Below, in pieces: positions 1 through 64,000 of a stretch of 64,000 nt of DNA. The DNA comes from Candidatus Omnitrophota bacterium (GTDB lineage: Bacteria; Omnitrophota; Gorgyraeia; B26-G9). Under the pieces are notes generated by a model. That model worked only from the letters and a program-made list of their open reading frames with translations. It had not been told where the DNA came from and made no database searches. A program made the translations under genes and the position numbers. How positions within the stretch are numbered: position 1 is the stretch's first letter; every line of letters starts with the position of its first letter. The stretch covers positions 17,721 to 81,720 of the forward strand of contig JAHITY010000114.1 of the NCBI GenBank assembly GCA_018817165.1. The letters are read 5' to 3'.

Positions 1-45
1 CAAAATAAAAATCCAAGTTCTTTTCCGGATATTGAACTTAGAACT

Positions 46-2238
46 TTGACAGCTTATACAGACAATACTTATCCGCAGATCCAGAATACTGACAAAAAAA
101 TCAATGGTCGAATTTTTCAAATGCGCAGATTGAAAATTGATAGATTCCAGCCAGGAGTGTATGATTATTTTAACCTGGAGATTAATTTAAGACAAAATCA
201 GCAATCGCAAACCAATGCGGTTCAAGAGTACAAAACAAAGGTACCTTTAAAGTTTATCAAAGAGCAGGTTAGCAATAAGGGGCTGCTTGCGGTAATTAAG
301 AAAATCATTTCATATCTTAATCCCCGAAAACTCAGAGAATATTATTCAGATATAATCGGAGTTATTGATGGAAGCATGGCTTATAAAGGACCGTTTTGCG
401 CGCAAGTAGACCTTACTAATGATTGTAATAATGACTGCATTGGCTGCTGGTGCAATTCACCTTTATTAAAAGATAAGCAGATTAGTGAGCAGGTAAAACA
501 GCAGACATTGCCTTTAGAAGTGGTTAAAAAAACGATAAATCAACTTAAGAGTCTGGGCACAAAGGAGATATATTTTGCCGGAGGCGGAGAGCCGTTTATG
601 CATCCGCATATTATGGAAATTCTGAACCATGTTAAAGCGCTTGGTTTGCGTTGTTATATTAATACAAATTTTACTTTGGTAACTGAAGACATGGTAAAAC
701 AGCTGGTGGATATTGGTGTAGACAATCTAGTTGTCAGTATTTGGGCTGGAACAGCGAAAACATATCATCAAACTCATCCCAATAAATCTGAAGCAATGTT
801 TTATCAGCTAAAAGGAGTGCTTAAATTACTTAATTCGCTTAAGCATAAAAAACCACAGGTAAATGTTTATAATGTGATCTCAAATCTGAATTATAAAGAA
901 CCTGAGCAAATGGTTGATTTTGCTTTAGAATCTGGCTGTGATTCCCTGGAATTTACAGTTATTGATACAATTCCTGATGCGACAGATGCTTTGATGCTCA
1001 GTGATCAACAGAGAAAAGTAGTAATCGAAGCTTGTAATAAAATTAAACAGCGTTTGGAAACAGGGGATTTAAAAAATAAGATTGAGGTTTTACAGTTTGA
1101 GCAGTTTATCCGTCGGGTTGATAATTCTGATGCTAAAATCGCCCAATATGATAATGATATTTTAAACCAAATGCCTTGTTATATGGGCTGGCTGTTTGCC
1201 CGGATTTTGGCTGATGGCAATGTTAATTTTTGTCTAAAAGCGCATCGGATTCCTGTGGGCAATATTTATGCTCATGATTTTCTTCATATCTGGAATAACC
1301 GCAAACAGCAGGAATTTAGAAAGCGTGCAATGTCTGTGCCTAAAAAAGATGTATTTTTCTCCTTTATTGGCAATGACCCGGATGTAAAAGTCGGTTGTTT
1401 TAAAGGTTGTGACGATCTTGCGCGTAATATACATATGCACAAAAAGATCCAATCTTTAACGCGTTTGGAGTATAAATTATTAAGAGTAATTTTATACTGG
1501 ATAAAATTGAAAAATTATTTTAAAGGAAAAAACTTTTCTCAGGCAATAAAAAATAAAATTGTTCAAAGGAAAATACTTGATAAGAAAATCATCAGACAAG
1601 GGAAACTTAAGGCAGTTTATCAGTCTGAGGGCATAAAGCTATATTGGGCTGAGCAGGAGATTACCCAGAGCATTGGCTTGAATACATCAGTGTGTATCTT
1701 TGGGCTATGGTATGACTCGTCTAAAGCAAAGTGGGAAGTGTCTAAACACAATGATCATGAATTAGAACTGAAAAGTACTTGGAATAATATTCCGATTTCT
1801 CAAGTATGGAAAATTAAACTTAATAGCGATTGTTTACTCCAATGGGATATTGCTTTGATAGTTGATTCTAAAATAGAGATAGAGCAGACAAAATCAAGCA
1901 TTATGATTTCACCGCTTTATAAAAAATGGCAAATCAATAAAGAGTCTGGCAAATTCCCCAGTTCAATGAATTGGCAGCAGGCAGAGATCAATAGTACTGA
2001 CGCAAAACAAATTAAAGTTATGTCTGTTAAAACAGGAAACACTGATTTGCCGGAATTATTTTTTGATTTTTCAGAAAACAGTGATCTTGAGTTGAGACCG
2101 CAGATTCAGAACGCGGATAAGCTGATAAATTCTCGGATTATATCAGCACAGAATATAGAAGCAGATAGTGGCAGAATTTTTCTGCCAGGAGATGTGAATA
2201 ATTTTTGTTTAAAACTAAACATAAAAGGTAGTAAATGA
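46..2238 (+). CDS. Large radical SAM/SPASM-domain protein with a ~250-aa Trp-rich C-terminal extension of unknown function. The reading frame is open to the window start, so the 5' end may be truncated.
   Basis: Cx3Cx2C motif CNNDCIGC followed by GGGEPFMHP (SAM-binding); C-terminal Cys-rich SPASM-like region (CYMGW...FCLKAH...VGCFKGCDD); the track start is a TTG; there is no in-frame stop between position 1 and 46; ATGA overlap with the next gene. Confidence 0.7.
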   Translation: MTAYTDNTYPQIQNTDKKINGRIFQMRRLKIDRFQPGVYDYFNLEINLRQNQQSQTNAVQEYKTKVPLKFIKEQVSNKGLLAVIKKIISYLNPRKLREYYSDIIGVIDGSMAYKGPFCAQVDLTNDCNNDCIGCWCNSPLLKDKQISEQVKQQTLPLEVVKKTINQLKSLGTKEIYFAGGGEPFMHPHIMEILNHVKALGLRCYINTNFTLVTEDMVKQLVDIGVDNLVVSIWAGTAKTYHQTHPNKSEAMFYQLKGVLKLLNSLKHKKPQVNVYNVISNLNYKEPEQMVDFALESGCDSLEFTVIDTIPDATDALMLSDQQRKVVIEACNKIKQRLETGDLKNKIEVLQFEQFIRRVDNSDAKIAQYDNDILNQMPCYMGWLFARILADGNVNFCLKAHRIPVGNIYAHDFLHIWNNRKQQEFRKRAMSVPKKDVFFSFIGNDPDVKVGCFKGCDDLARNIHMHKKIQSLTRLEYKLLRVILYWIKLKNYFKGKNFSQAIKNKIVQRKILDKKIIRQGKLKAVYQSEGIKLYWAEQEITQSIGLNTSVCIFGLWYDSSKAKWEVSKHNDHELELKSTWNNIPISQVWKIKLNSDCLLQWDIALIVDSKIEIEQTKSSIMISPLYKKWQINKESGKFPSSMNWQQAEINSTDAKQIKVMSVKTGNTDLPELFFDFSENSDLELRPQIQNADKLINSRIISAQNIEADSGRIFLPGDVNNFCLKLNIKGSK

Positions 2239-3869
2239 GTAAAGTAATTTTAGTTAATTGTCCTCCTTGGGGGGTGGTGATGCCGCCTTTGGGAATTGCT
2301 TATTTGTCAGCATACTTAAAATTAAAAGGTGTTCCGGTAGATATTTTTGATTTAAATCTTGATCTGTATGAGCAGGCTGATTCAGCCCAGCAGTTGTTTT
2401 GGCAATTGGATGAAATAAATCGGATAAAACCCTGTGATATTGCTGAAAATATTTTTAAAGCTTTTGGAAATCGGATTGATGAATTTATTCAGAGTTTATC
2501 TGGATATACGATTATTGGGTTTTCCACAAATAATCTGATCAGTGCTATTTTTGCTGGATTTTTGGCGAAAAAAATCAAAGCCAAATATAAGGATAAAACT
2601 ATAATCCTTGGCGGGCCGGGAATATATCATAGTTGGGATAGAAAGACAGTAGCCAAAGAGAATATAGATTTTTTTATTATTGGTGAAGGCGAAGAGGCTT
2701 TGCTTAAATTTTTAAATGAATTTGAGATCAATCGATCTCCTGATTATTTGTGTTCTAAAGTTCCTGGGCTGCTTTACGCGCAGGAATCGTCAAATGTGGT
2801 TTATCTGCCTTGGCAGCCAGTAAAAGATTTAAACAGTTTAGCTTTTCCTACCTTTGAGGAATTTGATTTAAGTAAATACAATAGTAATAGTAAATATCAT
2901 CCTTTGCCCATGCTGATCAGCCGCGGCTGCATTAATCAATGCAGTTATTGCATTGACTGGTATATTTGTTCTGGTTTTCGCATGCGACGACCAAAGCTGA
3001 TTATTGAGGAAATGAAGTATCTCAAACAAAAATATAATATAAGCCATATTGAGTTTAATGATTTGCTTTGTAACGGCAATTTATATGGTTTGCATAAACT
3101 TTGTCAACAAATGCAGCAGGAAAATTTGAACCTTACTTGGATAAGCTATGCGGCAATAAGAAAAAACATGACTCAGGAACTGCTTAATGATATGAAAAAG
3201 GCAGGATGTAATTCCCTGTGTTATGGTATAGAAAGCGGATCAGATGCGGTTCTTGGCAAAATGAACAAGCATTACAACTCTGCTGATGCTAAGCAAGTAA
3301 TTGAAAAAACATTTAAAGCGGAAATTCAAGTGAGCCTGAATATAATAGTTGGATTTCCCGGAGAAACCGAAGCTGATTTTAAGCAGACAATTGATTTTCT
3401 TAAATCCAATAGTAAATATATTTCTCAAGTAACTAATGTTTCTTCTTTTGTGCTTATGCCTGGTTCTGATGTGGGAATTTATCCACAACGCTTTGGAGTG
3501 AAATTTCTTGATCCGCTCGATCCTGGCAAATGGACTGATGCAAATTGGTTGACTCAGGCAGAACGCAATCAGCGGGTGGGACGGATATGTGACTTGCTCA
3601 AGGAATTAAAGATTAAAAATCTGATTGTAAATTATCAGGATAAAAATGCTAAGGTTTGTAATATTAAAAATGAAATTCCACAGCAAATAACTGATAAGTC
3701 AGATGGAATTATTGATTTATCAGATTTGAAATCAAGAGGGTTCAAAAGAAGAAATAAAATACTTAAATTTGCTGTGCTTGGGATATTGCTTATCGCAAGC
3801 ATTATTATTGATTTTTATTTAAATGTTTTAAAAAAACTGCGGGGCTCAATTATTTTCCCCGGAAACTGA
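2235..3869 (+). CDS. B12-binding domain radical SAM protein (class B) with a C-terminal TM helix.
   Basis: N-terminal Rossmann-like B12-binding pattern (VILVNCPPWG...PPLGIAYLSAYLKLKGVPVDIFD); radical SAM motif SRGCINQCSYC; hydrophobic C-terminal helix. Confidence 0.8.
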   Translation: MSKVILVNCPPWGVVMPPLGIAYLSAYLKLKGVPVDIFDLNLDLYEQADSAQQLFWQLDEINRIKPCDIAENIFKAFGNRIDEFIQSLSGYTIIGFSTNNLISAIFAGFLAKKIKAKYKDKTIILGGPGIYHSWDRKTVAKENIDFFIIGEGEEALLKFLNEFEINRSPDYLCSKVPGLLYAQESSNVVYLPWQPVKDLNSLAFPTFEEFDLSKYNSNSKYHPLPMLISRGCINQCSYCIDWYICSGFRMRRPKLIIEEMKYLKQKYNISHIEFNDLLCNGNLYGLHKLCQQMQQENLNLTWISYAAIRKNMTQELLNDMKKAGCNSLCYGIESGSDAVLGKMNKHYNSADAKQVIEKTFKAEIQVSLNIIVGFPGETEADFKQTIDFLKSNSKYISQVTNVSSFVLMPGSDVGIYPQRFGVKFLDPLDPGKWTDANWLTQAERNQRVGRICDLLKELKIKNLIVNYQDKNAKVCNIKNEIPQQITDKSDGIIDLSDLKSRGFKRRNKILKFAVLGILLIASIIIDFYLNVLKKLRGSIIFPGN

Positions 3870-3891
3870 TTAGAATGCAGTGTATAGCGAA

Positions 3892-4038
3892 TAGTAGGGC
3901 CACGGCGTGACGTGGCCGATACTAATACAGTTATCAAAAATTGTAGGGGCCGGGCTTGCCCCGGCCCGGAATAATGTACAATTATATAAATAGGTGAAAT
4001 TATTAATAAGCGGGCGCAGGCAAGCAGCGCCCCTACTA
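3892..4038. repeat. GC-rich three-hairpin element bounded by the terminal inverted repeats TAGTAGGG...CCCCTACTA. Copy 1 of a family also seen at 52340 and 63312.
   Basis: Hairpins ggccacg-gcgtga-cgtggcc, gggccggg-cttgc-cccggccc and gggcgc-aggcaagca-gcgccc; ends tagtaggg / cccctacta are reverse complements of each other. Confidence 0.6.
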
Positions 4039-4181
4039 TAAAGGGCAGGAATAATTATTTAGGCGGGTTTGAAGCCTGATTTTGATAGGACTGGCAAAAT
4101 CAGAGATTCATCCTCGGAGTCCCGCAGGATGCGGGACGAGAATGAGCCAAAATGATTGATTCCGGACCGCCTTCGATAAAG
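4034..4181 (+). ncRNA. Conserved ~148-bp structured element (copy A). It could be a cis-regulatory leader or small RNA, or a repeat element. A near-identical copy lies at 17740..17886.
   Basis: About 96% identical direct repeat. Internal stem-loops gattttg-N11-caaaatc and ctcggagtcccgca-gga-tgcgggacgag. Both copies lie ~130 bp upstream of a GT1 glycosyltransferase start. Confidence 0.45.
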
Positions 4182-4312
4182 GTTGCATCAGCAGGAAAAT
4201 TTGTGTCAGCGTAAAATTTATCGATCATCTTGAGTATTGAGTAGAGCGTTTAGAGTTTGGAAATAGTAATTAGAAATTAGTAATTTATTTTCTGTTTTAT
4301 AAAGGGATTTTT

Positions 4313-5458
4313 ATGAAGATACTGATGATTCATCCTCATGATCTTTTTTCAAGAAAAGAACCTTGGACAATTAGAATTAAGAAAATTGCCCAAGAGTTTA
4401 AGAAAAAAGGGCATGAAATTAAGATAATTTATTTCCCTTTGGAATATCATACTCATCGGGATGGGTTTTCGATTGATGGTATTGAATATATACCTTTAAG
4501 CCGCAAACTGGGTATGGCCAATTATTATAAAAATATTCGCTATGTTTGTGCACAGGGAAAATGGGCGGATATTATCCATTTTCAGAAGTGCTTTTTTTAT
4601 GCGGCTTTGCCGGCTTTGCTTGCCGGGTTTGTTAATAATAAACCGGTTCATTATGACTGGGATGACTGGGAAATAAAGATATTTTATTACGAGGCTAAAC
4701 AGCCGCGGCTAGTCGGCGGTTTTCTTTGGGCCTTAGAAAGATATATTCCTAACCTTTGCGATACAGTATCGGTTTCCAGTCTGCGCTTAAAGCAGGAGTG
4801 CATTAGCTATGGCTTGGATCCTAATAAGATCGCCATGGCTCCGGTTGGTGCAGATTTGAACTTATTTCATCCGGATATTTCGCCAATTCGAATTAGGGAA
4901 AAATATAATCTGCAGGGGCCAATCATTAGCTATTTGGGACAATTGCATGGCGGGCAATATGCCGAACAGTTTATTCGCGCGGCAAAGATAATCACAAATC
5001 AATTAAAAGGAATAACTTTTTTTATTATCGGTGGCGGTTATCGCTTAGATGAATTAAAAACCTTAGCACGGGATATGGATTTGGATAAGCAGATTATATT
5101 TACTGGAGCGATCAGTCATCAGGAAACTCCTTTATATTTAGCGGCAACTGATATCGCAGTGGCTTGTTTTGAAAATAATCAGATTACTCAATGTAAAAGT
5201 CCGCTTAAAATCGCCGAGTATTTGGCCAGTGGTAAGCCGATTGTTGCCAGCGATGTAGGAGAAGTCAAGCGAATGCTCGGCGGGGCGGGAATTCTCACTT
5301 TGCCTGGAGATTCCGAAGCTTTAGCCCAAGGAATAAAAAAACTTCTAGATGATGAGCCTTTGCGTAAAAGATTAGCAATAAAAGCCCGTCAAAGAGCAGA
5401 GGATTTATATAATTGGCAAACAACCGCAGATAATTTATTAAGGATTTATGCTGTTTAA
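4313..5458 (+). CDS. Glycosyltransferase family 1 (GT4-like, GT-B fold).
   Basis: C-terminal GT1 signature region (IAEYLASGKPIVASDVGEV...); size ~380 aa. Confidence 0.75.
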   Translation: MKILMIHPHDLFSRKEPWTIRIKKIAQEFKKKGHEIKIIYFPLEYHTHRDGFSIDGIEYIPLSRKLGMANYYKNIRYVCAQGKWADIIHFQKCFFYAALPALLAGFVNNKPVHYDWDDWEIKIFYYEAKQPRLVGGFLWALERYIPNLCDTVSVSSLRLKQECISYGLDPNKIAMAPVGADLNLFHPDISPIRIREKYNLQGPIISYLGQLHGGQYAEQFIRAAKIITNQLKGITFFIIGGGYRLDELKTLARDMDLDKQIIFTGAISHQETPLYLAATDIAVACFENNQITQCKSPLKIAEYLASGKPIVASDVGEVKRMLGGAGILTLPGDSEALAQGIKKLLDDEPLRKRLAIKARQRAEDLYNWQTTADNLLRIYAV

Positions 5459-5484
5459 CAGTAAAGAAATCAGGATGATTTAAT

Positions 5485-6435
5485 ATGGGAAAAATTTTTC
5501 AGTTGTCGATCATAATTCCGGTTTTCAATGAACAAGGCAATCTTAAGATTTTAAATCAGCAGATTAATCAAGTTATGAATAATCTTGAAGTTACTTATGA
5601 AGTAATTTTTATTGATGATGGCAGCACTGATAATAGTGTGCGGGAACTTGAGGAAATCGCAAAAGATGATGCGCATGTGCGCATAATAACTTTGCTGAGA
5701 AATTATGGACAAACCCAGGCTATTGCTGCTGGAGTGGATCATTCTTTGGCTGAACTGATTATAACCATGGATGCTGATTTGCAGAATGATCCTAAAGATA
5801 TTCCCAAATTGCTCGATAAAATCAAACAGGGATATGACGTCGTAAGTGGCTGGCGGATTAAGCGCAAAGATAATTTCTGGCAGAAAAAACTGCCTTCATT
5901 TCTGGCTAATTTTATCATTGCTAGATTAACCAAAGTTAAATTACATGATTTGGGATGCACATTAAAAGCATATAGAATTAGTGTTTTAAAAGACATTGAA
6001 TTTCAGGGAGAAATCCATCGGTTTTTACCTTTATGCGCTGCTATTCAGGGAGCGAAAATCGCAGAAGTTCCGGTTATACACCATAAAAGAAAACATGGAC
6101 ATTCAAAATACGGGTTTTCCCGTTTTTTTAAAGTTATACTTGATATGCTTACAATATTATTTACCTGGAAATTTATGATTAAGCCGATTCAGCTATTTGG
6201 CGGCATCGGAATTGCTTCTGTATTACTCTCAGTAATGATCGGATTATTTATTGTTTTGCGTAAAGTCTTATGGGCAGGTCAATGGGTCAGTCCGCTTATA
6301 TTTATATTTGCGATTCTTTTTGTAGTCGGTGTGCAGTTTATTTTAATTGGCATTTTGGCCGAGATTATTATCAGACTTTATTATGGTATGAGGGATCAGA
6401 CACGCTATAAGATTAGAAAAAAAAACAAGGAATAA
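5485..6435 (+). CDS. GT2 polyprenol-phosphate sugar synthase (GtrB/ArnC/Dpm1-like) with two C-terminal TM helices.
   Basis: LSIIIPVFNEQ...IFIDDGSTD GT2 motifs, DAD motif (TMDADLQND), C-terminal hydrophobic helices typical of GtrB-type enzymes. Confidence 0.75.
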   Translation: MGKIFQLSIIIPVFNEQGNLKILNQQINQVMNNLEVTYEVIFIDDGSTDNSVRELEEIAKDDAHVRIITLLRNYGQTQAIAAGVDHSLAELIITMDADLQNDPKDIPKLLDKIKQGYDVVSGWRIKRKDNFWQKKLPSFLANFIIARLTKVKLHDLGCTLKAYRISVLKDIEFQGEIHRFLPLCAAIQGAKIAEVPVIHHKRKHGHSKYGFSRFFKVILDMLTILFTWKFMIKPIQLFGGIGIASVLLSVMIGLFIVLRKVLWAGQWVSPLIFIFAILFVVGVQFILIGILAEIIIRLYYGMRDQTRYKIRKKNKE

Positions 6436-6440
6436 TTTAA

Positions 6441-8132
6441 ATGTATATATTGGGTGTGTGTGATAGTCAAGATGCGGGAGCCGTGATTATCAACAGTGAA
6501 TCAAATCAAATAACTGCAGTCAATGAAGAACGTTTGAGCCGGATAAAATTGCAGGGAGGTTTTCCTTATTTATCTATTATAGAAGTCTTGCGTTTGAAAA
6601 AAATAAAGCAGGAGCAGATTGATTTAGTAGCTATTGCTTCTGATATGACGCCTTGTTTTATCCTTAGATTATTTTCCAAATCCCATGCTCAGCTTAGAGA
6701 TAATAATAAACAATTCAGTTTTTTATTGTCAGTATATATTTTATATCAGGTTTTAGCCGAAAAACTTATTCTACCTAAGAAAATAGAGTCATTTCTAAGC
6801 CGTATGGTTTTAGGCTATAAATTGAGCAAGCTAGGGATTAATGCTAAAGTAATCACCGTTGATCATCACATTGCGCATGCTTATGCAGCATATGGTATTT
6901 GCGGATTTGATAATGCTTTAATCATTACTATTGATGGTTTGGGTGATGGAGTGTCTTTTAGTGTTAATATAGGTAAGGAGGGGATTATTAAGCCGGTTTT
7001 TAGACAAAGTGCCTTAAATGATATAACACTTTATTATTCCCGATTGACGGAGTTCCTTGGATTTAAGCCGATTCAAGATGAGGGCAAGGTTATGGGTTTA
7101 GCAGCTTATTGCGGGAAATATTCCGCTTTGGATCAAGCAGCAAAGCTTTTGCGAGTAAGCAATGGAAGATTTAAACTAAAAAATCCTTTTGTAAGAAATA
7201 AAAAGATATTTAAGCAGCTAAAAACAATAAGTAAGCAGGAAGTTGCGGCATCTTTTCAAAAACATGCCGAAGATTGTATTGAGCAGATTATTGCTTATTG
7301 GGTTAAGAAAACAAATATCTCAAAAGTAGTGCTTGGCGGCGGGTTCTTTGCCAATATAAAGGTTAATCAGAAAATAGCTAATATTAAGCAAGTTGATAAA
7401 ATATATGTTTGTCCTCATATGGGAGACGGCGGATTAGCCTTGGGTGCTGCATTTTTTGCAAAAAAACAAAAACCATTTAAAGCAAAAGATGTATTTTTCG
7501 GGTCTGAATACACAAATAAGCAGATAAGTGAAGTGCTTGAATCGCAGAAAATTGAATATCAAATAAGTAATTCAATACACAATGAAATTGCTGAATTATT
7601 AAGCAGAGGGAAGATTATTGCCAGATTTAACAAAGCTATGGAATTTGGACCGAGAGCTCTTGGTAATCGTTCGATTATTGCTGCTGCAGTAGATAATAGT
7701 ATTCAGAATTCTTTAAATATTAAACTGGGTAGAGATGATTTTATGCCTTTTGGCCCGAGTATTCTCAGTGAATATAAAGCTAAATGTTGTGAGCAGACTG
7801 ATAAAGCAGCCTATGCAGGGGAATTTATGAATATTAGTTTTAAAGCTACTGATTATTTTAAAAAAAAATGTCCCGGGGCTGTGCATAAAGATGGGACAAC
7901 ACGGCCTCAATTTGTTTCAATGAATTCTAATAATGATTTTTATAATATTCTAAATGAATATAGAAAAATAACAAATATCCCAGCATTATTAAATACTAGT
8001 TTTAATATACACGAAGAGCCTATTGTTTGTAGCCCTAAAGATGCGATAAGAAGTTTTCAGAAAAGCAGAATAGATTACTTGGCAATAGGGGATTTTTTAA
8101 TAAAGAGGAGGGATGATGAAGAAAAACAATAA
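6441..8132 (+). CDS. NodU/CmcH-family carbamoyltransferase.
   Basis: N-terminal ILGV...DAGAVII...NEERLSRIK and VDHHIAHAYAAYGICGFD motifs matching the TobZ/NodU carbamoyltransferase family; ~560 aa. Confidence 0.75.
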   Translation: MYILGVCDSQDAGAVIINSESNQITAVNEERLSRIKLQGGFPYLSIIEVLRLKKIKQEQIDLVAIASDMTPCFILRLFSKSHAQLRDNNKQFSFLLSVYILYQVLAEKLILPKKIESFLSRMVLGYKLSKLGINAKVITVDHHIAHAYAAYGICGFDNALIITIDGLGDGVSFSVNIGKEGIIKPVFRQSALNDITLYYSRLTEFLGFKPIQDEGKVMGLAAYCGKYSALDQAAKLLRVSNGRFKLKNPFVRNKKIFKQLKTISKQEVAASFQKHAEDCIEQIIAYWVKKTNISKVVLGGGFFANIKVNQKIANIKQVDKIYVCPHMGDGGLALGAAFFAKKQKPFKAKDVFFGSEYTNKQISEVLESQKIEYQISNSIHNEIAELLSRGKIIARFNKAMEFGPRALGNRSIIAAAVDNSIQNSLNIKLGRDDFMPFGPSILSEYKAKCCEQTDKAAYAGEFMNISFKATDYFKKKCPGAVHKDGTTRPQFVSMNSNNDFYNILNEYRKITNIPALLNTSFNIHEEPIVCSPKDAIRSFQKSRIDYLAIGDFLIKRRDDEEKQ

Positions 8133-8889
8133 ACTTTTAAGAATTATCCAATGGTTTTTTGAAGAGGATGTAAGTGAAGAATCGGTTAGCAATGATGATA
8201 CTATTGAAATAGGATTGATTCAGATAGTCTTAATTATCCTGATAACTGCAATATTTTCAGTCTGGATATTTTTTGAGCCGATAAAGGGATTCTTCAATCG
8301 TCCTCAGCTTTCAACCAGTGAATATATTGAAAAGCATATTGAGAAGAATTATTTTATTATTAAAAATCCGCTGAAAAATAGCGATTTTAGCCAAGGACTA
8401 GAACACTGGGCAAGCTCTGACTGCGGCTTGCTTTTTCCTGATTCAAAAAGCGTTGCTAGTATTGATAAGCATGATTATCATTCTGCTCCTAGCAGTCTAA
8501 AAATAAAATGTATTTCTCCGGCAAACCGATATCATTACTCAAAAAATGAGAAAAATAAGGTATTAGATAATCCTTATAGCTTTAAGCAAACAGAATGCTG
8601 GATGGGGATTCTGCCGGGAAGAGAGATAAATGCTAGTATTTGGTATAAAGGAGATATTGTAAAATTTACAATAAATTATATTAATAAATCAGGGGAATGG
8701 AATAATTTAGACAGTGTTTTTGGCTCAGTTACAAACCAATGGTCACAGCTTAAGATAAATAAAAAAGTTCCTTTAGATGCAAGAGCAATAATGATTGAAA
8801 TCACTGTAAATAAGGCTGAGAACAGCCCCTTACCGGTAGTGTGGATAGATGACATTAACTTAAAAACTGCCAATTTTGAAGAAAAATAA
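8113..8889 (+). CDS. N-terminally membrane-anchored protein with a CBM4/9-like (carbohydrate-binding-module-like) domain. Paralog of 22363..23139.
   Basis: Single N-terminal TM helix; NSDFSQGLEHW start pattern resembling CBM_4_9 domains; clear paralogy with 22363..23139 (HSAP.SL+I+...WYKG...DFTI...). Confidence 0.4.
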   Translation: MMKKNNKLLRIIQWFFEEDVSEESVSNDDTIEIGLIQIVLIILITAIFSVWIFFEPIKGFFNRPQLSTSEYIEKHIEKNYFIIKNPLKNSDFSQGLEHWASSDCGLLFPDSKSVASIDKHDYHSAPSSLKIKCISPANRYHYSKNEKNKVLDNPYSFKQTECWMGILPGREINASIWYKGDIVKFTINYINKSGEWNNLDSVFGSVTNQWSQLKINKKVPLDARAIMIEITVNKAENSPLPVVWIDDINLKTANFEEK

Positions 8890-10517
8890 TGAATTTAAAA
8901 AAAATAAAATATATATCTTTAGGTTTATTTGCTTGTTTAGTTATTTTTCATATTGCAAACAATCTCTTTTTTTTAGCAAGAAATCCTTTGCCTGAGGGAA
9001 AGGATAGTTATGCTCATATAACCGCGTTTTCTAATTTTAAACAGATTATAGAAAACATTCAAAATAATCCTTTTTTTAGAAGTGAAAAAAGTTTGGTTTA
9101 CAATCTTGTATTTGTAGTTATTGATTACCCGCCATTGTTTTACATGAGTGCTTATTTGATAAATCTTCTATTAGGAAGCTTTCTGCTCAATGCTGTTTTA
9201 TTGACCAATACTTTTTATATGATTATTTTACTGCTCAGTGTTTATTTTATTGCCAATAGAATAAACCCAATAGCTGCTATTATTAGTGCTTTTGTATGTA
9301 GTATGTATCCTATTGTGTTTATAGCGTCTCGTCATTTCAGCCTTGAACTTGCTATTGCATCGATTGCGGCTTTAAGTGTTTTATTATTAATTAAAACAGA
9401 TTGTTTTTTAGATAGAAAAAACTCATTTTATTTAGGGGTTTGTTTAGGGTTAGGAATGCTTATAAAGCAGACATTTATAATTTATGTAGGCGGACCTTTA
9501 ATTTTCTATGTTTGGACAAGCTTAATTGCCGAACAACCAGTTTCGGCTAAGAATAAGAAAAAAGTTAATATAACTCTTTGTTTGCTGATAGGGGTTCTTA
9601 TTAGTTTAATATTTTACTATAATAAGGCAGTTTATTTTAATATTTTAAACAGAGCTGGGTTTATTGGTGCAGTAAATAGTGCTAATTTATTTTCTTTAGA
9701 GCATATTACGTATTATTTTCGTATATTGCCTCAGACTATTGGTTATTTTTTCTTATTGGTTCTGGTTGGTTGTTTATTTTATTTAAGAAATATAAAAGCT
9801 GAAATTAGAACAGTTTTAGGTTTATGGTTATTAGTTCCGCTTGTTTTTTTCACATTCGTGAAACTTAAATATGGTGAATATACAATTGCTTATTTACCGG
9901 CATTGAGTTTAATCAGCGGAATAGTAATATCACAGATAAGTAAAAAGACTATCCGTGTTTTAGTAATTGCTAGTATGATCTTGATAGGGGGCCTTAATTA
10001 TTATTTACTTTCTTTTAATATTGTTAGCAATTTTTATTCGACGTATTATTTACCTGTTCCTGATGTTGAATTAGCTTATTCAGAAACTACAATTAAAACA
10101 CCAGATAAACTTTTAGAAGATATTGCCTTTAGTAATTCAAAAATTGGAATTTTTTATGATACAGATCCTAATACTTTAATTTTTCCATCATATTTCATTA
10201 GGTCTGTGGGTATTAATCCTAAAAAAAACGCACAAATAGTTGAGTTTTATTTTTCTCCGGACATATTTTTTCATGTTTTGGATGACTTTGATATAATGTT
10301 TTTTATTACGCACTCCGAAGAATCATGGATAACAGAACAAAGCTTTAATCAGTTAATCTGTGAAATAAATGATAAACAAATGAATCTATTGCAAATTAAA
10401 CAGGCTGATATAATAAGGCTTATTAATTTTGTTGGTAAGTTTGCAAAACCCGATATGATAATTTTTGACAAGCCAAATAAGCAGGAAAAAATATATATTT
10501 ACAAAAGGAATAAATAA
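8889..10517 (+). CDS. Multi-pass membrane protein, GT-C superfamily glycosyltransferase-like (ArnT/PMT-like).
   Basis: At least 10 predicted hydrophobic helices in the N-terminal two thirds and a soluble C-terminal domain; start codon overlaps the stop of 8113..8889. Confidence 0.5.
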   Translation: MNLKKIKYISLGLFACLVIFHIANNLFFLARNPLPEGKDSYAHITAFSNFKQIIENIQNNPFFRSEKSLVYNLVFVVIDYPPLFYMSAYLINLLLGSFLLNAVLLTNTFYMIILLLSVYFIANRINPIAAIISAFVCSMYPIVFIASRHFSLELAIASIAALSVLLLIKTDCFLDRKNSFYLGVCLGLGMLIKQTFIIYVGGPLIFYVWTSLIAEQPVSAKNKKKVNITLCLLIGVLISLIFYYNKAVYFNILNRAGFIGAVNSANLFSLEHITYYFRILPQTIGYFFLLVLVGCLFYLRNIKAEIRTVLGLWLLVPLVFFTFVKLKYGEYTIAYLPALSLISGIVISQISKKTIRVLVIASMILIGGLNYYLLSFNIVSNFYSTYYLPVPDVELAYSETTIKTPDKLLEDIAFSNSKIGIFYDTDPNTLIFPSYFIRSVGINPKKNAQIVEFYFSPDIFFHVLDDFDIMFFITHSEESWITEQSFNQLICEINDKQMNLLQIKQADIIRLINFVGKFAKPDMIIFDKPNKQEKIYIYKRNK

Positions 10518-11579
10518 ATGCTGCGCAGTATGTGTTCACAATTAAATAATTTAATTTCTTTTCGTAAACTTTTTTCCTTTAGACAAGTTATGTCTGGGGT
10601 GAGATATTTTCCGGCTACAGTAAATTTTTTGATAACTAATAAGTGTAATCTAAATTGTAGTATTTGCTCTGCTCATGGAATGCTTGATAATAGCCAGCAG
10701 CTCTCGGCTAAGGAGATTGTGGGATTTATTAAAAAAATTTCCAGATATAAACCAGCTATTTTTTTTGGGGGAGGAGAGCCTTTTATTCGGAAAGATATTT
10801 TTGAAATTCTTGCTGCAACTAAAAAAAATGGTTTAAAGTACGGCATTGTTACAAATGGAACAATGCTTGATGAGCATAATATAAAAAGATTATTTGATTT
10901 TGCGCCTGAAATAATAATTTTCTCAGTACATGGCGATGAGATAAGTCATGATGCTAAAACAGGGAAAAAGGGGGCATTTGTAGCTTTATATAAAGCAATT
11001 AAACTTGCAGTTAAACATAAAAAGAAAACAGATATACTGCTTAATGCAGTTATAACTCAAGATAATTATTTAGATCTGGAAAAAATAGTAGTGCTGGGAA
11101 AAGAATTGGGTGTAAATAGGGTAAGGTTTGAGAATCTTATTTTTCTTTCTGAGCTGGAATATGCGCAACATTTAGCAGGGTGTGTAGGTGTTTTAAAAGA
11201 AAAACAAGCTGAAATGACTACTTATATTAAAGATATCAATTGTCCAAAAATTGGTCCTGATATGCAAAAAGAGGTTTTACGTTTAAAACAAAAGTATGGT
11301 AGTTTTGTGATATTTAAGCCTTATATGACTGATCATGAACGATCAAGATGGTTTGAACAGGGGTTTAAGTTTAATCGAAAGTGTATGTTTGTTAGGCATT
11401 CAGTATTTATAAGACCAAATGGAGATATTATTCCTTGTCAGTTTTTTTCTAATTATAAATTAGGCAATATTAAAACAGATGATCTTTCTCGTGTTTGGCA
11501 GGAGGAGAAGCGCAAAAAATTCACTAAAATCTTAAACAAGGAAATTTTACCTGGATGCATGAGGTGTTGTAAATTATGA
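10518..11579 (+). CDS. Radical SAM/SPASM-domain protein.
   Basis: TNKCNLNCSICSAHG (Cx3Cx2C), GGGEPFIRKD, C-terminal Cys-rich SPASM/twitch region (CPKIG...CMFVRH...IPCQFF...LPGCMRCC). Confidence 0.75.
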   Translation: MLRSMCSQLNNLISFRKLFSFRQVMSGVRYFPATVNFLITNKCNLNCSICSAHGMLDNSQQLSAKEIVGFIKKISRYKPAIFFGGGEPFIRKDIFEILAATKKNGLKYGIVTNGTMLDEHNIKRLFDFAPEIIIFSVHGDEISHDAKTGKKGAFVALYKAIKLAVKHKKKTDILLNAVITQDNYLDLEKIVVLGKELGVNRVRFENLIFLSELEYAQHLAGCVGVLKEKQAEMTTYIKDINCPKIGPDMQKEVLRLKQKYGSFVIFKPYMTDHERSRWFEQGFKFNRKCMFVRHSVFIRPNGDIIPCQFFSNYKLGNIKTDDLSRVWQEEKRKKFTKILNKEILPGCMRCCKL

Positions 11580-12133
11580 GAATTATTTTAGACAAATGTT
11601 ATGATATTATAAAGAAGTTTGCATTAAAAAATATTAAACTAAAAGATGATTCATACGTTTTAGATATAGGATGCGGTTTAAAGGGTAATTTCTGGGGATT
11701 TAAGCCAAAAGCTTATTTTGGTTTGGATAATAATCCTAAAATCACAGAAAAAAACACTAAAAATAATAATGGAAATTATAAATTATATGATGTTTGTCAA
11801 GGTTTGCCGTTTGCCAATAAGTCATTTGATTATGTTATTTCTGTAAGTTTTTTTCATCATCTTAGCGATGAGCAGGCAAAGCAGCTTATTATTCAGATCA
11901 AAAGGACATTAAAAGCAAATGGCAGAGCGATTATGGTTGATGGAGTTTTTCCACAATCAAAATCGAATATTATTGGATACTTATTAAGATTTTTTGATAG
12001 GGGCAGGTATGTGCGTAAGGCTAGTGACTTTGAGGCATTGTTTGTAGATGAATTTAATATTGAAGAAAAATATGGTTTTACTGAGAAAATTTTTGCTTAT
12101 ACTGCTTTACTGCTGAGGCCTAAAAATGATTAA
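11576..12133 (+). CDS. Class I SAM-dependent methyltransferase (small).
   Basis: Motif I VLDIGCGLKGNF and acidic motif II region GLDNNPK; 185 aa; ATGA overlap with the upstream gene. Confidence 0.55.
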   Translation: MRIILDKCYDIIKKFALKNIKLKDDSYVLDIGCGLKGNFWGFKPKAYFGLDNNPKITEKNTKNNNGNYKLYDVCQGLPFANKSFDYVISVSFFHHLSDEQAKQLIIQIKRTLKANGRAIMVDGVFPQSKSNIIGYLLRFFDRGRYVRKASDFEALFVDEFNIEEKYGFTEKIFAYTALLLRPKND

Positions 12134-13532
12134 ATATAATTCAAAATATCTTAACCAGAATCAAATAATCAAATTTATTTTTTATGCTATATTATTTTTA
12201 GGCACTTTTATTCGCTTATTTGTTCTTCTTAATTCAGACAATTTTCATGGTATTGCTGCGGGAAAAGTTGTTTGTGCTCAGAGTTTAATTAAACATCCTA
12301 ATTATCTTGAATCCTGGATTATTCCGGCGCATGGCCCCATACATCTTTATCTTATTGCTTTTGTTTGTAAACTGTTTAATGACCCTATTTTTGCTCCGCG
12401 ATTAATTAGTTTGTTTGCCGGAGTGGGTTTTATTGTGGTTTACTATAATTTTATTAAAAATGCTTTTGATCAGAAAATTGCATTGCTCAGCAGCTTTATG
12501 ATTGCATTTTTTCCTTTGCATATTGTTCATAGTGTACTCTCAACAGCTGAGGCTAGTTTTTTATTCTTGCTCTGCTGTGGACTTTTTTTTATGGAACAGT
12601 ATTTAACTAATCAAAAAGATAGATATCTAATTTATTCCGCTATATTCATTAGTATGGCTAGTATGTGTAGGTTTGAAGGAGGGCTTTTTATATTATTTGT
12701 AAGTTTATTCCTGATTAAACAGTATAAAAAAATATTTATGTTTATTGGTATTGCCTCAATATTACCTTTATTGTGGATGTTTTTTAATTATCAATATTCC
12801 GGAAGTTTTTTGCTCTTTCTTTCGGCGAGTGATTCGATTGTGCACACTGAATTTGAATACCTTCGCAGTTTAGGAGAGAATATTACATTTTTTAGAAAAT
12901 TATTTTATTGGCCAAGTCAATTATTAGCTTATTTCGGATGGCCCATATTTTTAATCGGTTTGTTTGGTTTGATGAAAATTGGATATAAAAAGAATAAAAG
13001 AATATTGTTTCTATTTTTAATGATAATTATTTTTTTTATGTTTAAAACACTGAAGGAGGAATTAGCCATGCAGCCGCGTTACGGGCTTAGTTTAGCGATT
13101 CTTTTTATTCCTTTTTTTTCTTTGGCTTTTGTGGAGATATTAAGAAAAGTAAATTCCAAAAGAAGAGCAGTGGTTTTATTAATTTTGATAATTTATGTTT
13201 TGCTAAGAGGAACTTATTTGACCGCTGTATGTATTCCGAAGACTCCGGATTGGCTGGTTTATACCGGGGCGTTCTTGCATGATAATCTTGAAGGTGATAA
13301 TGCTGTTTATATTGATTCCGAAGAGGATAATTATAAAGATCCTTTAAAATTAGAAATAAATACAGATATTGATAGGTTTATTGGTAAAAACCATTTTTTT
13401 CGGCATCTGGAATTGATGGACCCTTTGGGGCGAAAACGTTTGAAATATGTAGTTTTAATATCTAAAAGAAAAATGCAAAATCTAAAACAAGTGTTTAAGG
13501 CAGGGGACTGTAAAGTATATGAAGTTGAATAA
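12126..13532 (+). CDS. GT-C family membrane glycosyltransferase-like protein (ArnT/PMT-like). Tandem paralog of 13519..15036.
   Basis: Polytopic membrane protein; conserved blocks shared with 13519 (PAHGPIHLYLIA / PVHPPGHILFVI; ASMCRFEGG / ASMCRYEGL; MQPRYGLSL / LQPRYGITL). Confidence 0.55.
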   Translation: MIKYNSKYLNQNQIIKFIFYAILFLGTFIRLFVLLNSDNFHGIAAGKVVCAQSLIKHPNYLESWIIPAHGPIHLYLIAFVCKLFNDPIFAPRLISLFAGVGFIVVYYNFIKNAFDQKIALLSSFMIAFFPLHIVHSVLSTAEASFLFLLCCGLFFMEQYLTNQKDRYLIYSAIFISMASMCRFEGGLFILFVSLFLIKQYKKIFMFIGIASILPLLWMFFNYQYSGSFLLFLSASDSIVHTEFEYLRSLGENITFFRKLFYWPSQLLAYFGWPIFLIGLFGLMKIGYKKNKRILFLFLMIIIFFMFKTLKEELAMQPRYGLSLAILFIPFFSLAFVEILRKVNSKRRAVVLLILIIYVLLRGTYLTAVCIPKTPDWLVYTGAFLHDNLEGDNAVYIDSEEDNYKDPLKLEINTDIDRFIGKNHFFRHLELMDPLGRKRLKYVVLISKRKMQNLKQVFKAGDCKVYEVE

Positions 13533-15036
13533 TAATTCAGATCAGACATTAAATTCAATATTATCTAAGCATAAGGAATATTTATTAGTCGGATTAATTT
13601 TATTATTGGCTTTTATTATTCGTATGGGGATTTTGCTTCATACTGTTGATTTCCATGGGATATCAAATGGGAGGATACTGGAAGCGCAAATGATTTTAAA
13701 TGACCCTTTAAATCTTAAATTATGGGTGCCAGTACATCCGCCGGGTCATATCCTGTTTGTCATAATCGGGATAAAACTATTTGGGTCTTTTTTTGCCATT
13801 TCTAGAATTATCAGTCTTGGCTTTGGAATGATGACAATATTAATTTCTTATTTATATTTAAAACAAGTGTTTAATAAGCAAATCGCACTTTTTTCTATTT
13901 TAGCTATTAGCTTATATTCAGCGCATATTGTATATAGTATTATCGGGACATCAGAGACAATGTTCCATTTCTTTTTATTCCTTAGTCTTTATCTTTATGA
14001 ACAGTTCAAACGGAAAAGTAATTTATCTTTATTGTATCTGTTTGGTCTGAGTGTTGGGTTTGCCAGTATGTGTCGTTACGAGGGATTGCTGCTTATTCCA
14101 TTTTATCTTTTTTTTCTGAGAAAGAGCAAGATAAATATAATGGGCTTTATATCTTTTGCTTTATTATTTCCGTTGGCCTGGATGTTAGTAAATTATTTAG
14201 CTTTTGGTAGTCCTATCGAATTCTTAGCAAGTAATAACTTTATAGTGCCTCAGCAGATTAATTGGATCAGAGACAATGGATTTAATATAGATTTTATTTA
14301 TAAGTTTTTATTTTGGCCAAAGGCGATGATTTCCACATTAGGAATAGCTGTTTTTGTTTTTGGTTGGCTAGGACTTATTTATGCTCAATTAAATCGCCAG
14401 GCCAATGTCTTGGGAGGTTTGTTTATAGTATTATTTGCAATTTTCGTGATTAATACTTTGAGAGAAATGCTTTATTTGCAACCGCGTTATGGGATAACCT
14501 TAGGGCTTATGCTGATACCGTTTAGTGTATATTGTTTTATGAAAGTAATTGAGAAAATCGATTCGAGAATTCCCCGATGGACTGTATTAATTCTATTGTG
14601 GACAATGATTATCCCTATTGGAAGTCAAGTTTTAGGAAGTTCATTGTTTGCTCCGGAATTCGCTAAAAATACAGCTTTTTATTTGAAAGAAAATCGAAAT
14701 TTGGGATCAAATATTATGATCGACCATTGTGGAGATGAAAAGTTTAGAGAACCGATAAAGGTTTTAAGTAGAATTGATCCGATCTATTTTAGCTTAATGC
14801 CTGTAATGATAGATGAGAATAATGATTATGTAATTGATCAAGAAAAGTTTTTTAAAATGATTGAAAACAATAATATAGAAACATTAGTGTATTCACCTTA
14901 TGGTGATTTAGCTGGTATTTTAAAACTAAATATTGAAAATATTCCACAGCAAAGACGGAATTTTTTATTTACACTTAAACATAAAAATGCACCGTATTAT
15001 ATTTATGATATTAAGAAAGTTAAAAATGATAAATAA
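13519..15036 (+). CDS. GT-C family membrane glycosyltransferase-like protein. Tandem paralog of 12126..13532.
   Basis: See 12126..13532; 14-nt overlap with the upstream gene. Confidence 0.55.
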   Translation: MKLNNNSDQTLNSILSKHKEYLLVGLILLLAFIIRMGILLHTVDFHGISNGRILEAQMILNDPLNLKLWVPVHPPGHILFVIIGIKLFGSFFAISRIISLGFGMMTILISYLYLKQVFNKQIALFSILAISLYSAHIVYSIIGTSETMFHFFLFLSLYLYEQFKRKSNLSLLYLFGLSVGFASMCRYEGLLLIPFYLFFLRKSKINIMGFISFALLFPLAWMLVNYLAFGSPIEFLASNNFIVPQQINWIRDNGFNIDFIYKFLFWPKAMISTLGIAVFVFGWLGLIYAQLNRQANVLGGLFIVLFAIFVINTLREMLYLQPRYGITLGLMLIPFSVYCFMKVIEKIDSRIPRWTVLILLWTMIIPIGSQVLGSSLFAPEFAKNTAFYLKENRNLGSNIMIDHCGDEKFREPIKVLSRIDPIYFSLMPVMIDENNDYVIDQEKFFKMIENNNIETLVYSPYGDLAGILKLNIENIPQQRRNFLFTLKHKNAPYYIYDIKKVKNDK

Positions 15037-16276
15037 AATCTGCAGGGGAACGATTAATTTTACAAGCCCAATGATGATAAATTTCCTGGGGAATTTGGCT
15101 ATAAGCCGTAAGGCAGGTAATGGTCTAATTTTGGATTTTCAAAATCAGTTTGCCGACTATATTAATATTGATCATGCTATTGCTGTTTCTTGTGCAAAGA
15201 CAGCATTGAGTTTGGCATTGCAGGCTTTAGGAGCTAAAGCTGATGATCAGATTATTGTGCCTAGTTATACAGTGACAGAGGTAATTGATGTTATTATAGC
15301 TCAAGGGCTTAAGCCTGTTTTTATTGATATAAGTTTGTGCGATGGTAATATGATTCCTGAATTAATTGAACAAGAAATTACTAAAAGCACAAAATTTATT
15401 TTAATGACACATATGCATGGCAATCCATGTGATATAGATTCTATAATTATGCTGGCTGATAAGCATGGTATTGCGGTGATTGAAGATGCTGCTCAGGCAT
15501 GCGGGGCAGAGTATAAAGATAAAAAAATAGGCTGCTTTGGTAAGATTGCTTATTTTAGCTTTAATATGTTTAAAAATATTAATACATTAGGCGGATCAAT
15601 GCTGGTTACTAATGATTTAAAACTTGCTGATGAAATAAAAAAAATAAGCAGTCACTTTAAGCCAATTTCTAAAATAGAACTGATGAAAAGATTTTTTAAG
15701 GCAATGATCCTTGCTTCTGTTACAAAACCGCCTATATTTCCTTTATTGGTTTATCCTGTTTTAAAATTAATGGGAGTACAGAAGCATAAAAGTATAGATA
15801 AAAAGCTCAAAGTTAAATTATTGAGCAGAAGTAAATTAAAAAAAATTGATAGATTGTTTTCACCAGCACAAGCAGGATTAGGTTTATTACAGCTTAAAAA
15901 ATTGGATAAATTAAATCAGGATAAAATTAATAATGCATTGGTTTTAAATGAAAAGTTATCAACAGTCAAAGATATTGTAATCTGTAAATCTCAAACAGGG
16001 ATTAAGTGTATTTATTTAAACTATGTAATTATGGTTAAAAACCGCCAAGGTCTGATTGATTTCTTATTTGATAAGGGAATAGATATAAGCCCCGGATTTG
16101 TGCAGGCATGCGCTTATATTAGAGAATTTGAACCATTTGCCGCTGATTGTCCGAATAGTTTGGCTCTTGAGCAGGGTAATCTATATTTGCCTATATATCA
16201 TCCACTAAACAGTAAACATATGATTAAAATCGCAGCATTAATCGGGAAATATTATGAGCCGAAAACTAGAACTTAA
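15026..16276 (+). CDS. DegT/DnrJ/EryC1/StrS-family PLP-dependent sugar aminotransferase. Start moved to the ATG at 15026.
   Basis: DHAIAVSCAKTALSLAL..DDQIIVPSYTV...GIAVIEDAAQACGAEY...FSFNMFKNINTLGGSMLVTN (Lys-containing PLP region). The ATG at 15026 overlaps the upstream stop (ATGATAA arrangement), and the 14933 start in the track would overlap the upstream gene by ~100 nt. Confidence 0.75.
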   Translation: MINKICRGTINFTSPMMINFLGNLAISRKAGNGLILDFQNQFADYINIDHAIAVSCAKTALSLALQALGAKADDQIIVPSYTVTEVIDVIIAQGLKPVFIDISLCDGNMIPELIEQEITKSTKFILMTHMHGNPCDIDSIIMLADKHGIAVIEDAAQACGAEYKDKKIGCFGKIAYFSFNMFKNINTLGGSMLVTNDLKLADEIKKISSHFKPISKIELMKRFFKAMILASVTKPPIFPLLVYPVLKLMGVQKHKSIDKKLKVKLLSRSKLKKIDRLFSPAQAGLGLLQLKKLDKLNQDKINNALVLNEKLSTVKDIVICKSQTGIKCIYLNYVIMVKNRQGLIDFLFDKGIDISPGFVQACAYIREFEPFAADCPNSLALEQGNLYLPIYHPLNSKHMIKIAALIGKYYEPKTRT

Positions 16277-17678
16277 TCCTATTTACAGTATTTTATTAAA
16301 GAATCATTTAATTGTCGCAATATGTTTATTTATTGATGCTTTTTTAATAAGGTTTGCCTTTTTAATAAGTTCAGATAATATCTTTGGGCAGGCACCGATG
16401 CTGAATATTATGACTTCTTTGCATGTTTTAACTGATCAGGCTTTGCTTAATAATGTATATTATCAGCAGTTGCCATTTTTCTTGTATAGTATCGCTGGGG
16501 CAGTGAAATTAGGCTCTGAACAGATTCTAAGCCCCAGATTTTTAGTTGCCCTTATTTCTAGTCTTTCATTGATTCCTTATTATTATTTAGTAAAAAAAGT
16601 ATTTAATAGTAAAATTGCATTGTTTTCCGGATTGCTTTTATATAGTTATTATATGCATATTATTGTAAGCATTATTAGTATGCCTGATGCCATATGTATT
16701 GGTTTTTTATTTTTTTGTTTATGGATGTTATTTATTGATAAATATCTTATATCGGCAATATTCTGTCTGATTGCCTGCGGTTATAGTTATCTAGGATGGA
16801 TACTAGTTCCAGTTTTATTTTCATCTATTTTTTTAAAGAAACATAAAACTCTAAAACAAAATCTTTTTAATGGGATTTTATTTTTGAGCATAGCTTGTTT
16901 ATTGCCATTGATATGGACTCAGGTAATTGAGAACAATTATGGGCAAGCCTGGTTATGGTATAAGAATTTTCATAATCCTGATAGTGTGTATACTTTTTTA
17001 TTTCTAGCAGGAAGAAGTATGCAGGGAATATTAAGCGATTTATTTTTAAAGCCAGGATCAATAATATTTTGTCTTAGCTTTATTGGAGTGATTTTTGCTC
17101 CAAATAAAAAAGAGCGATATCCCTATATTTTTTGCATAACTGCAACAATATTAATCCTCAGTGTGCATGTTTTTCGCAAAGAGATATTGATTGTAGACCA
17201 GGGAATCTTATTTATTTGGGCATTGCTTATTCCTTATTTAATTTTTGGTTTATTCTTTGTTTTAAGAAAGTTAAGATTAAACCATAAAGTATACGGATTG
17301 ATTATAGTAAGTATTATATGTAGTGTTTCATTAGTAACTGGATTTTTTCAAAGACCAAAGATTCCTCAATCAGTCACGGAAGTAAGCTGGTGGCTTCAGG
17401 AAAATGCAGATGCTAATTCTTTGATTTATCTCCAAAAACAAGATAAAGGTTATCATAGCGCGATTGTTATGCAAAGCAAATTGCCGCAGAAAAATTTTAG
17501 TTTTTTGGAAGATAATAATTTGCAGAATATTGCGCATATGGATAAAAAACAGTATCTTATACTCCCGGTATCAGAGGTGGAATATATGGATTTAGAGCAA
17601 TGGGAGAGTAAAGATAAGCTTAAAGAATATTTAATATTTATGAAAAATAAAGAAGGCAGCAGGACACAAAGACACTAG
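16254..17678 (+). CDS. Polytopic membrane protein, probable GT-C-like glycosyltransferase.
   Basis: More than 10 hydrophobic helices, loosely similar in architecture to the 12126/13519 proteins; last gene of the operon. Confidence 0.4.
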   Translation: MSRKLELNPIYSILLKNHLIVAICLFIDAFLIRFAFLISSDNIFGQAPMLNIMTSLHVLTDQALLNNVYYQQLPFFLYSIAGAVKLGSEQILSPRFLVALISSLSLIPYYYLVKKVFNSKIALFSGLLLYSYYMHIIVSIISMPDAICIGFLFFCLWMLFIDKYLISAIFCLIACGYSYLGWILVPVLFSSIFLKKHKTLKQNLFNGILFLSIACLLPLIWTQVIENNYGQAWLWYKNFHNPDSVYTFLFLAGRSMQGILSDLFLKPGSIIFCLSFIGVIFAPNKKERYPYIFCITATILILSVHVFRKEILIVDQGILFIWALLIPYLIFGLFFVLRKLRLNHKVYGLIIVSIICSVSLVTGFFQRPKIPQSVTEVSWWLQENADANSLIYLQKQDKGYHSAIVMQSKLPQKNFSFLEDNNLQNIAHMDKKQYLILPVSEVEYMDLEQWESKDKLKEYLIFMKNKEGSRTQRH

Positions 17679-17739
17679 GGCTCAAGGATGAAAAGACGAA
17701 AAAGTAGCGGACACAAGGTTGCAAGCTAAAAGCGATAAA

Positions 17740-17886
17740 CTATAAAGGGCAGGAATAATTATTTAGGCGGGTTTGAAGCCTGATTTTGGTAGGACTGGCA
17801 AAATCAGAGATTCATCCTCGGAGTCCCGCACGATGCGGGACGAGAATGAGCCAAAATGATTGATTCCTGACAGCCTTCGATAAAGT
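17740..17886 (+). ncRNA. Copy B of the conserved ~148-bp structured element (see 4034..4181).
   Basis: Near-identical to 4034..4181; located 129 bp upstream of the GT1 gene at 18015. Confidence 0.45.
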
Positions 17887-18014
17887 GGTTATCAAAACTA
17901 AAACAGTTTGTAAAATTAATAAAGTTGAAAGTTTATAAAGTTTACAGGAATTAGGAATTAGAAAAAGGTAGAAACTAAACGCTAATCGCTATACGCTAAA
18001 AGCTGAACTATAAT

Positions 18015-19106
18015 ATGAAAATAATATTTATTACTCGAGAAAGTAAAGAAATGCCAGCAGTGAGAGTTCGCTGTTACGGGTTTGCCCGGTATCTAAATAA
18101 AGCAGGGATTGAAACAGAGATATTTTCTTTTGCGGATAATTTAGGGGCAAAAAGCGGTAAAGAAGAAGGGCAAATGTCTAGACTAGATAAACTTTTATAT
18201 AACTTAAAGGCGTTTAAATATCTTAAATCAAAAGATACTGTTTTAGTTTTACAGCGTTGTAATTATCACTCGCTTGCGCCGTTATTACTAAACTTGCTAT
18301 TTAAAAGAAAGCTTATTTTGGATTTAGATGATTGGGAAGCAAGGGAAAATATAGAATATCATTTTAATAAAATTCCTAAATCCATAGCATATGTGGCAAT
18401 GAGTTTTATTGCCAGGAGGAGTTGTTTGTGTATTGGCGCAAGCAAATTTTTAGTAAATTTTTTATCCCGGTATAATAAGAATTCAATTTATCTGCCCACA
18501 GGAGTGGATACAGAGATATTTAAGCCCAAAAAGCTGATGATTGAAAAAACTGACCTTGTTTTGTCCTGGATTGGGACTATCCATCGCCGGGATAATGTGG
18601 AAAATCTATGTTTTTTAATTGATTGTTTTATGATTCTAAGCCAGAAAAACTCGGGGATTAAATTGGAAATTATCGGTGCGGGGATTTATGATCAGGAAGT
18701 AAAACAATACATTGCCCAAGTAAACAGCAATTTGATTAAAATCAATGGGTGGATAGCGCCAGAACAAATTCCTGGATATCTTGATAATATAGATATTGGG
18801 GTTATGCCTTTGACTCAAAATACTAAATTCAACCTAGCGAAAAGTCCTACGCGGATGTTTGAGTATATGTCCATGGAAAAACCTTTTATTGCCAGTTGTT
18901 TGGGAGAGGCGCAAAGGGTTATTATCGATGGCCAAAATGGAATGTTGGCAATAACCCAGGATGATTTTGTTGAAAAATTGCAAATTCTGATCAAAGATAA
19001 GAAACTTAGACAGACTATGGGTAAAAAAGCGAGAAAAACAGTATTGGAAAAATACTCTTTGGAAAAAATCTCAAATGATTTGTTAACCTCAGTTAGGGGA
19101 ATATGA
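18015..19106 (+). CDS. Glycosyltransferase family 1.
   Basis: C-terminal GT1 region (FEYMSMEKPFIASCLGEAQRVIIDGQNGML); ~360 aa. Confidence 0.7.
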   Translation: MKIIFITRESKEMPAVRVRCYGFARYLNKAGIETEIFSFADNLGAKSGKEEGQMSRLDKLLYNLKAFKYLKSKDTVLVLQRCNYHSLAPLLLNLLFKRKLILDLDDWEARENIEYHFNKIPKSIAYVAMSFIARRSCLCIGASKFLVNFLSRYNKNSIYLPTGVDTEIFKPKKLMIEKTDLVLSWIGTIHRRDNVENLCFLIDCFMILSQKNSGIKLEIIGAGIYDQEVKQYIAQVNSNLIKINGWIAPEQIPGYLDNIDIGVMPLTQNTKFNLAKSPTRMFEYMSMEKPFIASCLGEAQRVIIDGQNGMLAITQDDFVEKLQILIKDKKLRQTMGKKARKTVLEKYSLEKISNDLLTSVRGI

Positions 19107-20569
19107 AAGTAGTTATTGCTAATTCAATTGGAATTGATAAAAACGGACATTATATAATTCATTCACCAAGCCGATGGTCTGAAGGCGTTAAAGAGAAATC
19201 GCACTGGTTTGCTTATTATCCTTGGGAACTTGCCTATCTGTCTAGTTTACTCAAAAGAGAAACTAATCATGAAGTAAAGCTTATTGATGGATGTTTGATG
19301 AAGCTTAATAAAAAAGATTACTCTGCGTTGATCAAAAATCTAAATCCGGATATTTTGATAATCGAAAGCGCTACGCGAATGATTGATGAAAATTTAGAGT
19401 TGGCTCTAGAGATTAAAAAATCATGCTTAAGTCGAGTTATTTTTGTTGGGCAGCATGCAAGTGCTTTTCCCCAGCAGCTTATTGACCAGGGGGTGGATAA
19501 TGTCTGTATTGGTGAATATGAGTTCACGGTTCTTGAATTGATTCAGAACTCTGATCAAGCACAGATATTAGGGCTTTATCCTAATAAGCGAAGAGACTTA
19601 CTTGAGATAAATTCCTTGCCTTGGCCAGAAGATGATGATGTCAGTCGGATAGATTATGCATGCCCCGGAGAACCCAGTTCTGAATTTAAGGAAATTCAAA
19701 TGTACGCGTCTCGCGGTTGTCCGGGTTCATGTAATTTCTGTGTAGCCAGGCATGTTTATTATAATTGTTCGAATTGGCGTAAGCGTAATATTGATGATAT
19801 TGTTAAAGAGATCGCCTATCTGAAAGAAAAATATCCGCAAATGGAGGGAGTTTTCTTTGATGAAGAAGTGCACAATGGCAATCGGGAATTTATTTTAGAA
19901 TTAAGCAAGGGGATTATAGCCGCCGGGCTGAATAATTTGCATTATGAGGCAATGTGTGATGTGCGCTTCTTAGATGAACAAGTGCTGCGGGCAATGAAAA
20001 ATGCCGGATATTATAAAATAAGAATTGGGATCGAGACGGCAAGTGAAAAAGTTATGCAGGCGATAAATAAGCCAATGGATTTAAACCATATTCAGAATAT
20101 ATTATTAACCGCTAAGAAGATCTGCTTAACCACATACGGAACATTTACTTTTGGCGCTTTTGGCTCGGATTATTCTGAAGATATTAAAACCATTAGGTTT
20201 ATGGAAACATTGATAAAACAGGATCTTTTAGATGGATTACAGCTTTCTATTTGTACTCCTCAGCCGGGAACCCCTTTTTATCAAACAGCCAAAGAGAATA
20301 ATTTATTGCGTGCGCAATCTGATTTTTCTGATTATGATGGGGGTAATTTTGCCATGGTAAGCTATCCAAACTACAATCATAAGCAAATAGAAAATATTAA
20401 ACAGCAAGCTTTGCTTGTCCGTGATCATTTATATCTGATGAAGAAAATTAGAGAACATAATCTTTTAAAATGGACACTAGCAATTCTCAGGCGTTACGGA
20501 TTGTGGGGATTTATTAGAAAAGCCTTTAGAAGATTTTTATTGGAAATAAAATTTTTAAACTTAAAATGA
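19103..20569 (+). CDS. B12-binding domain radical SAM protein.
   Basis: N-terminal B12-binding-like region (YPWELAYLSSLLKRETNHEVKLIDG); SRGCPGSCNFC radical SAM motif; ATGA overlap with the upstream GT1 gene. Confidence 0.8.
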   Translation: MKVVIANSIGIDKNGHYIIHSPSRWSEGVKEKSHWFAYYPWELAYLSSLLKRETNHEVKLIDGCLMKLNKKDYSALIKNLNPDILIIESATRMIDENLELALEIKKSCLSRVIFVGQHASAFPQQLIDQGVDNVCIGEYEFTVLELIQNSDQAQILGLYPNKRRDLLEINSLPWPEDDDVSRIDYACPGEPSSEFKEIQMYASRGCPGSCNFCVARHVYYNCSNWRKRNIDDIVKEIAYLKEKYPQMEGVFFDEEVHNGNREFILELSKGIIAAGLNNLHYEAMCDVRFLDEQVLRAMKNAGYYKIRIGIETASEKVMQAINKPMDLNHIQNILLTAKKICLTTYGTFTFGAFGSDYSEDIKTIRFMETLIKQDLLDGLQLSICTPQPGTPFYQTAKENNLLRAQSDFSDYDGGNFAMVSYPNYNHKQIENIKQQALLVRDHLYLMKKIREHNLLKWTLAILRRYGLWGFIRKAFRRFLLEIKFLNLK

Positions 20570-20761
20570 CACAAAAGCAGCGGATAGCGTATAGCGATTA
20601 GCGGTTAGGGAAAGTGTGATATCCTGAAATAGGTTGACAGAAAACAGAAGGATGAGAGACGATCGCTGCGCTAGGACGATAGAGAAAAAACGGAAACATT
20701 TTTTAATAGCTAATGAAGTAATATTGTACAGTTATTTCTTGTTGTGATTTAGGGATTATTT

Positions 20762-22273
20762 ATGAATTTTTTAAAAAAACATTACATATTTATCAGTTTA
20801 ATCGGGATTTTTCTATTATATATAATTACAGATATTATTATTCTGAATGTTAAAGGAGATTTTCTTCTTTATCAGGAAGCTATAAAAATGGGTGTTTGTT
20901 CTCATTTTTATGAAATATTATCTCAAAGACAATTTTCCCCTTCACCTTACATATATCCGCCTATTTATTTCCTTGTATCGAGTTTTTTATGTGTTATTGC
21001 TGGGCGGTTTAGCTATATAACTTGTGTTTACGCGAATTTTATATATTTAGCCATTTTTTTGAGTTCCTTTTTTCTTTTGGCGAGAAAAATTATAAAAAAT
21101 AATAGTGTGGCATTGCTGGCTGTGTATATATTGTTTATTTTTAATTACGATATCTCGATTTATTCAAGATATTATTCGATGGAGTTTGCCGTAGGAGCAT
21201 TTGTTTGCTTGAGTTTATACTTTTTAATATGCACGGATAATTTTACTAACTTCAAGCGCAGTTTTTTATTTGGGCTTGCTTTTGGGCTAAGCATGTTGAT
21301 TAAGTGGACAGCGTTTATTTATATTTTACCGCCTCTATTGGTTTATATTTGGAATGCACTGGCGGCAGCTCGATCTTCTAAATCAGGATTTAAAACTGTA
21401 TTAATCAATATTGTTGTTTCCTTTTGTATATTCTTAGCTTTGTTTTTATATTGGGTATTGACTTCCCTTGACTTGAATAGGATGTATAACCTTTATTGTA
21501 TTGCAATTACAAAGGAAGCTCAAATATCGGGATTATCTACATATATTGCAGTTTCTTTTACTGCTCTTATGGAATACATTCTTTTTACTAAATTCTTTTT
21601 GCAGGGCAGGTACTTAATTGATTTTTTAAAGGGCAGATTTAGATTTAAAAAATTTCTAATATTTTGGTTATTAGGTCCAATACTTATTTTGTCTTTTGCT
21701 GCTGGAATAACTCGCTCGCGTTATATGATCCCAGTCTTACCGGCACTAGCTTTAATGAGTGCATTGGCTTTTAATAATATCAAGGAGCAAAGGGCGAAGA
21801 GAAATGCTCTTTATTATTTTTTGATTGGAGGCGCATTAATGTTCACGCTAACTTCTTTTTGGGGGAACTATGCTGACGCTGAATATAATCAAAAAGTTCA
21901 TTCAATAAAAGATATGCTTAAAACTATGGAAGATAAGGTGGTAGCCAAAGAAAAAATCCATGTTCTTTACCTGTATACCGATTCTTCACCTAACTTTGAT
22001 TATTTGGTAAAATTGTTCAAGTATTTTTTGGCGCATAATAATTTTAGTAATAGCGAACTTACGATTTCACCTGATGAATTTCTCAGTATAAATATTGATA
22101 GAGCAATAGCGCAGTCAGAATATATACTAATTGTTGATAAAGATCCGCGGGAATTGTTAAAAAAAATCAGCCAATATAATTTAACTTTAGTCTCCAGCAT
22201 AAAGTTAAAAAATGATAATATTGTGGCGATTTTACTGGAGAATCCTTTAGTCGGAGGCGCTAAGATAGACTAA
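20762..22273 (+). CDS. GT-C family polytopic membrane glycosyltransferase-like protein.
   Basis: Many hydrophobic helices over the first ~360 aa, then a soluble C-terminal domain; same gene-neighbourhood logic as 8889..10517 (next to a CBM-like anchor protein). Confidence 0.5.
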   Translation: MNFLKKHYIFISLIGIFLLYIITDIIILNVKGDFLLYQEAIKMGVCSHFYEILSQRQFSPSPYIYPPIYFLVSSFLCVIAGRFSYITCVYANFIYLAIFLSSFFLLARKIIKNNSVALLAVYILFIFNYDISIYSRYYSMEFAVGAFVCLSLYFLICTDNFTNFKRSFLFGLAFGLSMLIKWTAFIYILPPLLVYIWNALAAARSSKSGFKTVLINIVVSFCIFLALFLYWVLTSLDLNRMYNLYCIAITKEAQISGLSTYIAVSFTALMEYILFTKFFLQGRYLIDFLKGRFRFKKFLIFWLLGPILILSFAAGITRSRYMIPVLPALALMSALAFNNIKEQRAKRNALYYFLIGGALMFTLTSFWGNYADAEYNQKVHSIKDMLKTMEDKVVAKEKIHVLYLYTDSSPNFDYLVKLFKYFLAHNNFSNSELTISPDEFLSINIDRAIAQSEYILIVDKDPRELLKKISQYNLTLVSSIKLKNDNIVAILLENPLVGGAKID

Positions 22274-22362
22274 AAATCAATTAACTGCTTTTAGCATAAT
22301 TAGGAATAGTCAGACTTTATAAGCGCAGGCTTAAGCTTAGAATAAAAATTTAGGGGTAGGGA

Positions 22363-23139
22363 ATGAAAAAGATTAGTGCTAAAAAAATCCTAAAGCTGTT
22401 TTTTGAGGAAGAAAAACCTCAGGATAGTAAAGAAACCAGTAATGAAACAAATGAAGTGAAAATTTTGCACTGGCTATTGATTATCGCGATTAGTATATTT
22501 ACTTTGTTTTGGATTATTTATTGTTTTTTTGCTGTTTTTTTAAAATCACCGATATATAATAGCCAAAGTGGTATTAACTCTAAAATCGAGAGAGTTGATT
22601 GGTCAAAGGGTAATGTTTTAAAAAATGGCGATTTTTCTGAAAAATTAAGACATTGGGTTACTTCCGATGGCGGGCAGACATTTAAAGATTCAAAAAGTAA
22701 AGTAAGTCTAGAGGAAGATGATGTTCATTCAGCCCCATATAGTCTGAGGATTAGATCACTCTATCCGACTAATCGATTGCATTATACTAAAAATATGGAG
22801 CAGTATATTATTGGTAATCCTTATGATTTTAAAGAAACCGAACATTGGCTCGGGGTCGAGCCTAGTTCAAAAATCGAGGCATCTTGTTGGTATAAAGGTA
22901 GCGTGATTGACTTTACAATCATTGGTTTGGCTCAAAAAGGCGAATGGATAAATCTGGCAAAAATATCCGGAGAGAGAACTCGGATATGGAAACAATTAAA
23001 AATAGACATAGATATACCGGAAAAAGTAAGAGCTATTTCTGTATTGTTTGTAATTAACCGCGCGCAGGGAAGTCCTTTGCCGGATGTTTTAATCGATGAT
23101 GTAGCGGTATCGATTGTATCTTCGAAAGAGTACATTTAA
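22363..23139 (+). CDS. Membrane-anchored CBM4/9-like domain protein. Paralog of 8113..8889.
   Basis: N-terminal TM helix, NGDFSEKLRHW motif, and conserved blocks shared with 8113..8889. Confidence 0.4.
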   Translation: MKKISAKKILKLFFEEEKPQDSKETSNETNEVKILHWLLIIAISIFTLFWIIYCFFAVFLKSPIYNSQSGINSKIERVDWSKGNVLKNGDFSEKLRHWVTSDGGQTFKDSKSKVSLEEDDVHSAPYSLRIRSLYPTNRLHYTKNMEQYIIGNPYDFKETEHWLGVEPSSKIEASCWYKGSVIDFTIIGLAQKGEWINLAKISGERTRIWKQLKIDIDIPEKVRAISVLFVINRAQGSPLPDVLIDDVAVSIVSSKEYI

Positions 23140-23205
23140 GATTTATTAACAATCAAATAACCTAAATAAATTGTAAATTTCAAGGAAAGATAAAGAGAGG
23201 AACTA

Positions 23206-24708
23206 ATGAAACTGGCTTTAGTTTTTAATCCTTTTAAATATAAGGTGCATGAAGAGAATGTGCGTATTGGTCAGAAATATTTCGGTTTATTTCCTCCTTT
23301 GAGCTTGGCTTGGGTAGCGGCAATAGCTGAGCAAGCAGGACATGAAGTGATTATCATTGATGCCAGGACATTGCAGTTGTCACAGCAAGAGACTCTGCGC
23401 TTATTGCAAATATTTAAACCCGATATTATGGGTTTTATGATGACTACGTATATGTTTCCTGATACCTTAGAATGGATAAAATTCCTTAAAAAACAGATAA
23501 ATGTGCCTGTAATGGTAGGCGGTTATAATTTGCGGGTTTATCCTGAAGAATCAATTTCTCATCTGGAAATTGATTTTGGGATTATTGAACATGCTTACTA
23601 TACAGTGCCTGCACTGTTAAAAGAAATACAGAACAAAACCAATAATTTTGCCAATGTTCCCGGGCTGGTTTACAAAAAAGACGGGAAAATAATTAAAACT
23701 GATCATCCGCAAGCTATTGATTTTGATTTGTTTCCCAAACCGGCAAGACATTTATTGCCAAATGAGTTGTATGCTGAGTTCCCCACTGAAAGGCGGAATT
23801 TTAGCGTAATGGTTACCTCTTTGGGCTGTCCATTTAAATGTAACTTTTGTGAAGCTGGAAAGAGCCCGTTTAATCCTCGTTCGGCAGAAAATGTTGTTCA
23901 GGAGATAGAGGAGTGTTATGATAAATATGGGATAAAGGAAATAGATATTTTCGACTATGAGTTTACCGGCAATCGAAAACGAGTGCTCGATATCTGCGCT
24001 TTATTAAAACAAAAAAATATTGATATTATCTGGGCCTGTCGTTCCCGGATCGATACGGTTGACCCTGAACTTCTGGCGATTATGTATAAAACAGGTTGCC
24101 GGAGAATATATTTCGGCATAGAGTCTGGTTCACAGGAAATTTTAGATATTGTCAATAAGAAGCAGACACTGGCTCAAGTTGTGGAGACAATCAGCTGGTG
24201 CAAGAAAATCGGAATAAAAACTTTAGGGTTTTTTTTGATCGGCGCGCCGAATGATACGGAAGAGACAATTAAAGAAACAGTTAAATTCGCTAAGAGTTTG
24301 GATCTGGACTATGTGCAGTTTTCTAAGTGTCTGGCAAAACCGCTGACCTCTCTTTGGCAAGAGCTTGTGGCTAAGACCAAAAAGGATTATTGGAAAGATT
24401 GGATATTGGGCAAAGAAGTTGACCGTCAGCTAGAGCGGCCTTGGACGAGTTTAACCAATGAACAGATTGATAAATTAGCTAAACAGGCTTACTTGTCGTA
24501 TTATGTTAGACCGAAATTCCTAATAAAGGCTTTACTTGAATTAAAGTCTTTTAAAGAATTTAAACGTAAGCTGTTCGCTCTGTTTGAAATGATATTTACC
24601 CAGGAAGATCGATCAAAAGACGATAAAAAATTCTATGCTTTTAATGAAAATAGCCGAAATGATATTGCTAAAGCGCGAAAAAAACTGGAAGATTCTTTGA
24701 CTAGCTAG
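23206..24708 (+). CDS. B12-binding domain radical SAM protein.
   Basis: FPPLSLAWVAAIAEQAGHEVIIID (B12-binding-like); TSLGCPFKCNFC. Confidence 0.8.
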   Translation: MKLALVFNPFKYKVHEENVRIGQKYFGLFPPLSLAWVAAIAEQAGHEVIIIDARTLQLSQQETLRLLQIFKPDIMGFMMTTYMFPDTLEWIKFLKKQINVPVMVGGYNLRVYPEESISHLEIDFGIIEHAYYTVPALLKEIQNKTNNFANVPGLVYKKDGKIIKTDHPQAIDFDLFPKPARHLLPNELYAEFPTERRNFSVMVTSLGCPFKCNFCEAGKSPFNPRSAENVVQEIEECYDKYGIKEIDIFDYEFTGNRKRVLDICALLKQKNIDIIWACRSRIDTVDPELLAIMYKTGCRRIYFGIESGSQEILDIVNKKQTLAQVVETISWCKKIGIKTLGFFLIGAPNDTEETIKETVKFAKSLDLDYVQFSKCLAKPLTSLWQELVAKTKKDYWKDWILGKEVDRQLERPWTSLTNEQIDKLAKQAYLSYYVRPKFLIKALLELKSFKEFKRKLFALFEMIFTQEDRSKDDKKFYAFNENSRNDIAKARKKLEDSLTS

Positions 24709-24746
24709 GAGAGAGAGAGGCTTTAGCCCTTAACCAGAAATAAAAT

Positions 24747-25742
24747 ATGAGATTAAAAGAAAAAATATATATTGGATTAATGATTGCCAAGGCAAAACTG
24801 CTGAAACAGAGTATCCCGGTTATTGTCGGGTGGGCACTGACCTATCAATGCAATAAGCAATGTAAATATTGTCTTTTGCCAATCAAGAAAACTGTTGAAC
24901 TCAATACTGCAGAAGTGAAGTTATTAATTGATAATTTCAAAAGACTCGGCACGAAAATGCTGATTTTTACTGGCGGAGAACCGTTTTTACGGAAAGATAT
25001 AATTGAAATAATTAATTATGCTAAACAAAAAAGAATGATTGTTTATGTAAATTCAAACGGATCTAGAATTAGAGATTTTATCGGACAATTAGGTTTAGTC
25101 GACTGCTTGAATATTAGTTTGGAAGGCAATAAACAGACGCATAATGCGATCCGCGGGACAGGTAGTTTTGAGCAGGTAATGGAAAGCGCTGAACTTGCTA
25201 AGCAACATAAAATAAAGTTAAGATTTACAACTACGCTCAATAAGCTTAATCTTGAAAATATAGATTATATCTTAGATTCGGGTGCAAATCTGCAAGCTAA
25301 AGTTAAATTTCAAATACTTACTGATTATTGTCTGGGATCAGTTGAAAAGAATCCGCTTTTGCCGGAAAATCATAAATTAATTAAAGTTATAAAACAACTT
25401 TGCGAATACAAAAAAAAGGGTAAGTATAAAAATATAATCGCCAATCCATTGCCGGCTTTAAAATATTTTCGTTCCTTACCAAAATTACCTCTGATGGCTT
25501 GTGCTTCTGGGAAAATTACTTTTCGAGTTACTCCTGATGGTTTTTTAATTACTTGCGGAGAATCCGGAATAGCGGCAAATCATTTTAGGATTGCCCTGAA
25601 AAATAAAACTTATGAGCAAGTAAAACAAATTTTAGAAAAAATAAAATTTTCGAAACAAAGATGTAGTTGTGGCTGCGCAGACAGAGTCGAAGCATCAATG
25701 CTGTGGAATTTAAACCCTGGGGCTGTTTTGAATAGGCTATAA
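24747..25742 (+). CDS. Radical SAM/SPASM-domain protein (~330 aa). Paralog of 28347..29351 and 46114..47106.
   Basis: LTYQCNKQCKYC, FTGGEPFLRKD, C-terminal CASGKITFRVTPDG...CGES...CSCGC. Confidence 0.75.
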   Translation: MRLKEKIYIGLMIAKAKLLKQSIPVIVGWALTYQCNKQCKYCLLPIKKTVELNTAEVKLLIDNFKRLGTKMLIFTGGEPFLRKDIIEIINYAKQKRMIVYVNSNGSRIRDFIGQLGLVDCLNISLEGNKQTHNAIRGTGSFEQVMESAELAKQHKIKLRFTTTLNKLNLENIDYILDSGANLQAKVKFQILTDYCLGSVEKNPLLPENHKLIKVIKQLCEYKKKGKYKNIIANPLPALKYFRSLPKLPLMACASGKITFRVTPDGFLITCGESGIAANHFRIALKNKTYEQVKQILEKIKFSKQRCSCGCADRVEASMLWNLNPGAVLNRL

Positions 25743-25772
25743 TTTAATTAATACCTAATTTAAGGATAATCA

Positions 25773-26669
25773 ATGCGTTTAAGCGTAATTATCGTTACCT
25801 GGAATTCCCAAAGATTTATTAATGATTGTCTGGAATCAGTATTTTCGCAGCAAATAGATGATATGGAGATAATTGTTATTGATAATGGATCATCAGACAA
25901 TACATTACAAATATTAGAAGGTTTTACTAATCGGATAATTTTGATTAAGAATCAAACCAATACTGGATTTTGCTTGGCGAATAATCAAGCGATTCTAAAA
26001 GCGCAAGGAAAGTATATTTTTACCTTAAATAGCGATGTAATTTTGGGAAAAGGATATTTGAAAAGTTTAATTGGTTGCCTTGAAACTAATAAGCAGATTG
26101 GTATGGTTCAGGGCAAGTTGCTACGATTTGATCGAAAGACAATAGATGGGCTTGGCTTGCGCTTATCTTTGCTGATGCGTTTGTATAATATTCAAGAAAA
26201 TAAGGCTGATAGTAATAAATTTGATAAGCCAAGAGAGATCTTTGGGCCCTGTGCCGCGGCTGCTGTTTATAAAAAAGAACTACTTGCTCAAATTCGTTAT
26301 CAGGATGAGTTTTTTGATGAAAAGTTTTTCTTTTTAGTCGAAGATTTTGATTTAGCCTGGCGAGCGCGGATTCGCGGATGGAAGGCAATGTATGTGCCGG
26401 ATGCGATTGCCTATCATTACCGGGAGAGTTCAGCCTATATTAATAAATTCAAACAATATCTTTCTTTTCGCAATCGATACTTTATGCTGATTAAAAACGC
26501 TGATTGGCGGCATGTTTTTATGCTGATAAGTGGTTTATTTATTTACGAATTACCCCGATTTATATACATGTTGCTATTTAATAAAAATACGATTAAGGCT
26601 CTTAAAGAAATACATGATTATTTGCCGGAACTAAGAAAAAAACGCTATAAACCAGACGGATTTTCATGA
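25773..26669 (+). CDS. GT2 family glycosyltransferase (WbbL/rhamnosyltransferase-like).
   Basis: LSVIIVTWNS...IIVIDNGSSDNT, ED(F)DL(A)WR motif; paralogous to 49675..50655. Confidence 0.7.
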   Translation: MRLSVIIVTWNSQRFINDCLESVFSQQIDDMEIIVIDNGSSDNTLQILEGFTNRIILIKNQTNTGFCLANNQAILKAQGKYIFTLNSDVILGKGYLKSLIGCLETNKQIGMVQGKLLRFDRKTIDGLGLRLSLLMRLYNIQENKADSNKFDKPREIFGPCAAAAVYKKELLAQIRYQDEFFDEKFFFLVEDFDLAWRARIRGWKAMYVPDAIAYHYRESSAYINKFKQYLSFRNRYFMLIKNADWRHVFMLISGLFIYELPRFIYMLLFNKNTIKALKEIHDYLPELRKKRYKPDGFS

Positions 26670-27775
26670 AAAAAATTACCCGCAGAGAGTTTATTAAAAA
26701 TAGCATAAGCTGGGGCGCAGTAGTGGCGGCGCAGTCTCTTTTTCCTGAATATATTTATGCTAAAGAAAAAATAATTACTCCAAGCATCGTCGGTGTAATT
26801 AAGGATAATGATATTAGAAAAGCAACGGAACAAGCTTTGGCGATAATTGGCGGAATTGGAAAAGTTGTTAAGCCAGGGCAAATGGTTTTTATTAAACCAA
26901 ATTATATTGCCGGAGGCTTGATGGGTCATGATCCGGTTACCGCTGGTGAAATTCCGCATCCGGAAGTTGTTGCTTCCGTTGCCCGCGAGTGTGTTAATGC
27001 CGGCGCGAAACATGTGATTATTGGGGAATGGTTTGAGCGGCCGCTTAATATTATCTGGCAGGGTAAAAAGAATGTTGAAGGTGCTCAAGTAAAAAAGTTA
27101 ATTGAGCGTATCAATAAAAAATACGGAGATAAGGTTTCTCTGGTTAATTTGCGCGAATATACAAAATCATTTATTTATGTTCCATCTCAAAGCAAGCTTG
27201 ATTGGCTGGCAATCCCGGATATTGTTAAAAAAGCGGATGTGGTTATATCCATAGCAGTGCTTAAGACTCATCATTGGCCGATGGCAGTTACCTTTGGAAT
27301 GAAAAATTTTATGGGAATCATGCCTTCTGTTATCTATGGAGAGCCGAGAGCTAAATTGCATGATGCCGGAATAAATCAGGTGATTGTCGATATTAATAAA
27401 GGAATAAAGCCGGCCCTGACGGTTATTAGCGGTGCTTATGGAATGGAAGGTGAAGGAGTGGTTAGATCATTTGGCGGTAAATCAGTGGATTTAATCCAAA
27501 GAATCAATGGTTGCCTGGTTATTGCTGGGTATGATCCAGTAGCTACTGATGCGACAGCAACTCGTTTAATAACCAAAGGTTGGATGCCTCAGCCCAAAGA
27601 TAATGATTTGGGTGTTCCTTGGTATATAAAACACTTACGCCTTGCTCATCAGCAGGGACTTGGGCAATTGAGACAGTCCCGGATAGAACTCCGCGGAGAG
27701 AAACTAAGCGATCTGGCAATGTCATGGCAAATGCCGATGAATAATGCATATCCGGAGTTGCCAAACTATGTTTAA
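26666..27775 (+). CDS. Tat-signal exported protein, DUF362-like domain.
   Basis: N-terminal twin-arginine motif TRREFIK followed by a hydrophobic stretch and AxA-like site; the rest resembles DUF362-type proteins (uncertain). Confidence 0.4.
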   Translation: MKKITRREFIKNSISWGAVVAAQSLFPEYIYAKEKIITPSIVGVIKDNDIRKATEQALAIIGGIGKVVKPGQMVFIKPNYIAGGLMGHDPVTAGEIPHPEVVASVARECVNAGAKHVIIGEWFERPLNIIWQGKKNVEGAQVKKLIERINKKYGDKVSLVNLREYTKSFIYVPSQSKLDWLAIPDIVKKADVVISIAVLKTHHWPMAVTFGMKNFMGIMPSVIYGEPRAKLHDAGINQVIVDINKGIKPALTVISGAYGMEGEGVVRSFGGKSVDLIQRINGCLVIAGYDPVATDATATRLITKGWMPQPKDNDLGVPWYIKHLRLAHQQGLGQLRQSRIELRGEKLSDLAMSWQMPMNNAYPELPNYV

Positions 27776-28331
27776 AAGAATTTTTAAAATTATAATAATT
27801 TGCGGCTTTGTTTTGGTACTTTTCAGCGGTAAAGCGTTAAAGGCAGAACAGGACTCTTATAATTTTCCGGTTGAAAATTGTAGCGGAAACTGGGACAAAC
27901 AGACAATAGAAGGAAAAAAAGTAATATCTACAAACGTTTCAGGCAAGATTGCGCAAATAGATCTAATAGTGCCTGAAGATGGGTATTATCAATTATATAT
28001 CAGTCTTTACCATTGCTGGCAAGAGTTTACTCCCTTTGTTTTTTTTAAAGCCAAGGATATCAAGGGAAAGCGATTTGAGGCAAATGTTTTTTCTGAGCCA
28101 AGGTGGTATCTTGATCCAGGCCAGGGACGTTGGGAATATCGCTGTATTAGTGGCAATCCTTATTGGCAGCTATCCAAGGGAATATTAAGTGTTAAATTTT
28201 GGATTGGTTCTCGTTTGTCTTGCTGGGAAGATGATAATCAAACTTCGGTTGAATCGTTTATTGCAATAGATTGTTTTATTTTGAAAAAAATTAACCAAGA
28301 AACAATGTCTCAAGATCATGTAACTCAATGA
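27768..28331 (+). CDS. Secreted hypothetical protein (signal peptide). Start moved to the ATG at 27768.
   Basis: MFKRIFKIIIICGFVLVLFSGKALKA signal-like N-terminus; 8-nt overlap with the upstream gene; Trp/Cys-containing mature domain with no recognisable family. Confidence 0.4.
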   Translation: MFKRIFKIIIICGFVLVLFSGKALKAEQDSYNFPVENCSGNWDKQTIEGKKVISTNVSGKIAQIDLIVPEDGYYQLYISLYHCWQEFTPFVFFKAKDIKGKRFEANVFSEPRWYLDPGQGRWEYRCISGNPYWQLSKGILSVKFWIGSRLSCWEDDNQTSVESFIAIDCFILKKINQETMSQDHVTQ

Positions 28332-28346
28332 AGAAGGATATGAATA

Positions 28347-29351
28347 ATGCTGAATCCTATTGTGAAAAGTACCCAAAAGGCAGACATTTTCTTTAATATT
28401 TTAGGTGCTAGAATTTTTAATAATTTCAGGCCAATTTTTGTAAATTGGCCATTAACTTATAAATGCAACTACAGATGTCCTTATTGTAAAATTTACGAAA
28501 ATCAAAGGTCCGAGCTTTCCTGTGATGATATAAAGTTGAGAATAGCTAAATTAGTAAAGTTGGGACTAAAGTGGATTATTTTTACGGGAGGAGAGCCTTT
28601 TCTTAGAAATGATTTGCCTGAGATAATTGCTGCCGCTAAAAAACATAATTTGTTTGTTTGTGTTAATTCTAACGGATCTTTTTCTCCGGAGATGCTTGGA
28701 AAATGTGGCAATATAGATCTGTTGAACCTAAGCCTGGATGGATTGGAAGAAATTCACGATAAGATACGCGGAAGAGGTGCTTTTAATCATATGCTGTCTG
28801 CTCTTGAGTCCGCGAAATTATTAAAAATCAAGGTGAAAATCACAACAACTATTCATAGAATTAATATGAATAAAATAGAAAGCATTTTGTCTTTCTGTAT
28901 AAAAAACAATATTATGCTTTCTTTTCAAATGCTTAACAGGAATTGTCTGGGGAGCAAGGAGGTAAATAATCTTTCTCTGTCAAATGCTGAATATAAACAG
29001 GCAATCAAAAATATTATTCTACTTAAAAAGTCTAAGAAATATTCTAAAGCTATATCACATTCACTAAGCTCTTTAAAATTTTTAGCCCAACGCGCTGATT
29101 TAAGTAAATTGCAATGTGCTTCTGGAAAAATTGCTTTTAGAGTTACTCCTGAGGGCAAGATGTATGCTTGTAATCATCACTCCTTTTTAAATGATAAAGA
29201 AAGTAATGGAGTAATTGATCTAAAAGAAGATTTAAAATCCATTAGACTTAAAATTAAACAATTAAGCAAATTGGATTTATCGAATTGTCATTGCTCCTGC
29301 ATGAATAGAATAAGACTTAATTTGTTATGGAATTATGGATTTGGATTTTAA
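28347..29351 (+). CDS. Radical SAM/SPASM-domain protein. Paralog of 24747 and 46114.
   Basis: LTYKCNYRCPYC, FTGGEPFLRND, CASGKIAFRVTPEG...CNHH...CHCSC. Confidence 0.75.
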   Translation: MLNPIVKSTQKADIFFNILGARIFNNFRPIFVNWPLTYKCNYRCPYCKIYENQRSELSCDDIKLRIAKLVKLGLKWIIFTGGEPFLRNDLPEIIAAAKKHNLFVCVNSNGSFSPEMLGKCGNIDLLNLSLDGLEEIHDKIRGRGAFNHMLSALESAKLLKIKVKITTTIHRINMNKIESILSFCIKNNIMLSFQMLNRNCLGSKEVNNLSLSNAEYKQAIKNIILLKKSKKYSKAISHSLSSLKFLAQRADLSKLQCASGKIAFRVTPEGKMYACNHHSFLNDKESNGVIDLKEDLKSIRLKIKQLSKLDLSNCHCSCMNRIRLNLLWNYGFGF

Positions 29352-29398
29352 AAGGATATTATAATAAAGTAAGAATAAAAGGTAGAATATAAAGAATA

Positions 29399-30922
29399 AT
29401 GCGAAAAACTAAAATAAAGCTGGCTATAATAGTTTTAATTGGATTCATGCTCCGTGTTTATAAGCTTGCTGATTTAAGCCTATGGATCAATGAAGCGAAA
29501 GTTGTTTGTTTTGCAAAAAAAGACTTGTTGTCTGTTTTTCAATTCACAGATTTTTATAGGCCAGTTTATCTTCTGTTATCAAGGATTTGGCTGAATGTTT
29601 TTGGGATGGATGAATTCTTCGTTCGGTTGCTTCCAGCTGTGTTAGGCTCTCTTTCAATTATTTTAATGTATAGAATTGGAAGGATGCTATGGGACAGAAA
29701 AACCGGATTAGTAGCTGCTTATATTTTATGCTTATCTGTTTTTCATGTTTATTTTTCTCGTCAAGGAAAAGGTGTTTCTTCTCTTTTGGTTTTTTTGTGT
29801 TTAATATCCTTCCTGTTAATGCTAAAAATACATACTAAAAAAAAGACAAAGTATTATTTCTATATTTTCTTTACTAATATTTTAATTTTATGCTCTCACC
29901 CCGTGGGGATTTTTTATGTTTTTACAGAAAAAATTTGCCATCTATTTTTAAATAATAGAAAGGTAGATATTAAATGGAATATTCTATTAATTGCTATAGG
30001 ATGTGTTTTGTTTCCCTGGTTTTATTATGTGGGATTATTTACTCCTGATAAATTTAGTGTTAATTTTCTTCCTGTTTCATTGCTTGATATAGCTAAATTT
30101 TTTGAGGTTTTTAGTTGCGGCGGACGACAGTTAGTACATGGTGGGGAAGGGTATAAACTGTCTTATGCGAGAATGATTATGCCATGGGTGCTTACATCTA
30201 TTTACTTTTCTATTTTTGTTTCAGAGCTGTTTTGTAATAAAAATAAGATAAAGAATGTATTGTTGGTATGGTTGCTGTTGCCTTTAATCTTAATTTTAAC
30301 ATATTCTTATTTTATTCAGCCGATTTATTGGCCGAGATATGTAATCTATTCATTGCCGGCGTTTTATTTGCTTTTGGCTCATTTTATAGCGGGCTTTCGT
30401 AAAGGTTGTGTCATTATTTTAGTTGCGGTTTCCTTTCTATCGATCGGTTCATTAAATAATATTTACAATCCTCAATTTAAAGAAGGTTTTAAAGAGGCAA
30501 CTTATTTTCTAAAAGATAAGTTGAAAAATAATGATATTGTTGTTTTTGCTCCGGCTGAAATGATGGCGGGTATTTTTTATTATCTAAAAAATGACGACTT
30601 GGATATTATGGGTAGAATAGATGATGATAAAGGAATGTTGTTTGATAAAAAATGGGAAACTGATTTTATATTTGAAAATAATAGATTTATTTGTTTGCAG
30701 TTTGATGATATTGCGCGATTTTCAGAGGATTTTAGTTTTGAAAAATATAATTTTGCCGGGGCCCCAGCTGATGGTATCTGGGTTTTTTATGCTCCTGATT
30801 GGGCATTGAATGAAAATTCTAAATGGTTGATTGAGCACTTAGAAGAAAATTATGAGCCTATTTTTAATGAGTTTTTTAAACGTCAAAATTTGTTTTTAAA
30901 ATATTACAGAGTTAATAAATAA
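29399..30922 (+). CDS. ArnT/PMT-like GT-C glycosyltransferase (GT39/GT83-like). A polyprenyl-phosphate-sugar donor is expected.
   Basis: N-terminal region LSLWINE...FYRPVYLLL...FG.DEFFVRLLPAVLGSLSIILMYRIGRMLWDRKTGLVAAYILCLSVFHVYFS matches the characteristic ArnT/PMT N-terminal loop and helix pattern; polytopic. Confidence 0.65.
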   Translation: MRKTKIKLAIIVLIGFMLRVYKLADLSLWINEAKVVCFAKKDLLSVFQFTDFYRPVYLLLSRIWLNVFGMDEFFVRLLPAVLGSLSIILMYRIGRMLWDRKTGLVAAYILCLSVFHVYFSRQGKGVSSLLVFLCLISFLLMLKIHTKKKTKYYFYIFFTNILILCSHPVGIFYVFTEKICHLFLNNRKVDIKWNILLIAIGCVLFPWFYYVGLFTPDKFSVNFLPVSLLDIAKFFEVFSCGGRQLVHGGEGYKLSYARMIMPWVLTSIYFSIFVSELFCNKNKIKNVLLVWLLLPLILILTYSYFIQPIYWPRYVIYSLPAFYLLLAHFIAGFRKGCVIILVAVSFLSIGSLNNIYNPQFKEGFKEATYFLKDKLKNNDIVVFAPAEMMAGIFYYLKNDDLDIMGRIDDDKGMLFDKKWETDFIFENNRFICLQFDDIARFSEDFSFEKYNFAGAPADGIWVFYAPDWALNENSKWLIEHLEENYEPIFNEFFKRQNLFLKYYRVNK

Positions 30923-30939
30923 TATTTAAGGAAAAAGTC

Positions 30940-32829
30940 ATGTGTGGAATTTGTGGTAAATTTTTTTATTCAACGGATAAGCGGGTCAACGAAAAAACTA
31001 TTTATGATATTTGTCAAAGTTTGTATAGAAGAGGCCCTGATGATGAAATCATTAAGGTTTATCGAAATGTTGGATTAGGGATGCGGCGACTTTCGATTGT
31101 AGATGGAGAAAGACAATTATGCTTGAGAAATGAAGATGCTACTATTTTTCTTGTATTTAATGGGGAAATATATAATTCTAAGGATTTTATAAATACCTTG
31201 ATTAGTAAGGGACATAAATTTAATTTTAATAATGATGTTGAGTGTATAATCCATTTATATGAAGAATTTGGGCTTGATTTTATTAGTAAACTAAATGGAA
31301 TGTTTTCTTTAGCTTTATTTGATAGTAGCTTGAATAGACTTATACTTGTTAGGGATAGAATTGGGATTAAACCATTGTATTATAGCGAGATTAATGGGGG
31401 GATTGTGTTTTCTTCGACTCTAAAGTCGTTATTATTAAATAACGAAATATCTAAGGAGTTAGATATTAGAGCATGCAATCATTATTTTTCGTATAATTAT
31501 TTTCCGCTTGAATATACTCCGATTTCTTCAATAAGAAAGCTTTTACCTGGACATTTTTTGGTTTGTGATAATAATGGCTTAAAGATTGAAAAGTTTTGGG
31601 AATTTAGGTATAAAAATAAAGACAGTAAAAAGAAAACTTTGGATGATTATAGCAATGAATTTAAAGTATTATTTAATGAAGTTATGGCAACACAGATTAA
31701 TGCTGATCATTCACCAGGAATATTTTTAAGCGGAGGCCTGGACTCATCGACAATAGCATATTTTCTTTCTAAACAAGGTAAAAATATTAAATCATTTAGT
31801 CTTGGGTTTGCGGAAGAATCTTTTGATGAACGAGAGTATTCAAGGAATATTGCTAATAGGTTTCAGTTTGATTATTATGAGATGGTCGTTAATGAAAATT
31901 TAAATAAACTGGTTGATGATTTTTCAGAAAGTTTGGATATTCCTGTGGGGGAACCTTCGTTTATTAATATGCTTTCTATTTCAGCTTTTTCTGCAAAGCA
32001 TGTAAAGACTGTTTTTTCTGGTGATGGTGCTGATGAATTGTTTGGAGGATATAGCCAGTATTTTGCTGATTCGATGATGCATAATTTTAACTTAGTCCCT
32101 AGTTTTTTAAAAAAAATGATTGTTGATCGTATAATCAATAATTCATCGTTATCTTATTCCTGGATGAATAGAAAGTCTAAGTTTGAGGCCGTCTTAAATG
32201 CTCTTGAAAGAAAGGAAACTATTCCGCACTATATTTTTAGAGAAAATTTCAGTATTGATGATAAATCAGATTTATATTCTAATGTTTTTTACAGCCAAAT
32301 GAAACAAAAAAATCATCTTAATGATCCGTATCTGGTTTTCAAAAAAAAGTATTCGGAGGCAAATACAAATAATTATCTGGAACAAGCCATGTATTTTGAT
32401 ACTACGATTTGTTTACCGGATGGTATGTTGCAAAGGGTCGATATGGCTAGTATGTATCATTCATTAGAAGTGAGAGTTCCGTTTTTGGATAATCGGATTA
32501 TTAATTTTGCTCAATCACTGCCACTTAGTTTAAAGATACGTAATTTGAAGGGCAAGTGTATATTAAAAAACGTGATGTCAGATTCTCTCTCGAAGCACAT
32601 GATTAATCGACGTAAGCATGGTTTTAGTGTGCCAATTGGAAAGTGGTTGAAGGATGAACTGGCAATATTCGCTAAAGATATTGTTAATTCGAAAAATTTA
32701 AGGGGATATGATCTTTTAAATAAGCAATATGTAGTTAATCTTTTGGATGTTCATTTGAAAGGGAAAGTAGATAATGGCAGGAAATTATGGAATATATTAG
32801 TATTTCTATTGTGGTTAGATAATATATAA
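30940..32829 (+). CDS. Asparagine synthase (glutamine-hydrolysing)-family amidotransferase.
   Basis: N-terminal MCGICG nucleophile; PP-loop SGGLDSS; ~630 aa. In glycan clusters, WbpS-like homologs amidate uronic acids. Confidence 0.8.
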   Translation: MCGICGKFFYSTDKRVNEKTIYDICQSLYRRGPDDEIIKVYRNVGLGMRRLSIVDGERQLCLRNEDATIFLVFNGEIYNSKDFINTLISKGHKFNFNNDVECIIHLYEEFGLDFISKLNGMFSLALFDSSLNRLILVRDRIGIKPLYYSEINGGIVFSSTLKSLLLNNEISKELDIRACNHYFSYNYFPLEYTPISSIRKLLPGHFLVCDNNGLKIEKFWEFRYKNKDSKKKTLDDYSNEFKVLFNEVMATQINADHSPGIFLSGGLDSSTIAYFLSKQGKNIKSFSLGFAEESFDEREYSRNIANRFQFDYYEMVVNENLNKLVDDFSESLDIPVGEPSFINMLSISAFSAKHVKTVFSGDGADELFGGYSQYFADSMMHNFNLVPSFLKKMIVDRIINNSSLSYSWMNRKSKFEAVLNALERKETIPHYIFRENFSIDDKSDLYSNVFYSQMKQKNHLNDPYLVFKKKYSEANTNNYLEQAMYFDTTICLPDGMLQRVDMASMYHSLEVRVPFLDNRIINFAQSLPLSLKIRNLKGKCILKNVMSDSLSKHMINRRKHGFSVPIGKWLKDELAIFAKDIVNSKNLRGYDLLNKQYVVNLLDVHLKGKVDNGRKLWNILVFLLWLDNI

Positions 32830-32852
32830 AGCAATTAATCGAAAAATTTATT

Positions 32853-33848
32853 TTAATTCAGTAATTTATTTTTTAGAAGGAAGTAGTTTATTTTTTTAGC
32901 TGCAATTTGATGCGCTATTTCATTAGGATGATGGTCCGTTGGGTTAACCCATAATTGCCGGTCTTTATATGAACGATATAAGGGGGAAAGATCAATAAAG
33001 GCGATATTCTCTTTTTCGCAAAATTGTTTAAGCTTGCTATGAATTGTTTGAAATGGATAATTGTCTAGTTTGTAGAGTAGAGGAAATAAAACAATCATTA
33101 ATCTGCTATTCTTTGCTTCGATTTTTTTATTTAAACTTTTTAGTTTTTCAAAGTTCTTTTTCTCATTTTCGCCCTCAAAGGAATTTATATAAGTAGAAAT
33201 AGTATTTTTAGTTAATTGCTGCTCTTCCTGGAAATTTAAAAAAGCGTTAATTATTGAGGAATATTTTCTAATCTTCCAGTATTTGTATCCGCCATTATTG
33301 AAATCGATCAGGTTATTGCCATGAATTTGGTCTTGGTCGTCCGCCATAAAGTCGTTAAGAGTGAATCCATAAATAACAAGATTAAATGAATTTTTTGATG
33401 ATTCTATATCATATGTTTTTACAATATCGTTTAGATTATCGCCTCTTTTGGCACAGTTTTTTATGTCAGCATCAATATTATTATCTTGTAAAAGCTGTTT
33501 TAATATTTCTAAATAAATGTCTTTATATTTTACTCCTTGCCCATACATAAAAGAATCTCCCAGCCCGAGGATAGCTTTGGTGGTGGAATTCTTACTTGAT
33601 ATATTTTTTTTAGGAGAGATACGATATCCTTCTGGCGAATTATTATAATTTAAGCCATAAATTATAGAATTATTGATAGTTTTGATAGGGATATGATAGT
33701 TTCTGGGATTTGTAAAGTATTCGGTGCTGTTATTGTTAAACATATAATAGGGGGTAGAGTAAATATGTAATAATATTTCAGCACAGATTATGCTAATAAT
33801 GCTGGACAATCCTAATAATATTAGTTTTTTCTTGATGGAATTTGACAT
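32853..33848 (-). CDS. Membrane-anchored SGNH/GDSL-family hydrolase (possible sugar O-acyl esterase or acyltransferase).
   Basis: N-terminal TM helix; GLGDSFMYG (GDS block I); C-terminal DHHPNEIAH (DxxH block V). Confidence 0.55.
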   Translation of the reverse strand: MSNSIKKKLILLGLSSIISIICAEILLHIYSTPYYMFNNNSTEYFTNPRNYHIPIKTINNSIIYGLNYNNSPEGYRISPKKNISSKNSTTKAILGLGDSFMYGQGVKYKDIYLEILKQLLQDNNIDADIKNCAKRGDNLNDIVKTYDIESSKNSFNLVIYGFTLNDFMADDQDQIHGNNLIDFNNGGYKYWKIRKYSSIINAFLNFQEEQQLTKNTISTYINSFEGENEKKNFEKLKSLNKKIEAKNSRLMIVLFPLLYKLDNYPFQTIHSKLKQFCEKENIAFIDLSPLYRSYKDRQLWVNPTDHHPNEIAHQIAAKKINYFLLKNKLLN

Positions 33849-34027
33849 AAATTACTTATAAATTAATTGTATTTGTATAAAAAAAACATAAAAATGAAGA
33901 TATTTAAAGCGTTGCTTTGGGTATATAATTGTGTTAAAATTAATTTCAAGTCTTATGTTTTTAATATTATAGGTTCGATTGAGAATATTGTAAAGTAATT
34001 AATTTAGGAAGTACTAACAAGAATATT

Positions 34028-35395
34028 TTGAAAGAAACCAAACTTTATCTTATAGATCCTTTTGGGTCATCTAATAAATTTCTTCCGCATCGTCATTTTT
34101 TAAGAGATTGGAGTGGTTCTTATAACACTGCTGATATAGTGTTCCCACCCTTAGATCTGATGTATTTGTCCTCATATCTCAAAAAAAATGGCTATCAAAC
34201 TGAAATAATTGAGGCAAGCAACAAACATCTTTCCCCAAATAAGGTTGTCGAGATTTTAATTAAAGCGCAGCCGAATTTTGTTTTGATCCCCAGTACTTAT
34301 TTCAGTATTGAAGATGATAAGGCCTTGGCTAAAATCATTAAAAAAAACGTAGCGAAGGCTAAAATTATATTTTCCGGCCCATTGGTTACCTATGATCCCG
34401 CAGTGGTTTTAGATGAAGATATTGCTGATTTTGTTGCTTTGGGAGAATTAGAATCAGCCGTGATTAATATCGTAGAACAGAGAAATTATGATAATGTTGC
34501 TTTTAAAAAAGACGGCGAAATAATAAGAGGGGATCGTGTTCTGATCGATATTGATACGCTTCCTATCCCTGATAGAGAATCAATAGATAATGATTCATAC
34601 CGATATGCTGTATTTAATAAGCGAAATCCTGTAACAGCAATGACTATAAGCAGAGGGTGTCCGCACAGTAAATGCTTATTTTGTCCATCAGGACTGTTTA
34701 CTTTAGGTGAAATAAGGTATCGGCCAAAACAAGAAATCTTTAAAGAATTAGAAGAGTTGAAAGATAAATATAATATTGGGGAAATATTTTTTAGGGATCA
34801 AGCCTTTACAGCTAATAGAGATCTTGTGGTTGAAATTTGTAACTATATGTTAAAAAATGGTTTTGATATTTTATGGAGAGCGACCACTCGAGTTGATTTA
34901 GTTGATAAAGAATTGCTGTTATTGATGAAAAAGGCTGGCTGTTATCAAATATCTTTTGGATTTGAGACAAATTTGCAGGAAGTTTTGGATGCTAATAAAA
35001 AGGGAATTACTGTGGAACAGTCAAAATCCGCCGCAAAATGGGCTAAAGAAGCAGGGATGGAAATCCTAGGACTTTTTATGACCGGAATGGATAAAGATAA
35101 TGTGAATAATTCCAGAAATCTTTATGAGTTTATGTTGGAGCTAGATGTGGATTATGTGAGTGTTAATAATTGCTTGCTTTTTCCCGGGGCAAGCCTTTAT
35201 AAAGAACATAGTGAAAAATCAAAAATCATTCCTTATCAAGAAGTCAAAAGTAAAGCCGGATTTTCTCCGGAAGTAAGATTTTATATGAGACCGAGCTATT
35301 TATTCAGACAGCTAAAAAAAATCAGAACAATCTCAGATATGAGGTTCATGCTTAAAGCAGGTTTTAATATCTTAATGTCAGGTTTTAGAAAATAG
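34028..35395 (+). CDS. B12-binding domain radical SAM protein. The start codon is uncertain (TTG in the track).
   Basis: B12-binding-like N-terminus (VFPPLDLMYLSSYLKKNGYQTEIIEA); Cys cluster SRGCPHSKCLFC (Cx4Cx2C spacing, atypical). Confidence 0.7.
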   Translation: MKETKLYLIDPFGSSNKFLPHRHFLRDWSGSYNTADIVFPPLDLMYLSSYLKKNGYQTEIIEASNKHLSPNKVVEILIKAQPNFVLIPSTYFSIEDDKALAKIIKKNVAKAKIIFSGPLVTYDPAVVLDEDIADFVALGELESAVINIVEQRNYDNVAFKKDGEIIRGDRVLIDIDTLPIPDRESIDNDSYRYAVFNKRNPVTAMTISRGCPHSKCLFCPSGLFTLGEIRYRPKQEIFKELEELKDKYNIGEIFFRDQAFTANRDLVVEICNYMLKNGFDILWRATTRVDLVDKELLLLMKKAGCYQISFGFETNLQEVLDANKKGITVEQSKSAAKWAKEAGMEILGLFMTGMDKDNVNNSRNLYEFMLELDVDYVSVNNCLLFPGASLYKEHSEKSKIIPYQEVKSKAGFSPEVRFYMRPSYLFRQLKKIRTISDMRFMLKAGFNILMSGFRK

Positions 35396-35449
35396 ATATT
35401 AAAAAAGTTTTATGGATCGCTTGTATGCTAAAAATGGGAGTAGAATAAG

Positions 35450-37048
35450 TTGAAAAAATTAGAACAAATCGATTGTCTGCTGATACATACCCCCAAACTC
35501 AATAATTTCTATAGTTTATATGGAAATTTTATGTTTGTCATGTATATAAGCTATGGATTATTTTCTCTATCTTCTTTTTTAAACAAAAATGGTATTAGTT
35601 CCAGGATACTTCATTTAGGGGTAGAGTATATAAAAGAAGGAAAAATAGATTTAAATAAATATATTCCCAAGAATAAACATATAATTGTTGGTTTGTCCCT
35701 GCATTGGAATCACCAGTCTTATGACGTGATTGAAGTAGCCCGAAAAATAAAATCAATAAATAAAAATGTTTATATTGTTTTGGGAGGTATGACTGCGAGT
35801 ATTTTTGATGTTGAGATATTAGAAGAATTTCCTTTTGTTGATGGAATTATTCGCGGTGACGGGGAAGTGCCATTACTTAAGCTTTTTGACTTTAAAAATC
35901 AATCGGATAAAAACCTAGTGCCGAATTTGACATGGCGCAAAGATAATGAAATTATCAGGAATTCATTGGATTATGTCTCGACAAGTGATGACTTAAATAA
36001 ATATGATTTTGCGGCAATAGATAATTTGATTGATTATGATGTGTATAGAGACCGGATTTTACACATTTTCCATTGCAAAGATATTCCTTTTTTTATGGCA
36101 AAAAATCTTATTGGAAAAGACTATATGTTTTTTCCTCTGCTGGTAGTCAAGGGTTGTACTGCTGAATGCTCTTATTGCGGGGGGAGCTACTCTTCTCAAT
36201 TAAAAATCAGCGGAAGGAAACATATAATTTATCAATCCCCGGAAAAAGTTTTAGAGGCTATAAAGAAGCTGAAAACTTTTGGATTTAATGGAGTTTATAT
36301 AATTTTTGATCCTGTATACGGGCAGCATGATTATTTTTATGAACTTTTTGCCTTTATTTCCAAAAACAAACTTAAAATAGCCTGCGGGTTTACATTGCAT
36401 AGTTTGCCGGAAAATGAATTTTTAAAATTATTTAAAGATACTTTTTGTTCAGAAAAGGGATCTTTTCTAGAAATAACAATAGAGTCTCATGATGAAATCG
36501 TACGGAAGAAAAATAAAAGTTTTTTTTATAGCAATGATGAGTTCTTTGACTTTTTAAGTAGATGCGATAGCTATAATATTCCTTTAAAAGTCTTTTTAAG
36601 CATTGGCATGCCCTTTCAAAATCATAACGAAGAATATTCTAAAGCAAATAATGCGTTTGAAAGAAAAATTAAAAGCTTTAAAAATGCTATAAAAGTCAGC
36701 TATTCTGTTGTTGATATAGATCCGTATTCTCCTGCTTATCTGAATCCGGAAAAGTTTAATCTGGAATTGAAAAAAAATAAATTCACGGATTATTATGCCC
36801 ATCACAAAATATCACATAAGCGCAATTTTCCGGCTGCTGGGTTTTCAGATATAACGCAGATAGTTTTAGGGGATGGGTTTTGTTTTAATGAAGAAAAACT
36901 TATTGATATAAAATGTGAATATTCTTGTCAATTAAATATTTTGTTAAGAAGGATGCATATTAGGCTGCCTTCATTTATTTATAAGAAGATTTGTAAAATT
37001 ATTAGTTTTTTTTGGAGATTTTCTAAGAAAATAGAGGTAAAAATTTGA
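35450..37048 (+). CDS. B12-binding domain radical SAM protein (TTG start).
   Basis: VVKGCTAECSYCGG motif; N-terminal B12-binding-like fold pattern; TTG preceded by GGGAG-like Shine-Dalgarno. Confidence 0.75.
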   Translation: MKKLEQIDCLLIHTPKLNNFYSLYGNFMFVMYISYGLFSLSSFLNKNGISSRILHLGVEYIKEGKIDLNKYIPKNKHIIVGLSLHWNHQSYDVIEVARKIKSINKNVYIVLGGMTASIFDVEILEEFPFVDGIIRGDGEVPLLKLFDFKNQSDKNLVPNLTWRKDNEIIRNSLDYVSTSDDLNKYDFAAIDNLIDYDVYRDRILHIFHCKDIPFFMAKNLIGKDYMFFPLLVVKGCTAECSYCGGSYSSQLKISGRKHIIYQSPEKVLEAIKKLKTFGFNGVYIIFDPVYGQHDYFYELFAFISKNKLKIACGFTLHSLPENEFLKLFKDTFCSEKGSFLEITIESHDEIVRKKNKSFFYSNDEFFDFLSRCDSYNIPLKVFLSIGMPFQNHNEEYSKANNAFERKIKSFKNAIKVSYSVVDIDPYSPAYLNPEKFNLELKKNKFTDYYAHHKISHKRNFPAAGFSDITQIVLGDGFCFNEEKLIDIKCEYSCQLNILLRRMHIRLPSFIYKKICKIISFFWRFSKKIEVKI

Positions 37049-38469
37049 AGGTATTGCTTATTAATCCTGGAATGGACTTAAATAAATTTGGTGGCTTTAA
37101 AAGGTTTATGCAGCCTATGCCTCCGATTGGTTTGGCTTATCTTGCAGGAGTTTTAAAAGAGAATCAGATAGAATTTAAGGTTATTGATGATTTTGCTGAG
37201 AATAGTGGAATCAAAGGTATATGCGAAGCTGTTAAAAACTATTCACCCACAGTGGTAGGTATTTCTTGTTTGACTCCTTCAGCTGATTATGTATTAAGTA
37301 TCGCTCAGAGCATAAAAAGTATCAATAAACAAATAAAAGTTTTAGCGGGGAATCTGCATGCATCTATTTTTGCCGAAGAATTTCTTAAGACCGGCTATGT
37401 GGATATTGTCTTTCACGGAGAATCAGAATATTCTTTTCTTTCAGTAGTAAAATCTATCAGTAATAATGGTGATTTAAGCCAAATCAAGGCTATTTCCTTT
37501 AGAGACAATGATAAAATTAATCATAATTTTGAAAATAAGTTTTTGACTGATTTGGATGCTTTGCCTTATCCTGACTGGGAAAGTTTTCCGATTGATAAGT
37601 ATGGGTTTTTGCCATTTATGGATATTAATAAACCTGCGCTTAGTGTGTTGGCTTCAAGAGGATGTCCGTTTAGCTGTTCATATTGTTCTTTGGTGTATAA
37701 TAATGTTCCATTTAGGAGTAGAGATCATGAAAGGGTAGTTGATGAAATCGAGTTTTTGATAAACAGATATAATGTCAAACAAATTGGATTTGTTGATCCC
37801 ATTTTCCCTTGTAATAAAGAGTATGGGGTAAAATTTTGTCAGAGTATGATAAAAAGAAAGTTGAACAAAAAAATAGTTTGGATCAGCGAGACGCGTATTG
37901 ATTGTGTTGATATGGAGCTTTTAGAATTAATGAGGGAATCTGGCTGCCGTAGATTATTGTTTGGAATCGAAACAGCTAATTTAGATGTAATGGGACAAAT
38001 AAATAAGAATATTCCGCTTGAAAAAATAAGAAAAAATATTTCTTTGGTTAGAAAGGCAGGAATACAAAGCACAGGGCTTTTTATGATTGGGTTTCCGTCT
38101 GAAACAAAAAAAGATATTATGAATACTATAGATTTTGCCAATAAATTAGAACTTGATTTCGCGAAATTTGCGATAACCACGCCTTTCCCCGGGAGCAGAT
38201 TGTTTGTGGATTTTTTCAAAAATAATAAACTCAGGAAAGATTGGGAAAATTATATCACTTATAATCCAGATCCAAGTAAATTAGTTTCAGTGAATGAGAA
38301 ATTAACGGCTCAGGAGTTGATTGATTTGCAAAGAATAGCGCATAGGAAATTTTATTTTAGGATTAAAATGATATTTTGGCATCTTTTTGTGATTAGGACA
38401 GTTAAGTTAAAGGATATGTTTTTTGGTATTGGAAGCTTGTTTTTTCACGGAAAATTTAATAAAAAATAG
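37045..38469 (+). CDS. B12-binding domain radical SAM protein (TTG start).
   Basis: LKVLLINPG...PPIGLAYLAGVLKENQIEFKVIDD; ASRGCPFSCSYC; AGAGG Shine-Dalgarno 8 nt upstream of the TTG; 4-nt overlap with the upstream gene. Confidence 0.8.
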   Translation: MKVLLINPGMDLNKFGGFKRFMQPMPPIGLAYLAGVLKENQIEFKVIDDFAENSGIKGICEAVKNYSPTVVGISCLTPSADYVLSIAQSIKSINKQIKVLAGNLHASIFAEEFLKTGYVDIVFHGESEYSFLSVVKSISNNGDLSQIKAISFRDNDKINHNFENKFLTDLDALPYPDWESFPIDKYGFLPFMDINKPALSVLASRGCPFSCSYCSLVYNNVPFRSRDHERVVDEIEFLINRYNVKQIGFVDPIFPCNKEYGVKFCQSMIKRKLNKKIVWISETRIDCVDMELLELMRESGCRRLLFGIETANLDVMGQINKNIPLEKIRKNISLVRKAGIQSTGLFMIGFPSETKKDIMNTIDFANKLELDFAKFAITTPFPGSRLFVDFFKNNKLRKDWENYITYNPDPSKLVSVNEKLTAQELIDLQRIAHRKFYFRIKMIFWHLFVIRTVKLKDMFFGIGSLFFHGKFNKK

Positions 38470-38477
38470 GTTTATTA

Positions 38478-39514
38478 TGAATAAAAAAGTATTGATTGCC
38501 GGAGGTGCGGGATTTTTAGGTTGCAGAGTGAGTGAGTATTTACTGCAAAATGGATTTGATATAAAAATCATAGATAATACACAGGAGAACGTGTCCATTC
38601 CTGATAGTGTTGAGTTTGTTCGGGGGGATATTAGAGATTATGATTTTTTACAGCAGGAGCTTTTGGGTATAGATTATGTTATTAATGCTATAGGCATACA
38701 ACCGTTTTCTGATTCAAAAGATATCTATTCTGTTAATGTTGAAGGGACGAGAAGTCTGCTTAAAGCATCAAAAGAGCATAGCGTGAAGCGGTTCGTGCAT
38801 ATTTCTTCATCGGCGGTTTATGGGATTCCTGAATTTTCACTTTTGAGTGAAGAGTATCCTTTTAAAGGGAAGGGGGCTCACTGTGAAAGTAAAATATTAG
38901 CTGAACAGAATTGTGAAAGCTTTCGTAAACAAGGGATGGTTGTAACTATTTTTCGGGCACCGCCGCTTATTGGACCAGGAAGGTTGGGAATATTCAGTGT
39001 TTTTTTTAATTGGGTAGAAGAAAAGCGCGCTATACCTTTGATAGGAAGGGGAAATAATAAGATACAATTTTTGGGTGTTGATGATTTATGTGATGCGATA
39101 CTCAAAGCTTTGATGTCTTCGGAAGAGAAGGTCAATGATACTTTTAATATTGGAGCAGAAGATTTTAACTCAATAAAGGATGATTTAACTGCTTTTATTA
39201 AAGGTGAAAATTCTTATGCTAAAATAATAAGTTTTCCTTCGGGCTTCATTAAGTTTATATTGATTGTATTTGAGAAATTAAAAATATCTCCTTTTTATAA
39301 GGGGGTTTATGAAATATTTGATAAAGATATTTCCTTGTCTGTTAAGAAAATCAATAAGCAATTATCCTGGAGAGCAAAACAAAGTAATGTCGATGCCTTG
39401 AGAAGCGGATATAAATGGTATTTAAAGAATAAAGACTTACCAGAATATTTAAAGAATACAAATAGAGGCTATATGAGACAGGGGATTTTAGGAATCGTCA
39501 GAAGATTATTTTAA
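38478..39514 (+). CDS. NAD(P)-dependent epimerase/dehydratase (SDR family). Start moved to the ATG at 38478.
   Basis: VLIAGGAGFLG Rossmann motif near the N-terminus; extended-SDR length (~345 aa). Confidence 0.65.
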
Positions 39515-40957
39515 TAATTTTCTTATATATATTTTTAAAAGAAGAAAAATTATTCTAAATTGCTGTATTATTATTGAATAAGTGAACTTGGATTTAAGCA
39601 TTTTTAAAATATATGCTGGTCTTAGGTAAAATGCATGCATTGTTTTTTTTGACCAGCTGGTTAATTCTTCGTATGATAAATCAGTTTCTTGTGGTTTCCA
39701 CATGTGTGCAGGTATATCTTTACCTAAATAAGATTCTAGCCAAAGATCTCTTCCGGTATTTAGTTTTATATTCTCAGCCATATATGTTTCAGGTAAAGCA
39801 AGTACTACATTGAATTGAGCGAAATGCAAAGGTATTTCCTTGGCGAAATTAATAGTGTCTTCAATAGTCTTAGAAGTTTCTCCCTTGTTCCCAATCATGA
39901 AAAATCCAAGAGTAAGAAGTCCTTTTTTTTCAGTCAGGGTGACAGCTGTTCTTATTTGCTCTAATGTTATTTTTCGGTTTAAATTATTGAGGATTGTTTG
40001 ATTTCCTGATTCAATGCCATAGTGTATGCTAATACACCCTGCTTCGACGAGCTTGTCAATTATCTCTTCATCAACTAAATCAACGCGTGTGCGGATGACC
40101 CATTTTACTTTAAGACGTTTTTTTATGATAAGATTACATAAATCTATGGTTTTTTTTCTATCGATAGTAAATGTCGAATCAAGGAATGCAATTTCTTTGA
40201 TCTTATATTTATTTTGACACTCTTCCATCTCGAGTACTATTTTTTCATTGCTGCTTGATTGATATTTAATTGTTTTATCAATACAATATGTGCAAGAATA
40301 TGGACAACCAATGCTTGCAGTCATGGTTGTGAATTTATCATGTAATGTTAATGCACTATTATAAATATTATTGTCAATAAGTTCTCTTGCTGGCATCGGT
40401 AATAGGTTAAAGTCAAATTGATTCTCATCTTCGGTTTTTACTGTTTTCCCGTCGGAGGTCCTGTATATTATTCCTTTTATATTGTTTGTGGCTTGATTTC
40501 TGGCTATTTTATCAATTAATTCAGTGCTGGCTGTAAATCCTTTTCCGGTTAAAGCATAATCAATATGTTTATTGAGAATTGTTTGTTCAGGGTAAAGCCG
40601 CGGGAAATGACCGCGAGCTATTAGCTTGCAGTTAAGATTATCCTTAAGTATTTTGAGTGATTTAAACTCATTTTGAGGGTTAAATATGTTTATAGTAGAA
40701 AATAGTATGTCAGGCTGAAATTTCTTGCATAGTTTTAGTATTTTTTCGACTGTTAACCCTGCTAATTCACCATCAAGAAGCAAAATATCATGGCCCTGTT
40801 TTTTAAACAAGCTGGCCTGGTAAAGAAGACCGAGCGGGGGGTAACGCACAAACCATTCACAATAAAGGTGTGCCCCCAAGTATCCTCCAGGACTAGTGAT
40901 CCGTGAGGCACTTGATTGATTATATGCTATTGGCAATCTTAGTAAAATAATTCTCAT
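39506..40957 (-). CDS. B12-binding domain radical SAM protein (minus strand).
   Basis: YPPLGLLYQASLFKKQGHDILLLDGE; ASIGCPYSCTYC; 3' end overlaps the convergent gene by 9 nt. Confidence 0.8.
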   Translation of the reverse strand: MRIILLRLPIAYNQSSASRITSPGGYLGAHLYCEWFVRYPPLGLLYQASLFKKQGHDILLLDGELAGLTVEKILKLCKKFQPDILFSTINIFNPQNEFKSLKILKDNLNCKLIARGHFPRLYPEQTILNKHIDYALTGKGFTASTELIDKIARNQATNNIKGIIYRTSDGKTVKTEDENQFDFNLLPMPARELIDNNIYNSALTLHDKFTTMTASIGCPYSCTYCIDKTIKYQSSSNEKIVLEMEECQNKYKIKEIAFLDSTFTIDRKKTIDLCNLIIKKRLKVKWVIRTRVDLVDEEIIDKLVEAGCISIHYGIESGNQTILNNLNRKITLEQIRTAVTLTEKKGLLTLGFFMIGNKGETSKTIEDTINFAKEIPLHFAQFNVVLALPETYMAENIKLNTGRDLWLESYLGKDIPAHMWKPQETDLSYEELTSWSKKTMHAFYLRPAYILKMLKSKFTYSIIIQQFRIIFLLLKIYIRKLLK

Positions 40958-41250
40958 AGTTTAATAGGATACAAAATTCTATTTTAAAATACAAGCTTTT
41001 ATAAAATATATGTTACATTATCTAAAATAATAGACATCTAATAATCCGAGAAATATCTATGTTATACACAAGCATTGTGGTATACTTTTTTGAGAATAGC
41101 CTGAAAGTATTAAAGGTATGGCCAATTTAAGAGAAAATACACGCTCTTCCGCATATATTTTTCATAGAATAAGCTCCTTTCTTTATGAGCCTATTCTAAC
41201 TTAAATCATCCTTTTTGTTAATGGGAGTAGTATAAATTTGAATGTAAATA

Positions 41251-42090
41251 ATGTTTAAAAATAAACAAATATTTATTATTATTTCATTAGTTTTTTTAAT
41301 TTTCAGCGTAAATAGTTTTGCTGCAGAAGTTGAAAAATATGATTGTTTTACTCTTCTGCCTTGGGCTGTTGGACAATTTGTTGAGTATCAAATTATAGGT
41401 ATTGAAAATGGGGGAGTAGAAGATCGATATAAAGTCAGTGTGATCGGGGAAGAAACAGTTGATAATGAAACATTTTTTTGGATCAGATTTGAGATTATAA
41501 AAAATAGACAGCTTCAAATTGCTTTTAAAGCATTGGTATTACCATTAAGTGAAACAGAATTCGCAAGAAACCCAGAAATTTATCTTTCGCAATGGCTGAT
41601 GTGGCTTTTGAGTCATTCTAAACAGTTGATTTTGGAATTGCCAAATAATCAGTTATTTAAAGTTGACAGTAAAGAGTTCTTTAAAAAAGCTGATGAGTTT
41701 TTGGGTGATTCCTTCTTTAATGAAATTTCGTATGAGAAAAGCGAAGTGGATTATTCCAAGTTAACCTATGATGATTCCAAGGTGAATATCTGTGTGTTAG
41801 CGGGAGTATTTGATTGTTTTCGTTTTCTAGTTAGAACTACGCCTCAGGATAGTTTTGATGATGAAGGGATAGATTTATGGCGATCTGAAAAGGTTCCTTT
41901 TTTAGGCATAGTAAAAATGGAATTTTCTATTGTTGGTTATAAAGAAAAGAATCGAATGCGGGAGATTAAGCGCGCTGCTAGTAATGATTGGTTAGCTAAA
42001 ATCTACAATCATTTTTTTAGTCAGCGGATTCCGTATCGAGAACGGAAAGATATTCATATAATGGAATTGGTTGATTTCAAGTCTAATTAG
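41251..42090 (+). CDS. Secreted hypothetical protein.
   Basis: Signal-peptide-like N-terminus MFKNKQIFIIISLVFLIFSVNSFAAE; no recognisable domain. Confidence 0.4.
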   Translation: MFKNKQIFIIISLVFLIFSVNSFAAEVEKYDCFTLLPWAVGQFVEYQIIGIENGGVEDRYKVSVIGEETVDNETFFWIRFEIIKNRQLQIAFKALVLPLSETEFARNPEIYLSQWLMWLLSHSKQLILELPNNQLFKVDSKEFFKKADEFLGDSFFNEISYEKSEVDYSKLTYDDSKVNICVLAGVFDCFRFLVRTTPQDSFDDEGIDLWRSEKVPFLGIVKMEFSIVGYKEKNRMREIKRAASNDWLAKIYNHFFSQRIPYRERKDIHIMELVDFKSN

Positions 42091-42094
42091 GTAT

Positions 42095-43921
42095 ATGTTC
42101 ATGATTAAAAAACAGCATTGTGCGAATAGTATTTCAATATTCCTGTTATTAGTTGCTCTTATTACAATTTACAACCTCCCTTTATTGCTCAATTTGGATA
42201 AAGCCTTTTTTCCCGTTCAGAAAAACTATATTAATACTACTTATTTTACATATTTTTTTGCTTATTTCTATCACTATTCTATTACACTGTCACATCATTT
42301 TCCTTTTTGGTGTTCTTTTTACGAGGGGGGGTCCCCTTGGATTAGTCATCCTGCAGACATAAGTTTAAATCCGTTTTCTTTGGTATTGTTGGTATTTGGA
42401 GTTATTAAAGGCTTAAATTTAGCAAGCTATCTTTTTTCTGTTATAGGCGCGGGGTCAATGTATGTTTTAATGAGGAAGGTCTTTAGGTTACCGAAATTTG
42501 GAGCAGTTTACTCTGCTATTGTGTTTTCGATGAGCGGATTTTTTGCATATATGCAAGCTAATGGTTATCTTTATGCTAGAGATACATTGCTGTTGCCATT
42601 ATTAATGATATCTTTTTTGAAGTCTAGGAATGACAAAAGGTTTATTTTTGTTTCTGCTTATTTTTTAGCATTTCTATTTATGCAATCTTGTTTGTATTTT
42701 CCAGTAATAGTTTTATTTCTTTTTTTTATTGTAATGTCTGACTCTTTTATGATTAATAAAAAAACTATATGTTTTGATAAAAAATATTTCATTGTTTTTG
42801 GGGTAACGATAACTCTGGCTCTTTTATATTCTATGCCAAAACTTTTACCGCTATTAAATGACTTAAATATTCAAACTGTGGCTGAAAAATTTGATTATAC
42901 CATGAGGATAAGCCAGGCTAATACATTCCCTTTATTATTGAAACATATTTTGAAGCCGGTAGATTCTAGTGCCGGAACAATGTTTATGGGGGTTTTGCCC
43001 TTGTTTTTATGTACGGTTTCAATAGTAATACTATTTAGCCGATTAAAAAAGTGGATTTTTGTGTTAGCTGTTTTTATTTGGCTTTCTTTGGGGCCTAACG
43101 CTATTATTGACTTACATTATATATTTTGGCATCTGCCAATTTTTAAGTCAATTAGGGAAATATCAAAATATTATGCTTTAATTTTAGTTTTTCTTATAAG
43201 TTTAATCAGCGGACACTTTTTTATCATTTTAAAAAATAATGCATCTTCAAAAAAATATCATATTATTTCTCTAGTAATAATTGTTCTCACATATCTAAAT
43301 TTGTGTTGGGCAAATGCGGGGTATTTTAATGTTTATAAACAAAAAATCACGGATAAATTCTCCCTTAAGAATGTTACTTATGTTAAGGCTATGAATATGC
43401 ATCTTGCCGATGATAGTTCTATACTGCCATTAAGATTAGCATTATTTTTTAAGGGGTACGGCATTGTTGGGGCTAAAGTGTGGGATCCGTATTTAGATTT
43501 CTCTTCAAATATAATCCCGGAATATTTTGTTTTAACACAGTATGCTTTTTTATCTCCCAGTACTAAGGCTATTTTTATTAAAAACCCTGGATATAAAGGT
43601 GAAGTATGGTTTTTAGATGATGCGAATATCGTAAAAGCATATTCAAATTATCAATCAAAGATTGAGGTTCAAGTTGTTGTTAATAAACCGGGGGGAATGT
43701 TTATTAATCAAAGTTATTCGCATAGGTGGAGTGTAAATGAGGGGGAGATTTTCAATAGAGATAATAGACTTTTTATAGTCCTTGATCGGGTGGGACAATA
43801 TAAAATAGTGTTAAGGTATATTCCTATATATTTTTATGCGGGATTGTTTATTTGTTTTGTCTCAGTTTTTGGTTCTATATTTATTTTTTTTAAGATATCT
43901 AAACGAAAAGTTAGCGCGTAA
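42095..43921 (+). CDS. Polytopic membrane protein, YfhO/GT-C-like (putative glycosyltransferase or glycan polymerase). Start moved to the ATG at 42095.
   Basis: More than 12 hydrophobic helices; N-terminal pattern FPFWCSFYEGGSPWISHP resembling the YfhO-family loop; C-terminal soluble domain and a final TM helix. Confidence 0.4.
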   Translation: MFMIKKQHCANSISIFLLLVALITIYNLPLLLNLDKAFFPVQKNYINTTYFTYFFAYFYHYSITLSHHFPFWCSFYEGGSPWISHPADISLNPFSLVLLVFGVIKGLNLASYLFSVIGAGSMYVLMRKVFRLPKFGAVYSAIVFSMSGFFAYMQANGYLYARDTLLLPLLMISFLKSRNDKRFIFVSAYFLAFLFMQSCLYFPVIVLFLFFIVMSDSFMINKKTICFDKKYFIVFGVTITLALLYSMPKLLPLLNDLNIQTVAEKFDYTMRISQANTFPLLLKHILKPVDSSAGTMFMGVLPLFLCTVSIVILFSRLKKWIFVLAVFIWLSLGPNAIIDLHYIFWHLPIFKSIREISKYYALILVFLISLISGHFFIILKNNASSKKYHIISLVIIVLTYLNLCWANAGYFNVYKQKITDKFSLKNVTYVKAMNMHLADDSSILPLRLALFFKGYGIVGAKVWDPYLDFSSNIIPEYFVLTQYAFLSPSTKAIFIKNPGYKGEVWFLDDANIVKAYSNYQSKIEVQVVVNKPGGMFINQSYSHRWSVNEGEIFNRDNRLFIVLDRVGQYKIVLRYIPIYFYAGLFICFVSVFGSIFIFFKISKRKVSA

Positions 43922-44236
43922 ATTGTTAGTTTTTGTAAAATCTTATTAAATTTAAAAAAATGAAAGCAGTCGGTTTAAGTTTGGTGTAAAGAAAAATCCT
44001 GAGTAAATGTGAAATAATTGGGATGAGCATAGTATAAAAAAGAATAAGGGTATAGGGGGAAATATACTATTGACAACTTATATTTTTTTGCTGTAGATTT
44101 CTAAAGAATAGGATTGTGGCTGTCCATCCGGTTAAATGAATGTATAATGGTCTTAAAGAAATAGACAACTTTTTAATTATGAACGAATTATGGGAGTAAA
44201 AATTTTTTTCTTGAAGTAATAAAGTTAAGGTAAATT

Positions 44237-45508
44237 ATGAAAATAATGCTAATCCAGCCAGATAGAAGGCGGCATAGATCTTTTTTGGAGCAACCTCTTG
44301 CCATAGCGATTTTAGCTGCATTAACCCCTAAAGATATTGAAGTGGAATTTTATGATGAGGGTTTGGAAAAAATTCCTTATTATAGGAAAACAGATTTAGT
44401 TGCTATAACGGTAAATATTTTTACTGCTAAAAAAGCTTACGAAATTTCCCGCGAATTTAAAAAGTATAATGTGCCGGTGGTTTTAGGAGGGATTCATCCG
44501 TCATTGGTTCCAGAAGAAGCAATTCAGTATTGTGATTCTGTGGCTATTGGAGAAGCTGAGGAAATATGGTTAAAGATAATTGGCGATCTTAAAATTAATA
44601 AGTTGAAAAGGTTCTATGTCAGTTCAGGCCGTGCAGAATTAGATGGGATTTTACCTATGAGAGATATTTTTAAAGGTAAAAAGTATTTACCATATCATTT
44701 GGTGGAATTTGGAAGAGGATGCCGGCATAGTTGTAGTTTTTGTGCAGTAAGTTCTTTTTATAAAAGCACCTATACTCATAGGTCGATAAAAGATTTAATT
44801 CGTGAGATTAAAGGACTTGAGCGGGGAAAATTATTCTGTTTTGTAGATGATAATATAGCTATGGATTCGGAAGTTACCAAGAATATGCTTAGGGAACTTT
44901 GTAAACTGAACGTAAAATGGATGGGGCAGGCTAGTACGAAAATTATTTACGATAAGGAGCTGCTAGATTTAATGGCGAAAAGTGGTTGTCTTTGGTTGCA
45001 TATTGGGTTTGAAGCGATAGATAATCAAACACTTAAGAGGTACAATAAACATCATAATTTAGGGGTAGATTATGGTGAATTAGTGAACCAACTTAGGGAA
45101 AGAGGCATTTCTGTGCACGGAACATTTATTTTTGATTGGAAACATTCTGATCAATTGATTTTTTCTAGAACACTTGAGTTCGCTTTGAAATATAAACTTT
45201 TTTATGCAGGGTTTAATTTGTATTCTCCTATTCCTGGGACTCCATTGTATAAGGAATTGTTATTGAATGGAGAGATTTGTTCGGAGCCGTGGTGGTTGAT
45301 TGGTAATCGTGAATTCGTAAATAAAATGGTGGGGATGGAAAGAATTAAACAAGAATGTACTAATATTTCTATGAAGTTTTACAAGGTGACATCAATACTT
45401 AGAAGAGTTGAGTTTAAAGCTAATTTTCGGAGTTGTTTTAAGGCTCTATTTTTTCTCTTTATAAATTTTATAAAGAAAATTGGTTGTGCCAAAAAGAAAA
45501 ATATTTAA
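44237..45508 (+). CDS. B12-binding domain radical SAM protein.
   Basis: MKIMLIQPD...LAIAILAALTP...VEFYDE; FGRGCRHSCSFC. Confidence 0.75.
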   Translation: MKIMLIQPDRRRHRSFLEQPLAIAILAALTPKDIEVEFYDEGLEKIPYYRKTDLVAITVNIFTAKKAYEISREFKKYNVPVVLGGIHPSLVPEEAIQYCDSVAIGEAEEIWLKIIGDLKINKLKRFYVSSGRAELDGILPMRDIFKGKKYLPYHLVEFGRGCRHSCSFCAVSSFYKSTYTHRSIKDLIREIKGLERGKLFCFVDDNIAMDSEVTKNMLRELCKLNVKWMGQASTKIIYDKELLDLMAKSGCLWLHIGFEAIDNQTLKRYNKHHNLGVDYGELVNQLRERGISVHGTFIFDWKHSDQLIFSRTLEFALKYKLFYAGFNLYSPIPGTPLYKELLLNGEICSEPWWLIGNREFVNKMVGMERIKQECTNISMKFYKVTSILRRVEFKANFRSCFKALFFLFINFIKKIGCAKKKNI

Positions 45509-45799
45509 TTATAATTACCAGAGAATACAGAGGAATAATATGAATAGACTATTGGTAAAATTCCTCGCAGTATTGAATATTTTAATGTCTTTAGGCTTCG
45601 GGGTTTAGGCTTTGCTTTGCGTGGTACTGGTCTCCAATTTATCATAATTATATAAATTTATTTTGCTTATAAATCAGCACTAATTATTGTGATTTTCAAT
45701 ATATAAAGTTTAAAAATATAGTTATTTGGAAATATATTGGCAAATACATAACAAAAGGAGCACTGCAAAAAGAAGCTATTCTCATGCTATGGTTGCGGA

Positions 45800-46057
45800 A
45801 AAGCGTATGAAATCGGCTAGTATGCATTGCAGGAATTAAGCAAGTGAAATCAGATGGACTGGTAAAAGAGATAATTATTGTATATGATAATTCTGAAGAT
45901 AATCTAAAATCTATCTTTCGGGATATTAATTCTTTGGATATAATAAAACTATATCATTTTTATAATTAAGGAAATGCTTCGGTTATTAAAACTAGTTTAG
46001 AGAAATCTCCCTGTGATATTGTCTTGATTCAAGATGGGGATATTGAACCCAACTAGT
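45800..46057 (+). pseudogene. Truncated, stop-interrupted remnant of a GT2 (Dpm1-like) glycosyltransferase gene homologous to 48983..49678.
   Basis: Nucleotide-level similarity to 49040..49270 (e.g. gatataataaaRctatatcat; attcaagatggggat). The translation VKEIIIVYDNSEDN...DIIKLYHFYN*GNASVIKT...VLIQDGD carries an in-frame stop and ends abruptly. Confidence 0.55.
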
Positions 46058-46113
46058 ATTATGCTTATTAGCTATATGTTTTAGGTTTTTAATATAAAAG
46101 GAAACGATTCATT

Positions 46114-47106
46114 ATGAGGATAAAAGATAAGATTTATTGTGCTTATTCTATTTTAAAATCTAGGATTTTGAATGTTAGAATTCCTTTGGCTGTGCGTTGG
46201 CAATTGACAAATAAATGCACCTTGCGTTGTAAGTATTGCAATATCTATGATAAGGGGGGTAGCGAATTAGGCTTAAGTCAGGTAAAGGATGTTTTATGTC
46301 AGTTGAAAGGTTTGGGAACAAAACGCATATCTTTTAGTGGTGGGGATGTTTTGTTAAGAGACGATTTTTCTGAAATACTAGACTGCTGTATCGATTATGG
46401 TATTTATCCGGAGTTAAATTGTAACGGTGTTTTATTTTACGACAAAGCGCATAAGCTAAAAAAACTGGATTTTGTTAAGTTTAGTTTGGATGGACCGAAG
46501 CAGGTGCATGATTCTTTGAGAGGGGATGGGTCATTTGATAAGGTTATGAAATCTGTTGAGGCTTGCTTGAAAAACAAAATAAAATTTGGATTTGCGATGA
46601 CATTAACAAAATTCAATATTAATGATTTAGATTTCTTGCTGCAGACCGCTAAAAAATATGAGACTATTGTTGCTTTTCAGCCAGTTAAATCAATGCATAA
46701 AGGCATTGAAGGAATTGATGAATTTTTAGGTTCTGAAGAAGTTTTTAGAAAGGCGTTAAAGAAGCTTATCCTAGAAAAAGGAAGAGGATGTGAAAATATA
46801 CGTAATTCGATGAGGGAGTTGAAATATATTTATGATTGGCCGAATTTAAAAGAGATGAAATGCTATGCTGGGCAGATTTTTTGTATAATTGGCCCTGATG
46901 GAGATGTCTATCCTTGTGATCGGGTTGATGGTTTTATGAATAACACCATTTTGCCAAATTGTCAAAAACTGGGGATAGAAGAGGCGATAAGGCAGTTGCC
47001 TGAATTTTATTGTAAAGGGTGCGGGTTTTGCGGGGCATTAGAATTAAATCATTTAATGAATTTTAAATTCGGTGTGCTTAAGTCAATAAAAAGGATAATA
47101 TCTTGA
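46114..47106 (+). CDS. Radical SAM/SPASM-domain protein. Paralog of 24747 and 28347.
   Basis: QLTNKCTLRCKYC; FSGGDVLLRDD; C-terminal CYAGQIFCIIGPDGDVYPCD...CKGCGFCG. Confidence 0.75.
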   Translation: MRIKDKIYCAYSILKSRILNVRIPLAVRWQLTNKCTLRCKYCNIYDKGGSELGLSQVKDVLCQLKGLGTKRISFSGGDVLLRDDFSEILDCCIDYGIYPELNCNGVLFYDKAHKLKKLDFVKFSLDGPKQVHDSLRGDGSFDKVMKSVEACLKNKIKFGFAMTLTKFNINDLDFLLQTAKKYETIVAFQPVKSMHKGIEGIDEFLGSEEVFRKALKKLILEKGRGCENIRNSMRELKYIYDWPNLKEMKCYAGQIFCIIGPDGDVYPCDRVDGFMNNTILPNCQKLGIEEAIRQLPEFYCKGCGFCGALELNHLMNFKFGVLKSIKRIIS

Positions 47107-47390
47107 TTTTGTTAGTTAGCCACCAGGAATGTTTTCCCCAGTAGTCAAGGATTTTTTAAGTTAAAGCTGTTTTTATATATAGTACAATATAAATAGGGAA
47201 GAAATTAATGTTCAAAATAAAAATATTAAATGCTCTATGCTTATTTTGTTTCTTTAGGTTTAGGTTTTCTGGGAACTGGCCGCCAATTACGAGTGTCCAT
47301 AATAAATTTCCTTTCAGATAAAAAGTTGTTTGATATTAATAAATTATGACTGTTTTTCAACTGAATGTCAAGTAGTTTTTGGAGTTAAAT

Positions 47391-48926
47391 ATGCGAAAAA
47401 TGAAAGTTTTACTTGTAAGGTCGCCGAGATATTATTGGCCGTTTATAAATGAATATGATAACTTTTTGCTGCCGCAATCGCTTCCTTGCCTTGCTGCGGC
47501 TCTGCGTGCCAGTGGTATATCGGTAAAAGTTATTGATTGCATGCCGATGAAAATGGGATGGAAAAGTTTAGAAAATCAGATAAAAATTGAAAAACCGGAT
47601 GTTGTTGGTGTCGGTGATAGCGAATCAATGTATTCTAATGAGGCAGTCCGGGTTCTTAAAATCGCCAGGATGCTTAATCCGCAGGTAGTTACGGTTGCCG
47701 GCGGGGCTCATTTTTCTAATTTAGCCCATGAGTCTCTCAAGGAATTTCCGATAGATTTTATTGTCAAAGGGGAAGGCGAGATAACATTTGTTGAATTAGT
47801 TAAGGAAATTTCCAAATTAAATCCAGACTTTAATAGTGTAAATGGGATTCTGTTTCGCCAGGAAGATGTAATTATTGAAACCGCTCCGCGGAAACTAATC
47901 GAAAATTTAGACGATTTACCCTTACCTGCCTATGATTTAATGCCTATGGATCAGTATGGCCGAGCAAAATATCTTTTTTCCCCAGGAGGGATAACAATCC
48001 ATCATAGTCGAGGCTGTATAAGCAATTGTGATTTTTGTGTGTGGTGGGTTCAAATGGCAGAAAAAACAATAGAAAATGGAGAAGTTAAATTAACCCCCCG
48101 TTGGAGAACAAAAAGTGTTGAGAGAACTATCGAAGAAATCGAATTATTATATTATACCTATAAAAAGAAATTTTTTATTTTTGTTGATGATTCTTGGAAC
48201 ATTGATCCTGATTGGAGTAATCGATTTGCCGAAGCAATTTTAGAGAAAAAAATGAAAATTAACTGGTTCGCTTTTTTGCGGGCAGATTGCATAATCAGAG
48301 ATGAGAAACTGGGAGTTATGGAAAAATTAGTTCGTTCAGGATTAAGGCATATCTCTGTTGGTGGAGAAAGAGCCGAAGATGATGAACTGAATGAAATTGG
48401 CAAAAAATGCTATAAGATCGATATGGTAAAAGAAGCCTTGGATATTTTTCGAAAAAAGTATCCGCAGGTTTTTACACAGGTAACTTTTATTGTTGGGGTT
48501 AGGAATGAAACTAAAAAAACGATGATGAATCAGCTGGCTTATGCTAAATCGCTTAAGGTAGATTATCCCGCTTTTCACCCAATCACTCCTGTGCCGGGAA
48601 CAAAGCTTTGGGATCAAGCCAAAGCCGAAGGCTGGTTGGAAATCACAGATTTTTCATATTATGATTGGTCAACACCGGTAATGGCTTCAAAAGATTTATC
48701 TCGGGACCAGATTGATGATTTATTGTATACTATCAATAAATCATATGCTTCATTTTGGTGGTTATTAAAGGGTTTGTGTAGTTTATATCCGCATAAACGG
48801 AATATGTATATTTGGTGGGTTTTAGTTGTTTTTAAAATGTTTTGGGATTCGCTGAAATCTTGGGTAAATCCGTTTAAGTTTAAAGAGTATATTAGAATTG
48901 TTAAACCTAAATGGTATGATGATTGA
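47391..48926 (+). CDS. B12-binding domain radical SAM protein. Start moved to the ATG at 47391.
   Basis: MRKMKVLLVRSP...LPCLAAALRASGISVKVIDC; HSRGCISNCDFC. Confidence 0.8.
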   Translation: MRKMKVLLVRSPRYYWPFINEYDNFLLPQSLPCLAAALRASGISVKVIDCMPMKMGWKSLENQIKIEKPDVVGVGDSESMYSNEAVRVLKIARMLNPQVVTVAGGAHFSNLAHESLKEFPIDFIVKGEGEITFVELVKEISKLNPDFNSVNGILFRQEDVIIETAPRKLIENLDDLPLPAYDLMPMDQYGRAKYLFSPGGITIHHSRGCISNCDFCVWWVQMAEKTIENGEVKLTPRWRTKSVERTIEEIELLYYTYKKKFFIFVDDSWNIDPDWSNRFAEAILEKKMKINWFAFLRADCIIRDEKLGVMEKLVRSGLRHISVGGERAEDDELNEIGKKCYKIDMVKEALDIFRKKYPQVFTQVTFIVGVRNETKKTMMNQLAYAKSLKVDYPAFHPITPVPGTKLWDQAKAEGWLEITDFSYYDWSTPVMASKDLSRDQIDDLLYTINKSYASFWWLLKGLCSLYPHKRNMYIWWVLVVFKMFWDSLKSWVNPFKFKEYIRIVKPKWYDD

Positions 48927-48982
48927 TATTTGAGTAGTATTAGCCTATCTAATTTGGTTTTTAAGGGGAATTTGTTTGAATT

Positions 48983-49678
48983 ATGAAGTTATCAATAATT
49001 ATTCCAGTTTACAATGAACAAGATACGCTTAAGGAATTGTTAGCGAAAATTCAAAGAGTTCAATTGAATGGAGTGCTTAAAGAAATAATCATAGTGGATG
49101 ATAGTTCAAATGATAGGAGTAAATCTATATTTGATAATCTCAAATCTTCAGATATAATAAAGCTATATCATAAGCATAATCAAGGCAAGGCCGCGGCGAT
49201 CAAAACTGGTCTGGTGCGGGCCAGCGGAGATTTAATCCTGATCCAGGATGGGGATCTTGAATATGATCCAAGTGATTATCCGGCTTTGCTCGAGCCGATT
49301 TTGAGCAATCAAGCGGATGTTGTTTATGGTTCGCGATTTTTAACCGGAAAGAACAAAGCATATTTTCCCTATTTAGTCGCAAATAAATTTTTGGTTTGGT
49401 TGACTAATATTTTATATGGAAGCTGTTTAACTGATATGGAAACCTGCTATAAGCTTTTTAGAAAAGAAATACTCGTAAATCTGAAGATTAAAGCCAAAGG
49501 GTTTGAGTTTGAACCTGAAGTGACAGCAAAATTACTTCTGCGGAAAGTTCAAATTATGGAAGTGCCGATTTCTTATGTTCCGCGTTCCAAAAAAATGGGA
49601 AAAAAAATAGGTTTTTTTGACGGTCTTATGTCGATTTATATATTGATTAAATATAAATTGGCAAGGGAGGCAAAATGA
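48983..49678 (+). CDS. GT2 glycosyltransferase, Dpm1/polyprenol-phosphate hexosyltransferase-like (soluble, 231 aa).
   Basis: LSIIIPVYNEQDTLKELL...IIVDDSSNDRS...LIQDGDLEYDP motifs. Confidence 0.7.
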   Translation: MKLSIIIPVYNEQDTLKELLAKIQRVQLNGVLKEIIIVDDSSNDRSKSIFDNLKSSDIIKLYHKHNQGKAAAIKTGLVRASGDLILIQDGDLEYDPSDYPALLEPILSNQADVVYGSRFLTGKNKAYFPYLVANKFLVWLTNILYGSCLTDMETCYKLFRKEILVNLKIKAKGFEFEPEVTAKLLLRKVQIMEVPISYVPRSKKMGKKIGFFDGLMSIYILIKYKLAREAK

Positions 49679-50655
49679 TTCAGAGGGTATGCGCGCTGAT
49701 TACTACTACCGAGAAAAATAAAAAACAATTAGAGAATTTGGTAAGTTCGCTTTGTCATCAGACTGAGCAGATTGAAAAGGTTGTTATTATTTATGATGGC
49801 GCGCATCGGCCGGACAGACAGTCTTTTGAGGATTGTCCGGTTCAGATTAACTGGGTTGATAATAATGAAAACAAATCTCTGACTCTTTTGCAGAATCAGA
49901 CAATTAGTTTTATTGATGAAGATTTTGTTTTACAGTTAAATGATGATGTTATTTTAACTGATAACTTTACCGCGGAATTATTGCAAGCAATGAATCAGGA
50001 TAACTCTATCGGCATGGTTTGCGGTAAATTATTAAGGATGGATAAGTCTACAATCGATACTGCCGGGCAACTCCTAGGTAAAAAACGTACTCCGGTGGAA
50101 CGCGGATATGGAAAGCCTGATGCCGGACAATTTGATCAGGAATGTTTTGTTTTTGGTTCATGCGGCGCAGCTGTATTATTAAGAAAAACTATGTTGGAAG
50201 ATTGCGCTATAGCGGAAAATGAATATTTTGATAATGATTATAATATGTTTTATGAGGATTTCGATCTTTCCTGGAGAGCGGCAAATCTTGGCTGGAAAGC
50301 TTTTTATAATCCGCGGGCATTAGCTTTTCATGAACGCGGCGCAACGGCTAAAGAAAAACGTCCGGTTTTTGAATTTTTGCGGGCGTATAATTTTGCTTGG
50401 CTGAGTGCTAAATTAAAAAGTGATTTAATGAAGAATCGATATATGACAATCATAAAAAATGAGAGTTTTAAGGGGTTTATTTTAAACGCTCCTTTCATTT
50501 TAATTTATGAAGCCAAGCTTTTTCTTTACTGTTTAATTTTTGAACCAAAAGTAATTGTAAATATATTTTTTAGTTTCCCGGTTATAATTAAAGCTTTTAA
50601 AAAAAGAGCAAAGTTAAACAAGAAAATAAAAGCTATGAAAAAGCTAAGTAAATAA
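49675..50655 (+). CDS. GT2 family glycosyltransferase (paralog of 25773..26669).
   Basis: FGSCGAAVLLRK...YNMFYEDFDLSWRAANLGWKAFY parallels the FGPCAAAAVYKK...EDFDLAWRARIRGWKAMY block of 25773. Confidence 0.65.
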   Translation: MIQRVCALITTTEKNKKQLENLVSSLCHQTEQIEKVVIIYDGAHRPDRQSFEDCPVQINWVDNNENKSLTLLQNQTISFIDEDFVLQLNDDVILTDNFTAELLQAMNQDNSIGMVCGKLLRMDKSTIDTAGQLLGKKRTPVERGYGKPDAGQFDQECFVFGSCGAAVLLRKTMLEDCAIAENEYFDNDYNMFYEDFDLSWRAANLGWKAFYNPRALAFHERGATAKEKRPVFEFLRAYNFAWLSAKLKSDLMKNRYMTIIKNESFKGFILNAPFILIYEAKLFLYCLIFEPKVIVNIFFSFPVIIKAFKKRAKLNKKIKAMKKLSK

Positions 50656-50668
50656 TGAAAGCAAATAA

Positions 50669-52342
50669 ATGAGTTACCTGATAATTTTCATGTTAGCGAT
50701 AAGAGCTTTTATCTGTGAGAAAACTTGGCCAACTGCGGGAATTTTTTTTGATATTTGTTTTTGTTTGTGTTTTTTACTCTATATTCTAATTGATCCTAAG
50801 CTGAGAGTAAGCAGGAAATACTTTATTTATCCGCTCATTTACTCTGGCCTTTTGCTCCTGAATACATTTTTTTCAGTAAATTCCTATAATAGTCAAAATG
50901 AAATAGTTAAATTATGGGTATACATGCTCATATTTTATTTTGTTTATTGGCAGAATCAAAAAAACCGCAGACTGCTTATAGGTTCAATATGCGCCATAAG
51001 TCTGTTTATAAGCTTGCGGGCAATTTATCAGTATGCTTTCGGACTAGAATATATTAAGCAGCATTATGCATATGCCCAGATTGTTGAGCAAGGGTTTTAT
51101 GCTTTAGAAATGCTCAAACAAAAAAGAGTTGTTTCCTGGTTTTTGTCCCCAAATCTGCTTGCTGGATATTTGGTGATGATCGCCCCTTTAGCGGGAGCGT
51201 ATGGGTTTGAGAGTTTTAAACAACAAAAAATAAACCAGAGTATATTTTTCACGCTTATTTTTATTTGCTCAGCCGTGGGTTTATATTTTACGGGTTCTTG
51301 GGGTGCTTATCTGGGGTTCGCGATAGCGATGCTATTTATTATATTAAATCCTTTGGGCAATAAAACTGCTTTAATTGAAAGTCGAAAAAAGAATAATAAG
51401 TTGATCCTCGGCGGAGTTTTTTTTCTGCTTATTTTAGCCGCTTTATTCAGCCAAAGAGCCAAATATTTTATTGACCTAGCAAATCCTCAGAACTCTTTGG
51501 TGCAGCGTTTGTATTATTCGCAGGCTGCCGTTAAGATGATAAAGGAAAATCCTTTGACCGGTATTGGCTTGGGTAATTTTGGACTTGTTTATCCTCAATT
51601 CAAGCAAATAAACGCCAATGAAACAATTTACGCGCATAATATTTTTCTGCAATTATGGGCGGAGCTGGGAACGATAATTTTTATTTGTTTTATATTTTTT
51701 GCGATCTATCTATTATCCCGTTTTTTAAAAAAATTAAGACAACAGCGGGAAGTTGGTTTGATCGCGGCCAGCCTTGCTTTTTTGGTTTATAATTTTTTTG
51801 ACTATAGTCTAATGATCACTCAAAGCGGTTATGTTTTTTTTATTGTCATTGCTTGTTTATTTAAACCGCAGGAGGATTCTTACCCAGAAAAAAATAATCG
51901 ATTTACCCCAGATAATTTTTTAAATAAAACAAGTTTTATTGTAATCTGCGGAGTAATGATTATGTTTTTAACTGCGGAGTATTGCTCTCTAAGATCATTA
52001 GATAAAGCTGATCAATTTTTAAAACAAGGGCAAACAGACAAAGCTTTGGTCCTGGCAAACACAGCTTTGAAATTTAGAGTAAATAATGACCAGATATATT
52101 ATTTTATCGCAGTATGTTATCAGCAAAAAGCAGGTAAATTATTTTCTCCTACAGCAGCTGCTTATTATTGCCAAGCAATACGCTTAAATCCAAAATATGC
52201 TTTTTATTATGCCTATCTTGGGGATTATTATTTTTCGCATAAACTTTATCCGCAGGCAAAAAAAGCTTATCAGCAGGCAATAAAACATTATCCGCATAAT
52301 AAAAAATTCAAAGAAATCTATAGCCAGATACAAGGTCAATAG
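50669..52342 (+). CDS. O-antigen ligase/polymerase (Wzy_C/WaaL-like) polytopic membrane protein fused to C-terminal TPR repeats.
   Basis: IYAHNIFLQLWAELGTIIF matches the Wzy_C HN..L....E.G motif within a multi-TM region; C-terminal AYYCQAIRLNPKYAFYYAYLGDYYFSHKLYPQAKKAYQQAIKHYP is TPR-like. Confidence 0.6.
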   Translation: MSYLIIFMLAIRAFICEKTWPTAGIFFDICFCLCFLLYILIDPKLRVSRKYFIYPLIYSGLLLLNTFFSVNSYNSQNEIVKLWVYMLIFYFVYWQNQKNRRLLIGSICAISLFISLRAIYQYAFGLEYIKQHYAYAQIVEQGFYALEMLKQKRVVSWFLSPNLLAGYLVMIAPLAGAYGFESFKQQKINQSIFFTLIFICSAVGLYFTGSWGAYLGFAIAMLFIILNPLGNKTALIESRKKNNKLILGGVFFLLILAALFSQRAKYFIDLANPQNSLVQRLYYSQAAVKMIKENPLTGIGLGNFGLVYPQFKQINANETIYAHNIFLQLWAELGTIIFICFIFFAIYLLSRFLKKLRQQREVGLIAASLAFLVYNFFDYSLMITQSGYVFFIVIACLFKPQEDSYPEKNNRFTPDNFLNKTSFIVICGVMIMFLTAEYCSLRSLDKADQFLKQGQTDKALVLANTALKFRVNNDQIYYFIAVCYQQKAGKLFSPTAAAYYCQAIRLNPKYAFYYAYLGDYYFSHKLYPQAKKAYQQAIKHYPHNKKFKEIYSQIQGQ

Positions 52343-52451
52343 TAGGGGCCGATGGCTGTCGGCCCGTGACAATACCGCGCGAAATTAAAATATAAAATAA
52401 AATTTGTATAATTTTTAAACTATAACGGGCGGCCAGCCAGCCGCCCCTACT
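52340..52451. repeat. Hairpin element with terminal inverted repeats TAGTAGGGG...CCCCTACT (copy 2). Its 3' hairpin plus T-run probably also acts as an intrinsic terminator.
   Basis: 5' hairpin ggccga-tggctg-tcggcc; 3' hairpin gggcggc-cagcca-gccgccc followed by cTACTTTTATTTTCTGCTTTTTTT; the TAG stop of the upstream gene lies inside the TIR. Confidence 0.55.
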
Positions 52452-52468
52452 TTTATTTTCTGCTTTTT
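52420..52468 (+). terminator. Rho-independent terminator candidate downstream of the glycan island.
   Basis: GC-rich 7-bp stem (gggcggc/gccgccc) with a 6-nt loop, followed by a T-rich tract. Confidence 0.5.
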
Positions 52469-52707
52469 TTAATCGCAATACGCAATACTCAATACGCAAT
52501 ACGTTTTTTGCTTTTACCCTTTTCCTAATCGCTAACCGTTATCCGCTGCTTTTTACCCCATACACTATCTTGTAGTCATGCACGACTTAACCCCCTGTAA
52601 ATAGTATAATTAAATATTTTTTAAAAAAGTTATGTTTTTTAGTTGACAGACCGTGAAAAATAAAGTATATTTAGTTATGTGGAGAAAAGTGGGGGGAAGT
52701 GGGGTCT

Positions 52708-53148
52708 ATGTTCTACGGTGAATTTGAACATTCATTAGACAAAAAAAACAGAGTTATTATTCCTGCTAAGTTTCGAGAGGCAGTTAGAAATAGCTTTGGC
52801 GAGAAATTTTTTATTACTCGCGGTCTTGATGGATGTTTGTTTGTTTTTACCGAGGATGAATGGAAACGCCAGGAGCAGAAATTTAAGGCTTTATCATTTA
52901 CCAAAGCTGAAGCAAGAAGATTTAATCGTTTATTCTTTTCCGGAGCTAGTGAAATTACCTGCGATACCCAAGGAAGGGTTTTGATTCCGCAATATCTCAA
53001 AGAATTTGCCCAGATTGACAAGGATGTTTTAATTATTGGTGTTGCTAACAGAATAGAAATCTGGAGCAAACACAGCTGGAAGGAATTTTATGATAACACT
53101 AGAGAGACCTTTGAAGAGACTGCAGAAAAACTCATGGGTCTGGAGTGA
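52708..53148 (+). CDS. mraZ: Transcriptional regulator MraZ.
   Basis: MFYGEFEHSLDKKNRVIIPAKFRE and the second DxxxR-type repeat (CDTQGRVLIPQYL); first gene of the dcw cluster. Confidence 0.9.
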   Translation: MFYGEFEHSLDKKNRVIIPAKFREAVRNSFGEKFFITRGLDGCLFVFTEDEWKRQEQKFKALSFTKAEARRFNRLFFSGASEITCDTQGRVLIPQYLKEFAQIDKDVLIIGVANRIEIWSKHSWKEFYDNTRETFEETAEKLMGLE

Positions 53149-53170
53149 ACATAAACAAGAAGAAAAACAG

Positions 53171-54058
53171 ATGAGCCAACACGTTCCTGTGATGCTTAAT
53201 GAGGTTTTATCGTACTTGAAACTTTCGCCAGGGAAGGTGATCGTAGATTGTACTTTGGGGGAAGCAGGGCACAGTGAAGGCATATTGAGAAAGATAACGC
53301 CTGGCGGTCAGCTGATCGGCATAGATCAGGATGATGATGCCTTAAGTCTTAGCCGTCGGCGTCTTTCTTGTTTTGATGGATCTTTTACTCTTTTAAATAA
53401 AAATTTTCAAGGTATCAAGGATGTAATACAAAACCTTGGGTTAAACGCCATGGATGGCGTCCTTTTTGACCTTGGAGTTTCTAACCTGCAATTTACTGAC
53501 CCGGAACGCGGTTTTAGTTTTCAATTTGATGGACCGCTGAACATGCGCATGGATAAAAAAGCCCAGATAACGGCTTTTGATCTGATAAATAATCTTTCTG
53601 AAGAAGAATTGGCGAATTTGATTTTCAAGTTTGGTGAGGAAAGACTTAGCCGGAGGATCGCGCATCGGATTATCAGTCATCGCAATAAAAAAGTAATTAA
53701 TACAACTCAGGAATTAGCGGAGATCGTGGTGGAAGCGTTTCCGATAAAACAAAGATATAAAAAAATCCATCCCGCGACCAGAACTTTTATGGCTTTAAGA
53801 ATCGCGGTTAATCGTGAATTAGAAGTTCTCCAATCAGCGCTTACTGATGCGATTGATTTACTCAGTCCCGGAGGAAGAATATGTGTAATATCATTTCATT
53901 CTTTAGAGGACAGAATTGTTAAGCATGAATTTAGATCGCAGGCAAAAAATGGAGTTTTAAAAATAATTACCAAAAGACCTTTGGTGGCCTCAGAGCAGGA
54001 ATTAGCGGAAAATCGAAAAAGTCGTAGTGCCAAGTTACGGGTAGCTGAAAAAATTTAG
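53171..54058 (+). CDS. rsmH: 16S rRNA (cytosine1402-N4)-methyltransferase RsmH (MraW).
   Basis: HVPVMLNEVL...DCTLGEAGHS...FDLGVSNLQ...ISFHSLEDRIVK motifs; position after mraZ. Confidence 0.9.
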   Translation: MSQHVPVMLNEVLSYLKLSPGKVIVDCTLGEAGHSEGILRKITPGGQLIGIDQDDDALSLSRRRLSCFDGSFTLLNKNFQGIKDVIQNLGLNAMDGVLFDLGVSNLQFTDPERGFSFQFDGPLNMRMDKKAQITAFDLINNLSEEELANLIFKFGEERLSRRIAHRIISHRNKKVINTTQELAEIVVEAFPIKQRYKKIHPATRTFMALRIAVNRELEVLQSALTDAIDLLSPGGRICVISFHSLEDRIVKHEFRSQAKNGVLKIITKRPLVASEQELAENRKSRSAKLRVAEKI

Positions 54059-54085
54059 TTGTTTTTCCATAAAAGGGATTTGCTA

Positions 54086-54460
54086 ATGAGATTGAAAAAT
54101 ATCATAATATGTTTAGTTATAACTACCTCTATTTGCTTGGCTTATGTTAGACAACAAGTTGAAATAGTTAAATTGAGTTATGTTCTGCGGGATAAAGAAA
54201 AATGTTTAAATCAGCTGGTTGACCATAATAAAACTTTATTATACAATAATATGAGTCTGAAATCACCGCAGTATTTGGCAAGCATGCTTGAACAGAATAA
54301 AATGGTTTTAAGTTTTCCTGAACCAGCGGCCGTGGCAAAAGTCAGGGTAATCCGTAAGGCTCAGCAGCAATTTGCAAAAACACCGGGATTGAGTTGGAAA
54401 ACTAATCTTTTTGATGTTCTTGTTCCTAAAGCACAAGCCGCTTCAGATAAAAGAGAATAG
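54086..54460 (+). CDS. ftsL: Cell division protein FtsL (small bitopic membrane protein).
   Basis: Single TM helix then a predicted coiled-coil region; sits in the conserved position between rsmH and ftsI. The start was moved to the ATG at 54086, which has an AAAGGGA Shine-Dalgarno. Confidence 0.6.
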   Translation: MRLKNIIICLVITTSICLAYVRQQVEIVKLSYVLRDKEKCLNQLVDHNKTLLYNNMSLKSPQYLASMLEQNKMVLSFPEPAAVAKVRVIRKAQQQFAKTPGLSWKTNLFDVLVPKAQAASDKRE

Positions 54461-54524
54461 TTTTTTCTGCTTAATAGTTTAAACTTTAATTTAACATTCA
54501 TCAAAGAAGGATCAATCAACTAAC

Positions 54525-56246
54525 GTGCACAAGCGGCAGGAAAAGCTTCGTTTTGCAGTAGTATTTTTCGCTTATCTTTTTATTCTGCTGATTATTTTTT
54601 TTCGATTGCTTTATATTCAGGTATTGAATTATGATGATTATATTAAGCTTGCTGATTCTCAGCATAATCTCACTTTAAAACTTTCTCCGCAAAGAGGCTC
54701 GATCCTTGACCGCAATTTAAAAACATTTGCTATGAGCTTAAAAGTATCTTCTGTTTATGCCGTTCCTCGGGTAATAAAGAATAAATCAGAAGTTGCCGCG
54801 AAACTTTCCAAAATCTTAGATATCGATTACAATAATCTATTAGAAAAATTAAATCGTGATAAAGCTTTTGTCTGGGTTAAACGCCGAATCGATGATTCTT
54901 TGGCTGAGCGCTTAACACAGGAACCTATTCCCGGGGTTTCGCTGCTTACTGAAAATAAAAGATATTATCCGAATAATGGCTTGGCAGCTCATGTTGTTGG
55001 TTTTGCCGGCATTGATGAACAGGGCTTGTCCGGCGTGGAATTGATTTATGACAAGTATTTAAAAGGGCAGTTCGGAACAAGGTCCATGCTTCGCGATGCG
55101 AAGCAGCGGATGATGCCGGCTTTTGAATTTGAATATATTCCGGAGATAAATGGTTACAATATTGTTTTAACGATTGATCAGGTTATCCAGCATATTGCCG
55201 AACAGGCACTCGACGCGGGGTTTGCCAAAAGTAAAGCAGTCGGCGCATCGGTTATTGTCATGAATCCGGAAAATGGGGAAATTTACGCTTTGGTAAATCG
55301 TCCGGGTTATGATCTGAATGCTTTTGGCAATGCTGATCCTGAGGCCAAGCGTAATCGGGCGGTTAGTGATTATTTTGAGCCAGGCTCGACTTTTAAAATA
55401 ATTACCGCCAGCGCGGCGATAGAAGAAAAAGTTGTGGCTTTGGATGAGGTATTTTTTTGTGAAAACGGCGAGTATAAAATATCCCGCCATATTTTGCATG
55501 ATCATAAACCGCATGGAAATCTCAGTTTTGTGGAAGTTATTGAAAAATCCAGCAATATCGGTACAGTAAAAGTCGCCCAGAAATTAGGCGAAAAATTATT
55601 ATATGAATATATTAAAAGATTTGGTTTTGGCGAAAAAACAAATATTGATTCACCGGGAGAAGTCGCTGGTTTTTTTCGGCCGCTTAAACAATGGTCGAAA
55701 CTTTCTATTTCCGCCTTGCCGATTGGTCATGAAATTGGGGTAACCGTAATTCAGATGGCCCGGGCAATGGCGGTTATTGCTAATGGCGGTTATCAGGTCA
55801 ATCCGCATTTAGTTGATAAAATCATTGATAAGAATAATGAAATTATAAAAGACATTGAGTTTGAACCGCAACCGCGGATTATCAGTGAGCAGACTGCAGC
55901 AACAATGCGCGGTATTTTGAAGGGCGTTGTCGATAATGGCACGGGTAAAAGCGCGCAAGTTAAAGGATACTCCACCGCGGGAAAAACCGGTACTGCTCAA
56001 AAAGTAATCCCCGGAGAGGGATATTCGCATAGTAAATTTATTGCTTCATTTATCGGGTTTGCTCCGGTTGATAAACCAAAAGTAGTGATTGCGGTTGTTT
56101 TTGATGAGCCCAGACCGTTTTATTATGGCGGTACTGTCTGTGCTCCGATATTTAAGAACATTGCGGAAAAAGTATTAAAATATTTAGATGTGCCCATGGA
56201 AGAAGGCTTAGAAAATAGAAGTAGTGTTGTAACTGATAAAGACTAG
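54525..56246 (+). CDS. ftsI: Peptidoglycan D,D-transpeptidase FtsI (class B PBP).
   Basis: N-terminal TM anchor; SxxK (GSTFK), SxN (KSSN) and KTG (KTGTAQK) motifs; GTG start. Confidence 0.9.
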   Translation: MHKRQEKLRFAVVFFAYLFILLIIFFRLLYIQVLNYDDYIKLADSQHNLTLKLSPQRGSILDRNLKTFAMSLKVSSVYAVPRVIKNKSEVAAKLSKILDIDYNNLLEKLNRDKAFVWVKRRIDDSLAERLTQEPIPGVSLLTENKRYYPNNGLAAHVVGFAGIDEQGLSGVELIYDKYLKGQFGTRSMLRDAKQRMMPAFEFEYIPEINGYNIVLTIDQVIQHIAEQALDAGFAKSKAVGASVIVMNPENGEIYALVNRPGYDLNAFGNADPEAKRNRAVSDYFEPGSTFKIITASAAIEEKVVALDEVFFCENGEYKISRHILHDHKPHGNLSFVEVIEKSSNIGTVKVAQKLGEKLLYEYIKRFGFGEKTNIDSPGEVAGFFRPLKQWSKLSISALPIGHEIGVTVIQMARAMAVIANGGYQVNPHLVDKIIDKNNEIIKDIEFEPQPRIISEQTAATMRGILKGVVDNGTGKSAQVKGYSTAGKTGTAQKVIPGEGYSHSKFIASFIGFAPVDKPKVVIAVVFDEPRPFYYGGTVCAPIFKNIAEKVLKYLDVPMEEGLENRSSVVTDKD

Positions 56247-56286
56247 CTGAAAACTGAATACAGAGACCGGAAAAACAGCGGGCAAA

Positions 56287-56407
56287 GGTTTAACGGTAAC
56301 GAAGCCCGTATCGGTAACGTAGAACGGTTAGGGTGAAAATAATAAATTTAAAGACGACAGCCCTTACCGTAAGACGAAACGGGCATCGTAACCCTGACCG
56401 TAACCTT
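56287..56407 (+). repeat. Intergenic ~120-bp repeat D1 (direct repeat partner at 57995..58118).
   Basis: Shared blocks agcgggYaaaggt...cccgtatcggtaaYgt...cgaaacgggcatcgtaacc...taacctt in both copies. Confidence 0.6.
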
Positions 56408-56444
56408 GTGACATTGTGTCATTGTAATATAATGGAGGAGTATT

Positions 56445-57923
56445 GTGCAGGCATTTCAAGCTTTAAAAATACTAGGCAAAGATCCGGCTGATTATCAGTT
56501 TGCTGATTTTAGATTAAGAGGATTAAGTCTTGATTCAAGAACTGTGGCACCGGATTACTGTTTTGTTGCCATAAAAGGGGCTAAGAGTGATGGAACCAGC
56601 TTTATTCAGGCAGCGCTCGATAAAGGCGCGCGGCTTATTGTTCATGAAAAAAACACTAAACCGTTTAATTTCAGCTCAGCGGATTCCGCGATATTTGTCG
56701 AAGTGGACAATTCCAGAATAAGCGCGGGAAAACTGGCTGTGGAATATTTCGGAAACCCCGGGGATAAATTAAATTCAATCGGAATCACCGGGACTAATGG
56801 CAAGACCACAATATCTTATTTAATTGAGCATATTTTAAGAACTAATGGAATTAACTCTGGGATAATCGGGACAATTCAGTATAAAATATCCGATCATATC
56901 GTTCCGGCTGTAAATACAACTCCCGACGCGATGAAGATTCAGCATTTACTGCATCATATGGTTGAGCATAATTTAACGCATAATATTATGGAAGTTTCCT
57001 CGCATGCCCTGGATCAACACAGGGTAGAGGGAATAAAATTTAAAACCGCGATTTTTACTAATCTGACGCATGATCATTTAGATTATCATAAATCAAAAGA
57101 AAAGTATTTTGCGGCCAAAGCAACTTTATTTTCCGGTTTAGCAAACGATTCAACTGCGATTATAAACAGTGATGATCCTTATGCGGAAAAATTAAAGCAG
57201 CTGACAAACGCTAAGGTGCTCAGCTATGCGATTAATCACGAAAATGCGACGCTTAGAGCAAAAAATATAGCTTTAGGTATTGATAAGACAAACTTTGTTC
57301 TGGTTTGGGATAAGGCTGAATATAATATCCAGACAAACTTGATCGGCAGATATAATGTATATAATGTCCTGGCAGCAATTGCCGCGGCCATAATCGAGGG
57401 AATACCAATTGATAAAATAAGAGAATCAGTGAAAACTGTTGAGCAGGTCAGAGGCAGACTTGAGCGGATTAGGCATAATCAGGGGTTTGAGGTATTTATT
57501 GATTATGCGCATACTGATGATGCATTACAAAATGTATTAAGCACATTAGCCGAACTGAAGCCTAATCAGCTGATTACGGTTTTTGGCTGCGGTGGCGATC
57601 GCGATAAAAAAAAGCGTAGTTTAATGGGTAATATCGCAAGTAAGCTTTCTGATTTTGTTATTCTTACTAATGATAATCCCCGCGGCGAAGATCCTCAGGA
57701 GATAATCGAGCAAATTAAAAGCGGATTTGTTGGAGAGTTTAAAGCATATGAAATCATTCCGCAGCGGGATAAAGCAATTCAAAGAGCTTGCGGTTTGGCT
57801 GGGAAAAGAGATTTTGTGCTGATTGCCGGCAAGGGCCATGAAACATATCAGGTGTTTAAGGATAAAACAATTAAGTTTGATGATAAGCAAATTGCTCTGA
57901 AGTTCTTGACAGAAAATGGTTAA
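56445..57923 (+). CDS. murE: UDP-N-acetylmuramoyl-L-alanyl-D-glutamate--2,6-diaminopimelate ligase MurE.
   Basis: GITGTNGKTT P-loop; DNPRGEDP (the DNPR motif indicates meso-DAP specificity); GTG start with GGAGG Shine-Dalgarno. Confidence 0.9.
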   Translation: MQAFQALKILGKDPADYQFADFRLRGLSLDSRTVAPDYCFVAIKGAKSDGTSFIQAALDKGARLIVHEKNTKPFNFSSADSAIFVEVDNSRISAGKLAVEYFGNPGDKLNSIGITGTNGKTTISYLIEHILRTNGINSGIIGTIQYKISDHIVPAVNTTPDAMKIQHLLHHMVEHNLTHNIMEVSSHALDQHRVEGIKFKTAIFTNLTHDHLDYHKSKEKYFAAKATLFSGLANDSTAIINSDDPYAEKLKQLTNAKVLSYAINHENATLRAKNIALGIDKTNFVLVWDKAEYNIQTNLIGRYNVYNVLAAIAAAIIEGIPIDKIRESVKTVEQVRGRLERIRHNQGFEVFIDYAHTDDALQNVLSTLAELKPNQLITVFGCGGDRDKKKRSLMGNIASKLSDFVILTNDNPRGEDPQEIIEQIKSGFVGEFKAYEIIPQRDKAIQRACGLAGKRDFVLIAGKGHETYQVFKDKTIKFDDKQIALKFLTENG

Positions 57924-57994
57924 TAGTTTATGTTTTCAGTATTGCGTCGCGTGTCGTGCGTATTGAGTATAGAAAAAACAGAAGACAGAAAAAG

Positions 57995-58118
57995 AGCGGG
58001 TAAAGGTAAATGGTAATGAACCCCGTATCGGTAATGTTTAACGGTTACGGTTAAAAATTTTAAGCCGATAGACTTTACCCCCAAACGAAACGGGCATCGT
58101 AACCTTAACCATAACCTT
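57995..58118 (+). repeat. Intergenic repeat D2 (direct repeat of D1), itself flanked by ~35-bp imperfect inverted repeats (57935..57970 and 58125..58160).
   Basis: See D1. The flanking motifs agtattgcgtcgcgtgtcgtgcgtattgagtat and caatacgcacgacgtgatactcaatact are partial reverse complements of each other. Confidence 0.55.
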
Positions 58119-58171
58119 TTAGAGTAGCAATACGCACGACGTGATACTCAATACTAAATAGGGATTAATTA

Positions 58172-59563
58172 ATGTTTACAATTCAAGAAATAATCGATAT
58201 TTGCAAAGGGATTCTGATAAACCAGAATGCCGATAATAGTGTGATTGTTCAGGGTGTATCAATTGATTCTCGGACGATAAAAACTAATGATCTGTTTATC
58301 GCGGTTCGCGGGGATAATTTTGATGGACATGATTATCTTGTTTGTGCAATAGAAAAAGGCGCGGCCGCAGTTATTGTTGAAAGTCTCTGGGCTGAAAAAA
58401 ATGAGGATATTTTAAGCAAACTAAACAGTCCGATCATTGCCGTGGAAAACACAATTGCGGCTTTAGCTTATCTGGCCAAGCAGCATCGAAAAAAGTTTTC
58501 TCTTCCAGTTATTGCGGTAACTGGATCGAATGGAAAAACAACGACAAAAGAAATGATTGCCTGTGTCTTAGAGGCGAAATATAAGGTATTAAAAAGTAAA
58601 GCTTCATTTAATAATCATATTGGTGTGCCGCTTACTTTGCTTGAACTTGATTCAAGTCATCAGGTTGCGGTGATTGAAATCGGGATGAATCATAAAGGTG
58701 AAATTAGAGGCCTGGCCGCGATTGCTTGTCCGGATATCGCAGTGATTACTAATGCGGCAAACGCGCATCTTGAGTTTTTTAACAGCATTTCTGATATAAT
58801 AGAGGCAAAATGCGAATTGCTTGAGTCGCTGTCAACCAAGAGCTTCGCGATTATAAATGCGGATTGTAAGCCGTTGTATGCCAGAGCTCATGATTTTTGC
58901 ATTGACCTTAGGGGGTTTGGGATAAAAAGTGTGTGTGCTTATCAAGGATCAAATATTGTTACTCATTCCGATGGAATCGCGTTTACGGTTAATGGAAAAT
59001 ATACTTTCCGGCTGAATGTTTTAGGCGAACATAATGTTTATAATGCCTTAGCGGCAATCGCGATTGCTCAGAATTTTGAGATTGATTACAATCAGATTAG
59101 AGAACAATTGGCGAAATTTAAACCAGTATCCCTGCGCATGCAGATAATCAAGTTTCCGGGCGCGGATATTATTGCCGATTGTTATAATGCCAATCCTGAT
59201 TCTACAATGGCGGCAATAAATACTTTGCGAGCAATCCAATCAAAAGCCAAAAAAATATTTGTTTTTGGCGATATGCTGGAATTAGGTAAATTTAGCAATC
59301 AAGCGCATCAGCAAATTGGAAAACTAGTCGCGGAAAGTTCAATATCTAAACTTATTACTGTTGGCGAAAAGTCTCAATTAGCAGCTGTGGGCGCGACAGA
59401 GCAGGGGATGAATAAACAAGATGTTTATCAGTGCCAGAACGTTGAACAGGCAGCCGCTGTTTTGAAAAAAATAATAAGTCAGGATGATGTTATCTTGCTC
59501 AAAGGATCAAGAGGCATGCATCTTGAAAAAATAATTGATTTTTTAAACAATAAGAAGAAATAA
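58172..59563 (+). CDS. murF: UDP-N-acetylmuramoyl-tripeptide--D-alanyl-D-alanine ligase MurF.
   Basis: VTGSNGKTTTKEM P-loop; Mur ligase architecture; gene order. Confidence 0.9.
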   Translation: MFTIQEIIDICKGILINQNADNSVIVQGVSIDSRTIKTNDLFIAVRGDNFDGHDYLVCAIEKGAAAVIVESLWAEKNEDILSKLNSPIIAVENTIAALAYLAKQHRKKFSLPVIAVTGSNGKTTTKEMIACVLEAKYKVLKSKASFNNHIGVPLTLLELDSSHQVAVIEIGMNHKGEIRGLAAIACPDIAVITNAANAHLEFFNSISDIIEAKCELLESLSTKSFAIINADCKPLYARAHDFCIDLRGFGIKSVCAYQGSNIVTHSDGIAFTVNGKYTFRLNVLGEHNVYNALAAIAIAQNFEIDYNQIREQLAKFKPVSLRMQIIKFPGADIIADCYNANPDSTMAAINTLRAIQSKAKKIFVFGDMLELGKFSNQAHQQIGKLVAESSISKLITVGEKSQLAAVGATEQGMNKQDVYQCQNVEQAAAVLKKIISQDDVILLKGSRGMHLEKIIDFLNNKKK

Positions 59564-59573
59564 GGGATATTTT

Positions 59574-60665
59574 ATGTTTTATCATTTTCTATATGCTTTA
59601 AAAGATGTGTTTTTTGGGTTCAATGTATTTAAGTATATAACATTTCGGATTGTTGCTTGCGCGATCACTGCATTTGTTCTTAGCATTTTTCTTGGCAAAA
59701 CCGTTATTAAAATGCTTAAAAAACTTAATGTCGGGGAATCAGTCCGTAAAACCAAGGACACGGCCTCATTGTATGAACATCATAAGAATAAAGAAGGCAC
59801 TCCGACCATGGGCGGAGTATTGATTATTTCAGTTATTGTTTTATCGGTTTTATTGTGGGCGGATTTATCGAATAAATATATTTGGCTGGCTTTATTGTCA
59901 ACTGTTTGGCTGGCAATAGTTGGATTTATTGACGACTACATAAAGCTTACCAGGAAAAAATCTCGGGGGCTGACTGCAGCTGTAAAGCTCGTCGGACAAA
60001 TGGTTTTGGGAATAATCATTGGAATATTATTGTATTATGATCCCAATGTGGGAGATAGATTAGATGTGCCTTTTTTTAAGAATCTAATTGTTCATCTTGG
60101 CGTTTTTTATGTATTCTTTTCTGCTTTGGTAATAATTGGAACTTCCAATGCGGTAAACCTTACCGATGGTTTAGATGGATTAGCCATTGGATGCGTTTTA
60201 ATAGTTGCTCTTACTTATTGCGGAATGAGTTATGTTACCGGACATTATGTGATCAGCAATTATCTTCAGATTATTTTTATGCCTCATGCCGGAGAATTAG
60301 CTGTGTTTTGCGCGGCGATTTTTGGCGCTGGATTGGGCTTCCTTTGGTTTAATTGTCATCCTGCAACTGTTTTTATGGGGGATACCGGATCTTTGGCTTT
60401 GGGCGGTGCTTTAGGAACAGTAGCAATATTGATCAAAAAAGAATTACTTTTGGTGATTGTCGGGGGTATCTTTGTTGCAGAAGCTTTATCAGTAATTATT
60501 CAGGTTGTATCTTTTAAAACACGTAAAAAAAGAGTTTTTCGGATGGCTCCATTGCATCATCATTATCAGTTAAAAGGCTGGCATGAGGCAAAAATAATAT
60601 TTCGTTTTTTAATTGTGGCGATTATCTTGGCGCTATTTAGTTTATCGACTTTGAAACTGAGGTAA
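59574..60665 (+). CDS. mraY: Phospho-N-acetylmuramoyl-pentapeptide transferase MraY.
   Basis: NAVNLTDGLDGLA and HHHYQL motifs; 10 TM helices. Confidence 0.9.
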   Translation: MFYHFLYALKDVFFGFNVFKYITFRIVACAITAFVLSIFLGKTVIKMLKKLNVGESVRKTKDTASLYEHHKNKEGTPTMGGVLIISVIVLSVLLWADLSNKYIWLALLSTVWLAIVGFIDDYIKLTRKKSRGLTAAVKLVGQMVLGIIIGILLYYDPNVGDRLDVPFFKNLIVHLGVFYVFFSALVIIGTSNAVNLTDGLDGLAIGCVLIVALTYCGMSYVTGHYVISNYLQIIFMPHAGELAVFCAAIFGAGLGFLWFNCHPATVFMGDTGSLALGGALGTVAILIKKELLLVIVGGIFVAEALSVIIQVVSFKTRKKRVFRMAPLHHHYQLKGWHEAKIIFRFLIVAIILALFSLSTLKLR

Positions 60666-60834
60666 ACTTATGGCTGATAGTCAATAGTCAATGGAAGGCA
60701 AAAATTCTCTTTTAGCGGCGCTTTCGAACGTAATTTTGACAGGGATGTCAAAATAGAGAGAACGCGCGGCTGAGACTGCACGATGCAGGCTCAGGCTTAG
60801 CGAAAAGATGTGTTTTTGCCTTGGATAAAGGCAA

Positions 60835-62226
60835 ATGTATACTATGAATAGAAACATTAAAAATAAAAAAATCGTGATTGTCGGCCTTAGCCGCTCGGGA
60901 TATGCCGCGGCTATTTTGGCGCTCAAGCAAAAAGCGATAGTTTATGTCAGTGAAAATTCTGACAATAAAACTTTACGGGAAAAAGCGAAAATTCTGATTA
61001 AAAAAAATGCTTTTGTGGAATTGGGTGGCCATAATTCAGAGTTTTTTAAAGACGCTGATTTTTTTATTACCAGCCCGGGAGTAAAAAATAATGCATTGCC
61101 GATTGTTTGGGCAAAGCAAAATAAAATAAAGATATACAGTGAAATAGAATTTGCTTCCTGGTTTTGTCCTGCTCCGATTATCGCGATAACTGGTAGCAAT
61201 GGCAAAACAACAGTGACTACTTTGCTGGGAAAGGTGCTTAAACAGGCTGGGAAAAAAGTTGTGGTTTGCGGAAATATCGGCAATCCCTTTAGCGGAGAAT
61301 TTCTTAAATTTAAAAAAGCTGATTTCATTGTTTTGGAAGTCAGTTCTTTTCAGCTGGAATATATTCAATGGCTTAAACCTAAGCTGAGCATTATTTTAAA
61401 TATCACTCAAAATCATTTTGATCATCATCACGATATGGCGGATTATGCCCAGGCTAAAGCCAGAATTCTCTTAAATCAGGATAAAACAGATTATACAGTT
61501 TTAAATGCTCAGGATAATCTTTTGCGTAAAATAGCGAAAAAAACAAACGCAAAGGTTTTGTTCTTTTCAAGGAATAAGAAAATCCCTCAGCTTGCGGATC
61601 AAGATATTAATTGTTACCTGGATAAAGAAAAGTTTATTATTCGGATCGGGAAAAATAGTAAATTTGCTTTTGCATTGAATGATCTTAAAATTAAAGGTGA
61701 GCATAATCAAGAAAATGTGATGGCGGTGAGTTTGGCGGCAAAGGCTCTGGGAATAAACAATCAAGCGATTGCTGCTGTCTTGAGTAGATTTAAAGGGCTT
61801 GAGCATCGCTGTGAAAAAGTCGCGTCCATCAAGGGTATTTGTTTTGTTAATGATTCTAAATCAACCACAGTAGACGCGACGGATAAAGCCTTGTCTGTAT
61901 TTTTAGATAAATCAGTAATCCTGATCTGCGGCGGCAGGGATAAAGGCAGCAACTTTTCTGTATTAGAAAAAAAGATCAAACAAAAGGTTTTTTGCGTGAT
62001 TGCGATTGGTGAGGCTAAACCCATATTGATTTCTGCTTTTTCTCCGTATACTCAAGTCATAACCGCTGATTCTTTGAAACAAGCAGTGCAAATCGCTTTT
62101 AAACAAGCAAAATCCGGACAAAGTGTATTGCTTTCACCGATGTGTGCAAGCTTTGATATGTTTGACAATTTTGAGCATCGAGGGCAAGTTTTTAAACAAA
62201 TAGTACAAGGAATGATAAAAAAGTGA
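60835..62226 (+). CDS. murD: UDP-N-acetylmuramoylalanine--D-glutamate ligase MurD.
   Basis: ITGSNGKTTV P-loop; N-terminal Rossmann GLSRSG; gene order. Confidence 0.85.
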   Translation: MYTMNRNIKNKKIVIVGLSRSGYAAAILALKQKAIVYVSENSDNKTLREKAKILIKKNAFVELGGHNSEFFKDADFFITSPGVKNNALPIVWAKQNKIKIYSEIEFASWFCPAPIIAITGSNGKTTVTTLLGKVLKQAGKKVVVCGNIGNPFSGEFLKFKKADFIVLEVSSFQLEYIQWLKPKLSIILNITQNHFDHHHDMADYAQAKARILLNQDKTDYTVLNAQDNLLRKIAKKTNAKVLFFSRNKKIPQLADQDINCYLDKEKFIIRIGKNSKFAFALNDLKIKGEHNQENVMAVSLAAKALGINNQAIAAVLSRFKGLEHRCEKVASIKGICFVNDSKSTTVDATDKALSVFLDKSVILICGGRDKGSNFSVLEKKIKQKVFCVIAIGEAKPILISAFSPYTQVITADSLKQAVQIAFKQAKSGQSVLLSPMCASFDMFDNFEHRGQVFKQIVQGMIKK

Positions 62227-63317
62227 ACTTAAAACAATTAAGAATAAATTTAGCAGCAATAACCCTGATTCTCGTGTGTGTGGGAATTGTGATGATTTAT
62301 AGTGCTAGCGCGATTTATGCCCATGAGAATCTGGGTGATAGTGCCTATTTTCTCAAGCGTCATTTACTCTATGTTTTAATTGGATTCCTTGGTTGTTTGC
62401 TAGTTATGAGTATTGATTACCGCTTTTTTAAAAAAGCCGCAAAACCTTTGATCATAATTTCCTTTGGCTTGCTGCTATTGGTCCTTATTCCTGGTATTGG
62501 GAAAGAGGTGGGAGGTGCGCGCCGCTGGTTTCGTTTTTTTGGCATAAGCTTTCAACCTTCAGAGTTTGCTAAATTTGCGATGATTGTTTACACTGCCGAA
62601 TTTTTAAGCCGCAAGAAATCAATGGTTACTTCTTTTTTTAAGGGTTTTCTTCCTGTTTTCATGGTTCTGGGCGCGATGTGCCTATTAGTCATTGTCCAAC
62701 CTGATTTAGGAACTGTTTTAGCAATGAGCAGCATTTGTTTTATTATGTTTTTTGTTGGCGGCGTACGTTTGGCGCATATAATTTCTTTTGTGCTTTTATC
62801 TTTGCCAGGTTTGTATTTTTTGGTATTTAGTGTGCCGTATCGACGGAGAAGAATTCTTGCTTTTATTGATCCTTGGGCTGATCCGCAAGGCAATGGATTT
62901 CAAATAATTCAATCATTGGTTGCTTTAGGTTCAGGAGGGGTTAATGGCGTGGGCTTAGGTCAAGGTAAGCAAAAACTATTATATTTGCCGGCAGCCTATA
63001 CGGACTTTATTTTTTCAATTATCGGCGAGGAGCTGGGGTTTATTGGCACTGCTTCCATTGTTATTTTATTTGCTTTGTTTTTAATCCAAGCCACAAAAAT
63101 ATGCTTAAAAGCCAGTGATTCATTTGGTCAGTATTTATCTTTTGGCCTTATTTCCTGTCTGGTTATTGAAGCAATTGTTAATATGGGAGTAGTTACCAGT
63201 CTTTTACCAACCAAGGGATTGCCGTTTCCTTTTATCAGCTATGGAGGCACATCCTTGGTTTTTAATATGGTTTATGTTGGCATAATCTTGAATGTCGGCA
63301 GGGTAAGGACTAAGTAG
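62223..63317 (+). CDS. ftsW: SEDS-family peptidoglycan glycosyltransferase FtsW.
   Basis: 10-TM SEDS pattern; GGARRWFRFFGISFQPSEFAKFA; GTG start overlapping the murD stop. Confidence 0.85.
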   Translation: MNLKQLRINLAAITLILVCVGIVMIYSASAIYAHENLGDSAYFLKRHLLYVLIGFLGCLLVMSIDYRFFKKAAKPLIIISFGLLLLVLIPGIGKEVGGARRWFRFFGISFQPSEFAKFAMIVYTAEFLSRKKSMVTSFFKGFLPVFMVLGAMCLLVIVQPDLGTVLAMSSICFIMFFVGGVRLAHIISFVLLSLPGLYFLVFSVPYRRRRILAFIDPWADPQGNGFQIIQSLVALGSGGVNGVGLGQGKQKLLYLPAAYTDFIFSIIGEELGFIGTASIVILFALFLIQATKICLKASDSFGQYLSFGLISCLVIEAIVNMGVVTSLLPTKGLPFPFISYGGTSLVFNMVYVGIILNVGRVRTK

Positions 63318-63451
63318 GGGCGGCTGGCTGGCCGCCCGGTATATTACGTTGAATTGAAATAATGTAATATGAATGATTGGTATGTCAATATATTGATTAA
63401 ATTTTATTTTTATATTATGATTAACGGGCCGATGGCCATCGGCCCCTACTA
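63312..63451. repeat. Hairpin element with terminal inverted repeats (copy 3), in inverted orientation relative to 52340..52451.
   Basis: 5' hairpin gggcggc-tggctg-gccgccc is the reverse complement of the 3' hairpin of copy 2. 3' hairpin gggccga-tggcca-tcggccc then CCCCTACTA. The ftsW TAG stop lies inside the left TIR. Confidence 0.55.
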
Positions 63452-63468
63452 TTGACCAGAAAGGTCTC

Positions 63469-64000
63469 ATGAAGATTTTGATTTGCGCTGCTGGATCTGG
63501 GGGGCATATTTACCCAGCGCTTAGCCTTGCCCAATCATTACAAGCCGCGGATAAAAATATTAAAATACTTTTTTTATCTAATAAAAAAGCCATTAGTAAG
63601 AATATTTTTGAAAAAATAGACTATAAAGTATTTACCGCGGACTTTATTTCTCCTTATACAGCTAAACAAACAAATCCGTTTAAATTCTTCTTGAAGAATT
63701 TGGGTTTTCTGCTAAAATTTAGTACAGAGGCTATAAAAGTATTTTTTTTAATTATCCAGATAAAGCCGGATGTGGTTATTGGTTTTGGCGGGATTATAAG
63801 TATTGCGGCGATTAGCTTTGCTCGATTGATCGGGATTCCCACGCTTATTCATGAACAAAATATAGTTCCTGGAATTGCGAATAAGCTGATAAGCGTTTAT
63901 GCTACAAAAGTAGCGGTTGGTTTTAAACAAAGCAGTAAATATTTTAAACGTGATTCGGTGTTTACCGGTAATCCGATTCGCCAGGATTTTGAAAAAATAG
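63469..64000 (+). CDS. murG: MurG, UDP-GlcNAc:undecaprenyl-PP-MurNAc-pentapeptide GlcNAc transferase (5' part; continues beyond the window).
   Basis: MKILICAAGSGGHIYPALSLAQSL (G-rich loop GGTGGHxxPA-like); no stop before the window end; position after ftsW. Confidence 0.8.
   Translation, partial: MKILICAAGSGGHIYPALSLAQSLQAADKNIKILFLSNKKAISKNIFEKIDYKVFTADFISPYTAKQTNPFKFFLKNLGFLLKFSTEAIKVFFLIIQIKPDVVIGFGGIISIAAISFARLIGIPTLIHEQNIVPGIANKLISVYATKVAVGFKQSSKYFKRDSVFTGNPIRQDFEKI

Follow-up and report, generated by a model that had tools for sequence, protein, structure and literature searches.

REPs and REPINs are a known kind of small mobile DNA in bacteria, moved by transposases of the RAYT/TnpA_REP type. 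In the available text of Di Nocera et al., REPs of the GTAG superfamily are located mostly downstream of ORFs (PMC3733652). In that of Quentin et al., the REPs of subclass 2.4 have three G-C pairs at the foot of the stem, and the reading frame of tnpA_REP also contains REPs inserted between HuH and Y (PMC6006769). The concept of the REPIN comes from Bertels & Rainey 2011 (PMC3116915). Since REPs, REPINs, and RAYTs are already well described, the classification of a new set of such elements is itself routine. The elements introduced here extend these systems to the uncultivated phylum Omnitrophota. They are very probably GTAG-tagged REPs, arranged as inverted doublets (REPINs and BIME-like mosaics) and tied to a RAYT.

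The DNA analysed, called the window, is a stretch of 64,000 nt from Candidatus Omnitrophota bacterium (assembly GCA_018817165.1, contig JAHITY010000114.1, positions 17,721-81,720 of the forward strand).

GTAG-headed hairpins at three intergenic sites

The window has seven G+C-rich hairpins, each headed by 5' GTAGGG(G)C, at three intergenic sites. Their heads lie at 3894(+), 3943(+), 4036(-), 52342(+), 52450(-), 63314(+), and 63449(-). A preliminary description had reported three elements bounded by GC-rich hairpins; hairpins exist at all three sites, seven in all, three of them in copy 1. The REP unit is 25 nt long, with a GTAG guide tetranucleotide followed by a 7-8-bp stem whose foot consists of three G-C pairs. 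GTAG directly precedes the stem in all seven hairpins. The foot reads GGGC...GCCC in six, and REP C1 has G then GGCC instead. An outer TAGTA/TACTA foot makes REP C1 a near 'double-foot' type. The conserved end is GTAGGGGC/GCCCCTAC and not, as first proposed, TAGTAGGGG/CCCCTACTA: copy 3 begins with AAGTAGGGG and copy 2 finishes with CCCCTACTT. The features are as follows.

3892..3924, + strand: REP C1, with the GTAG head at 3894 and a 7-bp G+C stem at 3898-3917 (-10.7 kcal/mol, z -4.9)
3943..3967, + strand: REP C2 (GTAGGGGCCGGGCTTGCCCCGGCCC), left REP of the copy 1 doublet
3968..4011, + strand: copy 1 spacer, 44 nt
4012..4036, - strand: REP C3 (GTAGGGGCGCTGCTTGCCTGCGCCC), right REP of the copy 1 doublet
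52334..52341, + strand: GGTCAATA, the 8 nt outside the GTAG head of REP A, common to copies 2 and 3
52342..52366, + strand: REP A (GTAGGGGCCGATGGCTGTCGGCCCG) of copy 2
52367..52425, + strand: copy 2 spacer, 59 nt
52426..52450, - strand: REP B (GTAGGGGCGGCTGGCTGGCCGCCCG) of copy 2
63314..63338, + strand: REP B of copy 3, identical to the one headed at 52450(-)
63339..63424, - strand: copy 3 spacer, 86 nt
63425..63449, - strand: REP A' (GTAGGGGCCGATGGCCATCGGCCCG) of copy 3, with 2 loop nucleotides unlike those of REP A
63450..63457, - strand: TATTGACC, the reverse complement of GGTCAATA, flanking copy 3 on the outside as in copy 2

Copies 2 and 3 have both REPs and the outer 8 nt in common, and their spacers are homologous. 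The mutual inversion of the two copies, already noted before, is confirmed by inverted arms of 32-34 nt that are 97% and 94% complementary. The hairpins of the two copies had been called exact reverse complements, which holds for REP B over all 25 nt but not for REP A, given the loop difference. The interiors, described as different, have AATATAAAA(A)TAAAATTT in common and represent a single sequence with different deletions. Copy 1, with its three hairpins, belongs to another REP subfamily.

The exact sequence GTAGGGGC occurs six times in the window, against 0.62 +/- 0.84 times in shuffled sequences, and none of 100 shuffles reached six. The only perfect G+C-rich hairpins in the window are those of the REPs and two in an unrelated repeat. 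When folded as single-stranded DNA, the seven hairpins have energies of -7.7 to -11.4 kcal/mol, and six of them are more stable than at least 98% of shuffles. In the minimum-energy fold of the whole doublet, REP A pairs with REP B in copy 2, and copy 3 forms separate hairpins. A covariation analysis of hairpins pre-selected for pairing was discarded as circular, and only the two stem pairs that the search pattern did not constrain were counted. Both pairs are kept in 21 of 29 distinct variants with several pair types, which indicates compensatory change. Searches for other RNA families in Rfam gave no match at gathering thresholds, and none was found for tRNA or tmRNA. At E <= 1, the only Rfam matches were those of copies 2 and 3 to the MicX sRNA family (RF01808), at 25.5 and 24.6 bits (E 0.15 and 0.28) against a threshold of 75 bits, and these were rejected as a chance similarity between two-hairpin structures.

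All three sites are between ORFs, at the 3' ends of + strand genes. As previously observed, the end of the element supplies the TAG stop codon of the upstream gene, at 52340-52342 for the Wzy_C/TPR gene and at 63315-63317 for ftsW. In the former, the two final codons and a portion of the stop come from GGTCAATA; in the latter, the stop lies within the GTAG head of REP B of copy 3. The outer flank of copy 3 ends 11 nt before the murG ATG (63469). Copy 3 does not flank the dcw cluster, contrary to the preliminary description. It lies within the cluster, at the ftsW-murG junction, and murG-murC-murB-ddl-ftsQ-ftsA follow.

RAYT genes and the origin of the spacers

The 25-mers of REP A and REP B were also found within ORFs of other Omnitrophota MAGs and of metagenomes. 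These ORFs carry the motifs YDYSxxGYYFIT, IMPNHxH, and WQRSFYDHIIRN and match Pfam Y1_Tnp. Their sole NCBIfam match is NF047646 (REP_Tyr_transpos), at 59-67 bits against an equivalog cut-off of 80 bits. In the PDB, a RAYT profile has E. coli TnpA_REP (4ER8) as its best match (E 4.4e-5), and a search with a single RAYT sequence gave no match. The enzyme is probably of TnpA_REP subclass 2.4, or RAYT group 4.

Related Omnitrophota carry the same REPs within RAYT genes (L125-L129 and L139). Intact genes have REPs in frame, one before and one after the HUH motif, an arrangement that fits TnpA_REP subclass 2.4. A homologue search returned 718 RAYT homologues; most of the 46 sequences read are full length (145-222 aa) and have REPs translated in frame at two fixed sites. 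The site 2 peptides GGQPAAPT, RAASQPPL, and RAQASSAPT come after IMPNHxHxII in the aligned homologues. REP A is identical to the site 1 REP of the L126 and L128 genes, where it reads VGADGCRP. REP C2 reads VGAGLAPAR and resembles site 1 of RAYT subfamily II (VGAALVPAR). REP C3, whose + strand reads KRAQASSAPT, is identical to both in-frame REPs of a RAYT from L129 (P0025).

The RAYT is single-copy in L127, the one complete genome examined. Decayed genes are seen in other related MAGs: that of L004 has a frameshift and a stop, that of L042 is without the HUH part, and those of L105 and L170 are truncated at REP B. The L170 gene, from a sample that also holds the source organism, ends exactly at REP B, so the elements may be immobile today. 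The 81 kb available from the source organism (the window, L121, and L182) contain no RAYT gene, and the five RAYTs that were traced (P0006, P0009, P0010, P0023, and P0025) all come from other samples and none from the source genome.

Over its whole length, the spacer of copy 3 can be aligned with the L128 RAYT core if a single internal deletion of 69 nt is allowed. The alignment scores 85.2, compared with 44.2 +/- 5.0 in shuffles (z = 8.2, 0/500). The spacer keeps a remnant of the sequence that codes for the HUH motif, and its - strand reads ..TNHSYYIISIQRNIPGGQPAAPT where the RAYT has ..MPNHLHCIIIIQRNITGGQPAAPT. In a tblastn search of RAYTs against the window, copy 3 was the only match (P0023, E 4.6e-10). 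Homology is strong for copy 3 only and weaker for the other two. The spacer of copy 2 is significantly similar to the L126 core alone (z 3.4, against 1.1-2.1 for the others; 19/1000 in a separate comparison) and is probably a strongly deleted remnant of a RAYT core. That of copy 1 weakly resembles the RAYT-II segment just after the first in-frame REP (z 2.3, 12/500 shuffles), and its 3' end TTATTAATAAGC is similar to RAYT-II TTATAAATAAAC. The spacer of an Elusimicrobia doublet (L056) has no significant similarity to RAYT cores (z about 0). By eye, this spacer shares a CCATCATTCAT motif with copy 3.

RAYT coding sequence between two REPs could also be left behind if whole RAYT genes (REPtrons) had eroded in place at the three sites instead of elements arriving from REP to REP. 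The copy 3 spacer and the many states of decay of RAYT genes in related MAGs are compatible with such relics. However, copies 2 and 3 share the same ends, as both extend 8 nt (GGTCAATA) beyond REP A and 0-2 nt beyond REP B, and identical boundaries make two independent erosions unlikely. Moreover, there is no N- or C-terminal coding trace, the flanks are unlike RAYT sequence, and copy 3 is directly abutted by ftsW and murG. We regard erosion in place as improbable.

Mobile REP doublets are the preferred reading, and the following mechanism may be proposed for them. The REPs would be recognized and cut as single-stranded DNA hairpins by a RAYT/TnpA_REP HUH-tyrosine transposase of subclass 2.4, and the doublet would move as a single unit, with no duplication of the target site. 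The RAYT gene of this Omnitrophota lineage holds REP A and REP B in frame, bracketing the HUH-encoding segment. Copy 3 would be an internally deleted, decayed copy of this REP-bounded core, and copies 1 and 2 probably likewise, so that the transposase gene itself would be the source of the elements. After insertion at gene ends, they would be passive relics, although their stable hairpins could still act on transcripts.

A further step can be suggested only tentatively, at somewhat less than even probability. The reading frame of the RAYT would hold a master REPIN, made of two REPs and the HUH core, and the genomic REPINs would be its copied-out deletion derivatives. If so, they give a direct sequence record of the birth of a REPIN from a RAYT, and the mobile unit is nested inside the transposase gene, not around it. 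Excision of the core would then inactivate the gene, of which L170 and L042 may be examples.

Insertion polymorphism and possible effects on transcripts

The organism has more than the three copies first counted. L182, which covers 7.7 kb directly upstream of the window (overlap 100% identical), adds two REP clusters with five hairpins and contains identical copies of REP C1 at L182:1000 and L182:2075. This amounts to a modest 12 hairpins at five loci in the 81 kb.

The sites themselves are polymorphic. The ftsW-murG site is empty in four relatives (L131-L134) whose FtsW is 85-91% identical, and L131 and L132 have no REP upstream of mraZ. Conversely, REPINs between mraY and murD are present in L132 and L133 only, and the window has none there. 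The empty sites, together with the REPINs elsewhere, indicate that the elements have moved. A flank in L045 was considered as an orthologous ftsW-murG spacer and rejected, as it belongs to the coding sequence of a RAYT. In all four relatives (L131-L134), FtsW has 2-3 additional residues. The elements matter for annotation: they provide stop codons and make FtsW 2-3 residues shorter; in L133, a REPIN is annotated as a 55-aa gene.

The preliminary description called the elements MITE-like, which is apt for small non-coding elements that moved. Classical MITEs, whose terminal inverted repeats (TIRs) are recognized by a DDE transposase that a full-length IS encodes at another genomic locus, would share the size (94-150 nt), the inverted ends, the AT-rich interior, and the intergenic location. 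The ends, however, are REP hairpins and not TIRs of the DDE type. Each supposed TIR is itself a GTAG-headed hairpin, and the sole coding relatives are the HUH/Y1 RAYT genes. No direct repeat indicative of target-site duplication occurs at the element borders, where the flank is GGTCAATA at one end and TTTTATTT or TTAGTCCT at the opposite end. A MITE origin is therefore very unlikely.

The hairpins might also be terminators or insulators that evolved locally and were selected at gene ends, with no mobile origin. All copies are indeed at gene 3' ends. On the + strand, the REP B hairpin of copy 2 is followed by CTACTTTTATTTT, which is terminator-like; hairpin and T-run lie about 190 nt upstream of the conserved mraZ promoter and fit the terminator consensus. 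The consensus has no site in copy 3, which is without a T-run and sits within an operon, nor any on the + strand within the copy 1 REPs. Of the bidirectional terminators once envisaged, REP B of copy 2 alone fits the consensus. Furthermore, exact copies of the 25-mers are scattered over unrelated loci and other genomes and also lie within RAYT ORFs, and close relatives lack the hairpins at these sites. Local evolution has as little probability as the MITE origin. As mobile REPs inserted at gene ends, the hairpins may still have effects: transcription of the upstream glycan operon probably ends at REP B of copy 2 and its T-run, before the mraZ promoter is reached, and the most that copy 3 can do is influence how stable the mRNA is between ftsW and murG.

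Least likely of all is that the inverted pair serves as a recombination switch for inverting the ~11-kb mraZ-ftsW segment. The idea draws on the inverted arms (94-97% complementary) and on the Logan contig L183, whose junctions at or next to other REPs suggest that REP-linked rearrangement may occur in the population. The arms have only 32-34 nt, however, and no inversion was seen: across both elements, four contigs taken from three assemblies match the window colinearly at 100% identity, and all four relatives (L131-L134) have the same gene order and strand. No invertase is nearby, and inversion would separate ftsW from murG and oppose the uniform + strand orientation and the GC skew.

Comparison with known systems

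The elements share with IS200/IS605 and its MITE-like derivatives an HUH/Y1 enzyme, subterminal hairpins recognized, here putatively, as single-stranded DNA, the lack of target-site duplication, and a conserved short sequence beside one end (here GGTCAATA). They differ in that only the middle of the enzyme gene, and not the whole gene, lies between the REPs; the window copies encode nothing. In E. coli BIMEs, Y and Z REPs alternate in orientation. Two REP types alternate here too, and mosaic clusters with recombinant hairpins are found in both (here copy 1 and L182 785-1030), although the sequences are unrelated.

The GTAG REPs of subclass 2.4 / group 4 (Quentin et al. 2018, PMC6006769; Di Nocera et al. 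2013, PMC3733652) are also among the closest systems. As far as the available text of these papers goes, they have in common with the present REPs the GTAG at the foot of the hairpin, the three G-C pairs at the base of the stem, the extragenic location mostly downstream of ORFs, in-frame REPs between HuH and Y of the cognate tnpA_REP, a near 'double-foot' REP (here C1), and a patchy distribution across phyla. The host phylum is different: "Omnitrophica", the older phylum name, is absent from the available text of PMC6006769, and no mention of REPs together with Omnitrophota was found in the literature searched. In contrast to subclass 2.4 as described in that text, a second in-frame REP precedes the HUH strand, so that the gene holds a complete inverted doublet. 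Nor do the available parts of the two papers report genomic doublet spacers homologous to the gene core.

With the REPINs of Pseudomonas and enterobacteria (PMC3116915), the elements share the pair of inverted REPs around a less conserved spacer, with the doublet as the replicated unit. The head-to-head length of 94-136 nt is in the range of the reported 71 and 110 bp, and presence/absence polymorphism and a single-copy RAYT (here in L127) are also common to both. Unlike in classical REPINs, the two REPs of a doublet are variants, A and B, and as these are not identical, the long hairpin is less perfect. The RAYT probably belongs to group 4, not to group 2 or 3, and the spacer, in copy 3, is recognizable RAYT coding sequence. 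Such a spacer and the HUH-coding core of its cognate RAYT can be compared position by position in an alignment, which makes the ancestry of a REPIN testable.

Hairpin doublets in the window

Seven G+C-rich hairpins with a 5' GTAGGG(G)C head are grouped at three sites of the window, whose G+C content is about 33%:

3894, + strand: GTAG-headed hairpin, copy 1
3943, + strand: GTAG-headed hairpin, copy 1
4036, - strand: GTAG-headed hairpin, copy 1
52342, + strand: GTAG-headed hairpin, copy 2
52450, - strand: GTAG-headed hairpin, copy 2
63314, + strand: GTAG-headed hairpin, copy 3
63449, - strand: GTAG-headed hairpin, copy 3

As single-stranded DNA, each hairpin folds at -7.7 to -11.4 kcal/mol. The only other perfect G+C-rich hairpins in the window are two in an unrelated repeat. 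The exact octamer GTAGGGGC occurs six times in the window, always inside GTAG-headed hairpins, against 0.62 +/- 0.84 occurrences expected from shuffled sequences. The elements of the preliminary description are present at all three sites, apart from the corrections given below. Each is an inverted hairpin pair flanking an AT-rich spacer of 44, 59 or 86 nt, and in copy 1 a third hairpin adjoins the pair. Copies 2 and 3 contain the same two variants in mirrored order, REP A (GTAGGGGCCGATGGCTGTCGGCCCG) and REP B (GTAGGGGCGGCTGGCTGGCCGCCCG), whose stem differences are compensatory. The hairpins of these copies had been described as exact reverse complements; REP B is indeed identical in both, but the two REP A sequences have loops that differ at 2 nt. 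Both copies stop no more than 2 nt outside REP B, and outside REP A they have 8 nt in common (GGTCAATA).

Element ends supply the stop codons of the Wzy_C/TPR gene and ftsW, as had been proposed. Copy 3 was said to flank the dcw cluster; it actually lies between ftsW and murG, followed by murG, murC, murB, ddl, ftsQ and ftsA. The region directly upstream of this cluster holds radical SAM genes in an unusually long series (window 46-50655 plus 1-10004 of L182, an upstream contig of the same organism), several with B12-binding or SPASM domains, interspersed with glycosyltransferases and a Wzy_C/TPR protein.

REP hairpins within RAYT genes

The REP A/B pattern was scanned against one genome per species, and at least 120 loci matched. 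Among the loci listed, most matches are one identical 25-mer, GTAGGGGCGGATGGCAATCCGCCCG, in MAGs labelled at NCBI across many phyla and, judged from isolate names, mainly from termite gut. Among the matches listed, the window's own REP variants come from Omnitrophota MAGs that are AT-rich and from a few MAGs labelled Planctomycetia or Elusimicrobia. Clustering of all ORFs from the matched loci listed yielded one recurrent family, with the motifs YDYSxxGxYFIT, (V/I)MPNHxHxI and WQRSFxDHIIRN. It matches Pfam Y1_Tnp, and its sole NCBIfam match is NF047646, "REP-associated tyrosine transposase", at 59-67 bits, below the 80-bit equivalog cut-off. For a profile of 25 members, the best solved structure is E. 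coli TnpA_REP (4ER8), with an IS200 transposase behind it. Judged by these matches, the family is RAYT-like. In a large protein collection, 718 homologues were detected; of the nine closest, six bear the name Omnitrophota "transposase", other close ones are labelled "RayT", and the remainder are nameless.

These RAYT genes translate REP hairpins in frame, at two fixed places:

Site 1, after NIFGEI: (S/P)VGA(D/N)GC(R/W)PD, REP A, + strand
Site 2, directly after the HUH strand IMPNHLHCIIII: QRN(I/L)TGGQP(A/S)APT or NRAASQPPL, REP B, - strand
Second RAYT subfamily: VGALLACAR or VGAALVPAR at site 1, NKRAQASSAPT at site 2

The in-frame REPs were confirmed in the DNA of five loci (L004, L125, L126, L127 and L128). 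The in-frame hairpins of the second subfamily (P0025, P0028, P0031, P0033 and others) are those of window copy 1, and both in-frame REPs of P0025, encoded at L129, have exactly the sequence of REP C3 in that copy (4012-4036). The window therefore carries doublets from two REP/RAYT subfamilies. The 81 kb available from the source organism yielded no RAYT gene; the RAYTs with matching REPs belong to other samples, among them assemblies whose ENA accession numbers lie close by.

Many stages of decay are seen in the RAYT genes of Omnitrophota MAGs, with breakpoints at in-frame REPs. In a JGI sample that also contains the source organism, a RAYT adjoining aroQ (L170 2362-2622) is cut off exactly at REP B; its syntenic counterpart next to aroQ is intact (L126 1054-1653). 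Other RAYTs have neither HUH core nor REP B (L042 5912-6255), diverge immediately past REP B (L105 2549-2902), or carry a frameshift and a TGA replacing a conserved Trp codon (L004 1320-1886).

The 25-mer GTAGGGGCGGATGGCAATCCGCCCG occurs 102 times in 92 loci among the matches listed from one genome per species, in MAGs labelled Bacillota, Alpha- and Betaproteobacteria, Coriobacteriales, Myxococcota, Desulfuromonadales, Chitinispirillales and others, and RAYT genes in two such loci (L076, L080) translate it in frame as VGADGNPP. This spread suggests that a single RAYT/REP system has recently been transferred horizontally within a habitat, or else that bins are cross-contaminated. On an unrelated, more G+C-rich contig (JGI Ga0315289_10001226, 53% G+C; L137 3142-10841), four tight REP A/B-type doublets, head to head at 53-60 nt, and a fifth REP lie within 11.7 kb, so in other hosts this REP pair can be densely placed with short spacers.

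Mobility and origin of the doublets

The window is part of a 217-kb contig (ENA ERZ27247128 k141_409720), and its source-named FtsW homologues are almost all labelled Omnitrophota/Omnitrophica. In four relatives, FtsW is 91% (L131), 88% (L133, L134) or 85% (L132) identical to that of the window and 2-3 residues longer, and the dcw gene order is unchanged. The ftsW-murG spacer is free of REPs in all four, as is the region upstream of mraZ in L131 and L132. The mraY-murD spacer holds a copy-1-type doublet in L132 and a third doublet type in L133; the window has no REP doublet there. L182, 100% identical to the window in their overlap, has two further REP clusters in the 7.7 kb upstream of the window, including mosaic hairpins. 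With these clusters and the doublets in relatives, it no longer holds that further copies and conservation elsewhere might be lacking, as the preliminary description had allowed. The elements are read primarily as non-autonomous mobile DNA of the REPIN type, from their family membership and insertion polymorphism and from the catalysis by a RAYT that E. coli work predicts. The absence of target-site duplications at the element borders agrees with HUH/Y1 single-strand transposition and not with DDE-type MITEs.

The minus strand of the 86-nt copy 3 spacer and the core between the REPs of the L128 RAYT gene align from end to end, given one internal deletion of 69 nt. This alignment scores 85.2, where dinucleotide shuffles give 44.2 +/- 5.0 (0/500 reach 85.2; z = 8.2), and four other RAYT cores give z = 4.0-7.0. 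The remnant reads TNHSYYIISIQRNIPGGQPAAPT where the RAYT has MPNHLHCIIIIQRNITGGQPAAPT, and its HUH histidines have decayed. Copy 3 is the only match of RAYTs to the whole window by tblastn. The spacers of copies 1 and 2 appear, more weakly, to have the same relation to the RAYT gene: copy 2 reaches z = 3.4, with AATATAAAATAAAATT and TGTATAATT common to it and the core, copy 1 gives 2.3, and the copy-1-type doublet of L132 gives 3.8. Since copies 2 and 3 have common boundaries and contain no N- or C-terminal RAYT sequence, the arriving unit was very probably REP A to REP B and not a whole RAYT gene. Genomic doublet spacers as deletion derivatives of the RAYT's own REP-bracketed HUH core may be new; such a derivation is unreported in the portions of the REP/RAYT literature examined.

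Transcripts, gene order and published REP systems

A role as bidirectional terminators had been suggested. REP B of copy 2, followed by CTACTTTTATTTT, fits the terminator consensus, but copy 3 has no T-run and sits inside an operon, where it could at most be an mRNA-stability element of the kind reported for other REPs. About 190 nt downstream of copy 2 REP B is a near-consensus promoter (TTGACA-17-TATATT, 52643-52671) in a region conserved in relatives. This conservation upstream of mraZ covers window 52590-52700, L131 300-410 and L132 460-570, and immediately ahead of the start codon are three repeats of GTGG(A/G)G type (GTGGAGAAAAGTGGGGGGAAGTGGGG) that look like MraZ boxes. Rfam MicX, a Vibrio cholerae sRNA, gives sub-threshold matches to copies 2 and 3 at 52299-52459 (-) and 63303-63452 (+), 25 versus 75 bits; the model itself may contain REP-like hairpins.

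The suggested inversion of the dcw block is unsupported: contigs of three assemblies are colinear with the window across copies 2 and 3 at 100% identity, and all relatives are arranged alike. A patchwork not involving this block, compared with L182 and window 2084-3923, is seen in L183 (Logan SRR7067536_8), which joins L182 9850-11689, L182 999-1538 and the reverse complement of L182 827-1. Its first junction is exactly the 31-nt REP C1 common to window 3894 and L182 1000, and about 15 nt separate its second junction from another REP. Either k-mer assembly produced a chimera here, or that sample contains a REP-linked rearrangement or circle junction.

Another family of repeats, about 125-145 nt long, occupies the mraY-murD spacer and spacers ahead of glycosyltransferase genes:

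4040-4181, window
17744-17885, window
60690-60830, window
8440-8620 and 11130-11276, L131
887-1000, L182

Two window copies are 97% identical, and the mraY-murD copy differs in sequence but is predicted to fold alike, into a long closing stem, an AU-rich hairpin and a GC-rich one (RNA fold z -3.7 to -4.4). Rfam gave no match for this family, which may represent a new structured RNA or a further small mobile element. The window also has short-period intergenic repeats, CGCAATA x4.3, CTAAACG x4.9 and runs like CGCTAATCGCTA and GGTAACG (52474-52503, 17975-18008, 20573-20608, 52525-52553, 56285-56407, 58002-58118, 57935-58158). Different but analogous runs occupy the ftsW-murG spacer of relatives: ACACAAG x4 in L131, CGCAATACG... 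in L132 and GAGTTAACG/CGCTAACG... in L133.

The GTAG-tagged REP superfamily was defined by Di Nocera et al. 2013 (PMC3733652), who place these REPs downstream of ORFs and associate them with RAYTs. TnpA_REP subclass 2.4 of Quentin et al. 2018 (PMC6006769), which is the same as group 4 of the RAYTs in Bertels et al. 2017, has a "canonical long REP" with three G-C pairs at the stem foot, as well as "double foot" REPs. Its unique trait is frame-preserving REP insertion within tnpA_REP, generally between HuH and Y, so the in-frame REPs of the Omnitrophota RAYT genes are an already published feature. By analogy with the E. coli TnpA_REP work cited in both papers, a RAYT would catalyse the movement of the doublets. 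A known system accounts for the elements: they are doublets of GTAG-tagged REPs, of the RAYT subclass 2.4 type, in an Omnitrophota host.

Follow-up and report, generated by a model that had tools for sequence, protein, structure and literature searches.

The closest known kinds of sequence to the element described here are ERIC, REP and MITEs. ERIC (enterobacterial repetitive intergenic consensus, also called IRU) is an imperfect palindrome of ~127 bp that lies in intergenic, apparently transcribed regions of many unrelated operons, is conserved beyond neutral expectation and is variable between orthologous sites. REP/BIME sequences are intercistronic palindromes within operons that form mosaics with short motifs, and roles in mRNA stabilization or attenuation have been proposed for them. 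MITEs of the Correia/NEMIS type are hairpin-forming, insertion-polymorphic and cut by RNase III when co-transcribed. Two further systems are comparable. The RNase III sites of the phage T7 early region are related internal-loop hairpins, one between successive cistrons and all in sense orientation. Integron attC sites (e.g., Vibrio VCRs) are imperfect palindromes of ~120 nt that recur between genes in a single orientation; some of their unpaired bases are conserved, and their apical part is variable.

We analyzed a window of 64 kb (the whole stretch of DNA under study) from a Candidatus Omnitrophota bacterium, in which murE lies between two copies of such an element within the dcw cluster (Table 1). 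An earlier reading, made from the letters of the window without database searches (the sequence-only reading), had reported gaps of 198 nt between ftsI and murE and of 248 nt between murE and murF, and both figures agree with ours. The direct repeats that it described on both sides of murE are real: each spacer holds one ~130-nt copy (c1 and c2), and the two are ~80% identical. A repeat search matched 56285-56339 with 58002-58056 (80%) and 56344-56407 with 58055-58118 (81%), the two segments being offset by a single 6-nt indel located in the apical loop. The first copy ends ~30 nt ahead of the GTG start codon of murE and the second ~48 nt ahead of the ATG start codon of murF. Both contain the 20-mer ACGAAACGGGCATCGTAACC, which occurs exactly twice in the 64 kb (0.01 expected by chance). 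No third copy was found in the window with the covariance model (CM) run with filters off, and c1 and c2 are the sole copies in ~81 kb sampled from the source genome.

Table 1. Coordinates of the ftsI-murE-murF region, of the two copies of the element and of associated repeats in the 64-kb window.
Feature	Position	Strand	Description
Heptamer tandem repeat upstream of mraZ	52474..52503	+	(CGCAATA) x 4.3
ftsI end	56246		
A/G-rich tract preceding c1	56249..56281	+	GAAAACTGAATACAGAGACCGGAAAAACAGCGG; read from sequence; kept in L001
c1, ftsI-murE spacer	56282..56415	+	nhmmer boundaries; CM match 118 bits, E = 1e-30, 56271-56420
c1 core, 5' strand	56299..56319	+	ACGA-A-GCCCGT-A-TCG-GTAACG; (near-)invariant columns in family alignments
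c1 core, 3' strand	56374..56393	+	ACGA-A-ACGGGC-A-TCGT-AACC; exact 20-mer also in c2
murE	56445-57923	+	bracketed by c1 and c2; NCBIfam NF001126, E = 1.9e-174
Left outer arm of c2	57935..57965	+	heptamer-like units GTATTGC, GTATTGA; outer stem in whole-spacer fold
(CAGARAA)-like tract preceding c2	57970-57993		resembles tract preceding c1
c2, murE-murF spacer	57994..58124	+	nhmmer boundaries; CM match 108.7 bits, 57989-58131
c2 core, 5' strand	58016..58036	+	ATGA-A-CCCCGT-A-TCG-GTAATG
c2 core, 3' strand	58085..58104	+	ACGAAACGGGCATCGTAACC
Right outer arm of c2	58128..58158	+	CAATACGCACGACGTGATACTCAATACTAAA
murF start	58172		

Compact, overlapping dcw genes are usually read as reflecting a need for tight co-expression. 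The compactness that the sequence-only reading had taken as the norm holds in more distant relatives, where the murE-murF gap is 4 nt (L091) or 7 nt (L092). Here, the essential murE is parted from both neighbors by a ~130-nt structured element under strong selection. Bracketing of a Mur ligase gene in the dcw cluster occurs only in the window and in one other lineage (L001, with its metagenome counterpart L026/L067). The comparison with relatives that the sequence-only reading had suggested gave no wider conservation: five other Omnitrophota dcw clusters are without the element. The dcw junctions of L002 and L089-L092 do not have it, nor do the dcw clusters of relatives with MurE 67-75% identical.

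According to the predicted folds, each copy is a long imperfect hairpin, with arms of ~6-nt units around a near-invariant core. The predicted folding energies are -44.7 kcal/mol for c1 (z = -3.0) and -35.2 kcal/mol for c2 (z = -2.0). In c1, the 3' core strand pairs with 56299-56316 and leaves A·A mismatches; in the family alignment, A·A mismatches are kept at three fixed positions. Compared with L001, the 5' core of c2 shows a single U·G wobble and a single C·C mismatch. Pairing, for which the sequence-only reading had proposed a structure and covariation check, holds across the family: 89% of the alignment cells pair, compared with 17-43% when the 3' partners are slid. The covariation score is 0.084 (0.064 +/- 0.004 in shuffles, of which 0 of 500 reach the real score) and double changes occur at 14 pairs against 8.2 expected; the alignment giving the best of these figures had been fitted to the covariance model. 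Overall, covariation is modest, and the loops and mismatches are as conserved as the stems. We defined the helices by hand because RNAalifold on the MAFFT alignment gave back only the invariant core. The apical region tolerates insertions: in one case a second copy is nested there, in another a heptamer insert of 110 nt, and in a third an additional hairpin.

For 68 of 91 copies (p = 8e-8), RNA of the + strand is predicted to fold better than RNA of the complementary strand, and it uses more G·U pairs (211 against 144). The difference in the minimum free energy (MFE) comparison is only 2.35 kcal/mol. This strand signal is confined to the MFE comparison, because a column count of the variable helices finds G·U (74) and A·C (65) near balance. 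The unpaired positions are A-rich, a usual trait of structured RNA.

In order to judge how the murE-flanking copies have evolved, we compared the window with L001. MurE is 83% identical between the two and the four-fold sites of murE are only 57% identical, yet c1 is 98.5% identical to its L001 ortholog (2 differences in ~125-130 positions) and c2 differs from its own at 2 of ~125 positions. Within each genome, c1 and c2 are ~80% identical. Because the two copies are 20% apart in both genomes while the orthologs are ~98.5% identical, recent insertion and gene conversion are both excluded. A second pair of loci, L039 and L061, has proteins that are 58-69% identical and synonymous sites that are saturated; their elements occupy the same gene junctions, and all copies are 73-87% identical to one another. 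Judged from these alignments, the murE-flanking copies are under strong purifying selection. Conservation is far above the expectation for a neutral REP, and the element is very probably functionally constrained rather than junk.

The two copies almost certainly belong to a dispersed family that is not specific to the dcw cluster. A 22-base core pattern retrieved 85 metagenome stretches (about 84 distinct sequences), and CM and nhmmer searches located ~118 places in metagenome loci totaling 561 kb, with 17 full copies among the matches made without seed-pattern selection. Part of the core's invariance among the 85 pattern matches comes from ascertainment; copies outside that selection keep the core as well. 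The genes that adjoin the element span 223 Pfam families, which is the lack of dcw specificity that the sequence-only reading had said would make the locus less interesting though still real. In Nitrospirota, the element separates genes of multiheme-cytochrome operons, and a named Nitrospirota metagenome-assembled genome (MAG) carries two copies (81 and 68 bits). One neighboring gene points to carriage in Desulfobacterota, and we keep this assignment conditional because 68 kb of named Deltaproteobacteria or Desulfobacterales contigs contained no copy. The family is present in at least two, probably three, phyla (Omnitrophota and Nitrospirota, probably also Desulfobacterota) and, in uncultured anaerobes of distant phyla, parts the genes of operons that are unrelated to one another. 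Thus, of the suggestion that this might be a REP element specific to one lineage, the repeated element stands and the restriction to the lineage falls, since the element crosses phyla.

The family is apparently undescribed. No Rfam 15 family matched the window at the gathering threshold, an E-value scan of 56200-58250 returned only noise (E above 3), and 11 loci covering all subfamilies gave one tRNA as the sole match. A marine-type copy matched a microRNA model at E = 0.16. Phage, plasmid and viral collections showed no carriage of the element, and neither sequence-based nor topic-based searches of the accessible literature turned up an account of it. Other identities were rejected. A promoter-like TTGTGA-16-TATAAT at the 3' edge of c1 is not above chance and is broken in L001 by an 8-nt deletion. 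A small open reading frame is contradicted by the copies themselves: there is a 14-codon ATG frame in c2 and none in c1, the family consensus is without a start codon, and the GGTAAC units place stops in two frames. The PF05635 gene ('23S rRNA IVS protein') is not a systematic partner, as it is present in only a few Nitrospirota-type loci. The window contains no tRNA or tmRNA, and no terminator-like site was found on the + strand.

The copies are placed in a strongly non-random way. Outside a MITE-like subfamily, 68 copies are in sense and 11 in antisense orientation, nearly always between co-directional genes. All 16 window-type copies are in sense (p = 3e-5), as are 52 of the remaining non-marine copies against 11 (p = 2e-7). 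When both neighbors were called, 71 of 75 copies lie between co-directional genes, and the median spacings are 35 nt on the side of the upstream gene and 31 nt on the side of the following start codon. At L039, seven copies in the same orientation lie between successive genes in 13.7 kb. What lies between copies are large operon genes (dcw, cytochromes) that are syntenic and conserved across genomes. A subfamily of ~26 copies, probably of Desulfobacterota, is mostly antisense to its neighbors (19 vs 7). Because several called genes overrun into the element, it causes gene-calling errors.

The family also shows insertion polymorphism. L042 is filled at the site orthologous to window positions 5459-5484, an empty 26-nt spacer; the flanks of this filled-empty pair have diverged and show no readable target-site duplication. 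In one operon, copies are present in L095 and absent from L098, and the murE junctions of other relatives hold different repeat families. Copies are nested in L061. A marine subfamily consists of a ~260-nt MITE-like unit with sharp CTAG...CTAG ends, near-identical at many unrelated loci. Of 18 window-type copies, only 3 have terminal inverted repeats (~15 nt), and most copies have neither sharp CTAG boundaries nor recognizable terminal inverted repeats or target duplications. Direct repeats of the 3' half of the element lie on both sides of one PF05635 gene. No transposase family is prominent among 136 neighboring genes, and no integrase was seen among the neighbors.

Occurrence at many unrelated loci, dyad symmetry with a hairpin fold and presence/absence polymorphism place the family with REP, ERIC and MITE sequences. 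It resembles ERIC in size class, imperfect palindromy, intergenic location in many unrelated operons, conservation and variable presence. Unlike ERIC, with which it has no sequence similarity, it has arms of ~6-nt GGTAAC / GTAACC units in which A·A mismatches recur at regular intervals, occurs across phyla and not in one family group, and is often present in several copies per operon. It shares with REP/BIME the intercistronic position within operons and the mosaics with short motifs (here heptamer arrays and outer arms), but is three to four times longer than REP and does not have the GTAG-type tetranucleotide at its 5' end. The 136 neighbors included no RAYT-like gene, at a scope where one RAYT per genome is easily missed. 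Like the Correia/NEMIS-type MITEs it forms hairpins, is insertion-polymorphic and putatively co-transcribed, and has defined ends in one subfamily; conservation centers on the middle hairpin and not on the termini, and cutting of the element by RNase III is putative. The T7 sites offer a functional analogy only, for L039, L061 and ftsI-murE-murF; the element is chromosomal, dispersed over genomes and phyla, and without sequence relation to them.

We propose that c1 and c2 are ancient copies of a mobile-element-derived, MITE/ERIC-like dispersed family of ~120-135-nt intergenic hairpins, retained as intercistronic mRNA hairpins, and we rate the chances of this explanation as about even. The element would have entered both murE spacers of one Omnitrophota sublineage after its split from the relatives with ~75% MurE identity, and the copies would then have been kept almost unchanged. 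Co-transcription in a polycistronic dcw mRNA is most likely because the copies are in sense orientation and no terminator or conserved promoter adjoins them. In this mRNA, each copy would form an imperfect rod of ~55 bp. A conserved trans-acting factor may recognize its pseudo-two-fold-symmetric core, ACGA-A-GCCCGU-A-UCG paired with CGA-A-ACGGGC-A-UCGU; this factor would probably be dimeric, e.g., an RNase III-type dsRNA enzyme. The long imperfect duplex, the symmetry of the core and the sense intercistronic placement are in line with an RNase III-type signal. The element would thus serve as intercistronic 'punctuation', a processing site and/or protective hairpin, with possible effects on processing, stability or translational insulation, and would set murE stability and translation relative to those of ftsI and murF. 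The RNase III sites between the phage T7 early genes and the REP/ERIC hairpins inside operons are the parallels that we have in mind.

That the element works as RNA, within the transcript of the operon, is a narrower claim, which we hold tentatively and put at just under an even chance. The antisense-biased subfamily (19 vs 7) is not predicted by simple operon-mRNA action, and the folded DNA strand could equally be what is recognized. If the RNA-level action were true, the element would be a widespread and portable means by which operons set the expression ratios of their genes, and a clear case of mobile-element domestication. Even as a mere mobile repeat, it would be a marker of lineages and of assembly problems in Omnitrophota/Nitrospirota MAGs. 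We consider possible, although on the unlikely side, a wider interpretation in which the family is a new cross-phylum class of structured intercistronic RNA, a modular punctuation element of operons that spreads horizontally as MITEs and is repeatedly domesticated. Its invariant, symmetric core with A·A mismatches would be read by a conserved host factor (e.g., RNase III or some unknown RNA-binding dimer), and the element would tune the relative expression of neighboring cistrons, even in the essential dcw operon.

The family could instead be purely selfish MITE/REP-like DNA, non-autonomous and without a host function, its similarity across loci reflecting transposase requirements and recent spread. 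The marine CTAG...CTAG unit, the filled and empty orthologous sites, the three copies with short terminal inverted repeats, the nested copies, the L095/L098 difference and the different repeat families at the murE junctions of different relatives all fit this explanation. However, neutral immobile copies would decay, and the murE-flanking copies have not done so at a divergence that leaves 57% identity at four-fold sites. Similarly, the L039/L061 copies persist at the same junctions across ~60% protein identity with a ~80% match to the consensus. With the non-random orientation and the lack of a prominent transposase family also against it, we regard purely selfish DNA as unlikely.

We consider it quite improbable that the element is a DNA-level site, i.e., a folded strand or cruciform to which a recombinase, a Y1/HUH transposase, or a protein of replication or of the nucleoid would bind, including a recombination or insertion role like that of integron attC/VCR or REP-RAYT. 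Several observations are compatible with such a site: the seven same-orientation copies at L039, the acceptance of insertions in the apical region, the near-balance of G·U and A·C in the column counts, and the small PF05635 gene between partial copies, which recalls a cassette between attC sites. Moreover, the orientation of genes can stand in for the direction of replication, so that both the sense bias and the opposite bias of one subfamily could reflect strand-specific transactions of single-stranded DNA. Against this, the intervening genes are conserved syntenic operon genes and not variable cassettes, and neither IntI nor another integrase or transposase was seen among the neighbors. The R''/R' consensus of attC (RYYYAAC / GTTRRRY) is absent from the element ends, as judged by reading the alignment, and the mismatches are symmetric A·A pairs where attC has extrahelical bases. 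The better folding of the + strand as RNA and the A-rich unpaired positions also argue against a DNA-level site.

A conserved cis-regulatory RNA specific to the dcw cluster (a riboswitch or attenuator controlling murE and murF), one of the options in the sequence-only reading, is very improbable. In the ~81 kb sampled, both copies do flank Mur ligase genes with no other copy present, and the arrangement is kept in L001. Nevertheless, this option is refuted in practice by the distribution of the family: unrelated genes adjoin most copies, one non-dcw operon has up to seven, and the dcw clusters of relatives are without the element, including relatives with MurE 72-75% identical at these very junctions. 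In addition, the simple rod shape has no ligand-pocket-like junction. Least credible is the suggestion that homologous recombination between the direct repeats deletes or amplifies murE, for although two same-orientation copies lie 1.7 kb apart, they are only ~80% identical, their longest common exact run of 20 nt is at or below the minimal efficient substrate of RecA-dependent recombination in E. coli (about 23-27 bp), murE is essential, and the window and L001 have kept both the arrangement and the paralog-specific differences across a divergence that saturates synonymous sites.

Some copies are accompanied by further repeats. The inverted repeats that the sequence-only reading had noted around c2 are real, with 31-nt arms that are 81% complementary. 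The entire murE-murF spacer is predicted to fold into a single rod (-66.7 kcal/mol, z = -4.4), and the duplex of the c2 flanks has z = -4.7. Around c2, L001 has arms at the same place with a different sequence, and the 3' part of the right arm, GATACTCAATA, is kept upstream of murF in relatives. Complementary outer flanks are not general, being significant in only 8-11 of 90 copies. The motif upstream of mraZ that had been likened to the repeats around c2 is also real: it is a heptamer tandem repeat of the same heptamer family as the c2 outer arms and lies outside the hairpin element. The sequence CAATACGCA occurs 5 times in the window (0.48 expected). The flanking arrays of CGCAATA, CAGARAA and GTCAATA type resemble the cyanobacterial STRR, short heptamer direct repeats confined to intergenic DNA. 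They are likewise comparable to the TAACTGA repeats of Beggiatoaceae, which are intergenic heptamer tandem repeats (PMC4679880). Unlike STRR and TAACTGA repeats, the heptamer arrays here are often paired, two complementary tracts making up an outer stem, and they are companions of the hairpin element, distinct from the element proper.

The dcw cluster lies on the + strand at the right end of the window and comprises mraZ, rsmH, a small ftsL-like ORF, ftsI, murE, murF, mraY, murD and ftsW. The sequence-only reading had described murE as bracketed by direct repeats of about 120 bp, and every part of this observation was confirmed; the feature is real. The ftsI-murE and murE-murF gaps measure 198 and 248 nt, as claimed, and a repeat search found one copy of a common sequence in each (hereafter c1 and c2), matching at 80% between 56285-56339 and 58002-58056 and at 81% between 56344-56407 and 58055-58118, with the blocks offset by a 6-nt indel. 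A 20-mer common to both copies occurs twice in the window, against 0.01 occurrences expected. The inverted repeats described around the downstream copy are 31-nt arms (57935-57965 and 58128-58158) that are 81% complementary, and the motif noted 5' of mraZ consists of tandem heptamers, (CGCAATA) x 4.3, at 52474-52503. These heptamers are separate from a feature 200 nt downstream, where three GTGGG boxes with a 10-nt period (52679-52711) stand just 5' of an ATG at 52709 (MFYG...). Because the boxes directly precede this ATG and resemble the canonical MraZ operator, mraZ probably starts at 52709 rather than at the GTG at 52699 called by the ORF finder.

Genes and repeat copies around murE (window coordinates)
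Feature	Coordinates	Strand	Context
ftsI	54525-56246	+	dcw cluster
c1	56282-56415		ftsI-murE gap
murE	56445-57923	+	dcw cluster
c2	57994-58124		murE-murF gap
murF	58172-59563	+	dcw cluster

In an Omnitrophota relative with 83% MurE identity (L001), both copies recur at the ftsI-murE and murE-murF junctions. Codon positions 1 and 2 of murE are 90% identical between the two genomes, third positions 67% and four-fold sites 57% (n = 152); for c1 as for c2, 2 of ~125-130 positions differ from the ortholog. Because the orthologs are near-identical, yet c1 and c2 are ~20% different in both genomes, recent insertion and gene conversion are excluded. The comparison points to purifying selection on essentially every position of c1 and c2. 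A second pair of comparison loci (L039 and L061), with proteins 58-69% identical and four-fold sites 38-56% identical, still has copies at the same junctions. All copies in these loci, orthologous or not, share 73-87% mutual identity, and thus each is held near one family consensus, as would be expected if a common trans-acting factor reads the element.

The element is a dispersed family and is not specific to dcw. Within the window, a covariance model built from 70 copies and run with filters off matched the two dcw copies only. A 22-base pattern of the element core, searched against public metagenome contigs, gave 85 matching stretches with about 84 distinct sequences among them; one of these, represented by two loci (L031 and L059), has the appearance of a chance match within an ORF. 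In 561 kb of fetched loci, the covariance model found ~118 element places, 17 of them full copies in which the core is kept without the exact seed pattern. In L039, 13.7 kb contain 7 copies, every one on the gene strand, and in L061 13.9 kb contain 6; these dense loci are operons of multiheme-cytochrome, beta-propeller and PPIase genes rather than dcw. The 136 copy-adjacent genes represent 223 Pfam families, with no transposase and no single function prominent. No Rfam family matched the element in the window or its subfamilies, searches of viral contigs, phage records and plasmids yielded no copy, and a literature search found no paper describing it.

Both copies are predicted to fold into long imperfect hairpins (c1, -44.7 kcal/mol, z = -3.0; c2, -35.2 kcal/mol, z = -2.0), and the entire murE-murF spacer forms a single rod (-66.7 kcal/mol, z = -4.4) whose outer stem consists of the heptamer arms. 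In the family alignment, hexamer units are GGTAAC-like in the 5' arm and GTAACC-like in the 3' arm, and therefore each unit makes five Watson-Crick pairs and one A·A mismatch. The core is central, near-invariant and pseudo-two-fold symmetric (5' ACGA-A-GCCCGU-A-UCG pairing with 5' CGA-A-ACGGGC-A-UCGU), the apical helix is variable, and an AAG-N-CGA motif is conserved in the loop. Three mismatch positions are A·A in 70/70 (a figure imposed by the seed pattern), 60/70 and 44/70 sequences, and in unascertained copies the second is also U·U, A·C or a U-A pair. In a MAFFT alignment, covariation was weak (score 0.061 vs 0.050 in shuffles; 7 of 500 shuffles reached the observed score) and the pairing register was specific, with 88% of cells pairing vs 18-44% in slid controls. 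In a model-fitted alignment of 88 distinct copies, all measures exceeded all 500 shuffles and all slid controls: double changes occurred in 14 pairs vs 8.2 +/- 1.3 expected, and the score was 0.084 vs 0.064. The apical helix showed double changes in 7 of its 8 pairs. Because this alignment leans towards the model, we regard the result as moderate support.

By crude ORF calling, on which all orientation and spacing figures here rest, window-type copies were always sense relative to called neighbours (16/16, p = 3e-5), 14 with co-directional genes on both sides and 2 with only the upstream neighbour called. The other non-marine copies were 52 sense vs 11 antisense (p = 2e-7). With both neighbours called, 71 of 75 copies lay between co-directional genes, vs 82% in the background (p = 0.002). 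The upstream gene lay a median of 35 nt away and the following start codon a median of 31 nt away. Of 91 copies, 68 gave a better fold for the + strand RNA than for the complementary strand (mean -2.35 kcal/mol, p = 8e-8), and the + strand had more G·U pairs (211 vs 144) although it has fewer G+U bases; a column-based count of G·U vs A·C was balanced (74 vs 65). No terminator-like site was found on the + strand near c1 and c2, and the single promoter-like match near them is not conserved. Elsewhere, a copy (L016 1395-1608, - strand) sits immediately next to the 5' end of a co-oriented tRNA gene, and for this reason may be part of the tRNA precursor transcript.

Both the conservation of the element and its spread are unusual. 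Within Omnitrophota, an NCBI Candidatus Omnitrophota MAG includes the annotated MurE of the window, and the MAGs L001 and L002 belong to the same phylum. Nitrospirota carry the element as well: a contig of a named MAG (L095, GCA_040756135.1) has two copies (81 and 68 bits) in an operon orthologous to that of L061, and the PPIase adjoining an L061 copy shares ~70% identity with proteins from named MAGs of Nitrospirota and Thermodesulfovibrionales. In L098, a Thermodesulfovibrionales MAG, the same operon lacks copies. In L095, a poly-C / poly-G hairpin (CCCCCCTTT...AAAGGGGGG; 2125-2170 and 5010-5070) follows each of the two copies and may be a further repeat or a terminator. For the MITE-like marine subfamily, the gene adjoining one copy has its closest named proteins (~75%) in Desulfobacterales, Deltaproteobacteria and Thermodesulfobacteriota, suggesting carriage by Desulfobacterota; 68 kb of named or related contigs for this group contained no copy.

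Marine-subfamily units are ~260 nt long with sharp CTAG...CTAG ends, and near-identical copies occur at unrelated loci. In L042, ~81% identical to window 3444-6286, a copy occupies a spacer of about 220 nt; the corresponding window spacer is 26 nt. This insert has ~15-nt inverted termini common to two other copies. A full copy nested in another's apical region was seen twice in L061, and L016 has a ~110-nt heptamer insert in the element loop. Direct repeats of the element's 3' half enclose a PF05635 ('23S rRNA intervening-sequence protein') gene in L039 (7293-7863, - strand) and L027 (170-737); its last codons fall within the second 3'-half copy. L098 has a PF05635 gene at the same operon position (3133-3486) without the element. 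Six marine-type copies (L011, L020, L032, L054, L056 and L063) share an additional hairpin (CCCGACAGTATAGTCGGG + ~12 nt), which interrupts the 3' arm right after the GGGCAT core. Among relatives, dcw clusters at 67-72% MurE identity have compact junctions (27/4 and 48/7 nt), and those at 74-75% have enlarged gaps with other repeat modules and no copy of the element. Because c1 and c2 are absent in the latter and present in L001, their arrival falls between the ~75% split and the 83% split. Different repeat families accumulate at the murE junctions, which are a hotspot.

That c1 and c2 belong to a dispersed, once-mobile and functionally constrained hairpin family is well supported, and we infer its mode of action. 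The element would be a co-transcribed mRNA feature that is processed and/or shields the ends of flanking cistrons, a role comparable to those of REP / ERIC hairpins and T7 intercistronic RNase III sites. This model fits best because placement is sense and intercistronic, close to the next ribosome-binding site, because the fold is rod-like with a symmetric core, because terminator and promoter signals are absent, and because the + strand RNA is slightly favoured. It leaves unexplained the marine subfamily, in which antisense prevails (19 vs 7). A serious rival is a role at the level of the DNA strand, where the element would be a site of recombination or transposition or be bound by a replication-linked protein. 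The conservation data weaken the reading as a purely selfish element. Of the possibilities raised from sequence alone, a REP-like repeat came closest, except that the element is neither lineage- nor dcw-specific. Neither dcw-specific regulation, with copies mostly in other operons, nor recombination-driven amplification of murE is supported.

Other intergenic repeats occur in the window and in relatives' loci. Module B (~147 nt; window 4035-4181 and 17739-17885, L089 1-135, L090 4655-4790) has two window copies that are 97% identical and lie between + strand genes; it folds at -49.1 kcal/mol (z = -3.6) and has no match in Rfam. In the 74-75% relatives it occupies the murE flanks, where the window has the hairpin element. 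Module C, an insert shared by the murE-murF gaps of L002 (5530-5700) and L089 (2335-2510), begins with a possible mini-ORF (MKDDWEIFK...). Module D (window 52338-52454 and 63315-63450) consists of two GC-rich hairpins (GGGGCCGATGGCTGTCGGCCC and GGGCGGCCAGCCAGCCGCCCC) flanking an AT-rich spacer, with one copy 5' of mraZ and its reverse complement in the ftsW-murG gap. Module E (~125 nt; window 60666-60834 in the mraY-murD gap, L089 2080-2210, L067, L083, L085) is preceded by GATAGTCAATAGTCAATGG heptamers and recurs with 91-96% identity at several relatives' loci, one a murE-murF gap. Several radical-SAM/SPASM paralogues are present: the window has coding-level repeats at 10758-10834, 24960-25036 and 28575-28651, and immediately to its left (L101) are radical-SAM genes of very large size (1183 and 1401 aa). 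A 21-nt tandem repeat (x 2.7, 80% matches) at 52241-52296, in the 3' end of an O-antigen-ligase-like/TPR gene, encodes a 7-residue protein repeat.
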